Origin: a virus
Taxonomy: Duplodnaviria; Caudoviricetes
Direction: 5' to 3' (one strand)
Length of the DNA stretch: 64,000 bases
IMG/VR virus record: IMGVR_UViG_3300028364_000013
In this document: positions 1-64,000 of the stretch, one piece after another
Numbering within the stretch: the stretch's first letter is position 1
How the letters are laid out: each line of letters starts with the position of its first letter
The notes under the pieces: generated by a model
Database searches by the model: none
Told to the model about the DNA's origin: nothing
What the model saw: the letters and a program-made list of their open reading frames with translations, nothing else
Position numbers and translations under genes: made by a program

Positions 1-5791: not shown

Positions 5792-6288
5792 TCTGGATAC
5801 TCCTCATTTCCAAACATTATGTGCTCACCAATGAACTCTCCAGCTCCATACTTAACTCTGTCATCAATTAAATAATGCCCCATGTAGTGACCTTTATGGA
5901 AGGATAGGTCCATTTTCTTATAGAAGGTAGGGAAATGTTCTTCAACCCACTTTCTCTTATCAGAGAAACAACTTATATTCCCCCAAGATGGTGCAGACAC
6001 AAAACATAACTCATATTTACCTGAGTTTTCAAGTATCTCAATCGCCTCTTTTGCTCCTGGATATAGAGGCAGGTCTTTATAAAAACCTTTAATATGCCTG
6101 TATTCACTCCTGTCAGCAAACTCTCTAAATGTAAGTCCCATTTTTTTAGCCTCTTCTGTTGCTTTAGGAACAAAATCTGCAACAACACCATCCATATCAA
6201 TCCATACCATCTCTTTTCCACCATGCACTTTTGTTAGTGCATCCATGATTTCTTCAACAGTCTCTTTACTTAAATAACTTTTAATCAT
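5761..6288 (-). CDS. 5'(3')-deoxyribonucleotidase (NT5C, HAD family)
   Basis: WIDMDGVVADF motif I, SAPSW, K..W, LIDDR. Confidence 0.85.
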   Translation of the reverse strand: MIKSYLSKETVEEIMDALTKVHGGKEMVWIDMDGVVADFVPKATEEAKKMGLTFREFADRSEYRHIKGFYKDLPLYPGAKEAIEILENSGKYELCFVSAPSWGNISCFSDKRKWVEEHFPTFYKKMDLSFHKGHYMGHYLIDDRVKYGAGEFIGEHIMFGNEEYPDWDAVLKRLL

Positions 6289-6291
6289 ATC

Positions 6292-6861
6292 TTATATATT
6301 ACAATCTTCACACATCTCTGAAATAAACTCCGTTCTGTGCAATAAATCAGTTCCGCATGATTTGCAATAACCAAGCCCGTTCTTACCATTACTTTTAACT
6401 CCAGCTTTTTCAAGCAAATACTCTGTTACTTGCTTCCAGGTTTTAAATTTCCCTTGATGTCCGAACCTCATGAATTCTCCTCTAAACTTTGTTTGTCCAT
6501 GAATGTCCCAGTCATCAATAAGGTAATCACCTTCTTCTCCAATTCTCTCTTTCTTTGGAACCAAGTTTAAATTCTCAAGAGCCTCAAAGCCAACGTTATC
6601 CCTAACCCAGACCGCTTTTTCTGTATAAGAACCAAGATTGTAAACAGAAGGCCTTGTGCAGAACGCCATATCATAATGCTCTCCAAGAACTTTCCAAGCT
6701 TCTAAAAAACCTGGCATTGGCTCCATACTTGAGAAGAAGCCTATAATTGATTGAGGGTATTGATAATCTGGATACTTAGCTTTATATTTATTCAACTGCT
6801 TACTGAATTGGACCGCTGTATCATCCATGTCTATGTATACTGTTGGTTTTCCGTCTACCAT
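6292..6861 (-). CDS. 5'(3')-deoxyribonucleotidase paralog with C-terminal CxxC-CxxC
   Basis: YIDMDDT, EKAVWV, LIDD; tail CKSCG...CEDC. Confidence 0.8.
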   Translation of the reverse strand: MVDGKPTVYIDMDDTAVQFSKQLNKYKAKYPDYQYPQSIIGFFSSMEPMPGFLEAWKVLGEHYDMAFCTRPSVYNLGSYTEKAVWVRDNVGFEALENLNLVPKKERIGEEGDYLIDDWDIHGQTKFRGEFMRFGHQGKFKTWKQVTEYLLEKAGVKSNGKNGLGYCKSCGTDLLHRTEFISEMCEDCNI

Positions 6862-6883
6862 ATCTATTCTCTTTTTTATAAAT

Positions 6884-6907
6884 TATCACATTCCAATCTC
6901 CACCAGC
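6884..6907 (-). repeat. Remnant duplicate of a macrodomain coding segment (AGGDWNVI)
   Basis: GCT GGT GGA GAT TGG AAT GTG ATA vs GCG GGT GGT GAT TTT TAT GTT ATA (AGGDFYVI) at 7759-7782. Confidence 0.6.
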
Positions 6908-6956
6908 AAATATAATAAAAAATTTTAACTATTTATAATAAAAAACAAATTAAATT

Positions 6957-7670
6957 ATGGGAAATATAGGGATTTACAAAATTACAAACAAATTAAATAA
7001 AAAAATATACATAGGAAGTTCTATGAATATAAAAGCAAGAATATCTAAACACAAATCGCAATTAAGAAATAACAAACACAAAAACAGTCATCTACAAAAC
7101 TCATGGAATAAATACGGAGAAGATAATTTTAAATTTGAAGTCGTAGAAACTGTTGATAGTTTTGAGTTACTATTAGAAAGAGAGCAATTCTATTTAGATA
7201 ACACAAAAAACAAATATAACATACTTAGCAAAGCATACGCAAGTTATGGCTACAAGCACTCTGAAAAAACAAAAAAACTTTTAAGCGAGCTTGGAAAGAT
7301 GAAAACTGGAGATAAAAACCCATTTTATGGCAAAACTCCTTCAAAAGAATCAATAGAAATAATTAGAAATATAGGAAAATCTCAAACTGGAGATAAAAAC
7401 CCATTTTATGGCAAGCACCACACCAAGGAGTCTAAAGAAAAAATGTCAAATTCTCTTAAAGGAAGAAAAATGCCTGAATCATTTTTAGATAAACAAAAAG
7501 GAAACACAAGGGGAGCTAAAGAATTTTCAGTCACAACACCAAGCGGTACTATGTTTACTATTGTAAATTTAACAAAATTTTGCAAAGAAAACGACCTTAA
7601 CCCAAGAAACGCAATTGCAGCTGTAGCTGCTGATAGAAAATACAAGGGATATTATTTTAAGAGAATTTAG
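6957..7670 (+). CDS. GIY-YIG homing endonuclease with NUMOD3 repeats (Seg-like)
   Basis: GIYKITN...YIGSS...R...H; two KTGDKNPFYGK repeats; TATTTATA at 6930-6937. Confidence 0.9.
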   Translation: MGNIGIYKITNKLNKKIYIGSSMNIKARISKHKSQLRNNKHKNSHLQNSWNKYGEDNFKFEVVETVDSFELLLEREQFYLDNTKNKYNILSKAYASYGYKHSEKTKKLLSELGKMKTGDKNPFYGKTPSKESIEIIRNIGKSQTGDKNPFYGKHHTKESKEKMSNSLKGRKMPESFLDKQKGNTRGAKEFSVTTPSGTMFTIVNLTKFCKENDLNPRNAIAAVAADRKYKGYYFKRI

Positions 7671-8148
7671 ATTTATATTTTTCTATATTTTTAAAGTCAT
7701 TTTCCCACACCACAATAGTCACATCTTCATTAAGTAGTTCTTCTGATATTATTTTTTCTATAACATAAAAATCACCACCCGCAAGCCCAGAGCCTATAAG
7801 AGGTAAGCCAATTTTCTTTCCAGAAAATTCAGACTTCATCGCTTTCATACACCCTCTAATTGCATCATAATCAGCATTTATGTTTCTACCTTTGTAGTCC
7901 CACTGAGTGTACATGTTTAGAATTGTGATATTATCATTAGACCATTGAGTATAAGTTCCAAGCTTACCTTTATCTGCAAAAGCAGAAGCTTTATCTGCAG
8001 AATAAGCCTGTGGATACTTTCGCTTGACTGTAAGGGCGATACCCGCTCCAAAAACACAATAACAATTACAGCCATGTGCTATTACGTCAAAATCTCTTTC
8101 CGCATCTCTTACAAGGTCTCCTTTTGTATATTTAATTTCATGCTCCAT
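7657..8148 (-). CDS. Macrodomain ADP-ribose-binding/hydrolase protein
   Basis: KGDL...IAHGCNC...GAGIA...P.IGSGLAGGD; likely start MEHEIK at 8148. Confidence 0.85.
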   Translation of the reverse strand: MEHEIKYTKGDLVRDAERDFDVIAHGCNCYCVFGAGIALTVKRKYPQAYSADKASAFADKGKLGTYTQWSNDNITILNMYTQWDYKGRNINADYDAIRGCMKAMKSEFSGKKIGLPLIGSGLAGGDFYVIEKIISEELLNEDVTIVVWENDFKNIEKYKSKFS

Positions 8149-8202
8149 AAGCACAAATGTAAACAAAAAAAAGCGAATCATCTAATAATTCGCTTTCTAA
8201 TT

Positions 8203-8853
8203 TTAAAACAACCTACGCTGCTTGTGTTTAATTGTTATCTCTCCATAAAGTAGAGCATCACTCTTATCTCCGCAATCTCCATAATCAAAATCTCTAAAGG
8301 CTTTAATTTCAGTCACCTCACACTCTGGTATTAATATAGTCTTAACTGTAACTCCAGTTGGGTCAAGAATATGAATTTTAACTTCTCCAACTTTAGGAGA
8401 CCCTTCGAGTTCTTTAAGTTTTTCACAAATATCAATTTCAGCATTAGGAAACAGCATCAAAACTCTAAAAGAAGAATAATCATCTTTTATAATCTTTTTT
8501 GAATGGGCTAATTTTTTTTCAGAGTGAACATCTGTTCCAACATATTTATACGACTGAAAGAAATAAGGTGGTATGCCTGGAAATTCTACTTTAAATCTAT
8601 TTTTTCTATAAGGCTCATACTCAGGCACTGGCTCAAATAATCTTGTTCCCTTTTTTTTATCATCTTCAAACTTAAAGTATTTTACTTCTGGCTCTTCATC
8701 TGGACCTTCTGTGAAAGGTTTTTTCCCTTTAGTCCAATTTATTTTACCAGTATCTGAACTTTGATGTATTCTTCTAAATTCCCCTTCTTTTCCTTCTTCT
8801 GGTTTCATAAATGTTTTATTAAACCACTCTTTTACTTTATCTACTCTTTTCAT
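8203..8853 (-). CDS. Tail-tube (T4 gp19-like) related protein with N-terminal extension
   Basis: YEPYRKNRFKVEFPGIP...ILDPTG...FDYG pattern typical of contractile tail tube proteins. Confidence 0.5.
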   Translation of the reverse strand: MKRVDKVKEWFNKTFMKPEEGKEGEFRRIHQSSDTGKINWTKGKKPFTEGPDEEPEVKYFKFEDDKKKGTRLFEPVPEYEPYRKNRFKVEFPGIPPYFFQSYKYVGTDVHSEKKLAHSKKIIKDDYSSFRVLMLFPNAEIDICEKLKELEGSPKVGEVKIHILDPTGVTVKTILIPECEVTEIKAFRDFDYGDCGDKSDALLYGEITIKHKQRRLF

Positions 8854-8928
8854 AATATGATGTTTTTTAATTATAAGCATGTTGTACCGCTTTTTTAATA
8901 ACTATTTATTAAAAAAAATAGTAGACTT

Positions 8929-9195
8929 ATGAAAAACAAAAAAGACTTTTTAGACGGAGACCATTCTTTCAAGAAATGGTTTTCAATAATGTGGAAAAAC
9001 GGTTACATATTCTTGTTTTTTTGCTTTTTAGCAATAACAATAGTGGGAGCATTTTTCTCTGAACGATTTGAATTTGACCCAGAAGAAAATTGGAACTGGT
9101 TTATGGCTGGATTTGGCGTTCTTGGCATGAGCCTTATTGCTTATAAGGGATTTTGGCAATTCTGGAACGACCTTAAAAACGGAAGAAGCAGATAA
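8929..9195 (+). CDS. Two-TM membrane protein
   Basis: Two hydrophobic helices; TATTTATT at 8903-8910. Confidence 0.65.
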   Translation: MKNKKDFLDGDHSFKKWFSIMWKNGYIFLFFCFLAITIVGAFFSERFEFDPEENWNWFMAGFGVLGMSLIAYKGFWQFWNDLKNGRSR

Positions 9196-9218
9196 CAAAA
9201 CAAATAACAAAACATAAT

Positions 9219-9632
9219 ATGAAAAGACAACAAAACATCATATATAGAATGCTTGCTTACATAGGCGAATCTGTATATGACAAGAAAGGTGGAAAGGTTT
9301 CATCTACAAGAATGGCATCTTATTTTATACTTGGAGGTATATTGACATCAATGCTTCTCCTTGTTGGAATAGAGCTCATTAATGCTATTATTATGTGGAA
9401 GCAAGGGCTTGGGTATGTTATACCAGGAGAACACATAACAATATTTGGTATGGTCCTGGCTCATCACCTTACTCTTCTTGGTATTAACAAATATGCAGAA
9501 AGAAAAGTGGATGTTGCTACACAAGACAAACTTAGGTCTCATAACCAAATTAACCCAAGAGACATACCCACAGAAGTTCCTGACTCTCCAAAAGATATAG
9601 AGGAAGGTCCAAGCGACTCTAATATGGAATAA
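9219..9632 (+). CDS. Two-TM membrane protein (possible holin-like)
   Basis: KVSSTR followed by two TM segments and a charged C-terminal tail. Confidence 0.55.
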   Translation: MKRQQNIIYRMLAYIGESVYDKKGGKVSSTRMASYFILGGILTSMLLLVGIELINAIIMWKQGLGYVIPGEHITIFGMVLAHHLTLLGINKYAERKVDVATQDKLRSHNQINPRDIPTEVPDSPKDIEEGPSDSNME

Positions 9633-9635
9633 ATT

Positions 9636-9666
9636 AAAAAGACTCGAATTATCGAGTCTTTTTTTT
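9636..9666. terminator. Bidirectional intrinsic terminator
   Basis: AAAAAGACTCGA-ATTA-TCGAGTCTTTTT between convergent genes. Confidence 0.8.
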
Positions 9667-9840
9667 GTCTTGTAGGTAAGTGTTGTTTTCTAAAATTAGA
9701 AACATGTTTTCGGTATTCTGACAATGCTCTAAAAACATCTTCCTGTCATCAAAAGATAGTGAAAAAAACTCTCCCTGAAGCTCTCTTCCATCTTCGTCCT
9801 CTTGTGATATTGTAAATATGAAACAAAAATACAAAATCAT
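9649..9840 (-). CDS. Small hypothetical protein (63 aa)
   Basis: ATG with upstream TAAATTTG element; fills an otherwise empty gap. Confidence 0.45.
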   Translation of the reverse strand: MILYFCFIFTISQEDEDGRELQGEFFSLSFDDRKMFLEHCQNTENMFLILENNTYLQDKKKTR

Positions 9841-10003
9841 AATTGATAAATCAAATTTATTTTAAAGTTTTTTATTTTTTTTTAAAAACCCAGACAGCCA
9901 GGGCGTTTGCGGCAATATAGGATTTGTTAAAAAAATTTTAACCAAATTGGAAAGCTCCAGAAAAATGCTTACTATTTATAATAAGAATCTAAAAAAACAA
10001 TAT

Positions 10004-10279
10004 ATGTCAGAAGAAGAAAAAAACTCAGAAAACTCAGAAAACGAAGAGTTAATGCAAGAGCGAGAGTCAGATGGTGGAAGCGCTATGGAATTAGGTTATT
10101 TAACAACCGCAATTCTTGACTATTATGAAACAACAGCAACTGAAGGATTTGATGAAGGAGAAGGTTGGAAGGCTGGAAGCGAGCATGACAAAAGAAAAAA
10201 AGGAGTAGAAATTCCTGCTGATTTAAACGCAGAAATAAAAAAAGCCTTTATAGTTCAAATTAAAAAATTTCAAAAGTAA
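10004..10279 (+). CDS. Acidic hypothetical protein
   Basis: ATG at 10004 downstream of TATTTATA (9973-9980). Confidence 0.6.
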   Translation: MSEEEKNSENSENEELMQERESDGGSAMELGYLTTAILDYYETTATEGFDEGEGWKAGSEHDKRKKGVEIPADLNAEIKKAFIVQIKKFQK

Positions 10280-10282
10280 AAT

Positions 10283-11110
10283 ATGTTTGAGGACAATAAC
10301 CTATGGTTTTTCTTATTCGCTGTAGTACCAGCAATATTATACTCTCTGTTCATTTATCACAGAGCGCCAAAGGGTGTTGTTAAAAAAAGACCAATGTGGA
10401 GTTACATAATTATTGGACTCTTGTCTATTCAAATACTCAAAACTATTCATTTCTTATTCCCTCACATTCACAAACACATTGAATACCACGCAGTCGCACA
10501 CGACCTTGGTGGGGGTAGACTTATATTATCAGAAGAACCTACTATATGGGCAATATTTGTATTTGCATTCTTCCAGGTTGCATTCTTTGAAGAAATATCT
10601 AAGTGGTTTGCATTCAGAGTAGGTAATGCAGTAAGAGGAGATACCAGAGATGGTAGAGATTCAGCATTTGCTGTAATGTTCTATTCTGTTATGATTGCAG
10701 TAGGATTCGCAGTATTCGAAAACATTCACTACGTTAGCAGAGTTCTTTGGGGTGACCTTCAAGGAGTTGACCCGAACGAGATGTTAATGATTAGGTCAAT
10801 CAACTCAGTTGTGGTACACATGCTTAGCGGTCTATTTATGGGATACTTCATCGCTCTTGGTAGAAGATGTAAGAATATATTCAAACATGCAGGATATACG
10901 ATGCTGGGACTATTAGCGGCCACTCTATTTCATGGACTCTATGACTTCAATCTTATGAAAGGGGTTACTGATGCAGATTTTGTAAGCATCTTAGGTCTTG
11001 ACTTCCATATTGTTAACAACATTATGATTATAGGAGCTCTTATTGTTTCTTGGTTCATGGGAAAACATCTTCTAAAAGTTGACTACAACAACAAAGGTTT
11101 ATTGAGGTAA
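10283..11110 (+). CDS. prsW: PrsW-family intramembrane metalloprotease
   Basis: FFEEISKW, GFAVFENIHY, HMLSGLFMGY, HGLYDF motifs; multiple TM segments. Confidence 0.85.
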   Translation: MFEDNNLWFFLFAVVPAILYSLFIYHRAPKGVVKKRPMWSYIIIGLLSIQILKTIHFLFPHIHKHIEYHAVAHDLGGGRLILSEEPTIWAIFVFAFFQVAFFEEISKWFAFRVGNAVRGDTRDGRDSAFAVMFYSVMIAVGFAVFENIHYVSRVLWGDLQGVDPNEMLMIRSINSVVVHMLSGLFMGYFIALGRRCKNIFKHAGYTMLGLLAATLFHGLYDFNLMKGVTDADFVSILGLDFHIVNNIMIIGALIVSWFMGKHLLKVDYNNKGLLR

Positions 11111-11632
11111 CAATAGAGCGCCACTCTTAATCAAAGCTGGCAATTCATCAAACAAACAATTTAGCAAATCAAACAAGCTTAATTTAGCGTTTGATTTTAT
11201 TGATGCGCCTTCGCTAATAAATTCTATGCTTTCATCAATATAAACAGGAAGTCCTGAAATGTTTTTGATGCCATCTCCAGCTGCAGTTTTAACAAACTCA
11301 ATCTCTGGAGTCATATACACAAACTCTTTATCGTCTTCTAACTCAATTCTAAATTTCTTATAGACTCTAATTGCTTTATACTCTATTGGTAACTGTGTTG
11401 CTGATACAAGCGCTCTAACAACTTCGTATTCTTCAGAAAAAACGCTCCTAACCAAACCTTTGGCATCATAGAAAAAGTGAATTAAATCAGCGCAAGTTAT
11501 ACTCTCTCCAAGCTCTACATCCAACATAAGTATGCTTGAAAGAAATTCTGACTTGTCTTCTAATTTAGACAAGTCAGCAAGTTCTCCTCCAATAGATACT
11601 CTGCCTCCAGAATCTATTTTTAACATTCTCAT
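11099..11632 (-). CDS. Hypothetical protein coupled to the Clp ATPase gene
   Basis: ATGA overlap with the Clp gene stop. Confidence 0.7.
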   Translation of the reverse strand: MRMLKIDSGGRVSIGGELADLSKLEDKSEFLSSILMLDVELGESITCADLIHFFYDAKGLVRSVFSEEYEVVRALVSATQLPIEYKAIRVYKKFRIELEDDKEFVYMTPEIEFVKTAAGDGIKNISGLPVYIDESIEFISEGASIKSNAKLSLFDLLNCLFDELPALIKSGALLLPQ

Positions 11633-13644
11633 GATTTAGCTACTATTTTATTATTCTTCTTATCGAATGATAACTTAATTTTAGTTCCCTCAGGAAGATT
11701 GTCGTTAAGAATAGCTTTTGCAATCACATTCTCCACGTTTTGAGTAATAGCTCTCTTAAGAGGTCTTGCTCCATATTCTCTATCGTAACCTATCTCTACC
11801 AAATAATCCTTAGCAGCTTTAGCGATAGTGATTTCGTAACCTTTTTCTGAGATTCTATCAATTGTTTTCTTGATTTCAAGCTCTACGATTTTAGCAATAT
11901 CTTCTTCGCTAAGAGGGTTGAATACAATTTTTTCATCAATTCTATTTATCAACTCTGGTCTAAGGTGTTTTTTAAGTTCAATACCAACTATTTCAGCAAT
12001 ATTTGCATGCTCATCATTGTTAACTCCAAAACCAAGAGTTTTCTTGCCCATTATCTTATCAGTACCAATATTTGATGTCATGATGATAATAGTGTTCTTA
12101 AAATTAATTTCTCTTCCTGTAGCATCAGTTAAAATACCATCATCAAGAATTTGAAGGAAGATGTTAAAAATATCTGGATGCGCCTTTTCAATCTCATCAA
12201 AAAGCAAAATAGAGTATGGCTTGTTTTTAACAGCCTCAGTAAGTATACCTCTATCTTCGTGACCTACATATCCTGGAGGTGAACCAATAAGTTTAGTTAC
12301 ATTGAATTTCTCCATGTACTCACTCATATCAAATCTAATAAACGCATCTTCGCTGTCAAACATAAAATTAGACAATTGCTTCGCTAAGTGTGTTTTACCA
12401 ACACCTGTTGAACCTAATAATAAAAATGATGCAATTGGCTTATTAGGGTCTTGAATACCCAACCTCGAACGTTGTATTGCTTCGCAAACTTTTTCAACTG
12501 CTTCATTTTGACCAATAACTGTTTTTTCAAGATAGCTCTTCATGTTGATTAATCTCTCGTTTTCATTATCTGTCATCTTTGTAATAGGAACTCCAACGTG
12601 ATTAGCGATTACTTCTGCGACATCCTGAACGGTTACAACCACTCTTGTTTCTCTAAGCTTTTCTTCCCACTTAATAGTTTCTTCTTCTATCTTCACGAGC
12701 ATTGCTCTCTCTTTGTCTCTAAACTTTGCTGCATCTTCGTATTTTTGACTCTTTGCAGCATCGCTCTTCTTTTCCTGGATTCCTTCAAGCTCTTTTTCAA
12801 GTTTCTTGATTCCTTCTGGAACTGGCGTGTTATTCAACTTAACTCTTGAACCTACTTCGTCCAATGCGTCAATAGCTTTATCTGGAAAGTTTCTGTAATT
12901 AACATACCTATCAGTAAATTCAACACACTTCTCAAGAACTTCATCAGAATAAATCACATTGTGATAATTCTCATACCTTTCTCTAAGCTGCTTTAGAATC
13001 TGTAAAGTCTCTTCTGGCGAAGGGATGTCTACATAAATTTTTTGAAATCTTCTTTCAAGAGCGGAATCGCTCTCAATAATCTTCTTGTACTCATCAACCG
13101 TTGTAGCACCGATTACCTTAATCTCACCTCTGGCAAGCGCTGGCTTGATGATGTTTGATGCATCCATAGAGCCAGATGCTCCACCTGCTCCAACTACATT
13201 ATGAAGCTCATCAATGAATATAATTACATCTGGACTTCCTTTTACTTCTTTTAAAAGGTCTTCCATGCGTTGCTCAAATTCGCCTCTATATTTAGTTCCA
13301 GATACAAGTGAGGTAAAATTAATCTCAACTATTCTTTTGTTAAAAAGCCATCTATCAACTTGCTTGTTAGCGATTCTTAAAGCAAGACCTTCTGCGATAG
13401 CAGTTTTACCAACTCCAGCCTCTCCTACAAGTACAGGGTTATTTTTCTTTCTCTTATTGAGGATTTGAACTAACTTGTCAACCTCTGCATCTCTACCAAC
13501 AACAGGGTCAAGTCCACCTTTAGTGGCCAACGCTGTTAAATCCTTTCCATAATGGTCAAGGATTGGAGTTTTGCTCTTACTATTCTTTTTGATTCTATCT
13601 GTATTAGAATCATCGTCTTCTGGTCCAAAAGCTCTTCTGTCCAT
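11629..13644 (-). CDS. clpC: ClpC-like AAA+ unfoldase lacking the N-terminal repeat domain
   Basis: GEAGVGKT and GSTGVGKT Walker A motifs, FIDELH, LLFDEIEKAH, UVR-like coil QKYEDAAKFRDKE, YGARPLKR. Confidence 0.9.
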   Translation of the reverse strand: MDRRAFGPEDDDSNTDRIKKNSKSKTPILDHYGKDLTALATKGGLDPVVGRDAEVDKLVQILNKRKKNNPVLVGEAGVGKTAIAEGLALRIANKQVDRWLFNKRIVEINFTSLVSGTKYRGEFEQRMEDLLKEVKGSPDVIIFIDELHNVVGAGGASGSMDASNIIKPALARGEIKVIGATTVDEYKKIIESDSALERRFQKIYVDIPSPEETLQILKQLRERYENYHNVIYSDEVLEKCVEFTDRYVNYRNFPDKAIDALDEVGSRVKLNNTPVPEGIKKLEKELEGIQEKKSDAAKSQKYEDAAKFRDKERAMLVKIEEETIKWEEKLRETRVVVTVQDVAEVIANHVGVPITKMTDNENERLINMKSYLEKTVIGQNEAVEKVCEAIQRSRLGIQDPNKPIASFLLLGSTGVGKTHLAKQLSNFMFDSEDAFIRFDMSEYMEKFNVTKLIGSPPGYVGHEDRGILTEAVKNKPYSILLFDEIEKAHPDIFNIFLQILDDGILTDATGREINFKNTIIIMTSNIGTDKIMGKKTLGFGVNNDEHANIAEIVGIELKKHLRPELINRIDEKIVFNPLSEEDIAKIVELEIKKTIDRISEKGYEITIAKAAKDYLVEIGYDREYGARPLKRAITQNVENVIAKAILNDNLPEGTKIKLSFDKKNNKIVAKS

Positions 13645-13729
13645 AATTATCTCTTTAAATGTTTGTAAAATTTAAGAATTTTAATCCAAAAAACCAAGAG
13701 AAAACAAAAGGTTCTGTATATTTTTTAAA

Positions 13730-13933
13730 TTACTCCTTTAACCTTTTATATACCAGCTCTATAAAGATTATCTTTTCATTATCTTTTAGAGCACCTATAG
13801 ATTGTACATCGTATTTTTCTGTTGGATATGTTCTTCTGATTTTGTCCCAAAAGAATTCGAAACCTTTTTTCTCTATCTCATTTGTAGTAATTGAGATTAC
13901 CACCTTTTCCATCGTTTTTAATACTAAATCCAT
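13730..13933 (-). CDS. Small hypothetical protein
   Basis: ORF in gene-dense minus-strand run. Confidence 0.5.
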   Translation of the reverse strand: MDLVLKTMEKVVISITTNEIEKKGFEFFWDKIRRTYPTEKYDVQSIGALKDNEKIIFIELVYKRLKE

Positions 13934-14002
13934 AATTTCTAAGTTTCCTATAAATAATCAGAAGAAACCAATAAATCACTGTATAAGCAAACTAAAAAAT
14001 GG

Positions 14003-14350
14003 CTAAACTCCTAAATTTGAATAAAATTGATGATTTTCTTTCAAATTGTTGATAACTATTTCTGCTATGTCGAGAATATTAAAGAGACTTCTCTTTGCTT
14101 TTTCCACATAAATACCTTTAACAAATTCCTCCATTGGAAATCCGTATAGGTCATTGTTTTCAGAAACTTCATCCCAATTCATCAAATAATCTTCTTTAGT
14201 GTCTATTTCCTCTGGAAGCCTTACGATGTCATCTTTCTTGTGATAAGGAAAACTATTGTGACCACCAACTACCGAATGAGATGGGTGTTCCTGCTGCATC
14301 GCCTCATGCAACGCTCGCCTTATTTCTTCTCTTATTTCTTTTTCTTCCAT
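14003..14350 (-). CDS. Hypothetical protein with N-terminal 'IREEIRRALHEA' motif
   Basis: TATTTATA at 14357-14364 immediately upstream. Confidence 0.65.
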   Translation of the reverse strand: MEEKEIREEIRRALHEAMQQEHPSHSVVGGHNSFPYHKKDDIVRLPEEIDTKEDYLMNWDEVSENNDLYGFPMEEFVKGIYVEKAKRSLFNILDIAEIVINNLKENHQFYSNLGV

Positions 14351-14368
14351 TACCTATATAAATATGGC

Positions 14369-14400
14369 AAAAAAAAAAGGTAGACACATTGCCTACCTTT
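14369..14400 (-). terminator. Intrinsic terminator
   Basis: AAAGGTAG/CTACCTTT stem with a long U-tract on the minus strand. Confidence 0.7.
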
Positions 14401-14425
14401 AATATTTTTAAACTAAAACTATTTC

Positions 14426-15829
14426 TTATTTTGACACCAAGGAAACAACGTTCTTAGCTTGCTCATAGCTCATTGTAATTTTTACATTATCCTTGTCATT
14501 CATGTCAGTAATTGATAATAGATTACAAACGGTAAGGAAATTATCTACAACCCTCTTATCATATACGATATTTCTTGACTCAATATCTTTAATCAAACCT
14601 TTTATTGGAGGTATAGTATCTCCAATAACTCTTTTACCATCTAAGAACAAAGTATCCAATAAGCTCATGTAAATAGGATTTGACTCTATACCCTGAAGTA
14701 TTGCTGCAAAACTTTTCTTTGGTTCATCTTTTTTTTCGAATTCACCATTTTCACCTTCAACATACTCAGCTACTTCTTCGCTTTTTTCTTCTGGGAAATC
14801 ATGACCAAAATCAAGAATTTCAGAGTCAGCATCCACGCTATTAATTGCATCAACAATTTTTTTCTGCCTTTCATCAGAGTTTTCTATTGCCTCATCTAAA
14901 TCGGTTTCTTCAACCAATTCTTCTATCACCTCTTCTGGTTCATGTTTTTTGAATCTGTCTCTTAGACGGCCTAAAAACCTTTTTTTATCATCTTCTGGCA
15001 GCCTGTTTCCTTCATTGTTAGCATCATATATGTTGCTGGCAAATATAACCAACAACACAGCCAATGGGTCAAATACAAATATAAGCATTAATATGAACCA
15101 GTTTATAATATCATCCATAGGCCTATCAAGAACTGTTGACATATATTTAAGTGGCCCTATTTCTGTAGCTATGTCTGAATTTTGAAGGTCGAGTATTTCG
15201 ATGTCTAAATCTCCAATCTCTTGATTTATCACATTTACTTTTAAAGCAATAGTATCCAGTTCAGCTTGAAGCTTTTGAATCTCCTCTGTTGACTGCTCTA
15301 TAAGAATTTGTGTTTTTTTAGCACTACTGCTCCAGCCTTTATTATAAAGCGAATCAAGACGAGCCTCCTGCTGAACCCTTGTGTCATTAAGTAAAGTAAC
15401 TCTATCAGATTTTGATGTCTTGATTTCGTCAATACCAGCGATTTGAGTTTGCTTCTGCTCTTGTTGCTTCTCTATCAACTCTATTTTACCTTGAATTTTG
15501 TCTAATTGAATTGACGTTTCAGAGTAAGCTCCTGCCAGGAACCCATAAATACCTGAACTGGTAATAAGCATTACAGCCAACACCATAGCTGTTAGCGTGT
15601 ATTTCATCCACCACTTTGTCTTGGTCCAATATCTGTGAAGCGCTGCTGTAGTAGCAAGCTTACCAAACTCTATAAAGGATGCCATAATGATAACCTCAAG
15701 AGCGGCACCACCAAATAATTTAGACAATCCTGAAATAGAAAAGTACGCTGCAGAACCAGCGAGACCAAGAGCCGCCAACACTATAAGTAGCGTCCAAAAG
15801 TACTTATTAAAGAATTTTTTCATATGCAA
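14426..15829 (-). CDS. Multi-TM coiled-coil protein
   Basis: Three N-terminal TM segments, long coiled coil, further TM (LIFVFDPLAV), acidic C-terminus. Confidence 0.75.
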   Translation of the reverse strand: MHMKKFFNKYFWTLLIVLAALGLAGSAAYFSISGLSKLFGGAALEVIIMASFIEFGKLATTAALHRYWTKTKWWMKYTLTAMVLAVMLITSSGIYGFLAGAYSETSIQLDKIQGKIELIEKQQEQKQTQIAGIDEIKTSKSDRVTLLNDTRVQQEARLDSLYNKGWSSSAKKTQILIEQSTEEIQKLQAELDTIALKVNVINQEIGDLDIEILDLQNSDIATEIGPLKYMSTVLDRPMDDIINWFILMLIFVFDPLAVLLVIFASNIYDANNEGNRLPEDDKKRFLGRLRDRFKKHEPEEVIEELVEETDLDEAIENSDERQKKIVDAINSVDADSEILDFGHDFPEEKSEEVAEYVEGENGEFEKKDEPKKSFAAILQGIESNPIYMSLLDTLFLDGKRVIGDTIPPIKGLIKDIESRNIVYDKRVVDNFLTVCNLLSITDMNDKDNVKITMSYEQAKNVVSLVSK

Positions 15830-15868
15830 ATTTAAGATTTTTAAACATAAAAATCAAATAAAAATAAC

Positions 15869-16297
15869 TTATTTTTCCCCTGGAGCAAGGTCAGTGTGAG
15901 AGTTGTCTCCTATCCCGTGCTTGCGCTTGAAGTTGCTAAGTATTTTTATAAGAAATGATGTTGGCCTACCTTGAGTTTCGCCATTAGGCCTAAGGTTATC
16001 TAAGTGTTTCATTGTCCACTTATTCGGTCTTCCATCTGGAAGTATGTATTGTTCATTATTATGATACCATCTTTGACCATCCCATACATACAAAGGATGT
16101 TGTTCTCCATAAGAATACGCTGCATACATTTGACCAAGGTCTCCCAAATCTTCACCATAAGTGTGTGAGCCAACGAAGTTTTGTCTATTCGCAACTTCCT
16201 CTGCAGCATCTTTATTGGAAATTCTTTCTTCCTTATAAAGTTCTTCTTTGAAAACTTTCGAAAACTCTTCGTTTACTATGTCTGTAAGCTTTTTCAT
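15869..16297 (-). CDS. Hypothetical protein with N-terminal 'LTDIVNEEF' motif
   Basis: TATTTATA at 16313-16320. Confidence 0.7.
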   Translation of the reverse strand: MKKLTDIVNEEFSKVFKEELYKEERISNKDAAEEVANRQNFVGSHTYGEDLGDLGQMYAAYSYGEQHPLYVWDGQRWYHNNEQYILPDGRPNKWTMKHLDNLRPNGETQGRPTSFLIKILSNFKRKHGIGDNSHTDLAPGEK

Positions 16298-16364
16298 ACA
16301 AAAATCATTTAATATAAATAGTCTAAAAAAAAGGTGTCATAAGCCGTTATTCTATAAAAAAGGC

Positions 16365-16389
16365 AACATTATTTTTAAATTTACGTATA
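16365..16389 (+). promoter_or_regulatory. AACATT-N13-CGTATA motif
   Basis: AACATTATTTTTAAATTTACGTATA upstream of ATG 16412. Confidence 0.7.
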
Positions 16390-16411
16390 TAATATATACC
16401 TTTAAAGTAAT

Positions 16412-16807
16412 ATGGGACTAAAATACAAACTTAGAAAACTACGAGTAAGGCTCAAAAAATCTAAAGATAAAGACTTAGCTTTGGATGACGTTCAAGAAAA
16501 AGCTATTGCAGTTGTTATTCAAATGATTAACAGTAGCAGTAGCGAATTAATCATGGACCCCAAAAATTCAAGAAAAGGCGTTAAAAATAAAGACTCATTC
16601 ATCTGCATTAGAAGACATAAATTAACTATTATTAATGGAGGATACCCTTATGATGTACCTATTGATGACAGGATTCATGACCATATTACAGAAAAATTCT
16701 ACGAAAAACTAACAAGAAGATTTAATGCAATTGATTGCCAAATTGATTCTATGGTAAAAGAGAATTTAGACACCATAAAAGATAATCTAAAAAATAAAGA
16801 ATCTTAA
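16412..16807 (+). CDS. Hypothetical protein
   Basis: ORF directly behind the conserved promoter motif. Confidence 0.7.
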   Translation: MGLKYKLRKLRVRLKKSKDKDLALDDVQEKAIAVVIQMINSSSSELIMDPKNSRKGVKNKDSFICIRRHKLTIINGGYPYDVPIDDRIHDHITEKFYEKLTRRFNAIDCQIDSMVKENLDTIKDNLKNKES

Positions 16808-16815
16808 ATTTTCCA

Positions 16816-16840
16816 AACATTTTCTTTTTGTTTACGTATA
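16816..16840 (+). promoter_or_regulatory. AACATT-N13-CGTATA motif
   Basis: AACATTTTCTTTTTGTTTACGTATA upstream of ATG 16870. Confidence 0.7.
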
Positions 16841-16869
16841 ACTTAATTGAACCAATAGAACATTAAGTT

Positions 16870-17511
16870 ATGCTATACTATTTTGATAAAGAAAAACTTG
16901 AATATAGATTTGCTAAAAAATCATTAGCAATAATTGTCACATCAACTCTATTGCTAATTGCAGTTGCTGTACTCTTTATAAGCTCGCTAATGGCTAATAA
17001 AAGAGTTGAGAAGAAAATTAATGAAAATCCGAACATTATCAACCTATCCTCAATGGAGCCAGAGGAAATTATAGTCGTTGTCAATAACGCTGATGAATTC
17101 TCTGAAGAAAAACTTAAAAACTATATTCTTGAGTTAAATATTAAATTTCCAGACATTGCGTTTGCACAAGCGAGATATGAAAGCGGAAACTGGGGGACCA
17201 ATCCTGGCGCTAATATGTTTGAGAAAAACAATAACCTTTTTGGAATGAAGTGTGCGACCTCAAGAACAACAACTCACAAGGGAGAGCAAAATGGTCACGC
17301 TTATTATAGTCACTGGAGAGAAAGTGTTATTGACTATGCTATGTGGCAGGATGCCTACGCAAGAGATTTGAAGACCAGAGAAGATTATGTCGCTTACCTC
17401 AAGAGGGTGTATGCCGAGGGAACATATGTTTCTATCATGCAAATCGTCAAAGAGGTTAGAAAAAAATACCCAGAACTTTACGTCAAGTCTTATCCAAAAT
17501 TAGATAAATAA
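16870..17511 (+). CDS. Membrane-anchored glucosaminidase (GH73/FlgJ-like) peptidoglycan hydrolase
   Basis: N-terminal TM; AQARYESG, NNLFGMK, YYSHWRESVIDY. Confidence 0.8.
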   Translation: MLYYFDKEKLEYRFAKKSLAIIVTSTLLLIAVAVLFISSLMANKRVEKKINENPNIINLSSMEPEEIIVVVNNADEFSEEKLKNYILELNIKFPDIAFAQARYESGNWGTNPGANMFEKNNNLFGMKCATSRTTTHKGEQNGHAYYSHWRESVIDYAMWQDAYARDLKTREDYVAYLKRVYAEGTYVSIMQIVKEVRKKYPELYVKSYPKLDK

Positions 17512-17544
17512 AAAAACCCTCCAGCATTGCTGAAAGGTTCTTTT
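17511..17544. terminator. Bidirectional terminator between convergent genes
   Basis: AACC..CAGC-ATT-GCTG..GGTT stem with A- and T-tracts. Confidence 0.55.
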
Positions 17545-17566
17545 AATTTAATAAACAAAACTTAAT

Positions 17567-18076
17567 TTAGAATGGTAAATCATCCTGTGCTTTTGCGTTA
17601 GCAAAATCATTTGTTGCAACATACTCCTTAGTTTGCGCTTGAGCCTCTGCAACTGGTGCATTAGCTTTTTGTGCTGGAGCAGAGTTTTGTGCTGGAGCAG
17701 AGTTTTGTGCTGGAGCAGCGTCAGTACCGTTAGCTTTTGTTCCAGTGAACAAAATTTTGTCAGCAACTACTTTAGTAGAATAAAAAGTAACCTCTTGACC
17801 ATTAACTTCTTTTACGTAGCTATCAGTCTTTAATTTACCTTTTACGATAAACCCAGTTCCTTTTTTTCCATAACTTCCTAAGAAATTAGCAAGACCATTC
17901 CAAGCCTCAACCTTAACCCATTCAGTAGTTTGAACTCTATCTCCACCAGCTTTAGGCGCATAAGAGTCGTTAATTGCGATAGACATGTTTGCAACAGCCT
18001 TATCACCATCTAATTGTTTTACTTCTGCATCAGCACCTAAAGTACCCATGATAGTAACATCGTTTAATCCATTCAT
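17567..18076 (-). CDS. ssb: Single-stranded DNA-binding protein
   Basis: OB-fold N.V.I.G.LG.D.E...TEWV.V..W...GKL.T; acidic DDLPF tail. Confidence 0.92.
   Translation of the reverse strand: MNGLNDVTIMGTLGADAEVKQLDGDKAVANMSIAINDSYAPKAGGDRVQTTEWVKVEAWNGLANFLGSYGKKGTGFIVKGKLKTDSYVKEVNGQEVTFYSTKVVADKILFTGTKANGTDAAPAQNSAPAQNSAPAQKANAPVAEAQAQTKEYVATNDFANAKAQDDLPF
17667..17720. repeat. 3x 18-bp tandem repeat encoding PAQNSA in the SSB linker
   Basis: ttttgtgctggagcagag x3, last copy with one change. Confidence 0.9.
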
Positions 18077-18120
18077 GATTTTTAATTTTAAATTATTATT
18101 TGTTTCACTTAATTAGACTA

Positions 18121-18152
18121 CAAATCTATGTCACTTTTAGTTAACATCCAAA
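18121..18152 (-). promoter_or_regulatory. Bacteroidota-type promoter TTTG-N20-TAGATTTG upstream of ssb
   Basis: Matches the established TTTG-N19-21-TAnnTTTG consensus. Confidence 0.6.
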
Positions 18153-18209
18153 TTTATTTTGACTTTTTTGATGTATTTATTAGAAACAACTCATTAACAT
18201 TACCAAACA

Positions 18210-19610
18210 ATGAACAAAGACGTTAAAAAAATAATTTCAGAAGCATTCAATGAACTATATAAAGATTTGATTTCTGAAGCAGAAGCTGGTATGAATCCTG
18301 CAGACAAAGCAGCAGCAGATAAAATGATTGCAAGAGTTAAAACTTATGGAGATGCAAGTGGGTTCTCAAACAATGGAGCAAACACAAAGCAGAATGATGT
18401 TTTTAACTACATATTAGATGCGCTTATTTCTGAATACAAAAGTACAGAAGACCAAAATACTAAGCAAAAAATTAAAAATGGTATCCAGGGAGCTTTTTTC
18501 CCAGCAATGAATGCAGATGGAAGACCCAACAAGACATTAAATGTACTTATGGGAAAATGGCCAGGAAAAGATAGAGATGCAGTTCAAGATGCTGCAGCTT
18601 CAGCGTATGAATCATTCATGAAAAACTTTGATGGGTTTATAGACAAATACACACCTGGAGCTGGAAGTAGTTTTGGTGGAATTGTTTTAAACAACTTGAA
18701 TTCTAAAATGTATGATGTAATTCAAAAAGGATTTAGAGGAAAAGGCCTTGGTGGAACTCAGGATACTTATTCAAGAGCTGGAAACAGCATGGGCTCTATG
18801 GATGACCCTTATGGAGACGATAGCACACTTGGAGCGACAATGGCTGACCCAAACTCATTAGGAGCAGACAATGACACTGAAGCATCAATATCGGAAGACC
18901 AAGATTTATTGGCAATCGTTAATGGATGGCTTAAGAATAATGTTTCAGAAAAACAATACATCGCCTTTAGAGAACTTACAAAAGGATTTACTCCAAATGA
19001 AGTTGCTGAAGATTTCCCAGAGCATTTTGGAATTGGTAAAGATGTTTCAAGAAATTTCGCACAATTACTTTCGAGAAAAGAAAAAGATGAAGATGGAAAC
19101 ACTGCCCTTACGCTTGACAGACTTAGCGACATGCTTTCTTATGCAAAGAAAAGAGATATTGACTTGAAAAACATAGTTCTTAAAAATCTTAGACAAACTA
19201 TCTCTCAAGACCCAAGCTTCTCTGGGGATGGAAAACGTTCTTACGTATCTTCTCCTGAAACAAAAGCGGCTCTTAAAGATTTGAGCGATTCAATGTATGA
19301 ACTTGGTCCAGATGTTTTAAGCAAACTTGGAGTTAAAGATAAAATTGATTTCCAAAATGGAGCTCAAATTTCAAAAATTATAAACAAACTTACTGTCCTT
19401 GGATTGGAAAGTGAGGTTCGTGATATTGAAGATGCTTGGGCTGATGTTAAAAGAACAAGAGATGCCTCAGCTGATTATGGTAAAGTAACTAACTATGCCG
19501 ACAAAGTAGATGAAAGCGGTATCGCAGGAATGTTTGAAGGACTTGATGTCTATGATGGTTTCGATATAGAAATTCTTATGAACAGAGTTATGCAAAGATT
19601 ATCAAAATAA
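18210..19610 (+). CDS. Divergent sigma-70-like protein (regions 2, 3.2, 4) with long extensions
   Basis: DAVQDA...DKYTPGAGSSF...MYDVIQK; SMDDPYGDDSTL; SEKQYIAF...GFTPNEVAE; TATTTATT at 18174. Confidence 0.5.
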   Translation: MNKDVKKIISEAFNELYKDLISEAEAGMNPADKAAADKMIARVKTYGDASGFSNNGANTKQNDVFNYILDALISEYKSTEDQNTKQKIKNGIQGAFFPAMNADGRPNKTLNVLMGKWPGKDRDAVQDAAASAYESFMKNFDGFIDKYTPGAGSSFGGIVLNNLNSKMYDVIQKGFRGKGLGGTQDTYSRAGNSMGSMDDPYGDDSTLGATMADPNSLGADNDTEASISEDQDLLAIVNGWLKNNVSEKQYIAFRELTKGFTPNEVAEDFPEHFGIGKDVSRNFAQLLSRKEKDEDGNTALTLDRLSDMLSYAKKRDIDLKNIVLKNLRQTISQDPSFSGDGKRSYVSSPETKAALKDLSDSMYELGPDVLSKLGVKDKIDFQNGAQISKIINKLTVLGLESEVRDIEDAWADVKRTRDASADYGKVTNYADKVDESGIAGMFEGLDVYDGFDIEILMNRVMQRLSK

Positions 19611-19630
19611 ACTTAATTTTATAAAATTAG

Positions 19631-19659
19631 AAAAGACACCTCATTGGGTGTCTTTTTTT
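19631..19659. terminator. Bidirectional intrinsic terminator
   Basis: AAAAGACACC-TCATT-GGGTGTCTTTTTTT. Confidence 0.8.
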
Positions 19660-19660
19660 G

Positions 19661-19879
19661 TTATAACAACAATGCTTTAAAGTTTTGATTGTCTATCTGC
19701 TGAGGAACCCCATCGACAAGTTTATAAATATTAAGGTCTGAATCAAATAGAACTAAATCATAATTCATATCTTCTTCTGTAAGAATTTTGTCATTCTCCA
19801 TATCCTTAATTCTCACGATGTGCCTCTTGAGTCTTGACGCAAACATTTTATCAACTTTATCGTGAAATTCTTTATTCAT
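19661..19879 (-). CDS. Small hypothetical protein
   Basis: 72-aa ORF ending at the terminator. Confidence 0.55.
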   Translation of the reverse strand: MNKEFHDKVDKMFASRLKRHIVRIKDMENDKILTEEDMNYDLVLFDSDLNIYKLVDGVPQQIDNQNFKALLL

Positions 19880-19896
19880 AAGTTAATGTACTAAAT

Positions 19897-20445
19897 TTAT
19901 TTATTATCGTATTTTGATTTTTTAGCTTTTGCGTAAATACCAATCGGTAAAATTATAATACCAATAATCAATGGTAAAGTACAGATGCCTAAAATTAACC
20001 ACGCATTAGCGACATATCTTTGTGCATACCAAGGTTTTGATGCATCCATCTCATCTTCTTTAATTTTTTGCATATTCTGTGCATATTTAACCTCAAATTC
20101 AACATCGGATAATTTAACAATTTCAGATAAGTATTTTGTTAAATCTTGGAGATGATAATTCGCATTTTGGACCTCAATTGAGTTATCAAAAGAGCCAAGC
20201 TTACGTCTAATCTCAATTGTAATTTTCGTGCTTATATCTGAAATTTTAGTCATATTAAAGTCAATATAGACACCTAATGATAAACCCTCAAAGCATTCAA
20301 GAATAACTTGGTTAAGAATGTCATTCTCATCATGAATTCTATATTTACCATCGGATGTGATATAAATTTTAGAAATAGATGATTTTACTTTTTCTATTGG
20401 GAAATCAATTGTGATTTCTTTCTTTGGATTTAGAATGCTAATCAT
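19897..20445 (-). CDS. Hypothetical protein with C-terminal TM segment
   Basis: Hydrophobic C-terminus; preceded by the AACATT-N13-CGTATA motif. Confidence 0.7.
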   Translation of the reverse strand: MISILNPKKEITIDFPIEKVKSSISKIYITSDGKYRIHDENDILNQVILECFEGLSLGVYIDFNMTKISDISTKITIEIRRKLGSFDNSIEVQNANYHLQDLTKYLSEIVKLSDVEFEVKYAQNMQKIKEDEMDASKPWYAQRYVANAWLILGICTLPLIIGIIILPIGIYAKAKKSKYDNK

Positions 20446-20481
20446 TTTTACTTTTTTGTTTTTAAATTATTATTACTTATT

Positions 20482-20506
20482 TATACGTTAAATTTAAAGA
20501 AATGTT
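20482..20506 (-). promoter_or_regulatory. AACATT-N13-CGTATA motif
   Basis: Minus strand AACATTTCTTTAAATTTAACGTATA. Confidence 0.7.
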
Positions 20507-20564
20507 TCATGATTTCTAAAAAATCAGTTTACAAAGATAATAAATTTTTAATTAAACGAATAAT

Positions 20565-20711
20565 TCAAAATTTATTATCTTTAGTTTTAGTATTGACATG
20601 CACAACATTAGAATAATCATACCCATCATTCCTATCATTCCTATCATTCCTATTATTCCAGTTACCAGAGTCTTTCAGTTTCTGTAAAAATTCTTTAGTC
20701 TTGTCTGTCAT
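20565..20711 (-). pseudogene. 48-aa remnant of a YDYS-repeat endonuclease with 9-bp tandem repeats
   Basis: MTDKTKEFLQKLKDSGNWNNRNDRNDRNDGYDYSNVVHVNTKTKDNKF*; AGGAATGAT repeats at ~20622-20659. Confidence 0.55.
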
Positions 20712-20728
20712 ATATTAAGTCAATTAAA

Positions 20729-22243
20729 TTATTCATAAATCATAAAATATAGTTTATGCTTTGAGCGACTAACAGCTACGTAATGAATATTCTTAGACTC
20801 TTCATCTTTTTCAGTAAAAGAAACTCTCTCCAGGCGTTTTTTTCCAAGCTTGTCGTAAATTCCGCACTCCTGAAGAACTTCTGGAGAAACAGAATTAACA
20901 ACAACACACTCATCAAACTCACGCCCTTTACTCTTGTGTATTGTAGTAATAAATTTCTTAGACTTTTTGAACTGCTCTATGAACGTCATTAATTGGGCAT
21001 CATTTTCGAAGTGACCCTTGAAGTTATTCATTTTACCTCTAAGGTGAGAATCTACATCTCCTCCTTTGTATTTCTTAATATCAGCATCGTTGATGAAATT
21101 GAAGTACTTCATTGGAACCTTCCTCTTTAGCAGTTCTTTCTCAAGTTTTCTAATTGTAGCATTTGTCCTAACCAGCACAACAACTTCTCCTGGTTGTTTC
21201 AACAATTCAACAAGCTCATCTAACCTAAGCATCACTTTCCTGTCAACATCACCTTTGTCTGCGCTATTTGCAGTCGCTGTAAGAGACGAATACTTATTTG
21301 AGTTCTCTACAATCAACTCATCACTTCTAAAGTTGACAGAGAGGCTCATTTCGGTAACATCACGCCTTTTCTTTAGCATTGACTCAAGTTTGCTACAGTT
21401 TGCTCCAGAGTATCCATAAATACTTTGATTACGGTCACCAATTAAATAGTAATACTTAGCATTTAACGAAAGAAGTGTTTGAAGCTGTATAGTACTCGTA
21501 TCTTGATACTCATCTACAAATATGTAATCATACTTATCTCTAAACATCTTAAGCCACTTATTCTCTCTTAATAAATCACGAACCTCAATAAGCATGTCAG
21601 AAAAATCTCTTTTCTTTGTTACTCTTAAGAATTTTCTGTAATCATTATAAAACTGAGGAACTGGAGCCTTTACATTATCAGCAGACTGCAACTTAAATGA
21701 ACCTATAGCTGAAGACAGCTGTTCAGCATCTTCATACATGTTTGCAATAAGTTCAAAGTGAGCCTCTTTTTGTTCTTTAGTAGCGTGACTACTTGGTTTA
21801 TGCTCTTGTCTGAACCAGTTTAAAAACTCATAAAATGACGCTATCGCTTTATACTTTTTCATACTGGCAAGCAAACTATTAGAGAATGCATGTATAGTAG
21901 TAATCGTACAACCCTGTCCATGAGAACTTACTTTCTCACGAACTTGAATCCCTGCAGACGCAACCCTTTCTCTAAGCTCATCAGTGGCAGCTTTTGTGAA
22001 ACTGAAAAATATAATCTTGTTTGGGTCAACACCTCTATCAACAAGAGACTTTAACCTTTGAACACAACTGAATGACTTTCCTGAACCAGCTGTTGCCGCA
22101 AGTATTAAAGAATCTTTTTCTGAATAATTTATAAATGCACTCTGCTCATCTGTATATTGAATCTCTGATTTTTTTGCGTGCGATGTACCTTCGAATAAAT
22201 CAACTTGACCTCTGTCTATTGTAATTTCTTTCTTTTTTCCCAT
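20729..22243 (-). CDS. uvrD: UvrD/Rep superfamily 1 helicase
   Basis: ATAGSGKS, SFTKAAT, TIHAF, VDEYQDT, GDRNQSIYG, NFRS, TIHKSKGREF, YVAVSR. Confidence 0.9.
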   Translation of the reverse strand: MGKKKEITIDRGQVDLFEGTSHAKKSEIQYTDEQSAFINYSEKDSLILAATAGSGKSFSCVQRLKSLVDRGVDPNKIIFFSFTKAATDELRERVASAGIQVREKVSSHGQGCTITTIHAFSNSLLASMKKYKAIASFYEFLNWFRQEHKPSSHATKEQKEAHFELIANMYEDAEQLSSAIGSFKLQSADNVKAPVPQFYNDYRKFLRVTKKRDFSDMLIEVRDLLRENKWLKMFRDKYDYIFVDEYQDTSTIQLQTLLSLNAKYYYLIGDRNQSIYGYSGANCSKLESMLKKRRDVTEMSLSVNFRSDELIVENSNKYSSLTATANSADKGDVDRKVMLRLDELVELLKQPGEVVVLVRTNATIRKLEKELLKRKVPMKYFNFINDADIKKYKGGDVDSHLRGKMNNFKGHFENDAQLMTFIEQFKKSKKFITTIHKSKGREFDECVVVNSVSPEVLQECGIYDKLGKKRLERVSFTEKDEESKNIHYVAVSRSKHKLYFMIYE

Positions 22244-23052
22244 TTTAAAATTTCTTTTTCTAAAATCGCTTCAATATTTTTCTTATCATAATATGGTATT
22301 CTTAAAAGCTTTTTATTTGTTTTTTTGCAAAATTCATTTTTTATAGAATCATTTTCTTTAATCTTTTTAAAGTTCGAATCACTCTTTTTTGAAATTGTGA
22401 ATCTGGGCTCAAAATGCTGCTCTCCATCATATTCAATGCACATATCATAATTTGGAAGGTAAAAGTCAAATGGAAGGTAGTTAATATTCTTACATTCATC
22501 AAATTTCTTTTGAGATTCATATAAAACCCTTTTGTTATCCAAGAATCTTTTGACCTCCCTTTCTCCGTGAGACAATCTACACCTTGGACACCCTTGTCCA
22601 GCTTTATGTTTCCCTGGAGACTGTTCAAAAACGCCATGATTTTCACAAATTATTTTAACTTTAGTTTTATCACCAACATATTCAACTAATGAATAATTAT
22701 AATTATCTCCATGTACTTCTGCAAACCTTTTTATAGCATCAGATTTATCGTCTGTTTTCTCTTCTTTTGCACAACAAGGACATCCTATACCTTTTAAATG
22801 ATTCCATATACATTGCTCAAAAACTCCATGTTTTTTACAAATTATCTTAGCCTTATCTTTAACTTTTTCATACCAAACCAAAGAATAGTCATATCTGCCG
22901 CTATGGACTTCAATGGCTTTGTTTATATTTTTCTCAACCCTATCTTTTTTTGATTTTTCGTAACATATCTTACATCTGGTTCCATTGTTTGGGATAATTA
23001 TCCTACCTCCATCTGGATGTAGTTTACACTTTCTTGTTCTAACTTTTTTCAT
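22216..23052 (-). CDS. Putative homing endonuclease (YDYS zinc-ribbon repeats + PD-(D/E)XK)
   Basis: Two repeats plus PFDFYLPNYDMCIEYDGEQH; paralog of 4171..5283; TATTTATA at 23066. Confidence 0.75.
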   Translation of the reverse strand: MKKVRTRKCKLHPDGGRIIIPNNGTRCKICYEKSKKDRVEKNINKAIEVHSGRYDYSLVWYEKVKDKAKIICKKHGVFEQCIWNHLKGIGCPCCAKEEKTDDKSDAIKRFAEVHGDNYNYSLVEYVGDKTKVKIICENHGVFEQSPGKHKAGQGCPRCRLSHGEREVKRFLDNKRVLYESQKKFDECKNINYLPFDFYLPNYDMCIEYDGEQHFEPRFTISKKSDSNFKKIKENDSIKNEFCKKTNKKLLRIPYYDKKNIEAILEKEILKWEKRKKLQ

Positions 23053-23178
23053 CTTTATCCTTTTCTATAAATAGGATAAAAGATTTTAAAAGAGCCGAAA
23101 AAACTTTTTAGTGCGCAACTATGAAGGTTAATTTATAGGGTCAACCACTAAGTTTATCTTTTTCTTGGCCATAATATA

Positions 23179-24018
23179 TTAAACGTTTTGAGCCTGAGCT
23201 TGTTTTGCTTTTTCTGTGATTTTTCTAAGCAACAACTTAGTGTCTCCAGGCATATCTGAAGCATTAACACACCAATCATAGTAACTTGCATCAGCAAGCA
23301 TCATATCGCCAATAAGATTGTTTTTGTACTTACCAAAATTAAACACTGGTCTTCCGTCATTATTTAAAATGATATTACCACGTACATCAAGAGCTTTTTT
23401 GTTTCTATTGAAGTTGTCATGAAGAGTGTTTGGGTTTGTATTTATAAACCTTGCATCCTCAGGATAAGCGGCAACCATTCCATTAAAAATGTTTACAGAC
23501 TCAATATTTGCTTGCTCTGATTTAATTGGAGTATCCTCAAGAGTTTTTCCAGTATATCTTTCGATAGCTGCTCTGAAATCTCTTCTCTCCATATTGTGAT
23601 ATATTGAACTTAAGTCAATAATGTTTCTACCAACAATTGTAAATTCTATACCAGCATTATTAAACTCTTCTGTTAAGAATTTAAGGTCAAAATTTGTAAG
23701 GCTAAATCCAGCAAAATCAGCATCTCCTATAAACGAATATAAAGCTGCCGCAATTTCTTTGAAAGATTGGGCACCTGCAACATCTGCATCTGTCAAACCA
23801 TTCAACAATGAAGCTTCGTCTGGAATTGACATTCCTGGATTCACCAACTTAGTAGCAATTTGAACTTGCCTTTCAGTGTCAACTTTAATTATAGAAATTT
23901 CTATGATTCTATCAGCTGGTTTGTCGCTGTCTCTTTTTTGAACTGGTTCTAATCCAGTTGTAGCAACCTTTAAAAATACCAAAGGTTTCTTAAGGTTTAA
24001 TTTTAAATCTAAACTCAT
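23179..24018 (-). CDS. DnaQ/epsilon-like exonuclease-fold protein with degenerate catalytic motifs
   Basis: VFLKVATTGL in place of FDLETTG; DRIIEI; NFD; C-terminal FNFGKYK. Confidence 0.8.
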   Translation of the reverse strand: MSLDLKLNLKKPLVFLKVATTGLEPVQKRDSDKPADRIIEISIIKVDTERQVQIATKLVNPGMSIPDEASLLNGLTDADVAGAQSFKEIAAALYSFIGDADFAGFSLTNFDLKFLTEEFNNAGIEFTIVGRNIIDLSSIYHNMERRDFRAAIERYTGKTLEDTPIKSEQANIESVNIFNGMVAAYPEDARFINTNPNTLHDNFNRNKKALDVRGNIILNNDGRPVFNFGKYKNNLIGDMMLADASYYDWCVNASDMPGDTKLLLRKITEKAKQAQAQNV

Positions 24019-24063
24019 CTCTTCTAAATTTTTGTTATTTATAAAGCGAATATAGTGAAAATA

Positions 24064-24327
24064 TTACACAAACTCACCATTGATGTAATTATTTCTTTCT
24101 TTTATTTTTTCATCACTCCAATTTTCTTGTACAGATTTGACAAAATTAACCTCCGTTTTTGAGGTCCAAAACAACTTTTTATAATCACTATTATATGTTT
24201 CAAAAAAAAGAAGACCGTCCTCGTCTTCTTTTATTAAGATGAGCTCTTGGCTATGTGGAATAACTTCGCCATCACCCATCTCTTTGTTTTTAACTAATAT
24301 ATAATAATCTACATTAACTTCTTTCAT
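24064..24327 (-). CDS. Hypothetical protein
   Basis: TAATG-coupled to the sigma gene. Confidence 0.65.
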   Translation of the reverse strand: MKEVNVDYYILVKNKEMGDGEVIPHSQELILIKEDEDGLLFFETYNSDYKKLFWTSKTEVNFVKSVQENWSDEKIKERNNYINGEFV

Positions 24328-25223
24328 TATCTAATTTCACAATTTAAAAACTCTTTTAGTTTTGAACTATTATTAAACGTTCTTAACTTTTTAAGAGCAA
24401 ATTCTTTAATCTGTCTAACTCTTTCGTTTGTTAGACCAATTTTATTTCCTATTTCAGCAAGAGTCATCTCTTCTCCTCCATCAAGTCCAAAATACATCTT
24501 TAAGATAACACCTTCTCTTTCTGTCAACTCATCTAAAACGTCTTCTATTTCAGTCTGAAGAGCATGTTTATTCATTCCGTTTTCCATCTCTCTTAATCCA
24601 TCTCCAGCCATTGACTCGTGAAGTTCTGTAGCAGACTCATCTGACACAGTTGTGTTAAGAGAAATCTCTATGCCATTATCGGTATAAGCATTCCTAACCT
24701 CTTTTTCAGACAAAGTTGACTTCCCTTCTTCTTCATTGTAATAAAAATTACTAATCTCTTTTATAGTCGGCTCCCTACTAAGCTCTTTAGAAAGCGCTTC
24801 CGTAGCCTTTATCACCTTATTGATTGCATTGATTCTATTCACTGGCAATCTAACTGAACTTCCATTTTCGTATGCTGATTGCAATATAGATTGTCTAATC
24901 CACCAAACCGCATAAGAAATAAACATAAACCCCTTAGTGTCATCAAAACGCTCTACGGCTTTTATTAAACCTAAGTTACCTTCTTGAATTAAATCTTCCA
25001 GCGGCATCCCAGTATATGTGTATTCTTTTGCAACTGATAGAACAAATCTTAAATTACTCTCAATCAATTCTTTTAAAGCCCTTTGGTCTCCGTCTCTGGC
25101 TTTTATAGCTAATTTTACTTGCTCCTTTCCATCAACCTGGTCATACCTTCTAACTTCTTTGTAATAGCACTTAAGCGACAAGTTGTCTCTTTGCATTGTT
25201 TCATCTCCTTTCAACATATTCAT
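24327..25223 (-). CDS. RNA polymerase sigma-70 family factor (RpoD/RpoS-like, no region 1.1)
   Basis: LIESNLRFV, DLIQEGNLGL, FISYAVWWIRQSI, VRLP, TLAEIG...TNERVRQI. Confidence 0.92.
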   Translation of the reverse strand: MNMLKGDETMQRDNLSLKCYYKEVRRYDQVDGKEQVKLAIKARDGDQRALKELIESNLRFVLSVAKEYTYTGMPLEDLIQEGNLGLIKAVERFDDTKGFMFISYAVWWIRQSILQSAYENGSSVRLPVNRINAINKVIKATEALSKELSREPTIKEISNFYYNEEEGKSTLSEKEVRNAYTDNGIEISLNTTVSDESATELHESMAGDGLREMENGMNKHALQTEIEDVLDELTEREGVILKMYFGLDGGEEMTLAEIGNKIGLTNERVRQIKEFALKKLRTFNNSSKLKEFLNCEIR

Positions 25224-25234
25224 CCTATTATTTA

Positions 25235-25702
25235 TTAATCATTCCAGTTAAGCTGGGAAATGAATTTTTTGAACTTATTAAAGTCCTCTTCGTTGTCAAT
25301 GTTTATAGCAGTTGTGCTTTCATTACCTTCTGAGTCAGCTCCAGTGGTATGTACTTGAAGGAACCTGCTTTCTTGCCCTCTTTCTCTAAAGCTAATCAAA
25401 TCAACTTCTATAATACCAGAAATTTGCCCTTCAGGGTTTTTTGTTTCAAGTCTTATAAAAGTATTACTACCTTCCTCTGTGAGAACGTTGTCCGCAGATT
25501 CATGATGTGATAAATTAGTAGCAGGTGCCGTAGGTGCCGTAGGTGCCACTGCAGGTATTGCTGTAATCTTTTGTTCTTCTTGTACTTCTTGTACTGGAGG
25601 CCCCGTTTGTATGCTTCCCTGCGATGGGATTGCATTGCCAGGAAACACTCCTCTGTTGTTGTTATTATTTTCCATTATTCCACAATTTTTTATTATAAAC
25701 AA
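25235..25702 (-). CDS. Hypothetical protein with Pro/Ala-rich linker
   Basis: ORF; TATATTTG at 25700-25707. Confidence 0.65.
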   Translation of the reverse strand: MFIIKNCGIMENNNNNRGVFPGNAIPSQGSIQTGPPVQEVQEEQKITAIPAVAPTAPTAPATNLSHHESADNVLTEEGSNTFIRLETKNPEGQISGIIEVDLISFRERGQESRFLQVHTTGADSEGNESTTAINIDNEEDFNKFKKFISQLNWND

Positions 25703-25710
25703 ATATAGTC

Positions 25711-25743
25711 AAAAAAAGAGCGGATTCCAAATTGGAACGCTCT
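25711..25743 (-). terminator. Intrinsic terminator
   Basis: GAGCG..TTCC/GGAA..CGCTC stem with a U-tract on the minus strand. Confidence 0.55.
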
Positions 25744-25781
25744 AATCTCTTATTTTTTATAAAATTATAAATTTATTTTTT

Positions 25782-26438
25782 CTACACTGCACTTTGAACC
25801 GTTACAGCGTCAATGACTTGTTCTAATATTTCTTCTTTTAAGTCATCAAAAGATAATCTCTTTTTTGTATTCTTTGCATATATCAACTCCTCATTTGGTT
25901 CGTCAATATACCATTTTGCATTACCAATCTCAACAGTTGGAAAATCGAGCTTCACCTTCTTTCTCTGACCCTTACCTTGTCTGTGAGATTTTTTTTCTAA
26001 AGTATCAAAATCAACAGTCCCATCAGCATTTTTATCTGCTGTATCGTAAAATTTCTTTAATTGAGAAATTGACATTTGATGGTCGGTCCTGGTATCTTGC
26101 TGCAATTGGTTTGAGTTTCTAAAAAATATTGTCGTAATAACATTATCTCTCACAACTGCCCAAAGCTCATCCCCAACAGAAACATGCCCAGTCTCTGGGT
26201 CTTTAGATGAATATACAACTGGATATTTCTTTATCTGTATTGATGCTGATTCATATTCAGGAAAATTAACTCTCTTAATCAAATCTACAGCACCTTTTAT
26301 TTCATCGTAATTAAACTTAGGTCTTGTATACATAGTGCTTGAAAGCCTGTCATGAACTCTATCTTTAAAGTGAGTTGATGGCGCTGCTTCATTAAACACT
26401 TCCATTATTATGTTTCTTATTTCTTGTTGAATGTCCAT
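25782..26438 (-). CDS. Hypothetical protein with 'IRNIIMEVFNEA' N-terminal motif
   Basis: Long ORF coupled to the upstream gene. Confidence 0.7.
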   Translation of the reverse strand: MDIQQEIRNIIMEVFNEAAPSTHFKDRVHDRLSSTMYTRPKFNYDEIKGAVDLIKRVNFPEYESASIQIKKYPVVYSSKDPETGHVSVGDELWAVVRDNVITTIFFRNSNQLQQDTRTDHQMSISQLKKFYDTADKNADGTVDFDTLEKKSHRQGKGQRKKVKLDFPTVEIGNAKWYIDEPNEELIYAKNTKKRLSFDDLKEEILEQVIDAVTVQSAV

Positions 26439-26746
26439 TAAAAAGTGTCTTTATATTTTAAGATTTGCTGCATTTTAACAGCATCCAATACAGTACCTCC
26501 TTTAAGAGTCATTGTGTATTCTTTAGATATTGCATTTTGAATCTCTTCGAAACTCAATCTGGTGTCATCAACCAAGAAACCTCTCTCTGAAAATGTGATA
26601 ACATATTCAGATTCTGTGCCGCCATTAAACCTGACTGCTTTTGGCTTCATCTTAACCTTTGGTGCTGGAGCTTGCATAGGAGGAAACTCCTCGCTCAATA
26701 ATGCGCCTTTTAAAATGCTTGAAATCTCTTCTCTTAATTCGTCCAT
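26438..26746 (-). CDS. Hypothetical protein with 'LREEISSIL' N-terminal motif
   Basis: ATG at 26746; TATTTATT at 26763-26770. Confidence 0.65.
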   Translation of the reverse strand: MDELREEISSILKGALLSEEFPPMQAPAPKVKMKPKAVRFNGGTESEYVITFSERGFLVDDTRLSFEEIQNAISKEYTMTLKGGTVLDAVKMQQILKYKDTF

Positions 26747-26774
26747 TGCAGAAATACTTTCTAATAAATAGTCC

Positions 26775-26813
26775 AAAAAAAAAGGTGTTTAACTATTTTA
26801 AACACCTTTTTTT
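26775..26813. terminator. Intrinsic terminator
   Basis: AAAAGGTGTTTAA/TTAAACACCTTTT perfect 13-bp stem. Confidence 0.8.
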
Positions 26814-26838
26814 AACAATTTTATTAGAAATTCTAATT

Positions 26839-27069
26839 TTAGAATTCACCTTTTAACCTGGCCTCCATCATCTTCTTCATGAATTCTTCGTACTTTTTCT
26901 TTTCAGCACGTCTCTTGTTGATTACAGCTTCTCTTGCTTTAGCAACTTTGATACGAGACTCTCTTAAACGCTTATTTCTTTTTAAGCCTCTTTTTGCCTC
27001 TGCCTGTCTTTTTACTCTACTCTTAGGTTTTTTCATCTTTTCTATTTTTATAAAATATAAGAAACTCAT
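26839..27069 (-). CDS. Small highly basic protein
   Basis: K/R-rich helical sequence; start may be MKKPK at 27036. Confidence 0.6.
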   Translation of the reverse strand: MSFLYFIKIEKMKKPKSRVKRQAEAKRGLKRNKRLRESRIKVAKAREAVINKRRAEKKKYEEFMKKMMEARLKGEF

Positions 27070-27078
27070 TTTAATAAA

Positions 27079-27346
27079 TCAAATTTTCTCATAATGTTCT
27101 TTAAGAAACTTTACTATTTCTCTCGATGGCACCTGAACCGCTCCGTTATCAATAGCTCTCTTAATCACATCTCCTTTGACATCATAATGAGGCCTATTCT
27201 TACCTCGCTTATTTTTCAAACCAGCATCTATTTAACCCTATCTCTTCTGCAAACTCATGCAAAGAAGAGATAGTATCAGCAACTAAGTGACACCACCCCT
27301 TCCTTGGAAAGTCTATTAAAAAAAACTGGTTGATTAGCTTCCACAC
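27079..27346 (-). pseudogene. DUF4031-like phage gene split by a one-base frameshift (not in ORF track)
   Basis: Frame 1 WCHLVADTISSLHEFAEEIGLNRCWFEK*, frame 2 NKRGKNRPHYDVKGDVIKRAIDNGAVQVPSREIV; shift at TTTGAAAAATAAG (~27208-27220). Confidence 0.65.
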
Positions 27347-29895
27347 ATCAAACAATCATCTGGATTATCCAGGCTGCAGTTTAAGCCTTTTAAAGCCTCT
27401 TCTTCTGCGTCTGATAAGTCAACAGTGGGTTTTTCTATAACTGCAACTTGAGAAACCTGAGGCACCACTGGAGCCATTACTTCAGGAATTACTACAACCT
27501 CTTCTAATTTTTCAGAAGATTCTGTGTCAACTCCAAGAGATTTTCTTGCTTCAGCTTTAGCATTGCTTCTTAAGTAGTACATACCAGTTTTAAGCCCTTT
27601 TTTCCAACCATAGAACAATGCTTTGTTTAGTTTTCCAGCATTTGCATCACGAATAAATAAATTCATTGATTGTGATTGACAGATAAAAGCACCTCTATCA
27701 GCCGACATATCAATCAAATTGCTTGCTTTCATTTCCCAAACAGTTTTGTAAACAGACTTAATTTGGTCTGGAATGTTGCTTATAGTTTGAATTGAGCCGC
27801 TATTTTGTATCAACTTAACTCTCATCTCATCACCCCAAAGGCCAAGGTTTATTAAGTCCTCAACCAAATGTCTGTTTACAACAACAAATTCTCCAGACAA
27901 GGTATTTCTCTTGTATAAATTGTTTGTGTAAGGTTCAAAACACTCATTGTTTCCAAGTATCTGAGCAGTAGAGGCAGTTGGCATAGGAGCAAGTAAAAGT
28001 GAATTACGAACACCATATTTCATTACTGACTTTCTAAGTTTAGACCAATCCCACATTCCAGAAAGCGTTTCCTCATTCACGCCCCATAGGTTAAATTGAA
28101 ATTGACCCTCAGAAAGAGGAGAGCCACTAAATGTTTTATATGCTCCATATGCATCTTCAAACTCTTCAGAATCTTGAAGAGTTAATTTCATTGCTTCTTT
28201 TCTAACTTTCTTAGATATATCGTTAGATGCTGTCATAGATGCAAAGTAAATGGTCTCAAAAATATCTTTATTTAACTTTTTAGCTTCATCTGATTCAAAA
28301 GGAATACCCATAAGAGCAAACGTATCCGCAAGACCCTGCACTCCAATACCAATTGGCCTGTGTCTCATATTCGATTTCTTAGTTTCCTTAGTTGGATACC
28401 AATTAACATCAATAACCTGATTAAGGTTTAGTGTAGTTTGATATGCGACATCATAAAGTTTTTCAAAATCATATTCTCTCAAATCCTTTTCTTTCGATTT
28501 AACTCTACCACTTGGTATTGTAACCATTTTTGGAAGCGCTATTGAAGCCAGGTTACATACAGCGGATTCATCTGGAGTCGAAACCTCTAAAATTTCTGTA
28601 CACAAGTTAGAAGATTTGATTGTACCTATGTTTTTTTGATTTGACTTGTTGTTGGCCGCATCTTTATATAGAATGTAAGGAGTTCCAGTTTCAATCTGAG
28701 CCTCAAGTATTTTTGCCCACAATTCCCTTGCTGGCATTGTTTTTCTAACTTTACCTTCTGATTCATATTTCTCATACAAAGCTGTAAACGCTTTATTGTC
28801 ATGTGAATCAAAAACATCAGAAAGCCCTTGGCATTCATTTGGACACATTAAAGACCAGCTTTTATCTTCTTCAACTCTCTGCATAAACAAATCAGGAACC
28901 CAAAGTGCTAAAAATAAGTCTCTCGCCCTAAGCTCTTCTTTACCATGATTTTTTCTAAGGTCAATAAACTGTTCAACATCAGCATGCCATGGTTCAAGAT
29001 AAATAGCAAAAGAGCCTTTTCTTTTACCACCTTGATTTATCCACTTAGCAACTTCATTGTATGTTTTAAGCATTGGAAGTATACCATCAGCATATCCTCC
29101 AGTACCTTTTATGTAAGAACCTTTTGCTCTAACATTATGGATATGAAGACCTATTCCTCCAGCCCACTTAGAAATGTTTGCAACATCCTTAACAGTATCA
29201 AACAAAGAATTAATATCGTCACCTTTGTTTGCAACCAAGAAACATGAAGACAATTGAGGCTTCGGAGTTCCAGAGTTAAACAAAGTAGGTGTTGCGTGCG
29301 TAAATTGACCAGTTGACAATAACTCATATGTATTTTGAACTTGTTCAAAGTTATCTCCCCAGATACCCAACGCAACCCTCATATACATGTGTTGAGGTGT
29401 TTCAGCTATGTTACCAGCTATCTTCAATAAATAGGACCTCTCAAGAGTCTTAAATCCGAAATATTCGAAATCAAGGTCTCTATCATGAACAATCATTGAT
29501 TCAATTTTTTTACCATTATTTTGAACCAGGTTATATAACTCTTCTGAAACAAGAGGCGCTGCCTCTCCAGTCTCTGGACTTATATAGTTATACAAATCTT
29601 CAACAGTCTCTTTGAAACTCTTCTTAGTTTCTTTTTTCAAAGAAGTCAATGCTATTCTCGCTGCTAATATAGAATAGTCTGGATGGACTCTTGTCATTGC
29701 CGCTGCAGTTTCTGCTGCAAGCTCATCAAGCTCTTTAGATGTTACTCCATCATAAACACCAGAAATAACCTTCTTGGCTATTTCCATATAATCAACATGC
29801 TCAGAATCTAATCCGTATGTTTGCTTTTTTATTCTTGCTGAAATTTTATCAAACTTCACCGTCTCTTCTGAGCCGTCTCTTTTTATTACTTTCAT
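27334..29895 (-). CDS. nrdA: Ribonucleotide reductase class Ia alpha subunit with ATP cone
   Basis: VIKRDG ATP cone, TPTLFNSG, QLSSCF, SNLCTE, PTAST, KTGMYY, C-terminal CxxC. Confidence 0.97.
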   Translation of the reverse strand: MKVIKRDGSEETVKFDKISARIKKQTYGLDSEHVDYMEIAKKVISGVYDGVTSKELDELAAETAAAMTRVHPDYSILAARIALTSLKKETKKSFKETVEDLYNYISPETGEAAPLVSEELYNLVQNNGKKIESMIVHDRDLDFEYFGFKTLERSYLLKIAGNIAETPQHMYMRVALGIWGDNFEQVQNTYELLSTGQFTHATPTLFNSGTPKPQLSSCFLVANKGDDINSLFDTVKDVANISKWAGGIGLHIHNVRAKGSYIKGTGGYADGILPMLKTYNEVAKWINQGGKRKGSFAIYLEPWHADVEQFIDLRKNHGKEELRARDLFLALWVPDLFMQRVEEDKSWSLMCPNECQGLSDVFDSHDNKAFTALYEKYESEGKVRKTMPARELWAKILEAQIETGTPYILYKDAANNKSNQKNIGTIKSSNLCTEILEVSTPDESAVCNLASIALPKMVTIPSGRVKSKEKDLREYDFEKLYDVAYQTTLNLNQVIDVNWYPTKETKKSNMRHRPIGIGVQGLADTFALMGIPFESDEAKKLNKDIFETIYFASMTASNDISKKVRKEAMKLTLQDSEEFEDAYGAYKTFSGSPLSEGQFQFNLWGVNEETLSGMWDWSKLRKSVMKYGVRNSLLLAPMPTASTAQILGNNECFEPYTNNLYKRNTLSGEFVVVNRHLVEDLINLGLWGDEMRVKLIQNSGSIQTISNIPDQIKSVYKTVWEMKASNLIDMSADRGAFICQSQSMNLFIRDANAGKLNKALFYGWKKGLKTGMYYLRSNAKAEARKSLGVDTESSEKLEEVVVIPEVMAPVVPQVSQVAVIEKPTVDLSDAEEEALKGLNCSLDNPDDCLMCGS

Positions 29896-29913
29896 ATTTT
29901 AACTTATTATTTT

Positions 29914-30921
29914 TTAAAAATCATCTTCGTCACCATCGAATGATAATGAGTTATCTTCAGCTGAATTACCAACACCAGATTTTGCGTAGTCACCAACTCT
30001 TTTTTCAAAAAAGTTAGTCTTATTTTCTAATGCAATATTAGACATAAAGTCAAATGGATTCTTAGTTCCATAAACTACAGGACACTTTAAATCTAACAAC
30101 AATCTATCAGTAACATACTCAAGGTACTCAGACATAAGAGCTGAATTCATACCAATCAAACTAACTGGTAATGACTCTAAAATAAATTCTTTTTCAATAT
30201 CAAGAGCAGATTCTATAATCTCTCTAATTCTTTCTTTAGGCACCTTATCAACAACGTGGTGATTGTGAAGGTGGACTGCAAAATCACAATGAAGAGCTTC
30301 GTCTCTTGAAATCAATTCATTAGAAAAACTAAGTCCAGGCATTAAATTTCTTTTCTTCAACCAAAATATAGAACAGAATGAACCTGAGAAAAATATTCCC
30401 TCAACCGCAGCAAATGCAATAAGTCTTTCAGCAAAACTATCTGAATCAATCCACTTCAAAGCCCACTCAGCTTTTTTCTTAACTGCATCAATAGTATCAA
30501 TCGCATTAAACAACCTCTTTTGTTCAGCGCTATCTTTAACATAAGTATCTATCAATAAAGAGTAAGTTTCAGAGTGAACGTTCTCCATCATAATTTGAAA
30601 TCCGTAGAAGAACTTTGCTTCTGTATACTGAACTTCGTTTACAAAATTCTCAGCAAGATTTTCATTTACTATACCATCTGATGCTGCAAAAAATGCTAAC
30701 ACATTTTTAATGAAATACTTTTCATTTTCACTAAGCGTTTCCCAATCTTTTATATCCTGCTCAAGGTCTATCTCTTCTGCTGTCCAAATGCTTGCTTGAG
30801 ACTTTTTGTAAAACTCCCAAATGTCATCATGCTCAATAGGAAACAGAACAAATCTACCATCATTCTCTCTTAATATTGGCTCCATAAATTCACTTCCTTT
30901 TTCTTCTTTTTTTTCTTTCAT
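29914..30921 (-). CDS. nrdB: Ribonucleotide reductase class Ia beta subunit
   Basis: [41 protein letters not shown]. Confidence 0.97.
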
Positions 30922-31229
30922 TTTTTGTTTTTTTTTAATTTTTTAGGTGACAATTCCCTGCAGCATAACAATGGGTTACACTGAATAAATAAATGGTTTC
31001 AGCAAAAAACTAATTACTTTTACTAAAATCTTCCTTTTTGTTTAAGAAAATTGATTTGTAAATTAAAAGATGTAGTGATTGACTTTTTGAAATTGGCTCT
31101 TGAACGGGTCTGGCTCTTTTTTCTAAAATCTTTTTCATAAACTACAATCTTTATAATAAATAAATAACAAAATTCTTTATCCAAGAAAGATGTCAAATTA
31201 GTTTTTAACACCTCCTATACTTAAGAGGT

Positions 31230-32624
31230 TTAGCCAGAATTTGACGCTCCGTTATCTAAAAATAACGCAATCTCATCGAGAGATTGTTCGTTTTCTGCTG
31301 GCCTACTTGCAACAACCCCTTCTTCGTTTTCGTTTGCCATTTCAATCAAAACTCTGCTCGTATCAAACAACAGTAGTTTATAAAGCCCATCTTGACCGTT
31401 TCTGTTCTTAATTATCCCAAGCATAGCTCTACTTATCTCTTTCATTTCATCTGGCCTACCAAGCCCAAAAGCAAGGTCAACCGTTGCAATAATACCCAAC
31501 GACTCCCCAATGTGTCCAGTATTAATTTTCTCCTCCTGAATCGCAGAACGATTTGTTTGGTGAGCTGTCCAAACTGGTATTCTGTAATTATTAGCAATAT
31601 TCCTTAACCCCTCTGCAACATCTGTTAAAGCATGTCTCATTTCAGCATAAGAACCAAGAGGTTTCATAAGACCAAGGTAATCTACAAATATAATATCTGG
31701 AACGAAACCTTCAAGTTCAAGAGTTTTAAGATGCGCCTTAATTGTATTAACTGTAACACCGCCTTCAAGAAACTCTTTAATCTTTAATCCACCACCAAGC
31801 TTTGCAACATCTTCAAGCTTTTCTGTAATGTATTCTGGATACTCCCAAACATGCTTTAACTTAATGTCATTAATACACGCATCAAACCTCTGCCCTACCA
31901 CGTCTTCTGATAACTCCATAGAATAGTAGACAACATTCTTACCTTCAAGAAGAGCTGTTGCAGCCCCTTTTACAAGCATCATCGACTTACCCCCTCCTGG
32001 AGGCGCAATCACAACTCCAAGCTCTCCTGGGGACAATCCGCCCCCAATATATTCATCAAGGTCTCTCATGAATGGAATCGGCATTCTAAAGTCTTTACTA
32101 AGCCTTTTGTTTACATCCTTAAAATAATCGTGACCAGAGTCTTTTGGCTGACCAGCCTTTAATGCTTCTTCAAAATCTTTTAAGATGCTATCCCACTTAT
32201 TTTTCTTCCAATTTTCTGCTGCCCTAAGAATTACTTCTCTAACATTTCTTTTTACAAAAAACTCCCTCGATGACTCTTGAACTTCTACTTTGTCTTCAAC
32301 TTTTAAGGCTTCTATTTTATCAATAAGACCAAGAATATGCTCTCTTGGAATACCTCTTTCTTTGAAGGATACTCTATCTCTCAGAGTTCCAAATCTGATA
32401 ATAGTTCCTCTATCGTTGTAGTATTGTATACAGTAATCAACAAGAATTTTTTGGTAGCCGTCAAAATAACTACTTTCGAGAATGTCAACAATAGTCTCAG
32501 AAAAACCAGTCCTATCTTCACAAAAAACGTGAATAAATTTGTTCTGATAATTTGAGTTTAGGGCGCTATCCCCTTCGTCCTCTTGTGCAAAGGAATTGAA
32601 TACATTGCTGTTCATATTACTCAT
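31230..32624 (-). CDS. dnaB: Replicative DnaB-like (gp41-type) helicase
   Basis: APPGGGKS, SMEL, IFVDYL, AHQTNR, KNRNG. Confidence 0.88.
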   Translation of the reverse strand: MSNMNSNVFNSFAQEDEGDSALNSNYQNKFIHVFCEDRTGFSETIVDILESSYFDGYQKILVDYCIQYYNDRGTIIRFGTLRDRVSFKERGIPREHILGLIDKIEALKVEDKVEVQESSREFFVKRNVREVILRAAENWKKNKWDSILKDFEEALKAGQPKDSGHDYFKDVNKRLSKDFRMPIPFMRDLDEYIGGGLSPGELGVVIAPPGGGKSMMLVKGAATALLEGKNVVYYSMELSEDVVGQRFDACINDIKLKHVWEYPEYITEKLEDVAKLGGGLKIKEFLEGGVTVNTIKAHLKTLELEGFVPDIIFVDYLGLMKPLGSYAEMRHALTDVAEGLRNIANNYRIPVWTAHQTNRSAIQEEKINTGHIGESLGIIATVDLAFGLGRPDEMKEISRAMLGIIKNRNGQDGLYKLLLFDTSRVLIEMANENEEGVVASRPAENEQSLDEIALFLDNGASNSG

Positions 32625-32691
32625 AAGTTGTCTTTCTCTCTCCGTGCAAATATAGCACTTATTTTTCTAAAGTAAGCAAAGAAGTTTTAAA

Positions 32692-33723
32692 TTATTTCAA
32701 ACTTTCTTCGTACTCTTTCTCTTTGGCCATCAGATTATAGAATGGTCCAAAGAAATTATCTGTTCCAAAAAATTGATTGAATCCGTCTTTTGCAAACATC
32801 TTCATAGCATTTTCAATAGAACCTTCATCATTGAATGTACTGACTCTGATTTTATCTACTTCATCAATAGCTTCTTGGTTTAAGAAAGGTTTTTTAAGGT
32901 TCATTAACTCTGCGTTTCTATACAAAGTATCTTGAGCTTGAATTATTTTCTCATAAGTTTTTAACTTCTTCTTTTTCTGCTTCTCATAACATTCTTCTAC
33001 CAATCTACCATAAGTATACTTTTCAGTAATCATATCTGGAAAATGCTTAAGAAGAGTTGGCACACCGACTCCGTGAACTCCAGAAATACCATCTGAACTA
33101 TCTCCTGAAAAACATTTTAAAAGCAAAGCATTGTCAACAACGTAGCCATACTTTTCTTTAAAGTTGGTCTTTGTGATTATATCCATACTGTCTGGATTAA
33201 CCATTGACACATTATCTGATATAAGTTGAAAGAAATCTTGGTCTCTACTGTAGATGTAGATATGTTCGTCAGGATTTTTGCAACCAAGTATATAATAAGC
33301 GATAAGGTCATCGGCCTCAATATAATCTAACTCCGCCTGCCTTACAAATAGTTCTTCCAGATAAACTTGAACGTCTATCTTTTGAGATAATAATTGAAAG
33401 TCTTCAGCATCTTTTTCATTGGTTATACCATGACCCTCAGTTGCAATGACTCTCGTCTCGTTCTCCCAATTCTTTTTTCTATTAGCCTTGTATGGCTTGT
33501 AGATGTTGTACCTTAGTTTTCCTGCGTGAAATCCGTCCCAAAAAACTATAACCCTGTCTGGCATCAATCTGTTTATAACAGATTTGGTACTATCTAAAAA
33601 ACCAAAGGTGCCACCACAAAGCTTGCGATTGGCACCCATTAGGTCTTTTCTTTTATAAAAGTTCCTTTTAAGATTCCATTGCCCATCTATCAAAAGAGTT
33701 CTAAAATTTTTATTATTATCCAT
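32692..33723 (-). CDS. 5'-3' exonuclease / flap endonuclease (PolI N-domain-like)
   Basis: LLIDG, YKANR, EADDLI, SRDQDFFQL, GDSSDGISGVHGVG. Confidence 0.9.
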   Translation of the reverse strand: MDNNKNFRTLLIDGQWNLKRNFYKRKDLMGANRKLCGGTFGFLDSTKSVINRLMPDRVIVFWDGFHAGKLRYNIYKPYKANRKKNWENETRVIATEGHGITNEKDAEDFQLLSQKIDVQVYLEELFVRQAELDYIEADDLIAYYILGCKNPDEHIYIYSRDQDFFQLISDNVSMVNPDSMDIITKTNFKEKYGYVVDNALLLKCFSGDSSDGISGVHGVGVPTLLKHFPDMITEKYTYGRLVEECYEKQKKKKLKTYEKIIQAQDTLYRNAELMNLKKPFLNQEAIDEVDKIRVSTFNDEGSIENAMKMFAKDGFNQFFGTDNFFGPFYNLMAKEKEYEESLK

Positions 33724-33731
33724 TTTTTTAA

Positions 33732-34625
33732 TTATTTAAAAAATTTATTTATCCAACCATTACTTAAAGAGGCTTTATAAGCACTTTCGCTATTTTTTTG
33801 AAACTCTCCTTTTGTTTCAAATTTTTCAGCTTCAACAAAACATCTTTCTATGGTCCAATATCCATTTGGTTTTTTTGTCTTCATGTGAGGACAAAGCTCA
33901 TCAAGCCAATTATTTTTAAACATTGACATATATGCTCCTGGGCTTTTTTTGTACAACTCTTTCTTTGCTTTATACTTCAAGGCCTCTTTTTTGCACTTAT
34001 CTTTCGTCCAATAACCTTTGTGTTTTTTGATGATTTTATTCATATGAACACAAACATCATCGAGCCATCCATTTTTTCTTGCAGAATTATATGCGCTACC
34101 GCTCTCTTTTGCGAATATAGTTCTTTTTTTATAATTTATAGACTCTTCTATACACTTTTCTTTTGTCCACTTCAAATTTCCTCCACCAATAGCTCCAGCA
34201 TCTGCTAAATTTAAAACATTATATCCATTTTTTTTATAAAACTCGATTTTATCTCCCTCCAAAATTTTAGCATCTTCAACGTCTATATAATCTGAATAAG
34301 ATAATATTGGATTCATTCCAGTTTTTTTTATGTACTTAAAAACCCTACTTCTACCATCTCTCCTGTGTTTGTTGTCTCTTTCTTCAATATTATAAGTTAA
34401 CCCTACATATACAGATTTATCGCCAAATTCATATACATAAACAAGTCTTCTGTATTTATTGCCAACAACTGACATGTGAGAACAAATTTCATTCAACCAA
34501 CCATTTTTATTAGAAGCGTTATAAGCTCCTCCTGAGTTTGTTTTAAATTTAGACCTTAATTTATACTTCAACGCCTCTTTTTCACATTTTTCTTTTGTCC
34601 AATAATTTCTGTTTTTTCTATTCAT
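33732..34625 (-). CDS. GIY-YIG-type endonuclease with four WTKEKC..EA.KY repeats
   Basis: VYVYEF...YVGLT...R...H; repeated WT.E.C..EA motifs; TATTTATA at 34639. Confidence 0.75.
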   Translation of the reverse strand: MNRKNRNYWTKEKCEKEALKYKLRSKFKTNSGGAYNASNKNGWLNEICSHMSVVGNKYRRLVYVYEFGDKSVYVGLTYNIEERDNKHRRDGRSRVFKYIKKTGMNPILSYSDYIDVEDAKILEGDKIEFYKKNGYNVLNLADAGAIGGGNLKWTKEKCIEESINYKKRTIFAKESGSAYNSARKNGWLDDVCVHMNKIIKKHKGYWTKDKCKKEALKYKAKKELYKKSPGAYMSMFKNNWLDELCPHMKTKKPNGYWTIERCFVEAEKFETKGEFQKNSESAYKASLSNGWINKFFK

Positions 34626-34696
34626 TTTATCTTTTTATTATAAATACCAATAAAAAATTTACAAAATATATAATAAACGTTTTCATATATTTAAGC

Positions 34697-34735
34697 AAAA
34701 AAAAGCCAAGTGTTAATACTTGGCTTTTTCTTTTT
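34697..34735. terminator. Intrinsic terminator after recA
   Basis: AAAAGCCAAGT-GTTAAT-ACTTGGCTTTT. Confidence 0.8.
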
Positions 34736-35852
34736 ACATTTCTTCTGTTTCTTCAGATATATCTTCAACTTCCATTCCCCACTCATGTGCGTGAGCAGCT
34801 TTATAAGCATCTTTATCTGCCTTTTCGTTTAAAATGAACCCATCGTCAGTACAAACAATTTTACCTTTTGTAGGCGTGGCGTTTGTAATATGGTTTTTCA
34901 TAACAATCAAATCTGTTAAAAGACCAAATCCATATTCAACCTTCTTGCTGACAGCTTTAATCTTACTTGACCTTCCAAGTATTCCTCCAGTTCTAAACAC
35001 AAGAGTAGATACATAATAAACACCATCTCCACCATAAGGAACCAAAGACGACTGTCCACCTGGAAATGTTGGAGGCGCAGTGTAAGCGTGATTAATTACA
35101 ATCAAAGTAGACGTATAAGGAAAACTTGCATTCCTTGTAGCATTTATTCTTGGCCCAAGGTATCTTGTTATTTCCTCACGAAGAACTCTGGCAGTAACCA
35201 TCATACCTCCACCACCTGAACCATCTTCCATTTTTCCAAGTTCTTTTTCAGAAGGCGTACCTCCGATAGAATCCCAAAGAAATAAAACATCATATGGTAG
35301 GTCTCCTTTTTCCTGCGCATCAAGAATTTCTTTCACATACTTACAACCTTCCTCAATAGTTGCAACGCCATTATGCACAATAGCTTCGTCAAAATTAACA
35401 CCCATCTTTTCGCCTCTTTCAAAGCTAAATTTATTTTCAGTGATAATAAATACTGGAACTATACCTTGTTTCTGAGCGAATGCAGCAGCTTCCAGAGCCA
35501 TTGTACTCTTACCTGTATCTGATTTCCCATAGTTCATTATTACGTGACCAGTTGGAATTCCAGGCAATTTTGTAACCTCTTTAAAAGCAGAGCTCATCCC
35601 AATCCACTCTTGAGGTTTATACTCAACAGATTTATGATTAACTTTCTTTTTGTAGTCACTTAATTTTGGAAACTTTTTCTTTAGTTTAGGAGCTTCTTCT
35701 TTGGTTTTTTTAACCTCTTCAAATACTTCTCCAGTAGAGATGCAGATTAAATCATCTCCTTCTTTTGTGTACTCTTCCTTAGAAGAGGAGTGGATGATTT
35801 TACCATCCACGTCCTCGAACCCCTCAGGAAGAGAGTTCTTCTTTTTTGCCAT
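34734..35852 (-). CDS. recA: RecA/UvsX-like recombinase
   Basis: YGKSDTGKST Walker A, LWDSIG Walker B, PYGG. Confidence 0.88.
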   Translation of the reverse strand: MAKKKNSLPEGFEDVDGKIIHSSSKEEYTKEGDDLICISTGEVFEEVKKTKEEAPKLKKKFPKLSDYKKKVNHKSVEYKPQEWIGMSSAFKEVTKLPGIPTGHVIMNYGKSDTGKSTMALEAAAFAQKQGIVPVFIITENKFSFERGEKMGVNFDEAIVHNGVATIEEGCKYVKEILDAQEKGDLPYDVLFLWDSIGGTPSEKELGKMEDGSGGGGMMVTARVLREEITRYLGPRINATRNASFPYTSTLIVINHAYTAPPTFPGGQSSLVPYGGDGVYYVSTLVFRTGGILGRSSKIKAVSKKVEYGFGLLTDLIVMKNHITNATPTKGKIVCTDDGFILNEKADKDAYKAAHAHEWGMEVEDISEETEEM

Positions 35853-35872
35853 GCTTATAAAATGTTAACTGA

Positions 35873-36289
35873 TTATTGACCTTGCTGACCGTTGTTCGGT
35901 TGTTGGGTATAGTTTTGTGCTTGTTGTTGAGCAACTTGTTGAGGAGCTTGTTCTGAAGCAGGAGCTGCATTCCATTCAATTTCCTTACCAGAGTTATCAG
36001 CCTTATTTCTTGTTCTAAGGTAAAATACGTCTGGATTTTCTTGTTGTTGCCCAAAGTTAACAGAAGCTTTACATCCATTACACTTAACTGTAGTGTATTT
36101 GAATTTCCCCTGAGCTACGTGCGCATCTAACACAAGGTCATCGCTACCGCAACATCCACATTTGTGAACATCATAGAATGACAACTTTTTTGATTCCATT
36201 ACCGCTTCATGAAGATTGCCACCTTCAACAGTAAATTCATAGGTTCTCTTACCTACTTTTTTTTCTATTTTCATTTTGAAATTTCCCAT
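35873..36289 (-). CDS. Hypothetical protein with two CxxC pairs and Gln-rich tail
   Basis: CGCC...CNGC; upstream of recA. Confidence 0.65.
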   Translation of the reverse strand: MGNFKMKIEKKVGKRTYEFTVEGGNLHEAVMESKKLSFYDVHKCGCCGSDDLVLDAHVAQGKFKYTTVKCNGCKASVNFGQQQENPDVFYLRTRNKADNSGKEIEWNAAPASEQAPQQVAQQQAQNYTQQPNNGQQGQ

Positions 36290-36400
36290 AATTTCCCATA
36301 ATTTCTATTATTTTCTTTAAATTATTATAATATAATATAGAAAATTAGATTACTAAAATCAAGTAAAAAATGAAAAAAAAGTAAAGTTTTTTATAAGTAA

Positions 36401-38038
36401 TTAGAAATAAACCCCTTCTGATGATAAATCTTTATAATTTACACCAGATTTGTAGTCAATTGAGAACATCATGCCTCTATGAAATGAAAGAATTTTAGCT
36501 ATTTCTTCGACAAGAAATTTTTCATCTGGATGCATGTCAAAAACAAGAGAATCATGAACTTGAAACAGAAAGCTGCTTGAATAGCCTTTTAGTAATTCTT
36601 TTATCTCACAAACTTTATCAATTACTATTTCAGAAGCTGTAGATTGAATGTAATTGTTAAATCCAGCATAAGATTTTTCTGGATTTATTATTGAACCCCA
36701 TTTGTTGATTATATACCCGTCAGCTTCCGCTTGAAGCATTAACTCCTTAGATTTGGAGAATAATGGGCTCAAGAATTCTTTGACCCTTAGCATCTTCTCA
36801 ATTGGATATTCTTCTCCTTTAAGCTTTTTTAATACAGTAGCCTCGCTTGCTCCATAAAGTATAGAGTGATTTACGAGTTTTGCAACATCTCTTTGCTCTG
36901 GCGTAAACTCCATTGATTCAAAAATAATCCTGGCAGTCTCAGAGTGCAAATCTTTATCATAAAACCTTTGAATAAACTCCTCGTCTTCACTAAGGTACAA
37001 CGCAATTCTCACCTCAAAAGAAGTGTAGTCAAATTGATATATCCTACCATTTCTAAATTTAGAAATTATCTTTGTTCTTTCTTCGTTGCTTTTTGAAAGG
37101 TTTTGAGGATTATACCTGTCCTTGCTTGTTATCCTTCCTGTAATTGTTCTTTTGTTTGAATAGTTTATTTTGGCAAGCTTTGCGTTTTCACGATAAATGA
37201 AATCAAGATTTTTATCAAAATCATACACAAAAGGTATGTATCTTGTAGACATCCATCTTGTTATTTTGTCTCTAACGCACATTCTTTTAAAAAAGACTTC
37301 TTCATCATCATCAAGACTTAAATCATCAAGAGGTATTTTGCTCATTAGAAACGGGACATATTTACTGATGTTTACATTTGTAATTATTTGAAAATATTTC
37401 AAAGGAGTCTCTACTCCAAATTTAATCCACCTGATAATATCAAGAGTTCTGATGTCTCCAAGAGAATCAAGGTCAACATAATCCTCTATTCCATCATGAG
37501 AATAAATTAAACAATTCATGCTATTAAAAACCTTTGATAGCTCTAATCTATAATTACCTTCTGTAAGAAACATATTTTTTACATTTACAATGTAATTTTT
37601 GTTTCCATTCCGCATGTATAAAGCTCCTTCATTGAAGTGTATGTAAGTTATAATTTTCTCATCTATAACATCATCAACAAACTTACTAAAGCTACCATGA
37701 ACAAGTGAATCAAACAAATCATAATCCGATGGAAGCCATGCGTATAAGTTTTTGTTTACAAATTCTTCAATATTTCTATGAAAGTTTTGACCTTGTATTT
37801 CTGAAGCTTCAACAGAATTATAGGTCCAATATAGATTTTCAGAAACTTCACTGTCACTTATTTTCTGATTAGGAAAATTACTCTTCATAAAATTCCACCC
37901 CACCATTAGTGTAGCAACTTCATAATATCCATCATCTGGTATTTTTGTGGTAATTTCAACAGGATAACCGCCTAAGAACTGTTTTAAGTCATTAGCTGAT
38001 TCTATCGTGTCTACTATAATTTTGCAAATCCTAAACAT
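36401..38038 (-). CDS. polA: Family A DNA polymerase-like protein
   Basis: TITGRI, NPQNL, motif A FDYTSFEVRI, motif B RDVAKLVNHSILYG, NYIQSTAS, motif C QVHDSL. Confidence 0.85.
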   Translation of the reverse strand: MFRICKIIVDTIESANDLKQFLGGYPVEITTKIPDDGYYEVATLMVGWNFMKSNFPNQKISDSEVSENLYWTYNSVEASEIQGQNFHRNIEEFVNKNLYAWLPSDYDLFDSLVHGSFSKFVDDVIDEKIITYIHFNEGALYMRNGNKNYIVNVKNMFLTEGNYRLELSKVFNSMNCLIYSHDGIEDYVDLDSLGDIRTLDIIRWIKFGVETPLKYFQIITNVNISKYVPFLMSKIPLDDLSLDDDEEVFFKRMCVRDKITRWMSTRYIPFVYDFDKNLDFIYRENAKLAKINYSNKRTITGRITSKDRYNPQNLSKSNEERTKIISKFRNGRIYQFDYTSFEVRIALYLSEDEEFIQRFYDKDLHSETARIIFESMEFTPEQRDVAKLVNHSILYGASEATVLKKLKGEEYPIEKMLRVKEFLSPLFSKSKELMLQAEADGYIINKWGSIINPEKSYAGFNNYIQSTASEIVIDKVCEIKELLKGYSSSFLFQVHDSLVFDMHPDEKFLVEEIAKILSFHRGMMFSIDYKSGVNYKDLSSEGVYF

Positions 38039-38058
38039 ATTTGCAAATATAGTAAAAA

Positions 38059-38628
38059 TTATCTCTTTTTTATAACTACTATGTAATTATTTGGATTTTT
38101 AGGATATGAACCATCTGTATTAAGATTTATACGAATATCAACTTTATTTGTATTTTCTAAGTTTCCACCAGCAAGCTTTGCTACATTTCCAATTACTTCA
38201 TAAACCACATCGCTGTGAGTGTCTGTATATGAACCGCTTCTTGGTTTTCCAAGAATATCTCCAATCTGAGATAATATAGGCTCCCTCTCTCTTGAGAGTG
38301 AATAAGCTTTATATGATAATGAGCCGTTTTTATTCCTATTTTCTTTTGCTTTTAAAAAATACTCTCTGTGCGCAGAGGATTTTGGGAAAGTAGAATCAAC
38401 TCTCGTCATAACATAAGATATGTAAGCAGCTGACCATGGCCACTTATTTTGAGTGGCAGTATCACTCATCTGCTCTTCTGACATGTTAAGACCCAAATTA
38501 TCCCAATAATTTTTCAACATTGGGTACGCCTCTGGAACTTTTTCGTTTAAATTGCCGTTTTTCCATTTTAACGCTTCTTGTTTTATAATTGTAGTTAATT
38601 TAGAAAAGTTTACTTCACTTTTAATCAT
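38059..38628 (-). CDS. DUF2272/CHAP-like putative cell-wall amidase
   Basis: PWSAAYISYV, SSAHREY, HSDVV, GGNL. Confidence 0.65.
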   Translation of the reverse strand: MIKSEVNFSKLTTIIKQEALKWKNGNLNEKVPEAYPMLKNYWDNLGLNMSEEQMSDTATQNKWPWSAAYISYVMTRVDSTFPKSSAHREYFLKAKENRNKNGSLSYKAYSLSREREPILSQIGDILGKPRSGSYTDTHSDVVYEVIGNVAKLAGGNLENTNKVDIRINLNTDGSYPKNPNNYIVVIKKR

Positions 38629-38640
38629 AATAAAATTTTT

Positions 38641-41600
38641 TTATATATCTAATCCAGATTCAATGTCAATCATTACATTAGTTCCTTGAGCCACTGCTGC
38701 ACCTGCCGCAACTGATGCTGCCGTAGGTTTATCAATAGGTATTCCAAGCTTATCTGGAAGCCCGTACCACTTAGAGCCTTTTCTGCTATCATATTGAAAT
38801 TGCGCTTTCCCTGGTCTATATTCCCAGTGCCATTCTTCAGAAGTCACAGTTCTTACGAACCCAAACTTATAAGCATTTAAAACAAGCCATTCATAAATAG
38901 GCATTATAACACCTCCAAATTTAGCACCCTTACAGTTGAGGTCAATTGCAAGTCCTGAATTGTGATTAGAATATCCTGGACGTGCTGTTGCTGGGTCGAA
39001 ATTACCAGAACTTGCAGTTCTTAGATAATTATCATCATTCTTTTTGTTTTTATTTATTACGTTCTGTTTTCTTAAATTATACTGAGCAGTAGATATAAAC
39101 CTTCCATTACCATCTATAACATTATTAAAAGGGTCTCTATACCCACTACTAAGATGTAAGTCAATTCCATCTGCTACCGCAGCTATTTGCATAGCTTTAT
39201 ATGCAGACAATATCTGAGCGGTTAATGGATATTTGTCAAAAATATATAATTGTTCAGAACCGATAACAGCACCACCCGACCATAGGTCTCTAACCCCAAG
39301 AGAAGTATCATAAGAAGATGTCAATTCATTCAATGGTAATTTTGGCACAGAAAGAGCCACTGGTCCTCCTGAATTTCCATTTACAAATTCTTGACCAAGA
39401 TAATCTGCTGCATTTGCAGAGAAACTACCAGTCACAGCAACAAGAGCTTCTGTAAAGTTCTTTAAAGCATCTCTTGCAGCTTGGTCAAACCCTTGAGGAA
39501 TAGCAAGAGGAGCTTCTGATTCTCCAAGCGCCCTAAATGTATCAAGCGTTACTGGCTTAATAGAACCATATCCACTACCAGGAGAGAATCTCATTCTAAT
39601 CCCCTCTAAAGATGTGTCCATATTATTTGGTGATATAGAGTGCTTAACTTTCATAACTTGATAAAGGCCTCCAAACAATGGAGAATTTTCAAGGAAGAAA
39701 AATTGCATTGGATAAACTTGAGAATTACCAAGAACATCAATAGTCGCTTTGTATGAACGACCAGCAAGAACAGGAAGCATTGAACAGTCTGTTGTTACTT
39801 TTTTGTTCTGATTTTCATTGTCAACCAACCTTTGAAGGTTGACGATGCTTTCGGCAGTAACTTTATTATCTTCAGTTCCAACTGATATGTTTTTTACGAT
39901 TTGATTATCTGGATGACCATACTTAATAACATATGAACCAACATTGTAGGCTTTTTGCTTATCACTAAAAGCAATTGAAGTTCCGTCAGCATTCTTTGTC
40001 TTAGTCCTTGATTCTGGGGTTGGAGTAAATAATACGTGAAAGAAATTTCTAACCTGAAGATTTGCAAGTTTTGAGCTTGGGCTCCAAATGTTAGCAACAT
40101 CCAAGTATCCTGGATTTCCAGGAATTGGAATAAATAAAAAGTTATTCTTGGAACACACCTGTTGTATTATATTCAAAATACTTGTATTAGCATTTGGCTT
40201 ATAAAGCGGTTCTAAATTTATAATAGAATCTCTTACAACAATTGGCTCCCCTGGATTGTTAATCCTTTGCATAGGATAATCATATACAAAAGTTCCGTTT
40301 GGAACTCCTTGAGCGCTTTGTGAACTTCCTATGTTTACAGAAACCTGGTCTGTTCCTGGTGGAAATAGTTCAACTAAATCTTCTGCAGTAGCATCTGTAC
40401 CCTCAGCATATTCTTCTTTAGTTACCCAAACTTTTTCATCCCTTAAAAGGTCTACGTGATTATCTCCAAACCTTGCCTCAAGAGCTTCAGCTACATTAAA
40501 CACCTTAGCTTTGGCATCATCCCCTTCTGCCCCCTTGTGTTCATCAACATCTCCACATAAAGCTCCGTTGCTATCTATGTTATCGCTATAGGATAGCGAC
40601 TGCCATTGATGGAACAATACGTGCATTTGCTTATAAATAGCAGCCTCGCTATCTCCAGCCTTACCTAATACTTCTCCAATAATTTGATTTCTCTTATCAA
40701 TAATGTCATCCAACTTCTGAAGAAGAACGTCACACGCCTTTCTAACAAAAGCTCTATGATTTCTCCCACTTTGACTTGGGCTAAAAATTCCAAATACAAG
40801 ACCAGAATCTGGGTCAGTACCACTATGTGCCGCAATTGTATACCCTATGTTTCCAGTGTAATCAACACCGTCTTGATTTGTTGTTTGGTTTGGGTTATCT
40901 TGCGGATTTTCTTTAATAGAATTATTCCATTTAATATTTGTTGCCGCAAAAAGCGTAACCAAAGGGTCTTTAGAGCCGAAAAAACCTGGAGCTGGGTCTT
41001 TCATCTCATCAAAATCAACTACATTTCCAGCTCTACTTTGAGTCGTACCATCTCTATATCCCACAAGAGACCCTATTCTGTTAAGTATAAACTTAGGAGA
41101 GTTATCTAAAGCAGTAGTTTTATCTCCCTCATCTCCGTATTTAGCATTAATAGGGACATATCCAAGCGGTTCATTTTGACCAGCATCAGTAATGTCTTTA
41201 TCTGAATTTTTAAACTCACCATCTGTTGGTGCAGAATTAGCCTCTTGAGCTCTTTTGTTGTCTTCTCCTCTAAAAAACACAGCCATGTATTCATTGCCAT
41301 TTGATGTCGGGAATGTATAGCCAATTCTATTATTTACTATTCTTGTTGCTGTATATTTACTGTCAACAAAAGATAGTGGATTTTGAGCATTTCTAATTCC
41401 AGAAGGAGAAAGACTTTTAGCGTCAGACAGCGAATTACTTTGATTGTTTGCTAAATTTTGAGCTTCGTTTTGAACTGCCTGTATTTGGTCTTCTCTTTTA
41501 GACTCTTCTTCCTCATAAGTATTAAATACAAGATTTCCATTTACAAGAGTCACATTATCTCCTAAAAAAACCTCAGGAACAGCAAGCTCTCCCCATATCT

Positions 41601-43662
41601 GCTTGAATGTGAGTGTCTCATATCCAAGAGCTGCATTCTCTTCTTTTGTTCTTAATTGTATCTCATCATCTTCGCTGGCTTCAAAAGCGTCTAAAACATT
41701 AGGAAACCCATCATCTCCAGCAGGGTCTGAAGGGCTTTGTAAAACTACTTGCCAATCATCTGGGCTTTGGTTTCCAAAATAACTCATTCCAGACCCAAGA
41801 AATGCTGTTGTAGCTGCTGCATCTGCAAACCCAAATCCTCCTGGAACTATTTGAAGGCCTGAATCCCCATTTGGATGCGCCATTGATGCTGCGTCTTGAG
41901 TAAATGCGTTGGACATAAAAAGGCAATACCTTCTTAATAATAAAAAATCAACATCAGAAAGGTTTCCAAGTATTGAATCAGTTATGTTCTGAATATCCCT
42001 CTCTGCAAGCTCTTCAATTGACGAAACATCATCTCTATCAACTTTCCAAATATCTCCACCAAAATCTCCTGGTAAATTTGGGTCACTACTTCTTGTCATA
42101 TAAGCAACAATGCCACCCCTAACAAGTATGTTTGATGCTATGTTTGGATAATATGATTTATAAGGATTTGAGGATGACATTTCAATGTTATTAATCCTTT
42201 GCTTGAGTGCTGCATCATCTTGTCCAGACTGAGCGTTATTTACAAGCAAATCTTTTGCAATACCCTCACTAATAGCAATGATAAAATTTTTTACAAACTC
42301 CATTTCGTGTTCGTCAACACCAATTTCAACACCGTCAGCACCTTGTGCTCCTTCTAAATTCTTCTTTGTTGCTGGAAGTTCATCTCCATCATCATTCAAA
42401 ACCAAAGGAAATGATTCTCCAATAAGAATTTGCTTATTTACTAACAACTCATCTCTGGCCGCTTGTCTGTCACTACTCCCTCTGTATCCATCAAGTCCAG
42501 CATCAAGAATACTTCCCATTAAAAAGGCAGAATCTTTTGCTATTTGTGAAAATATTTCTCCTATAGTAATTTTCTCAAGCTTCTTTTCTGATGAAGCAAA
42601 AACTCTCCTTTTTATTTCATCATCAATCTTTTGAAGATTGTCTGATATAAGACCGAGAGTTTGAGTCTTAGCTGAATCAATTGGAATTCTAAGCGTAGGA
42701 TTATTAAACGCCTTATTAAATGAAGCGAAATTACTTGTTACAACACCAAACCTCGTAAATCCATTAACATTTACTCCGTTTGCATTTATCTTAAGAGATA
42801 ATAACAAATAAGTATTTAATGCATTTAAGGTTGTTGCCTCTTTAAGCTTGCTCTCAATAAGTGGTATTGAATTTACGTCATCTCCAAAATCAGCTATATT
42901 AGGAATTGTAATAGTTTGAAATCCTACTACCGACTGATTGTTTACAGAGCCAATAACTTCTTCTCCAGGTTCTAAAATATTTGTAACAGTAAGAGCTCTA
43001 CCTAAGTTAGACTTCATGCTACCCAGTTTCTTAACCAGGTCATCAAACTCTTTTGTTGTATCCTGTGTTTTAACCTCAACCTGCTTACCTATTTTAATAA
43101 GGTCAAAGATGCTTGTTACAGCATCATCATTTCCTGGTCCAAGCCTATCTTTTCTTAATCTTTTTGCTGCAAGCAAATATAAGAAAGGTAAATCAGCAAA
43201 GAATCCCCATTGATTTGGTACAAACTCGCATTTAACGTCATAAGAGCCATCGCTTCCATTAAATGAAGTAGATGTCCTCTTTAGGTTAAGTAACCACGTA
43301 GACGGCTCCCCAAGGTATCCCTTGTAGGAAAATAAGAACTTTGGTGGTGGCCAGTTGAATAATACAGAATAGTCAATAGAAACATTGCTATCTGTTGGAT
43401 GCCTGTCTTGACCTCCGAAAATAGTTTGACCATACAAATCTTTAAACACAATTGTTACAAGAGGTTGTAGTGAAGTGTTAATCTCAATATCAATTGATGT
43501 GATACCAAAACCAACGCTTTGTCTGAAGAATTCTGCACTAAACAGTTTTCTTCCAAGAAAATCAAACGTACTCCCTCCAACGCAAGCTTCAAGCCTAACG
43601 TCAATAAAGAGGTCTTTCATACGAAAACCATCTGGCTGTGGATTTACTGGTGCTCTTCCCAT
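38641..43662 (-). CDS. Large baseplate/hub-like virion protein with C-terminal M15 (VanY-like) peptidase
   Basis: C-terminal SSGYRD...ARPGYSNHNSGLAIDL...EEWHWEY; located in the tail module. Confidence 0.75.
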   Translation of the reverse strand: MGRAPVNPQPDGFRMKDLFIDVRLEACVGGSTFDFLGRKLFSAEFFRQSVGFGITSIDIEINTSLQPLVTIVFKDLYGQTIFGGQDRHPTDSNVSIDYSVLFNWPPPKFLFSYKGYLGEPSTWLLNLKRTSTSFNGSDGSYDVKCEFVPNQWGFFADLPFLYLLAAKRLRKDRLGPGNDDAVTSIFDLIKIGKQVEVKTQDTTKEFDDLVKKLGSMKSNLGRALTVTNILEPGEEVIGSVNNQSVVGFQTITIPNIADFGDDVNSIPLIESKLKEATTLNALNTYLLLSLKINANGVNVNGFTRFGVVTSNFASFNKAFNNPTLRIPIDSAKTQTLGLISDNLQKIDDEIKRRVFASSEKKLEKITIGEIFSQIAKDSAFLMGSILDAGLDGYRGSSDRQAARDELLVNKQILIGESFPLVLNDDGDELPATKKNLEGAQGADGVEIGVDEHEMEFVKNFIIAISEGIAKDLLVNNAQSGQDDAALKQRINNIEMSSSNPYKSYYPNIASNILVRGGIVAYMTRSSDPNLPGDFGGDIWKVDRDDVSSIEELAERDIQNITDSILGNLSDVDFLLLRRYCLFMSNAFTQDAASMAHPNGDSGLQIVPGGFGFADAAATTAFLGSGMSYFGNQSPDDWQVVLQSPSDPAGDDGFPNVLDAFEASEDDEIQLRTKEENAALGYETLTFKQIWGELAVPEVFLGDNVTLVNGNLVFNTYEEEESKREDQIQAVQNEAQNLANNQSNSLSDAKSLSPSGIRNAQNPLSFVDSKYTATRIVNNRIGYTFPTSNGNEYMAVFFRGEDNKRAQEANSAPTDGEFKNSDKDITDAGQNEPLGYVPINAKYGDEGDKTTALDNSPKFILNRIGSLVGYRDGTTQSRAGNVVDFDEMKDPAPGFFGSKDPLVTLFAATNIKWNNSIKENPQDNPNQTTNQDGVDYTGNIGYTIAAHSGTDPDSGLVFGIFSPSQSGRNHRAFVRKACDVLLQKLDDIIDKRNQIIGEVLGKAGDSEAAIYKQMHVLFHQWQSLSYSDNIDSNGALCGDVDEHKGAEGDDAKAKVFNVAEALEARFGDNHVDLLRDEKVWVTKEEYAEGTDATAEDLVELFPPGTDQVSVNIGSSQSAQGVPNGTFVYDYPMQRINNPGEPIVVRDSIINLEPLYKPNANTSILNIIQQVCSKNNFLFIPIPGNPGYLDVANIWSPSSKLANLQVRNFFHVLFTPTPESRTKTKNADGTSIAFSDKQKAYNVGSYVIKYGHPDNQIVKNISVGTEDNKVTAESIVNLQRLVDNENQNKKVTTDCSMLPVLAGRSYKATIDVLGNSQVYPMQFFFLENSPLFGGLYQVMKVKHSISPNNMDTSLEGIRMRFSPGSGYGSIKPVTLDTFRALGESEAPLAIPQGFDQAARDALKNFTEALVAVTGSFSANAADYLGQEFVNGNSGGPVALSVPKLPLNELTSSYDTSLGVRDLWSGGAVIGSEQLYIFDKYPLTAQILSAYKAMQIAAVADGIDLHLSSGYRDPFNNVIDGNGRFISTAQYNLRKQNVINKNKKNDDNYLRTASSGNFDPATARPGYSNHNSGLAIDLNCKGAKFGGVIMPIYEWLVLNAYKFGFVRTVTSEEWHWEYRPGKAQFQYDSRKGSKWYGLPDKLGIPIDKPTAASVAAGAAVAQGTNVMIDIESGLDI

Positions 43663-43664
43663 AT

Positions 43665-43970
43665 TTATCCTCTATCTCTTGTTGCAACAATTTTTATATT
43701 CACTTCATTCAATACATCCTGAAGCGGGAACGGAACCCTAATCGCAGTATTGTCTGGAATATCAAACTCCATAAAGTATTCTGGATTGGCCCAAAGTATT
43801 AACCTCCAAAACGTTTCATCTCTATATATATCTCCAGCAATAGTATCTAACCTATTTTTTTGTTGATTGTATATAATGACTCTATCGGTATGTCTCTTTT
43901 TTATTAAAACAGGAGGCATATCTTTTAATTTGTCGTTTGACTTTAATAGACTGTAGAAATTGAATGGCAT
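43665..43970 (-). CDS. LysM-like baseplate wedge (gp53/tail X-like) protein
   Basis: RLDTIAGDIYRDETFWRLILWANP. Confidence 0.7.
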   Translation of the reverse strand: MPFNFYSLLKSNDKLKDMPPVLIKKRHTDRVIIYNQQKNRLDTIAGDIYRDETFWRLILWANPEYFMEFDIPDNTAIRVPFPLQDVLNEVNIKIVATRDRG

Positions 43971-44031
43971 AATTATTTACTTTTCTATAAATAATAAGAA
44001 TAAAAAAAGTGAAAACAAAGCCTATTACAGA

Positions 44032-47000
44032 TTATAATCCACGAAGTGGACTATACATACCTCCAGCATCAGTTGCAAGAGGCGGAGCTGCATTGAATGA
44101 CTTGTATGGCCCAATCATATTGAAGTTAAGAGAAACAAGAACCCACATAGGCTGAACTCTTCCACCCTCAAGTGTCCATGGAGCATCTGCATAATCAAAA
44201 CTAACGCTGTTTACAACAATATCATGGTTCCACCAATCACCAAGGTGAATGTGACAAATAGGAGGAGTAGTAAATGAGAATCCAGTTTCTGAACCATTAT
44301 CATTTGCAGCTGGCCTTGTAAGTTTAGACAAGAACTCAACTTTTCTTACGAAGTCAATCTTATCTCCAGAGAAATAGGCAGGCTGGAACATCAGATTCTT
44401 TTTCATCGTATTTATTCTCTTTATAGTATCTTCAGGCTTACAAGCTGTCTCTCCATTAATAAACTCTTTCTTTATTACATCTATATTATAAACGTTTCCA
44501 GCATTCGTGTTACTCTCAGAATAATCTGTAAGACCATTAAATTTATTATCAGCTTCCCCTATTGCATCATTAACTTTTCCAGCTTCTGTCTTAAGTTCTT
44601 GAGCTCTTTTATCCAGAATACCAGACTCAACCTCATTATTTTTCTTCTGCTCTTTATTAAAAATTGCATCTTGAGCATTTTTGGCCTTATTCTTAGCAGC
44701 AATAGTCTTTGTTTGAAACCATCCGAAAAAATCGTCTTGTTCTGTAGATTGCTCTATTTCTTCTTGTTTTGATTCAATAGCTGCTCCTTCATTTTGATTT
44801 TCGTCAATTTTTTTAGAAAGCTCTATAGCATCATCTTTTTGCTTATTTTGTTCAGCCTTAAGAGCTTCAATTTGATTTATTATATTTGTGTTTTGAGCCT
44901 TATCGCTATCAGTAAAGTGTTTATCGAAAGTTGCAGCAACCTTTTCCATACCTTCACTGTCCCAATCTCTACCAACATCAACACTTTGAGCGTAATCTGT
45001 TAATACGAAAAAAGAAATAGACGCATCTCTACTTGAATTGTTGTATGTATACACAGCCTCTGGTCTACCAAGGAAATTAACTGAATTCCAGTTGGCGTTC
45101 TCAGTATTTTGCATACTCATAATATAAGGAGGAAAATGAAACTGTTCCTCACTTGCATAATTTTTTATAAAGAAAACAAGCTTACCAGCATCTGAAGGCG
45201 CATAAGGATTCGCTACTGTATATCTTTGTCTTGAGATTCTTGGGCTACCATCTCTCTTAACACCTGTTATGTAAGCTCTATTGTTTTGTGGGTCAAAGTT
45301 TGGAGCAAGAGGTTCGTTACTTGCCTTAATAGTGTTCACAATATGTTTTACACCTCTTTTTCCAAGGAAGAAATCTTCATCCTCATAAGGGTTTCCAATA
45401 GATGTCTTAGCCATCATTGATTGCGCACTACCAAGTACTGCATCGTTTGCAGTTGGTCTCAATAAATCCATATTACCACCACCACCTTGATAGTAGGCGC
45501 CTCCATTTGCTTGTATTACTGAAGCTGGAGTTGTATTTGTTCTCAATTGAGACAACCCTCTAAATGAACCAATTGTATTTGAAATCAACTCCTGGAAACC
45601 ATCTTGATTGAATGATTCTAACTCTCCAAGAGAAGAAGGGTCTCCCGCTTGAAGTCTGTATAAATTAAACGCACTTCTTTCTAAACTATAATTTCTAATA
45701 GTTGAAGTTACTTGACCCTCTTTAAATGGTACGTATGTTTGTCTCTTAAAGAATGAATCTTCAAATTGACCACCTTTTTCTCCTATTGGATTAACAGAAT
45801 AAAGAGCATCACTAATCACTCTTGGCCTTCTTCCAGTTGGAAAATCTACTTTTTGACTGGTTCCATATAAACCTTGAATTTCGTTACCTTTCGTGACGAT
45901 ATAATCGTCAGTTGAGAAAATAGCCTTTGCTGTAGGCGTGTAGTATGGGTCAAGACGTGTATAATCAACTTTGTTAGTGTTTATACTACCTTGAGTAATT
46001 CTTCCTAAAGTCCAGTTTTCATTGCTCGATGTATATTCATTATTTGAAACTTGCCATCTATTTGAAATCTTATTGTTATCTCTAAATACTTCTGAGTCTG
46101 TTTCTAAATTTGTGTTCTTAGAAACATTCTTAGAAAGCAATAATTGTCTTAAAATTATACCTTGAGTAAATACTCTTGATATACCCAAGAATGCGCTGGT
46201 CCCAGCTCCATTAACATTTACTCCAAGCAATCCATATCCAGCATTTTTTGCAATAGCATCTGTTCTATATGTTGACGAATCTGTAAGAAGATTTTGAGCC
46301 AACGGAACATTAGAAGAAACAGCGTTATCTCTAAATGCAACAGAATCAGCAAGTATACTTGAATTATTTGGAACGTTAGCCGCAAGGTCTGTAGCTCTAT
46401 GAATAGCAGAATCAACACCAAGGTCACTTGTACTTGGGACGTTAGCTGATAAATCATCATCTCTAAAATCTTCTGAGTCAGTTAAAAGATTTGAACTATT
46501 AGGAACATTAGCAGAAAGGTCATCAGTTCTAAAAGGAGCTGAGTCATCTAAAAGGTCACTAAAGTTTGGTACATTTGTCGCTAAGTCATCATTTCTAAAC
46601 GGAACTGAATCTACCTCCAGGTCACTAAAATTTGGCGAGTTAGCAGAAAGGTCATCAGCTCTAAATGGAACTGAGTCTACTTCTAAATCCGTATCAATTG
46701 GTGAATTAGCAGAAAGGTCATCTAATCTAAAGTTTGCTGAATCTATCTCAAGGTCGCTTAAATTTGGAGTGTTCAACGACAAGTCATCATCTCTGAAGAC
46801 AACTGAGTCTGTTTCTAAATCTGTAAAACTTGGAGTATTAAAAGAAAGGTCATCGCTTCTAAATGGAATTGAATCTGTTTCTAAACTACTTTGAACTGGT
46901 TTATTTAACGACAAGTCATCAGCTCTAAATTGAGTTGAGTCTTTTTCAAGGTCTGATTGAATTGGTTTGTTTACAGACAGGTCATCAGCTCTAAATTGAA

Positions 47001-48390
47001 CTGAGTCTGTTTCTAAACTACTTTCGCTCGGCTTGTTTGCAGAAAGGTCGTCAGCTCTAAATTGAACTGAGTCTGTTTCTAAATCGCTTAAATTAACTTT
47101 ATTTGCTGACAGGTCGCTATCTCTAAATGGAACTGAGTCAAATTCTAAATTGCTTGTATTTGGTTTGTTTGCCGAAAGGTCATCGCTTCTAAATCTCTCA
47201 GAATCTTTTTCAAGGTCTGAATTTTTGTTAGGATTTAAAGCCAGGTCATCTTCTCTAAACTGAGCTGAGTCTGTTTCTAAATTTGTAGGATTAGGTCCGT
47301 TTTTAGAAAGTAGTTCAATTCTTTTTTCATCACCAATTTCATCTAATCCAATAGAGCCTTCTCCGCCTTTTGAAAGATTATTGTTTCTATATATTTCAGA
47401 ATCAGCTTTAAGGTCAGAATCGTTTGGAACATTCTTATGAATATTATCTCTTCTGTAAAGTTCGTTATCTCTTTCTATATCAGTTTTGTTTGGAACATTT
47501 CTGTTCAAATCTTTCTCTCTATACTGATTTCTAATATCTTCAGTATCTCTAAGAAGGTCTTGGTCCTTTGGTGGATTCTTACTTAAATCACCTTTTCTAA
47601 ATGCACCAGAGTCTTTTTCAAGGTCTGAATCATTAGGAGTATTCTTTGCAATAGATTGGTCTCTCTTAGCTTTAGAAATATCGTCTATATCTTGCTTCTT
47701 AATACCTTCAACATTTTTATGAAGGTTTCTTAACCTAAATGATTCAGAGTCCTTCTCAAGGTCTGTATCTATAGGTACGTTCTTATGAACATCATTCTTT
47801 CTATATTGATTTCTAAATGATTCAGAATCTTGAAGTAAATCTTGGTCCTTTGGTGAATTTTTTGCAATAGCATTCTCTCTAAAAGCTTGGCTATTTTTAT
47901 CAATATCATCGTTGAATGATAAATTAGGGTTGTTCTTCGCTAAATTGGTTCTTCTTAATTGTTCTGAATCTTTTTCAATATCAGATTTCTTAGGAGAGTT
48001 TTTTGCAATAAGATTATTTCTATAAGCCTCTCCAGACCTCATTAGATTATTTTTGTCATCTTGTATTTTTGCTCTTGCAAGCATTGAGTTTCTAAAATCT
48101 TCAGAAATTTTTGCAAGGTCAGTTTCATCAGTAACCAACTTAGCAATCAATTTATCTCTTATAATTTTTGCATCCTCTTCAAGATTTGACTTAAATGGAG
48201 TATTTTTAGACAATAGAGTTTCCCTTGTTCTTGGATAAAGAACATCATAAACGCTGGATGGTCTGACAATAGTTTTAGCAAGAAGTCTTTGTCTTGCGTT
48301 AGCCGAAAATTCTTCATAGTATTCTCTTAGCTTCTCCTCTTGTCTGGCAGCATCATCGTTTGGGTCAAATAAAGGGAATCCGTCTTCCAT
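44032..48390 (-). CDS. Baseplate/tube-initiator-like protein with ~30 N-terminal 22-aa repeats
   Basis: C-terminal FPPYI...NANWNSVNFLGRPEAVYTYNNSSR..SISF; repeats LS.N.P..SDLE.DS..FR.DD. Confidence 0.65.
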   Translation of the reverse strand: MEDGFPLFDPNDDAARQEEKLREYYEEFSANARQRLLAKTIVRPSSVYDVLYPRTRETLLSKNTPFKSNLEEDAKIIRDKLIAKLVTDETDLAKISEDFRNSMLARAKIQDDKNNLMRSGEAYRNNLIAKNSPKKSDIEKDSEQLRRTNLAKNNPNLSFNDDIDKNSQAFRENAIAKNSPKDQDLLQDSESFRNQYRKNDVHKNVPIDTDLEKDSESFRLRNLHKNVEGIKKQDIDDISKAKRDQSIAKNTPNDSDLEKDSGAFRKGDLSKNPPKDQDLLRDTEDIRNQYREKDLNRNVPNKTDIERDNELYRRDNIHKNVPNDSDLKADSEIYRNNNLSKGGEGSIGLDEIGDEKRIELLSKNGPNPTNLETDSAQFREDDLALNPNKNSDLEKDSERFRSDDLSANKPNTSNLEFDSVPFRDSDLSANKVNLSDLETDSVQFRADDLSANKPSESSLETDSVQFRADDLSVNKPIQSDLEKDSTQFRADDLSLNKPVQSSLETDSIPFRSDDLSFNTPSFTDLETDSVVFRDDDLSLNTPNLSDLEIDSANFRLDDLSANSPIDTDLEVDSVPFRADDLSANSPNFSDLEVDSVPFRNDDLATNVPNFSDLLDDSAPFRTDDLSANVPNSSNLLTDSEDFRDDDLSANVPSTSDLGVDSAIHRATDLAANVPNNSSILADSVAFRDNAVSSNVPLAQNLLTDSSTYRTDAIAKNAGYGLLGVNVNGAGTSAFLGISRVFTQGIILRQLLLSKNVSKNTNLETDSEVFRDNNKISNRWQVSNNEYTSSNENWTLGRITQGSINTNKVDYTRLDPYYTPTAKAIFSTDDYIVTKGNEIQGLYGTSQKVDFPTGRRPRVISDALYSVNPIGEKGGQFEDSFFKRQTYVPFKEGQVTSTIRNYSLERSAFNLYRLQAGDPSSLGELESFNQDGFQELISNTIGSFRGLSQLRTNTTPASVIQANGGAYYQGGGGNMDLLRPTANDAVLGSAQSMMAKTSIGNPYEDEDFFLGKRGVKHIVNTIKASNEPLAPNFDPQNNRAYITGVKRDGSPRISRQRYTVANPYAPSDAGKLVFFIKNYASEEQFHFPPYIMSMQNTENANWNSVNFLGRPEAVYTYNNSSRDASISFFVLTDYAQSVDVGRDWDSEGMEKVAATFDKHFTDSDKAQNTNIINQIEALKAEQNKQKDDAIELSKKIDENQNEGAAIESKQEEIEQSTEQDDFFGWFQTKTIAAKNKAKNAQDAIFNKEQKKNNEVESGILDKRAQELKTEAGKVNDAIGEADNKFNGLTDYSESNTNAGNVYNIDVIKKEFINGETACKPEDTIKRINTMKKNLMFQPAYFSGDKIDFVRKVEFLSKLTRPAANDNGSETGFSFTTPPICHIHLGDWWNHDIVVNSVSFDYADAPWTLEGGRVQPMWVLVSLNFNMIGPYKSFNAAPPLATDAGGMYSPLRGL
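46240..48225 (-). repeat. Coding tandem repeat, 66-nt/22-aa period
   Basis: Near-identical units start at 46981 and 47047 (66 nt apart). Confidence 0.9.
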
Positions 48391-48449
48391 TAATTAGTGT
48401 TTCTTATAAATAATAAAAGAAAAAAATTCAGGCATTAAATTAAAGCCTT

Positions 48450-51400
48450 TTATGTAACAATCGTTGTATCATCAACAATAATACTCTGAAGGTCTCTACC
48501 ATTAAGCTTAAGGTCAATTTGAATCTTTTGAGTTCCACCGCTCTTTCCGCCACCTTCTCCAACTTTACTAAGTTTAGCAAGAGCTTCAGCGATTTTATTA
48601 ATTGAGTCTCCCATAAGACCTCCTCCTATAGCGCCAATTGCCATAGACCAAGAAAGATTTCTAAGCATCTCAAGTTTTTCAAGGTCAAGACTGCTTGTTG
48701 CAGACATCAACCTTTCAAGACCTTCAGCCATCCTATCCAACCCATCTGCAGCAGCAGGAAGCGTTTCTCCAAGCGGAGCCATTACAGCGGCAAGACCAGA
48801 AAGGGTTCCAATCATCATAAGCATACCAAGAAGTAATATTGGATTAAGGAACATAAGCCCAGCAAATCCAAATCCAATTAAACCTGGAACTATGCCGAGA
48901 AGAGCGTCTCCCATTTTTGAGAAAGCTGTCCAATCCACAGCAGAAACCATAGTAGCCGCAACAGCAATGCCCATAAGCCCTAAAGAACCAAGCATCAACG
49001 CTGGAGCTGCCATCATAAGAGCAAGCCCACCAAGCAATAAACCTGGCGCTGCTAATAATAAATTCCAACCAAGGTCACCAAGCCACCCGAACTCCATTCC
49101 CTGCATTGCTGCAGCTGCAGCAGAAAATACCATAAGAGAAGCTCCAAACGCCATCAAAGCAATACCAACAGCGACTAAACCAAGAGCTCCAATTAATAAA
49201 AACATTCCAGCTGGAGTTGATAATAATAGACCAAGACCTATCAAGGTGACAACTGTTCCTAATAACATTAACACCGCCATACCAACAGCACTCCAGTTAA
49301 CTTCTGTAAATAACCCAAGAGCAAATGCAAACGGAATCAAAGACGCTCCAATTAAGACCATCATAAGTGCCCCTTTCATAATACCCTTAGCCCTACCAAG
49401 CGTTGATATACCTCTTGCGAGAGATTGAAATCCGAATACCACCAATTTACCTAACGCTCCAACAGCAGCCATAAGAAAAAGAGTTGGCATACCTGGAAGC
49501 ATCATTAACAATGCTGGCCCAGCAAGCGCTGTAGCAAGCACACCTTTCATTACAGTTCCAAAATCTGTACCCATTGCTTTAAGACCTTTAGCAAGCCTTT
49601 CTAATCCTGTCTCACCTTTTCCTTGTGGTGCAGAATCTGTAGCGCCAGCGCCAGGAACCTCAGGAGCCGCACTTTGCGCCATCTCTTTTCCTTTTCCGAT
49701 TCCCAATTTACCCATAAGACTTTTTCCGCCAGATGCCATAGCTTTAAATCCATCAAGAGATTTTCCAAGCATAGGAGCTGCGGCTACAAACGCAAGAAGA
49801 GCTGCGGCCACATACTTAAGAGGCCCTGGCATTCCCATAATACCTTGAATGAACGATGTCAAAACGTCCAGCACTGGCTGAAACAAAGTAAACATATTCA
49901 TTATAGTATTTTTAAACGCATCTATACTCTCTTGGAACGATTGATTTGCTTTAGCTTGCTCTTCAAGCGTTTTGGTGTCATCCATTTTTTTCTGAATAAG
50001 CTGTTGTGCCTGGTCTGCTGTCAAATCTTCAAGACTTGCTATTCCCATTTCATCAAGCATACCGCCTTCAAGAGCTTTACCATTAACATCTACAGAATCA
50101 AGAAGCATATTATTCATCATATCTTGGTCAAGAGGCTTTCCGTCTGGACCCATAACTTCTTCCAGCTGCATATCTGGTAAGAAATCCATTTTCTTATTAT
50201 CTTCCGCATTCTTTTGAATCATCTTCTGAATAGAATCCATTGACTGACCTGTTGCGTCAGCAACTATTTGAAGACGGTCAACATCAATTGCATCAAAAGA
50301 GAATGTTCCATCTTCTGCAAACGAACCTATGTCATCACCCATTGTAGTAAGAATCTTTTGAAGCTCTTCTGGGCCTTTACGAGCTGCAGAAAGCAAATCC
50401 ATTGGATTAATAGCCGCAAACGAACCACCAGCAAGCTGAAGTTGTGATGCCATATCCATGGCTCCTTCTATATTTCTTGCCTTAGCTGCAACATCAAATA
50501 TCTCATCAACATTCATACGAAGCCTTTCAGCAGTTGCAACCATTCTTGTCAAAGACTCTTCGCCACCCTGGAATCCCATCTGACGCATTTTATCAATATT
50601 TCTTGCAACACCTTGCAGGACTTTTTTGGTATTAACTCCAAACAACTTAGCCATCTTATTTGAACCTTCCATATATTCTTCCACTTCTCCTGCAGACTGC
50701 CCAGCTCTCATCATCTCTCCTGCAATCTTAGAAACCTCTTCAGAAGAAATTCCAGTAGCCTTTTGAATTGCTACAAAGTGCTCAGTTGCCGAAGCTAAAT
50801 ATTGAGTATCAATTGTTCTAAGTTCTTCACCAAGAGCTCCCATTAATGCGACTGTATCTTTAGTTGACATATTAAACTCAGCAGCCTTACTGGTAAGCTC
50901 TGTCATCTGAACTACATTGGAACTATCGAATACAAGACCAAAATCCTTTTGAGCATCCTTAAATGCTTGATTGGTTTGTTTCATGTGGTCAAATATAGAC
51001 TTAAACGCATTTCCAGAGTTTTTTTCGACCATGCTCCACATGTTCTTTCTAATGCTTGTTTCGGTCTTCATTTGATTTGCAGACTCAGCTTGTAAATTAT
51101 TTAACACAGCTTGTCCGTCAGACATTTGTTGAGTCAATCCAAGCAATTCTTGTTTTGCCTTAGCATCAAGAGAGTCGGTTGCAAGTATTTGCTCTACAGC
51201 ATCAAGCTCTCCGTTTCTAAGACTTTCTATCATAGACATCTTATCTGCAATAGAACTAAGAGGTAATTCGTCTAATATATCGCTTATTTCTTTGTTTGCA
51301 TCAAGCCAATCGTTAAAATGGGTTTCATTTTTACTATTAAAATCCTCTTTGTTTTTATGAAAATCATCATGAAGTTTTACCAGCTGTTCGAATTCATCCT

Positions 51401-51830
51401 TTTGGTCTCCTTGTAATTTGTTTATATCACCCCCAAGAGTTTTCATTCTATCTTGAACTTCTGATATATTAGTAAACTCTTGAGAAAGTTTTGATGCGTC
51501 AATAGAATTAAGAGATGCGGCAAATAAATCAGAAGATGATTTAACAGTCTTAAATGCGCCTTCTAAATTTAGAATTTGATTTGCCGCTTCAGATATGGCA
51601 GCTTTTTGACCTTCTATTGACTTCTTAGCGTCATTGATTAATTTAATTTCTTTTAATCTTTCTTCTTGAGTCTTTTTGGTTTGAGTCATGAAACCGCTAA
51701 AAGCAATACCCATTTCATTAGCAAGACTCGAAGCGGCCTGCTCTTGAGATTGAATTCTTTTGTTTATTGCATCGAGTGAATCTTGATAGGCTTTTGCCTT
51801 TTTCAGATTATCGTCCATATTGTCAGCCAT
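48450..51830 (-). CDS. Tape measure protein
   Basis: 1126 aa, helical, Ala/Gly/Met-rich hydrophobic C-terminal half; follows tail chaperone-like genes. Confidence 0.85.
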   Translation of the reverse strand: MADNMDDNLKKAKAYQDSLDAINKRIQSQEQAASSLANEMGIAFSGFMTQTKKTQEERLKEIKLINDAKKSIEGQKAAISEAANQILNLEGAFKTVKSSSDLFAASLNSIDASKLSQEFTNISEVQDRMKTLGGDINKLQGDQKDEFEQLVKLHDDFHKNKEDFNSKNETHFNDWLDANKEISDILDELPLSSIADKMSMIESLRNGELDAVEQILATDSLDAKAKQELLGLTQQMSDGQAVLNNLQAESANQMKTETSIRKNMWSMVEKNSGNAFKSIFDHMKQTNQAFKDAQKDFGLVFDSSNVVQMTELTSKAAEFNMSTKDTVALMGALGEELRTIDTQYLASATEHFVAIQKATGISSEEVSKIAGEMMRAGQSAGEVEEYMEGSNKMAKLFGVNTKKVLQGVARNIDKMRQMGFQGGEESLTRMVATAERLRMNVDEIFDVAAKARNIEGAMDMASQLQLAGGSFAAINPMDLLSAARKGPEELQKILTTMGDDIGSFAEDGTFSFDAIDVDRLQIVADATGQSMDSIQKMIQKNAEDNKKMDFLPDMQLEEVMGPDGKPLDQDMMNNMLLDSVDVNGKALEGGMLDEMGIASLEDLTADQAQQLIQKKMDDTKTLEEQAKANQSFQESIDAFKNTIMNMFTLFQPVLDVLTSFIQGIMGMPGPLKYVAAALLAFVAAAPMLGKSLDGFKAMASGGKSLMGKLGIGKGKEMAQSAAPEVPGAGATDSAPQGKGETGLERLAKGLKAMGTDFGTVMKGVLATALAGPALLMMLPGMPTLFLMAAVGALGKLVVFGFQSLARGISTLGRAKGIMKGALMMVLIGASLIPFAFALGLFTEVNWSAVGMAVLMLLGTVVTLIGLGLLLSTPAGMFLLIGALGLVAVGIALMAFGASLMVFSAAAAAMQGMEFGWLGDLGWNLLLAAPGLLLGGLALMMAAPALMLGSLGLMGIAVAATMVSAVDWTAFSKMGDALLGIVPGLIGFGFAGLMFLNPILLLGMLMMIGTLSGLAAVMAPLGETLPAAADGLDRMAEGLERLMSATSSLDLEKLEMLRNLSWSMAIGAIGGGLMGDSINKIAEALAKLSKVGEGGGKSGGTQKIQIDLKLNGRDLQSIIVDDTTIVT

Positions 51831-51857
51831 GCTCTTCTTTTATTATAAATAAATAAT

Positions 51858-51889
51858 AAAAAAAAAGCTGCCCAAATTAAAGGGCAGCT
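51858..51889 (-). terminator. Intrinsic terminator
   Basis: AGCTGCCC-AAATTAAA-GGGCAGCT with a U-tract on the minus strand. Confidence 0.75.
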
Positions 51890-51911
51890 GACTATATTAT
51901 ATTTATATTTT

Positions 51912-52400
51912 TTAAGAATTCATAAAACCTTTATACACTTTAGCTGGGTTGCTGTTTCCAACTGTGGCGTTAAAACCTGTTACCGCTTTTTTAAACACTG
52001 GACTTCCAGACTTAGCGCCATCCCTCATAACGTCAAGGTTAGCTGTTTTTTGGTAAATATTAAAAGCTTCCTTGTCGTCTTTGTGAGACATGATATTGTC
52101 TCTATGAGCAATAACTCTATCTAAAGAATTAGTGTCTGCTCTATTTTCTGAATCTCCAAACATTCTGAAGAAAGAAATAAAGTAAGGAATTCCAAATGGC
52201 AAAAGAAAACCTAAAGTCATGCCAATACCATTATCTTCAAGTACTGATTGGATAACCTTTGGGTCAATAGCTCCGAATATAAAATAAATCATTAAATTAT
52301 ATCCAATAAAAGCAATTATTGTAAGATTAAAAGGAATTACATAAAACCAGTACATAAGCACTTTAGCAATTGTAAGTAATATATTTTTAATAGTATTCAT
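51912..52400 (-). CDS. Membrane protein inserted in the tail cluster
   Basis: N-terminal TM segments; own promoter motif and terminator. Confidence 0.7.
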   Translation of the reverse strand: MNTIKNILLTIAKVLMYWFYVIPFNLTIIAFIGYNLMIYFIFGAIDPKVIQSVLEDNGIGMTLGFLLPFGIPYFISFFRMFGDSENRADTNSLDRVIAHRDNIMSHKDDKEAFNIYQKTANLDVMRDGAKSGSPVFKKAVTGFNATVGNSNPAKVYKGFMNS

Positions 52401-52429
52401 AACATTTTTAATTATTGGTTCTATATTCT

Positions 52430-52454
52430 TATACGATAAAACTTTAAAAATGTT
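52430..52454 (-). promoter_or_regulatory. AACATT-N13-CGTATA motif
   Basis: Minus strand AACATTTTTAAAGTTTTATCGTATA. Confidence 0.7.
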
Positions 52455-53961
52455 CTAAATTTTGTGAAATAATTTCACGAACAGCCTCTTGAAGGGTTCT
52501 TGCTTTCTTTTTTACTGGGTTTGTTTTATTTGACGCAGCAGAGCTTGCGCCTGGTACAACAGGTTGATTTTCATCTTCAATTCCTAAAAACCTCTTAATT
52601 CCAGACTTAGCCATATTTTTCACCTCATCATTAGAAACATCATGAATTCCATCCTTCTTCCTAACCTTAAGAACCATAGTGTCTACGAAGTTTTTAAGCA
52701 TAGATTCAATACGAAACATTGAGCCGTCAAGATTTTGGTCTAATACAGACTTTTCTTTTTCTTTTGATGCTGGTCCTATTAAATTTGAAAGATATGGATA
52801 TTTAGCTGGAGCGCCATCTAACACGTTATTTTTAAGAGCAGACTTAAGAGTTGTAAGGTCTGCTCTTAATATTTTATTCTCAAGATTTTTTACAGTATCC
52901 TTATACCCTTTTAGTTGGTCATTGTTTGTAAAGTTAAAAAATACTTTACCTAAATTATTTTTATATTGACCTCTCTTTCCTTTTATGGCAATAGGTTGTC
53001 CTGGAATATCTTTGATTCCGAACAAAGGAGCTTTAATCAGCTCAAAACTCTCTTGGTGAGCAGCAAGCTCTTCTGGAGACATTTCTTTTTCTCCACCAGC
53101 CGTAACAACCTCTGGCTCATAAGAAGTGTTTTCATCAACCACAACTTTTATTACAGAAGATGTAAAATCAAGCTTAAACTTTTCTTTAAATAAAACTGGT
53201 ATCTGTGTGTTACTAAAAACAGTATTGCTTACAAACTCTCCTTTTGTATTACCTCTCAAATAAGGCCACTTAACAGCAAGCTTAAACACCTCTTTTGTTA
53301 TTCCATTTTTAACTTGGAATTGGAAAATAGAATTTTTATCATCCAACCTCTTTATGACAGCTATTTCATGAACAGTTCCATCTTTTAATTGAATGGTGAT
53401 TTTACTGCCTGGCAGCACTCTAATAATGTTAAATTCGAACTTATTCTGATTGAATATTTTCATGTTTTTTTGCCCAAGAATTGTTTCAGACTCCTTAGTT
53501 GTCCCGTCTACAAAAGCAAATGGCGTAGTTAACCACTCAGCTCCTGGTCCAAATTGACCAACAAACGAATCTCCAGCAAACTTACCTCTAATGAATTTTC
53601 CACCTCTAAAGTTTCCAGATTCAAAAAGACAATTCTTAACAGAAGTTATTGCTCTACTACTTCCTTTTCCCTCTATTTGGATTGCGTCCGCCTTAAAAGT
53701 AGAATTAGATAACCAATTTATGTTTTTGTTTGACCAGTCCAACTTAGTCCATGCACCATAATTAGGCAAAGGGTTGGCAATCATACTTTTTGTATTAGGG
53801 AAAATAATTTTATGGTCAGGAGATATTACAATCACATCATCATGATATAAAGCCTCAGATGAACCCGTTTCTTTTTTCTTAAAAGGGTTACTAAAAACCT
53901 CTTCAAACGCTTGATTTGCGCTCTCTCTTAAATTTTGTAGTTTATTTGATTGTTCTTCCAT
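52444..53961 (-). CDS. Hypothetical (probably virion) protein, 505 aa
   Basis: Long ORF after TATTTATT (53980-53987). Confidence 0.75.
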   Translation of the reverse strand: MEEQSNKLQNLRESANQAFEEVFSNPFKKKETGSSEALYHDDVIVISPDHKIIFPNTKSMIANPLPNYGAWTKLDWSNKNINWLSNSTFKADAIQIEGKGSSRAITSVKNCLFESGNFRGGKFIRGKFAGDSFVGQFGPGAEWLTTPFAFVDGTTKESETILGQKNMKIFNQNKFEFNIIRVLPGSKITIQLKDGTVHEIAVIKRLDDKNSIFQFQVKNGITKEVFKLAVKWPYLRGNTKGEFVSNTVFSNTQIPVLFKEKFKLDFTSSVIKVVVDENTSYEPEVVTAGGEKEMSPEELAAHQESFELIKAPLFGIKDIPGQPIAIKGKRGQYKNNLGKVFFNFTNNDQLKGYKDTVKNLENKILRADLTTLKSALKNNVLDGAPAKYPYLSNLIGPASKEKEKSVLDQNLDGSMFRIESMLKNFVDTMVLKVRKKDGIHDVSNDEVKNMAKSGIKRFLGIEDENQPVVPGASSAASNKTNPVKKKARTLQEAVREIISQNLEHF

Positions 53962-54016
53962 TTCAAAGAATAGTTTAATAATAAATAGGTTATTTTTTTA
54001 AATAAACACCTAATCA

Positions 54017-55090
54017 TTATCTACTCTTTGACTTTGATTTAGCTGCTCTGTGCGCTTTTTCTTCAGCTTCTTTTTTCTTAGTAAGCTCTTCGTTAATTCT
54101 ATTTAGCAACCATCGCCTTTCTGTAACTGGCATTTTCTTTGCACTCTCATGACTAATTCCTTTTCCATAATATGAAACAAGAAAACACTCTTCTTGAACG
54201 TTTTCTCTAAATGTTGGCGGAAATGCAAGGAAGCTATGTGTTCCCCCAAAGTTTATCGCATTCTCTTTACCGCAAGAACCACACCTATGCTTAATAACAG
54301 TGTCTACTCCTGGAGTTGCTTTTTCAACAAACTTCTTAACTCTCCTTATTTGAGGAATAGTAAGCTTTCTGCACACTTGAGATATAACCATTTTGTCTTC
54401 GCAGTCATTTATTGAATGTGTCATGTAAATTAACTTATCCAAACTACTTAGATTTGCTTTTTCCATCCCAACTTCTTCAAAGTAAGTAAGCGGCTTAAAC
54501 ATAAATATAAGCTCAGTGTCAGCCAGCAACATTGGTATTAGACCATTCTCTGGAGGAGCGACTATATCTTTCATCTGAAATGATGACAACCTAATTGGAA
54601 CTTCCTCTTCAAAGCTGCAGTGATGACAATTAAGTTCAAGCTCAAGAGTGTCGCCATAAGCATATGAACGCAAGAACAACCCAATAGCTTGAACGTCTCC
54701 AGCTAATAAATCTTTTGGGTCTATATTTTGCTCCACAAGAATATTCTTAAGAACAAACTCCATTGCCTTTCCAGACTCCACAAGGAACTCGCTGGTGAGA
54801 AGATTTTCCTCAACGTAAGTCAATTGATTTAAAAGAAGGTGGTTTTCTTTGCTTGGATAAAAAAGGCCTCTTGAGGGTATGAATAACATCTCAAAAGGCC
54901 TCTCTATATTTTTGTCTTTTTTCTCTTGTTGAATTAGAGCTGAAAGATTTCTTACTTCATCTGTGTTCTCACTAAACTTTTGCTTCAGTTCATCAAGAGA
55001 AACTAAAATGTTAGTATCCTTATTTTTTTCTACAACCTCTTTTAAATCATCAATTGACTTTATTACCTTATCTTGATGATTCTCTGACAT
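54017..55090 (-). CDS. T4 gp26-like baseplate hub/tail assembly chaperone (paralog 2)
   Basis: IPSRGLFY, EENLLTS, LLAGD..AI...LRS..YG, CxxC pairs; C-terminal MPVTERRW. Confidence 0.7.
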   Translation of the reverse strand: MSENHQDKVIKSIDDLKEVVEKNKDTNILVSLDELKQKFSENTDEVRNLSALIQQEKKDKNIERPFEMLFIPSRGLFYPSKENHLLLNQLTYVEENLLTSEFLVESGKAMEFVLKNILVEQNIDPKDLLAGDVQAIGLFLRSYAYGDTLELELNCHHCSFEEEVPIRLSSFQMKDIVAPPENGLIPMLLADTELIFMFKPLTYFEEVGMEKANLSSLDKLIYMTHSINDCEDKMVISQVCRKLTIPQIRRVKKFVEKATPGVDTVIKHRCGSCGKENAINFGGTHSFLAFPPTFRENVQEECFLVSYYGKGISHESAKKMPVTERRWLLNRINEELTKKKEAEEKAHRAAKSKSKSR

Positions 55091-55091
55091 A

Positions 55092-56021
55092 TTAATCTAA
55101 GTCTGGGTAGAACAATTTAGGAGTAATTGGAATATCTTTAATATCTAATTCTCCGCACACTGGACACTCGAACTCATAAGAAAGGTCTAATCCTGGCTCA
55201 ATTCTTCTTACGTATTCTCTAAAGAATCCAGAATCCTTCATTGGCATTGCAGCGATAAACTTTTTAATATAAAGCTTATCTCTATTTCCATTTACTTCCA
55301 TTATTTGCATAATGTACTTTTCAGTTACAAGCTTAGAAACTCTAATTCCACCACTTTTTCCACCTTTTACTTCAGAAAGTTTTGCTAACCTTTTTTCATC
55401 AGTTCCAGTAAGCAATCTAAATCTTATTCTCATTTTCATAAGAGGAAGTTCTACTTCGTATTCTCCATCTGAGTCTGGCATAATCTCAAGAGGCTTTGAT
55501 TTAAGCTTAGAAAGATTAATTGTTGGCTCATGCACTTGTCCACAAGAAGGGCAAGTAATTTCTCCTGGAACATAATCGTTTCCAAGTCCAGTCTTTCTTA
55601 TTTCAACAAGAAGAAAGTTTCTGTCACCAGAAAGCATGCTTTCAGGTCTAAGGTCTTTATCCATAACAGCTTTGTCAAGAAGTACATCTAATACTTTTCC
55701 TGACTTAATAAGGTCTGGAGAATAAAGAATATCATCTTCCTCTGCTGTAAGATACTTAATTGTAACTGTTTTTTTACCATTTGCATAGAATGCTCCACCT
55801 GATGGTAATTCTACCTCTTCGGTTGGAACTTGAAATTCCATGTCAAGATATTCATCTGGGATATTGTGCTCCTTAGCAACTTCTTGCTTTTTTTCAATTG
55901 GAGCTTGCTCGTTTTGATTTGTTGGAATGTTTGTTCCAGCAGTTTCTCTTCCTGGAATTTCTTTCCCTGAAGGTTGTGTGTTGGAGTTAGTTCCTCCTAA
56001 TCTTATTTGGTCATCGGCCAT
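55092..56021 (-). CDS. T4 gp26-like baseplate hub/tail assembly chaperone (paralog 1)
   Basis: VELPSGGAFY, LTAEEDDIL, GDRNFLL..IR..G.G, CPSC, FRLLTG.DE, CPVC. Confidence 0.75.
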   Translation of the reverse strand: MADDQIRLGGTNSNTQPSGKEIPGRETAGTNIPTNQNEQAPIEKKQEVAKEHNIPDEYLDMEFQVPTEEVELPSGGAFYANGKKTVTIKYLTAEEDDILYSPDLIKSGKVLDVLLDKAVMDKDLRPESMLSGDRNFLLVEIRKTGLGNDYVPGEITCPSCGQVHEPTINLSKLKSKPLEIMPDSDGEYEVELPLMKMRIRFRLLTGTDEKRLAKLSEVKGGKSGGIRVSKLVTEKYIMQIMEVNGNRDKLYIKKFIAAMPMKDSGFFREYVRRIEPGLDLSYEFECPVCGELDIKDIPITPKLFYPDLD

Positions 56022-56101
56022 TACTTATCAGTTTTATGATTTCTAATAAATAATAAGCAATAAAAAAGTTAAACTAAATAAAAAATTATTTTTTGTTTCT
56101 C

Positions 56102-56461
56102 TTAGATTTGAGGGCTCGTTTGTGACTGACCATCAGTTTGAGTTTGTATCTGACTTTGCATTTGAGAAAACTTGACAGCATTTATTTCTGACTGCTTAGA
56201 CATATCAAGCTCTTTCTTTTTCATTTCAAGCCTATCTTTTACAACTTTAGCCTGAGCAACTCTCGCATCTCTCTCGTCTCTTGGTAATCCAGAAACTCTT
56301 GAGTCAGCTTCTCTATATTTAAGTTCAATCTCAAGGTCTTTAATATATTCCTCATCAGATTTAATCATATCCTGACTTAGTTGCATTGGGTCTTCTTCCC
56401 CTATTTCCATCATAACCTTGTAGACTTCCTCTTTGATTATTTCTCTTAGTTGCTTATTCAT
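56102..56461 (-). CDS. Hypothetical coiled-coil protein with 'LREIIKEEV' N-terminal motif
   Basis: ORF overlapping the stop of the upstream gene. Confidence 0.7.
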   Translation of the reverse strand: MNKQLREIIKEEVYKVMMEIGEEDPMQLSQDMIKSDEEYIKDLEIELKYREADSRVSGLPRDERDARVAQAKVVKDRLEMKKKELDMSKQSEINAVKFSQMQSQIQTQTDGQSQTSPQI

Positions 56462-56933
56462 CTTTCAATAATTTTTTAAATCTCTTCCTTTGTGTTTTGT
56501 AATCATTATTAAGGTCATGCTCCCACACTCTCTCAATACTAAAACCATTTCCCTTTGCAAGTACGTCTTTAAACTTGTCGTTCTTTACGTTTCTAATTTG
56601 CATTTTATTCAAATCCTTTGACTCGTATATTAATGGGTTTGCGTGATAATAATCCCCATCAACCTCAACCATCATATTCTTTGATGGTATGTAAAAGTCA
56701 TATATCTTGTTTCCAAGAACTTTTTGTGTTTCAAATTTAATGTCAAGCTCTTCCATCATATCAGAAAAAATTCTCTCAGGAGCCGTCATTTTATTTGCCA
56801 TTTTCTTGGCTTGTGACTCCAGTTTCTTTTTTTTCATCAACTTAGCAGCTTCAGGGCTTGCTTCCCTTCTGGCTTTTGCCATCGCCTTCTTGACCATTTG
56901 AGCATATGTCAACTTCTTTCTTTTCTTAGCCAT
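56454..56933 (-). CDS. DUF559/Vsr-like endonuclease
   Basis: TAPERIF...YDFYIP...VEVDGDYYH...D..K. Confidence 0.75.
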   Translation of the reverse strand: MAKKRKKLTYAQMVKKAMAKARREASPEAAKLMKKKKLESQAKKMANKMTAPERIFSDMMEELDIKFETQKVLGNKIYDFYIPSKNMMVEVDGDYYHANPLIYESKDLNKMQIRNVKNDKFKDVLAKGNGFSIERVWEHDLNNDYKTQRKRFKKLLKDE

Positions 56934-57727
56934 TAAGCAAATCCTAATTTAGGAAGTATATTGCCTATATTTGCAAGACTAAACTCTCCAAGCTCTGCGC
57001 CTTTTGCTCCTGTTAAAATACCTGGGTGCGCCAATCCGCCTGCGAACATAATAGCAACTCCTCCCATGAAAATACCATTTGCAGCCTTGTGAATTTGCGC
57101 CTTGTCAGCATTAGGCATAAATGGAGCAATAGCCTTTTCTATAATAGCAATATACTTGTGATGTATTTTTTCTCCAGCCTTTGCTGTTTTTCCACCCCAC
57201 TTCTGAAGCCACTGTGAATTCATTTTCTTCCCTGTCCATTCTGCAGCTTTTCCGCCATACTTTAAGATAGCTGGAACTGCCATAGCTAAACCAAGAATAC
57301 CACCTTCATTTAGGTCTTCTTCATTTAACCCTTCTCCTATTGCTCCCATGAACATAGACTCATTGAATGTTATTTCACTAATCATTCCTTCTTGAATTGG
57401 TTGAGCCCCAGTTTGTGCTGGCTGCGCTTGAGCATTGTTGTCATAAACGCCTGGAGCATCCAATGCACCATCCTTATCTCCTCCAGATTTTGCAAACTTA
57501 GCAAGAACAGAAGGAAGACCTTGTACTAACTTAGCCATTGCCTGGTCCATAGTTGCATCAATGTTTTGACCTATCTTTTGGTCTCTCTGTGGGTCTACAG
57601 CAGGTTTTTGAGCTTGCGCAGGCGCAGCGGGTGCTGCAGGAGCAACCTGTGCTTCATTAATTTTTGATTCTAATAAAGTTTTCATTTTATTAAAAGATTC
57701 CTCTACTATTTTCTTTTTATTATTCAT
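56933..57727 (-). CDS. Hypothetical protein (Ala/Gly-rich, probably virion)
   Basis: ATG at 57727 behind TATTTATA (57742-57749). Confidence 0.7.
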   Translation of the reverse strand: MNNKKKIVEESFNKMKTLLESKINEAQVAPAAPAAPAQAQKPAVDPQRDQKIGQNIDATMDQAMAKLVQGLPSVLAKFAKSGGDKDGALDAPGVYDNNAQAQPAQTGAQPIQEGMISEITFNESMFMGAIGEGLNEEDLNEGGILGLAMAVPAILKYGGKAAEWTGKKMNSQWLQKWGGKTAKAGEKIHHKYIAIIEKAIAPFMPNADKAQIHKAANGIFMGGVAIMFAGGLAHPGILTGAKGAELGEFSLANIGNILPKLGFA

Positions 57728-57847
57728 GCGTATAACTTTATTATAAATATGAAATAAAAAGGTGTTCAATTACTAAAAAACGTATTTTATGCAAAAAAAA
57801 ACCATATTTACATAAAAGGAACAAAACTCTTTAAACACAACAGCACA

Positions 57848-58024
57848 ATGGAAATAATGGACACAGATTTTGATGATAATGCAAAATTAATCATAAAAGA
57901 ATTGACTGAGGCTAACGAAAACTTTGAAAAAGTTATCAAAAAATTACAACAGGCCAGAAACAAATTTATAAAAAAACACGAACCCATAGAAGCCTTAAAA
58001 ACAAGTATTAAAAACAAAAGCTAA
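57848..58024 (+). CDS. 58-aa coiled-coil protein (not in ORF track), first gene of the PAS operon
   Basis: MEIMDTDFDDNAKLIIKELTEANENFEKVIKKLQQARNKFIKKHEPIEALKTSIKNKS*; TAATG overlap with the PAS gene. Confidence 0.6.
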   Translation: MEIMDTDFDDNAKLIIKELTEANENFEKVIKKLQQARNKFIKKHEPIEALKTSIKNKS

Positions 58025-58548
58025 TGAATTCTGATGAAAATAAAGACATAAAAGGAAAATTAGACAGCGGACTAAATAGCCCAAAAAGCCTGAAAGCTTT
58101 AACTGAAAAACTAAACAACAGAGATAAAGATTTAGAAGAAGAAAGAGAAGTTTATAAATTCTTAGCAGAAAATTCTAACGATGGCTATTGGGACTGGAAA
58201 ATGGATAAAGACATACCTTTTGAAGAGCAATATGAATATATGTCTCCAAGATTTTGGGAAATATTTGGATACTCGCCAGAAGAAAAAGAACACAAAGTTA
58301 AAGCGTGGATGGACATGATTAACAAAGAAGATGGAGAGGCTGCTGTAGAAAATCTTAATAAGCACATAAAATCAAAAGGAAAAACGCCTTATAAACAAAC
58401 AGTAAGGTACACACATAAAGACGGAAGTACGGTTTGGGTACTTTGCAAGGGAGCGGTTGTAAAATGGAACGAAGATGGTAGTGCATCAAGAATGATTGGC
58501 ACTCACACTGACGTTACTGAAATAATGAATTCAAAAAACAATAAGTAA
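58024..58548 (+). CDS. Stand-alone PAS (PAS_3/PAC) domain protein
   Basis: LAENSNDGYWDW...SPRFWEIFGY...RYTHKDGSTVWV...G...RMIGTHTDVTE; no output domain. Confidence 0.88.
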   Translation: MNSDENKDIKGKLDSGLNSPKSLKALTEKLNNRDKDLEEEREVYKFLAENSNDGYWDWKMDKDIPFEEQYEYMSPRFWEIFGYSPEEKEHKVKAWMDMINKEDGEAAVENLNKHIKSKGKTPYKQTVRYTHKDGSTVWVLCKGAVVKWNEDGSASRMIGTHTDVTEIMNSKNNK

Positions 58549-58976
58549 TGGCAGAAAAAGATGAAAACCAAGGGTGGAAAGAATGGTCTAACCACGTCCT
58601 TAAAGAACTTGAGCGTTTGAATAGCAACTATGAAAACCTTAAAGATGAAGTTATTAAAACAAATCAAGAATTAGTTAAGACTTCTGGAATGAGGTACGCT
58701 CTTAATGAACTTAAAGAATGGAAGAAGGATGTCGAAAAAGTTGTTAATGAGACAGACCTCAAGGAAATGAAAAAAAGTGTTGCAGAAATTAAGACAAACA
58801 CAGAAAATATTGAGAAAAATAAAGGCAAAATAACAGAAGTTGACAAAGAAAAAGATGCCAACAAAAAAGACATTGATGACCTTAGAACTTTTAAAACAAA
58901 AGTAGTTACGGCTGGAGTCATTTCTTTTTTCATTCTAACTACAGCAATTACTATTCTTGGTTGGTATCTGTCTTAG
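58548..58976 (+). CDS. Coiled-coil protein with single C-terminal TM (XhlA-like topology)
   Basis: Heptad-rich body, C-terminal VVTAGVISFFILTTAITILGWYLS; TAATG-coupled. Confidence 0.7.
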   Translation: MAEKDENQGWKEWSNHVLKELERLNSNYENLKDEVIKTNQELVKTSGMRYALNELKEWKKDVEKVVNETDLKEMKKSVAEIKTNTENIEKNKGKITEVDKEKDANKKDIDDLRTFKTKVVTAGVISFFILTTAITILGWYLS

Positions 58977-59433
58977 AAGCTTTTTTAGCCATACCATCAA
59001 CCATTCTTATGAATTTTGTAGTATTGCGTTTTACATGAAAGAAATTGACTGTATGGTTTTCAACCACTTCAATTAATCTTTCCCAAGCCTGTTGATTTTC
59101 TACAGGTTTTTTTTTGTTGTTAAGCCACCCGTTAGCTACCCATTTATCATACCACCTATCCTTCAGGCAATTTATAACATAAGCACTGTCTGAGTAAAGA
59201 TTTATCATTTCACTGCCTTTTCCATTCAGAGCCTCAAACGCTTGAGCTACAGCAATTATTTCCATTTCTTGATTTGTTGTTCCTGCAACGTGCCCAGAAC
59301 CTTGAAGTGTTATCTCCATATTTTTGCCTGGTTCATTTTCTAAAATTAGAAAAGCCCATCCACCTTTTCCTTCTGCAGTTCCATCTTCTTGCCTGTTATT
59401 GTCTTTGCAGGCTCCATCTGTGTATATATTCAT
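58951..59433 (-). CDS. rnhA: Ribonuclease HI
   Basis: YTDGAC, TNQEME, YSDSAYV, W...GW...KPVEN. Confidence 0.9.
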   Translation of the reverse strand: MNIYTDGACKDNNRQEDGTAEGKGGWAFLILENEPGKNMEITLQGSGHVAGTTNQEMEIIAVAQAFEALNGKGSEMINLYSDSAYVINCLKDRWYDKWVANGWLNNKKKPVENQQAWERLIEVVENHTVNFFHVKRNTTKFIRMVDGMAKKASKTDTNQE

Positions 59434-59816
59434 TTTCTGTATTTTTCAAAAGGTTTAACTGGTTTTAAATCTTCTCCTATCGTTTTCGCCTTTACATTCT
59501 TAACAGCTGGCAATTTTATTTCTGACCAATCAATTGGCTTATGCTCCAATTTAGGCATCTCTACAAAAACACCATCTTTAAGCTCATAATCGTTTCCGCC
59601 AATTACCCAACAGCTTTCATAATCAGTTGCCTGAACCCCGCTCTTAGTTACATATTTTAAAAACCAACCATGAACAAAATCATGACCTGAGCCAATTTCA
59701 TACAAATCCTCTCCTTTAAATTTAAAGTCAGATTTTTTGTCTTCTGTAAGATTTGAAATTGTTTCTTCTAACTCTTTTTTTAAATCTTCTCCTGTTACAT
59801 GAACAAGTTCGAACAA
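59430..59816 (-). CDS. Hypothetical protein (start uncertain)
   Basis: TTG start; upstream ATG at 59833 is out of frame across an A7 run. Confidence 0.6.
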   Translation of the reverse strand: MFELVHVTGEDLKKELEETISNLTEDKKSDFKFKGEDLYEIGSGHDFVHGWFLKYVTKSGVQATDYESCWVIGGNDYELKDGVFVEMPKLEHKPIDWSEIKLPAVKNVKAKTIGEDLKPVKPFEKYRK

Positions 59817-59838
59817 ACCCTTTTTTTACTCATCTTAT

Positions 59839-60441
59839 TTATCTATTTGATGGTACATAATTTTCATTTATAGTACCATCGTCATTTAACTTACAATGCA
59901 CTACTCCGTGGCAATTTGAACAAAGTAAAATACATTTATTTAATTCAGGCAATAAATTAATCCAAGATTTTTTTCTCATCTTATTCCAATTCATTTCTTT
60001 TTCTTCTGGCTTTTCGTGGTGAAATTCAAAACTTGCATAATGTCCTTTAAACCCACAATCTACACAACGCCCACCCAAATGCTCTATTGCCCTTTTTTTA
60101 AAAACCCTTGCTCTTTCAATATCGTGCTTTCCACTACAGTCTCTACATCTACCATAGACTTTCAAACTATTGGGTGAAAAATCATCCTTTATTCTATATG
60201 TCTCACAATCATAACACCATTGATGCTCATCTGGACATTCTCCTCTTTTTTCTAAATTTTCTCTATACTCTAAAATCTTCTTAGCGTGCTCTGGATTTTC
60301 CTTTTTAATTCTATTTAATCTCCTCTCTTTCTCTGCTAATCTAAAACACACTTTACAATCCAACCTCCAACTTCTATTATGCTTATGATACTCTTCTAAA
60401 TCCTTTACCTCATTACAAGTTCTGCATTTTCTTTCTTCCAT
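59839..60441 (-). CDS. HNH-type putative homing endonuclease
   Basis: Multiple CxxC; GGRCVDCG...FHH...LLCSNCH; TATTTATA at 60450. Confidence 0.75.
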   Translation of the reverse strand: MEERKCRTCNEVKDLEEYHKHNRSWRLDCKVCFRLAEKERRLNRIKKENPEHAKKILEYRENLEKRGECPDEHQWCYDCETYRIKDDFSPNSLKVYGRCRDCSGKHDIERARVFKKRAIEHLGGRCVDCGFKGHYASFEFHHEKPEEKEMNWNKMRKKSWINLLPELNKCILLCSNCHGVVHCKLNDDGTINENYVPSNR

Positions 60442-60497
60442 TTTTTATTTATAAATAGAAAGAAATATGTTTTACCATAGTTTGTTTGATAACAGGC

Positions 60498-60935
60498 TTA
60501 TTCACCCTTTTCTAAAAATGATATATCAAGAGTCCATTTTTTCTTACTTCTTTCTTCCCAAATATTAAACACTTCCTCAATATAATCATCTGCCTGCTTA
60601 TCAGTTAAACAATTTATTTTCATCATATGTGCTTTAATTTCTTTTTCTTTTCCAGAAATTCTTGCATATCCAAAATGCTTTGTAGAATGACAATTTGGAC
60701 AAAGCGCAATTAATCCCTTAAGAGTCTGCTCACAAGACTCATCATCATAATTCCAAATTTCGTGACACTCCACGGGATGCTTCGGGCCCTTACCGCTGCA
60801 AACTTCACATTTATATTCTGCTTTCTTATAGCAGTCTTTTCTAAGGACATCCCACTCTGCTTGTGATACATTGGAGCGCACGTTATTATAAAAAGAAGAT
60901 GCAGGCACAAGTTCTATAGTTAAAATCATAATCAA
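60498..60935 (-). CDS. Conserved phage HNH-domain protein
   Basis: ELVP...NVRS...CEVC...CHEIW...LIALCPNCHSTKH. Confidence 0.75.
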   Translation of the reverse strand: MIMILTIELVPASSFYNNVRSNVSQAEWDVLRKDCYKKAEYKCEVCSGKGPKHPVECHEIWNYDDESCEQTLKGLIALCPNCHSTKHFGYARISGKEKEIKAHMMKINCLTDKQADDYIEEVFNIWEERSKKKWTLDISFLEKGE

Positions 60936-61900
60936 TTAAATTTATCCCATTTATGTGTACAAATAAACTTATTTTCCTTAATAAATCCAATTAAATAATC
61001 AATAACAATTGGATTATATATTCTAAGTCTAAAATAGGAATCTTTTTGTTTTAAAGCTTTTTTACTCAAAGTTACATTAAAAATATCTTCTAAGCGTTTT
61101 ATCCAATATTTTAATATTAACTTCCAATTTTCATGAGAAGTAATAGTTATACATCTCGAATTTTTCTTGCTTAAATATAAACTACCATCTCCATCAATGA
61201 ATCCTATTAAAAAACTTAAAAAATTTTCATCTGACATTTTATTAAAAACACTCAAAGAAGGCGGGAAATATGTTTTAGTTTTTTCTCCCTTTTTATAATT
61301 TATATCATACTTTTTATTTATCAAAGGAATTACTTTTGAATCTTTTAAATAACATATAGCGCTCCCATTACTAACTGTATCAACTCCTAATATATTTACT
61401 TTTTTCACTTCATCGTATAGTTTAATATTTTTACAACCAATATAATTAGCAAAACCAATAACAACTTCCTTATTTTTCATACACTGATTCAGTTGTATCT
61501 TTTTATTTGTAAAATATCCATCAGCAAATAATAGACCTATGTAATAATATGTTTTAACACTCTCATTCAATAGAATTTCAACATTAGAGTCTCTCATTGT
61601 TGAATATTGGTATTCTGCTCTTTTTAATTTTAATTTTTTAGCTTTTGCTAAAATAGAGCTCCAACTTCTGTTTTCCAAAAGTTTCAATAATTTTTCAGAA
61701 GAAGAGTTTGAATAGTATTTTATTATAATATTCTCTTCCATTTCTGACCATAAATTTTCTTCTGTTATTCCAAGTGCTTTTTTTCTATTTTTTACAGAGG
61801 GAATTGTTCTTCCAACTAATTCAGCTAAATACTTAATTGGAGATTCTATATTGTTTTTTAAAATAAAATCCTCCTGCTCTGTCCATCTTTTGTTTTTCAT
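60932..61900 (-). CDS. Two-motif LAGLIDADG homing endonuclease
   Basis: YYIGLLFADG and FLIGFIDGDG; N-terminal WT..ED repeats; TATTTATA at 61917. Confidence 0.85.
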   Translation of the reverse strand: MKNKRWTEQEDFILKNNIESPIKYLAELVGRTIPSVKNRKKALGITEENLWSEMEENIIIKYYSNSSSEKLLKLLENRSWSSILAKAKKLKLKRAEYQYSTMRDSNVEILLNESVKTYYYIGLLFADGYFTNKKIQLNQCMKNKEVVIGFANYIGCKNIKLYDEVKKVNILGVDTVSNGSAICYLKDSKVIPLINKKYDINYKKGEKTKTYFPPSLSVFNKMSDENFLSFLIGFIDGDGSLYLSKKNSRCITITSHENWKLILKYWIKRLEDIFNVTLSKKALKQKDSYFRLRIYNPIVIDYLIGFIKENKFICTHKWDKFN

Positions 61901-61901
61901 A

Positions 61902-61979
61902 TTACATGTATTTTATTATAAATACATGAAAATTTTTAAACCAAGCCGTCTGTGGTACTAATTCAATTGTTAGCTTCAT
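61902..61979 (-). pseudogene. Orphan original 5' end of the HNH gene (MKLTIELVPQTAWFKN...)
   Basis: ATG overlapping the dnaE 3' end; matches LTIELVPASSFYN at the start of 60498..60935. Confidence 0.75.
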
Positions 61980-63999
61980 CTTCTTTTTTACTTAAATCTT
62001 TATCAACTCGAACGATTCTCGTTCCTCTCTTAAAATTAACATAACCTTTTTCGTTCTTTTCAAACTCAGCAACATAAATGCCATTGGCAGCAAGGAGTGG
62101 TTGTAGAGATTTCGCAACTGGGTCGAAAGCTCTAAGTGTTGTGAAACTAATTCCATCACCAACTCTCATTGTTAAATATTCTTTTCCATTCTTACTCATA
62201 GAAACCTTAAAGGTATCTACCACAAAAATGTAGAAATCATTATCATCAAAATTAATAATTGTCTCAACAAGCTTATCTCTCTTAGCTCTCTTGTTTACAT
62301 CAGCCTTTATGTCCTGAATGTACTTTATTTTTTCAAGGTCAAAATTACACACCTCAAGGAAATCTGTTCTTTTCGATGCCCAGTTTGTTGGAGGATATTT
62401 GTTCTCTTCTTTTTTAACTGGAATGTCAAAAGCTTCGTCATTCATATCAAACAAAACAGTTTGATTTGCGTTTACTTTCTTTTTCTTTTTTGTCTTAGAC
62501 TTAAGGTCAGCAAGCTGTTCTCTTGAATCGCTCCAATCATCAAATACGCCAGCTTTAAGGCAAGCTTCAAAAGCACTTTTATTAAACTTGCTAAACGGCA
62601 ATCTAAAGAACAAACTCATACTCACAGTCTCAAGGGTTTTTTTCTCCTGACCTTCTTTGACTTTTATTTCTTTAATCAAATCAAGCATCTCTTCGTATGC
62701 AATTGGGCCCAATCCGTTAATACCAGAGAATCCCATAGAAATTTCGTGCTCACCAGTCATTGTCCATCTCCATCCAGACTTTCTTGATGGCATCTTTATC
62801 TCAATCCCTTTTGACATCGCAGAAGCAATTGCAGAACCAATCCAAGCTTGCTGTTTTTCTTTGTTACCAGACTTAGGGTGATTTAGAAGGGCGGTATAAA
62901 ACTCGGTTGGGTAGTAGTGTTTTAAATACAAAGTTTGCATCGCCAAATAACTATATGAAAGTGCATGAGACTTATTGAATGAGTATCCAAGGTATTGAAT
63001 TACCCAATCTTTAATTTTATCTACATCACCTTTGTCATAACCTTGAGCTGCAGCCCCATCTAAGAACATGTTCCAATACTGCTGGAAACCTTTCCAGTTC
63101 TTGTCGTTTTTCTCTGTATCAGTTAGCGTCTCTCCCGCTGAATTTCTTGCAATAATTTTAGATGCCTTATCCATATACCTTCTAAGCATATCTCCTTTAC
63201 CAAGACCCATTCCACCAATCTTATCAGCAATAAACATAAGTTGTTCCTGAAACACAAGTACTCCATTCGTTTCTCCAAGAATCGGCTTCAACGCAGGGTG
63301 GATATATTTAATCTTCTCTGGGTTGAATTTGTTTACGATAAACTCTTCGTGTGCGCCAATTCCCATTGGGCCTGGACGATACAGTGCGTTGGCAGCAACA
63401 AGTTCTTCAAATTTATCAACTGCAATACCTCTAATAAGATTGTTCATACCATGACTCTCAAACTGAAATATCCCATGATTAAGACCAAGCCTTAATTCTG
63501 TAAATAACTTTGGGTCTTCAAGGTCAACGTAATCAACTTTTTGAGAAATATCTTCTCCCGTTGTTCTTTTTACAATGTCAACAGTTTCCTTAATTACATT
63601 TAAGGTTTCTAATTTTAATCTATCCAATTTTAGAATCCCAAGTGCTGAAAGGTCTTTTCCAGACTTATCCGCCTCCTGAAACGCTGTAACAACACTTCCG
63701 TTGGATGTGATTACATTGGTTGGAATATAATCCCAAGATAACCCTGGTGTAATTACAACTCCTGCAGCATGCTGTCCAATACCTCTAATGTTTCCATGAA
63801 GCTGGAGAGCAGTCTCAATCATCTCCTTATTTTTTGGCTCTCTAATCCAATTTCTAACTTCTGGACTACACTCTGGTTTATCTGGCCAAGTTTCAAACCA
63901 ATGCCTAAGAGTGTCGTTGTAATTTAAGAAGTTCGGCATCTCCTTTGTTAATTTAAACACTCCAGAATCAAACCCAGTAGCATCGCTTCCACGATATGC
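61963..63999 (-). CDS. dnaE: DNA polymerase III alpha subunit (C-family), 5'-truncated by window edge
   Basis: GQHAAGVV, LKLDRLKLETL, GIFQFES, LYRPGP, TNGVLVFQEQ, YSFNKSHA; frame open to the edge. Confidence 0.93.
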   Translation of the reverse strand, partial: AYRGSDATGFDSGVFKLTKEMPNFLNYNDTLRHWFETWPDKPECSPEVRNWIREPKNKEMIETALQLHGNIRGIGQHAAGVVITPGLSWDYIPTNVITSNGSVVTAFQEADKSGKDLSALGILKLDRLKLETLNVIKETVDIVKRTTGEDISQKVDYVDLEDPKLFTELRLGLNHGIFQFESHGMNNLIRGIAVDKFEELVAANALYRPGPMGIGAHEEFIVNKFNPEKIKYIHPALKPILGETNGVLVFQEQLMFIADKIGGMGLGKGDMLRRYMDKASKIIARNSAGETLTDTEKNDKNWKGFQQYWNMFLDGAAAQGYDKGDVDKIKDWVIQYLGYSFNKSHALSYSYLAMQTLYLKHYYPTEFYTALLNHPKSGNKEKQQAWIGSAIASAMSKGIEIKMPSRKSGWRWTMTGEHEISMGFSGINGLGPIAYEEMLDLIKEIKVKEGQEKKTLETVSMSLFFRLPFSKFNKSAFEACLKAGVFDDWSDSREQLADLKSKTKKKKKVNANQTVLFDMNDEAFDIPVKKEENKYPPTNWASKRTDFLEVCNFDLEKIKYIQDIKADVNKRAKRDKLVETIINFDDNDFYIFVVDTFKVSMSKNGKEYLTMRVGDGISFTTLRAFDPVAKSLQPLLAANGIYVAEFEKNEKGYVNFKRGTRIVRVDKDLSKKEDEANN

Positions 64000-64000
64000 A

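Follow-up and report, generated by a model that had tools for sequence, protein, structure and literature searches.

Why should a phage carry a PAS sensor domain that has no enzymatic output attached, and why should its gene be coupled to that of a membrane-anchored protein? The locus that raises this question lies at positions 57848-58976 of the window, by which we mean the whole 64-kb stretch of viral DNA that was analysed. ORF calling gave three plus-strand genes, for proteins of 58 aa (57848-58024), 174 aa (58024-58548; a helix followed by a PAS_3 domain) and 142 aa (58548-58976; a coiled coil with one C-terminal transmembrane (TM) segment, hereafter TA for tail-anchored), which are joined by TAATG stop/start overlaps at 58021-58026 and 58545-58550. 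The genes around this cassette are all on the minus strand. To one side lie a 264-aa gene (56933-57727), a DUF559 nuclease, a 119-aa gene and two T4-type baseplate hub genes, and to the other RNase H (58951-59433), a 128-aa gene, an HNH gene, a small HNH-like gene, a LAGLIDADG-like gene and a Pol III alpha-type polymerase. An earlier note on this DNA had described three TAATG-coupled plus-strand genes within a minus-strand region, and the ORF coordinates, both overlaps and the flanking strands bear this out. Substitutions relative to related phages pile up at codon position 3 in the 58-aa and 142-aa ORFs (codon-position bias of 12-15/7-9/22-23 for the 58-aa ORF), which supports the view that both are coding. 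Both junctions of the cassette are bridged by contigs from four lake-water runs, with zero differences and no PAS-less joint.

The record itself is an 81-kb viral contig with a CheckV completeness of 25%. Because the neighbouring genes are of T4 type, an identical PAS protein is encoded on a 364-kb contig and DNA of the window is present in lake-water metagenomes, we assign the source to a jumbo phage with T4-like structural genes. A search of the phage collection gave no DNA match to the window. Between them, the genes at 11629-13644, 27334-29895, 36401-38038, 38641-43662 and 61963-63999 encode a ClpB-like double AAA+ protein, the large subunit of a class I ribonucleotide reductase, a family A DNA polymerase, the Pol III alpha-type polymerase and a 1,673-aa protein, the last of which carries a C-terminal VanY peptidase domain.

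The minus-strand 264-aa gene and the plus-strand cassette diverge from an intergenic region (57728-57847) that contains the sequence CATATTTA at 57803-57810, unchanged in the window and three relatives (alignment A1). This resembles TATTTATA, a motif that precedes about a dozen start codons of the window phage by 14-27 nt when read on each gene's own strand, for example at 43986-43993, 48405-48412, 51844-51851, 57742-57749 and 61917-61924. We infer that CATATTTA is a candidate promoter of the cassette, and TATTTATA may be a phage promoter or leader element that gives very short leaders. The plus-strand form, TATAAATA, is present in 24 copies in the window compared with 6.9 expected. Neither form is a T4 late promoter in the usual orientation. 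The copy of TATAAATA at 57742-57749 was considered as a T4-type late promoter for the cassette and dropped; it precedes the minus-strand gene by 15 nt and, read in the direction of that gene, is TATTTATA, the motif that recurs before many genes.

Synteny with the closest relatives, three IMG/VR loci (L001-L003), extends from the baseplate hub genes to the polymerase gene. In all three, a gap of 5-6 nt separates a 56-aa gene from a downstream 142-aa gene, whose product shows 65-73% identity to the window protein, and there is no PAS gene. The three genes of the operon described in the earlier note are thus not co-conserved, and since these relatives have only the small gene and TA, the PAS gene was either gained in the lineage of the window or lost from the relatives as a precise cassette. 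The 58-aa gene of the window occupies the position of the relatives' 56-aa gene, which directly precedes TA. A 10-nt direct repeat, TAATGAATTC, is found on the plus strand at the start of the PAS gene (58022-58031) and near its end (58523-58532). These are the only two copies in the window; they flank the PAS ORF, 501 nt apart and in frame, and may be the remains of a cassette insertion or allow the gene to be lost in frame, although the repeat is too short to serve as proof of an insertion mechanism. The interval from RNase H to the polymerase is a hotspot of mobile insertions: the 128-aa gene (59430-59816), the HNH endonuclease (59839-60441) and the LAGLIDADG-like gene (60932-61900) are missing in L001-L003.

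The 174-aa product contains a well-supported PAS domain. Pfam PAS_3 (PF08447) matched residues 72-161 with 78.3 bits (cut-off 25.6; E 5.3e-22), and the NCBIfam matches comprised sensory-box (TIGR00229, E 1.7e-12), diguanylate cyclase and phosphodiesterase models. In the AlphaFold2 (AF2) model (pLDDT 88), a helix (residues 20-48) precedes the PAS core (residues 54-163, nt 58183-58512, plus strand), which has the five-stranded antiparallel sheet and flanking helices of the PAS fold, and a C-terminal helix follows (residues 165-173). The protein matched PDB entry 3mr0 (1.1e-21), and a Foldseek search with the model also placed 3mr0_A first (E 2e-10, TM-score 0.76 by target), with short LOV proteins next. 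Pfam found PAS families only, and no kinase, cyclase or other output domain in the 174-aa protein, just as the earlier note had described it; no HATPase_c domain was found in the whole 81-kb virus record. The flavin-adduct cysteine of LOV domains (GXNCRFLQ-type motif) is absent as judged by eye rather than by structural alignment; the helix at this position has the sequence SPRFWEIFG, both in the window protein and throughout alignment A4. The sole cysteine of the protein, C141, lies in a β-strand. The phage collection yielded a single PAS match, at 24% identity, in Pseudomonas phage Y10, and IMG/VR pattern scans with the PAS protein or its alignment gave zero confirmed loci.

The same PAS subfamily occurs in bacterial multi-PAS sensor kinases and c-di-GMP enzymes, with core identities of up to 64%, and a fragment of a recently broken host kinase had been considered as a possible origin of the phage gene. 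We surveyed EYMSPRFW-type PAS domains in one genome per bacterial species and found 45 loci. The bacterial copies are internal domains, always inside ORFs of 210-1493 aa (at least 369 aa in 43 of the 45), and have neither the N-terminal L-K-x-L-T helix described below nor a TA gene nearby. In a quick tree with unresolved deep nodes, the window PAS belongs to a well-supported clade (SH-aLRT 97) whose other members are L004, a copy from a megaphage (L005) and further metagenomic sequences, none of them bacterial. Because the bacterial copies are confined to large multidomain ORFs that lack a neighbouring TA gene, and because this clade is free of bacteria, the comparison indicates that the intact, stand-alone phage gene is not such a fragment. 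PAS genes linked to TA occupy at least three well-separated branches of the tree, and the PAS types of L014, L029 and L033 are more distant still.

TA has the layout of a small anchored coiled-coil protein: an N-terminal motif, a coiled-coil middle, a juxtamembrane FKTK segment and a C-terminal TM segment. The motif, W-x2-WS-x-HVLKELERLN, spans residues 10-25 (nt 58575-58622, plus strand), and its columns from W10 to N25 do not vary among 24 members whose identity to the window protein ranges from 27 to 73% (alignment A3). Hydropathy analysis revealed a single hydrophobic stretch (residues 119-137; Kyte-Doolittle 19-mer mean 2.28), and the TM segment (residues 119-140, nt 58902-58967, plus strand) leaves only two residues beyond it. 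The AF2 model consists of two long helices. The family, whose HMM matches the window protein with an E-value of 3e-41, has in common the N-terminal motif, a variable coiled coil, the FKT juxtamembrane motif and the conserved C-terminal TM segment. It comprises 117 representative clusters at 50% identity, all of which lack annotation; most members are about 100-150 aa long, and shorter forms of 68-92 aa occur in some loci. With the window protein and a typical TA as queries, tblastn detected no homologue among 50,697 cultured phage records.

TA had been likened to XhlA, which is described as residing in the membrane and is predicted to work together with the holin XhlB; the genes for XhlA, XhlB and XlyA were all required for the effect measured in that study (PMC5589764). 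The likeness in topology is real, since both hydropathy and the AF2 model support a coiled coil with a single C-terminal TM segment, but the XhlA Pfam profile gave no match: PF10779 matched nothing in the phage record at E-values up to 10, and XhlA was missing among the Pfam matches of the window TA protein at E-values up to 1. Nor is there an XhlA-type lysis cassette in the window, where the neighbours are the unknown 264-aa gene and RNase H and there is no adjacent holin or endolysin. TA had weak PHROG matches to phrog_689, 'holin' (6.7e-4), and phrog_937, 'hemolysin' (4.5e-4), and the ESM Atlas placed it with the XhlA cluster at 0.91.

We looked at the gene upstream of TA in other viral loci. 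A profile scan of IMG/VR returned 61 loci, and running the TA HMM on these and on the contigs fetched for PAS homologues placed TA genes in about 60 viral loci, as 67 ORFs that encode about 55 distinct proteins. A same-strand gene of at least 45 aa ends between -65 and +13 nt from the TA start in most of these loci. These upstream partners are mostly short helical proteins of 56-92 aa. A PAS gene takes this position in the window, L004 (two copies), L010/L011, L014, L029/L031, L033 (397 aa, multi-PAS) and L082/L083; weaker cases are L012, where the TA-like gene is below threshold, and L030, which has a weak PAS_8 match. Some of the TA-linked PAS domains are barely related to one another, with E-values of 0.11, 0.004 and 1.2 against the HMM of the window family. 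Since the adjacency recurs in seven further loci, plus the two weaker ones, that differ in context and in PAS lineage, the linkage of PAS to a C-terminally anchored protein is no coincidence, as had been suggested from the window alone.

The remaining partners are diverse. Weak cupin matches, below the Pfam cut-offs, were found in the partners of L034, L038 and L042. In L016 (3487-3996) and L020 (2498-3001), TA is preceded by a gene for a protein of 167-169 aa with no family match and no clear L-K-x-L-T helix, which may represent a further partner type. Short partners of 72-92 aa (alignment A5, e.g. L063 2759-2992) keep three cysteines, in L-T-x-K-[LI]-C and K-C-Y-E-x-M-C, that could form a metal or redox site. 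Neither Pfam nor PHROGs gave a match for the short partners or for the 263-aa and 147-aa genes that neighbour the pair in many loci, and full-text literature searches on phage PAS and XhlA-like proteins retrieved no description of the pairing. The two-gene module of TA and its partner is thus without name or description in Pfam, PHROGs or the literature searched. As far as gene content and sequence comparison indicate, the conserved unit is TA plus an upstream partner with a variable C-terminal part, and not a three-gene operon.

What connects the PAS-type and the short partners is an N-terminal helix of the form L-[KR]-x-L-T-x-K-L. Most upstream partners start with a helix of the form N-I-L-K-L-R-E-L-T-x-K-L, and in the window PAS protein the equivalent helix occupies residues 22-33 or so (nt 58087-58122, plus strand), with LKALTEKL at residues 23-30 and an HMM match that spans residues 23-37. 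With this helix and the TAATG overlap with TA, the window protein has both marks by which we assign a gene to the module. Profile comparison of the N-termini of TA-linked PAS proteins with the short partners by hhalign gave a probability of 90% (E 1.5e-6, 22 columns), compared with 0.2% for a control consisting of the 40 residues that precede the PAS core in 36 bacterial homologues, none of which contained L[KR]xLT (0/36). A stricter regular expression for the helix matched 30 of 53 distinct partners and 1.5% of 1,410 other ORFs. Phage PAS genes that have no TA neighbour (L005, L008, L013 and L084) lack L[KR]xLT as judged by eye. The shared helix is short, and single-sequence HMM matches (E 0.03-5) are not significant alone.

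The 58-aa protein of the window is highly charged and probably helical; no family match was found for it, the ESM Atlas gave no lead, and PADLOC and NCBIfam searches with this protein and TA returned coiled-coil noise only. It contains IKELTE, but profile comparison by hhalign (probability 1.7%) detected no relation of its family to the widespread short partners, so that homology to them is not supported.

Gene order, translational coupling, replacement of the short partner in its slot and the shared helix lead us to regard the PAS protein as a sensor-bearing partner of TA. Our tentative explanation is that the locus is a version of a two-gene phage module in which an interchangeable partner gates TA in a late membrane function, with lysis timing as the favoured form of that function. 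The product of gene B (58548-58976), TA, would be a tail-anchored coiled-coil protein of the inner membrane, with its N-terminal motif and long helices on the cytoplasmic side. Gene A, directly upstream and usually overlapping gene B or a few bases away from it, would supply a soluble partner that carries the shared short helix in most loci; the rest of this partner would be swappable and could be short and helical, PAS, multi-PAS or possibly cupin-like. The window PAS protein would then be a sensor-type partner that was placed between the older small gene (57848-58024) and TA. The partner would bind TA through its N-terminal helix, probably by docking this helix onto the conserved N-terminal portion that TA exposes to the cytoplasm. 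The PAS domain would sense a ligand, redox or energy state and so alter the action of TA at the membrane late in infection, where TA could be an accessory to, or a regulator of, membrane permeabilization, in the manner of XhlA with XhlB or of a holin with a cytoplasmic antiholin. A late membrane function gated by a sensor is the reading we favour, and within it we put lysis timing slightly ahead of the tethering of heads. The weak 'holin' and 'hemolysin' PHROG matches, the XhlA cluster of the ESM Atlas, a peptidoglycan (PG)-binding neighbour and the XhlA-like topology are weak hints of a lysis-type TA. That neighbour, 550 aa long, matches PG_binding_1 and, weakly, CHAP (L015 2115-3767), and its gene immediately precedes those of the short partner and TA; L015, L025 and L026 have the same gene cluster directly before the pair, and ClpP-like and trypsin-like peptidase genes lie near the 550-aa gene in these loci.

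The commonest position of the pair, between portal and prohead protease, points to head assembly rather than lysis. In 36 loci the portal gene is followed by the 263-aa gene, the short partner, TA, the 147-aa gene, prohead protease, scaffold and gp23-type capsid; these genes share a strand and have little space between them. TA and its partner could accordingly be head-assembly factors, TA tethering the portal or prohead initiation complex to the inner membrane and the PAS partner gating or localizing assembly. The PAS partners of L004 and L033 lie within this head-gene cluster; in L004 two PAS genes fill exactly the slot of the short partner, between the 263-aa gene and TA. The small prohead core genes 67 and 68 of T4 occupy the same slot, and tethering in T4 is done by the membrane-associated gp40, which is annotated as an initiator of head vertex assembly. 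We nevertheless think this role unlikely. The 36 loci are not independent because they probably represent one phage clade, so that the position between portal and protease may reflect this single clade, and the mobility of the pair argues against a fixed role there: it lies beside baseplate hub genes and RNase H in the window, a clamp loader in L014, terminase and ERF/recombination genes in L010 (a 36-kb contig) and the PG-binding gene in L015. The nearest cultured portal relatives do not have the pair, and sensor domains would be unusual on assembly chaperones. T4 gp67, gp68 and gp40 were rejected as relatives of the pair (hhalign probabilities of 0.04-0.3%), and unlike TA they have no evident TM segment in their sequences.

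A second alternative, distinctly unlikely in our view, is that the PAS protein acts alone on the host by heterodimerizing with PAS domains of sensor kinases or cyclic-di-GMP enzymes, which would dampen or subvert the signalling of the host, and that its adjacency to TA reflects nothing but a permissive insertion site. The occurrence of this PAS type in large bacterial multidomain proteins, at core identities of up to 64%, and the sensory-box, diguanylate cyclase and phosphodiesterase matches in NCBIfam are consistent with this idea, as is the absence of the PAS gene from the closest phage relatives. PAS genes of the same clade also exist without a TA neighbour, in L084 and, beside a phage-encoded kinase and receiver, in L005. 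In the latter locus (3400-5498), on a 79.7-kb contig, the stand-alone PAS gene is divergent from an adjoining 372-aa HATPase_c gene and a receiver-domain gene, which may constitute a phage-encoded two-component system; the PAS protein is annotated 'uncultured marine phage', and the longest contig on record is 656 kb. However, independent action would not explain why unrelated PAS lineages are found repeatedly upstream of TA, with a helix that is common to non-PAS partners and absent in bacterial homologues, and no target kinase can be named. Finally, it is very unlikely that there is no functional link at all and that the PAS gene is a mobile 'moron' between two coupled genes with a generic coiled-coil sequence as its helix: its absence from near relatives, the lineage-specific HNH and LAGLIDADG-like insertions nearby and the 10-nt repeat that brackets the ORF would fit, but the same PAS-TA adjacency in seven further loci and two weaker ones, the PAS genes of L004 in the slot of the short partner and the negative bacterial pre-PAS control do not.

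If the proposed gating of TA by an exchangeable partner is correct, the redox, energy or metabolite state of the host would set when the phage carries out a late membrane event, either lysis or the assembly of heads at the membrane. It would do so by a kinase-free signal-input system that is distinct from the known holin-antiholin and two-component schemes. Little is known of how phages of aquatic bacteria time lysis or choose where to build heads, and in most uncultured T4-like phages the lysis genes have yet to be recognized; a membrane protein with an exchangeable-sensor partner would offer a testable route from host physiology to the late phage programme. It would also provide the first functional context for a pair found in about 60 viral loci and for the 117 unannotated protein clusters of TA, and would account for stand-alone PAS genes in phage genomes. 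Whether many uncultured aquatic tailed phages carry such a modular sensory switch, composed of a TA effector and a docking partner whose sensor is swapped between lineages, is a more doubtful extension.

The proposed scheme can be compared with several known systems. In T4, the timing of the holin T involves the small cytoplasmic antiholin RIII, which targets the cytoplasmic end of this single-TM lysis protein. TA and its partner would resemble this arrangement in that a cytoplasmic protein acts on a single-TM protein. The periplasmic domain of T is large and its TM segment is N-proximal, whereas the anchor of TA is at the extreme C-terminus, and a sequence relation is not expected. XhlA of Bacillus subtilis PBSX, which acts with the holin XhlB and the endolysin XlyA, is like TA a small protein from a phage-like element with an N-terminal coiled coil and one C-terminal TM segment; TA differs in having no Pfam XhlA match and, in the window, no adjacent holin or endolysin. 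XhlA is not known to have partners that carry sensors, and the TA family is defined by its invariant N-terminal motif. The PAS protein itself is most like the 3MR0 PAS domain and the short LOV proteins PpSB1-LOV and SBW25-LOV, which also consist of a single PAS core with N- and C-terminal helices and no enzymatic output. At the flavin-adduct site of the LOV proteins the window protein reads EYMSPRFWEIFGY, which contains no cysteine and from which no cofactor can be inferred. What sets it apart from these stand-alone PAS and short LOV proteins is that it is encoded by a phage and coupled to a membrane protein.
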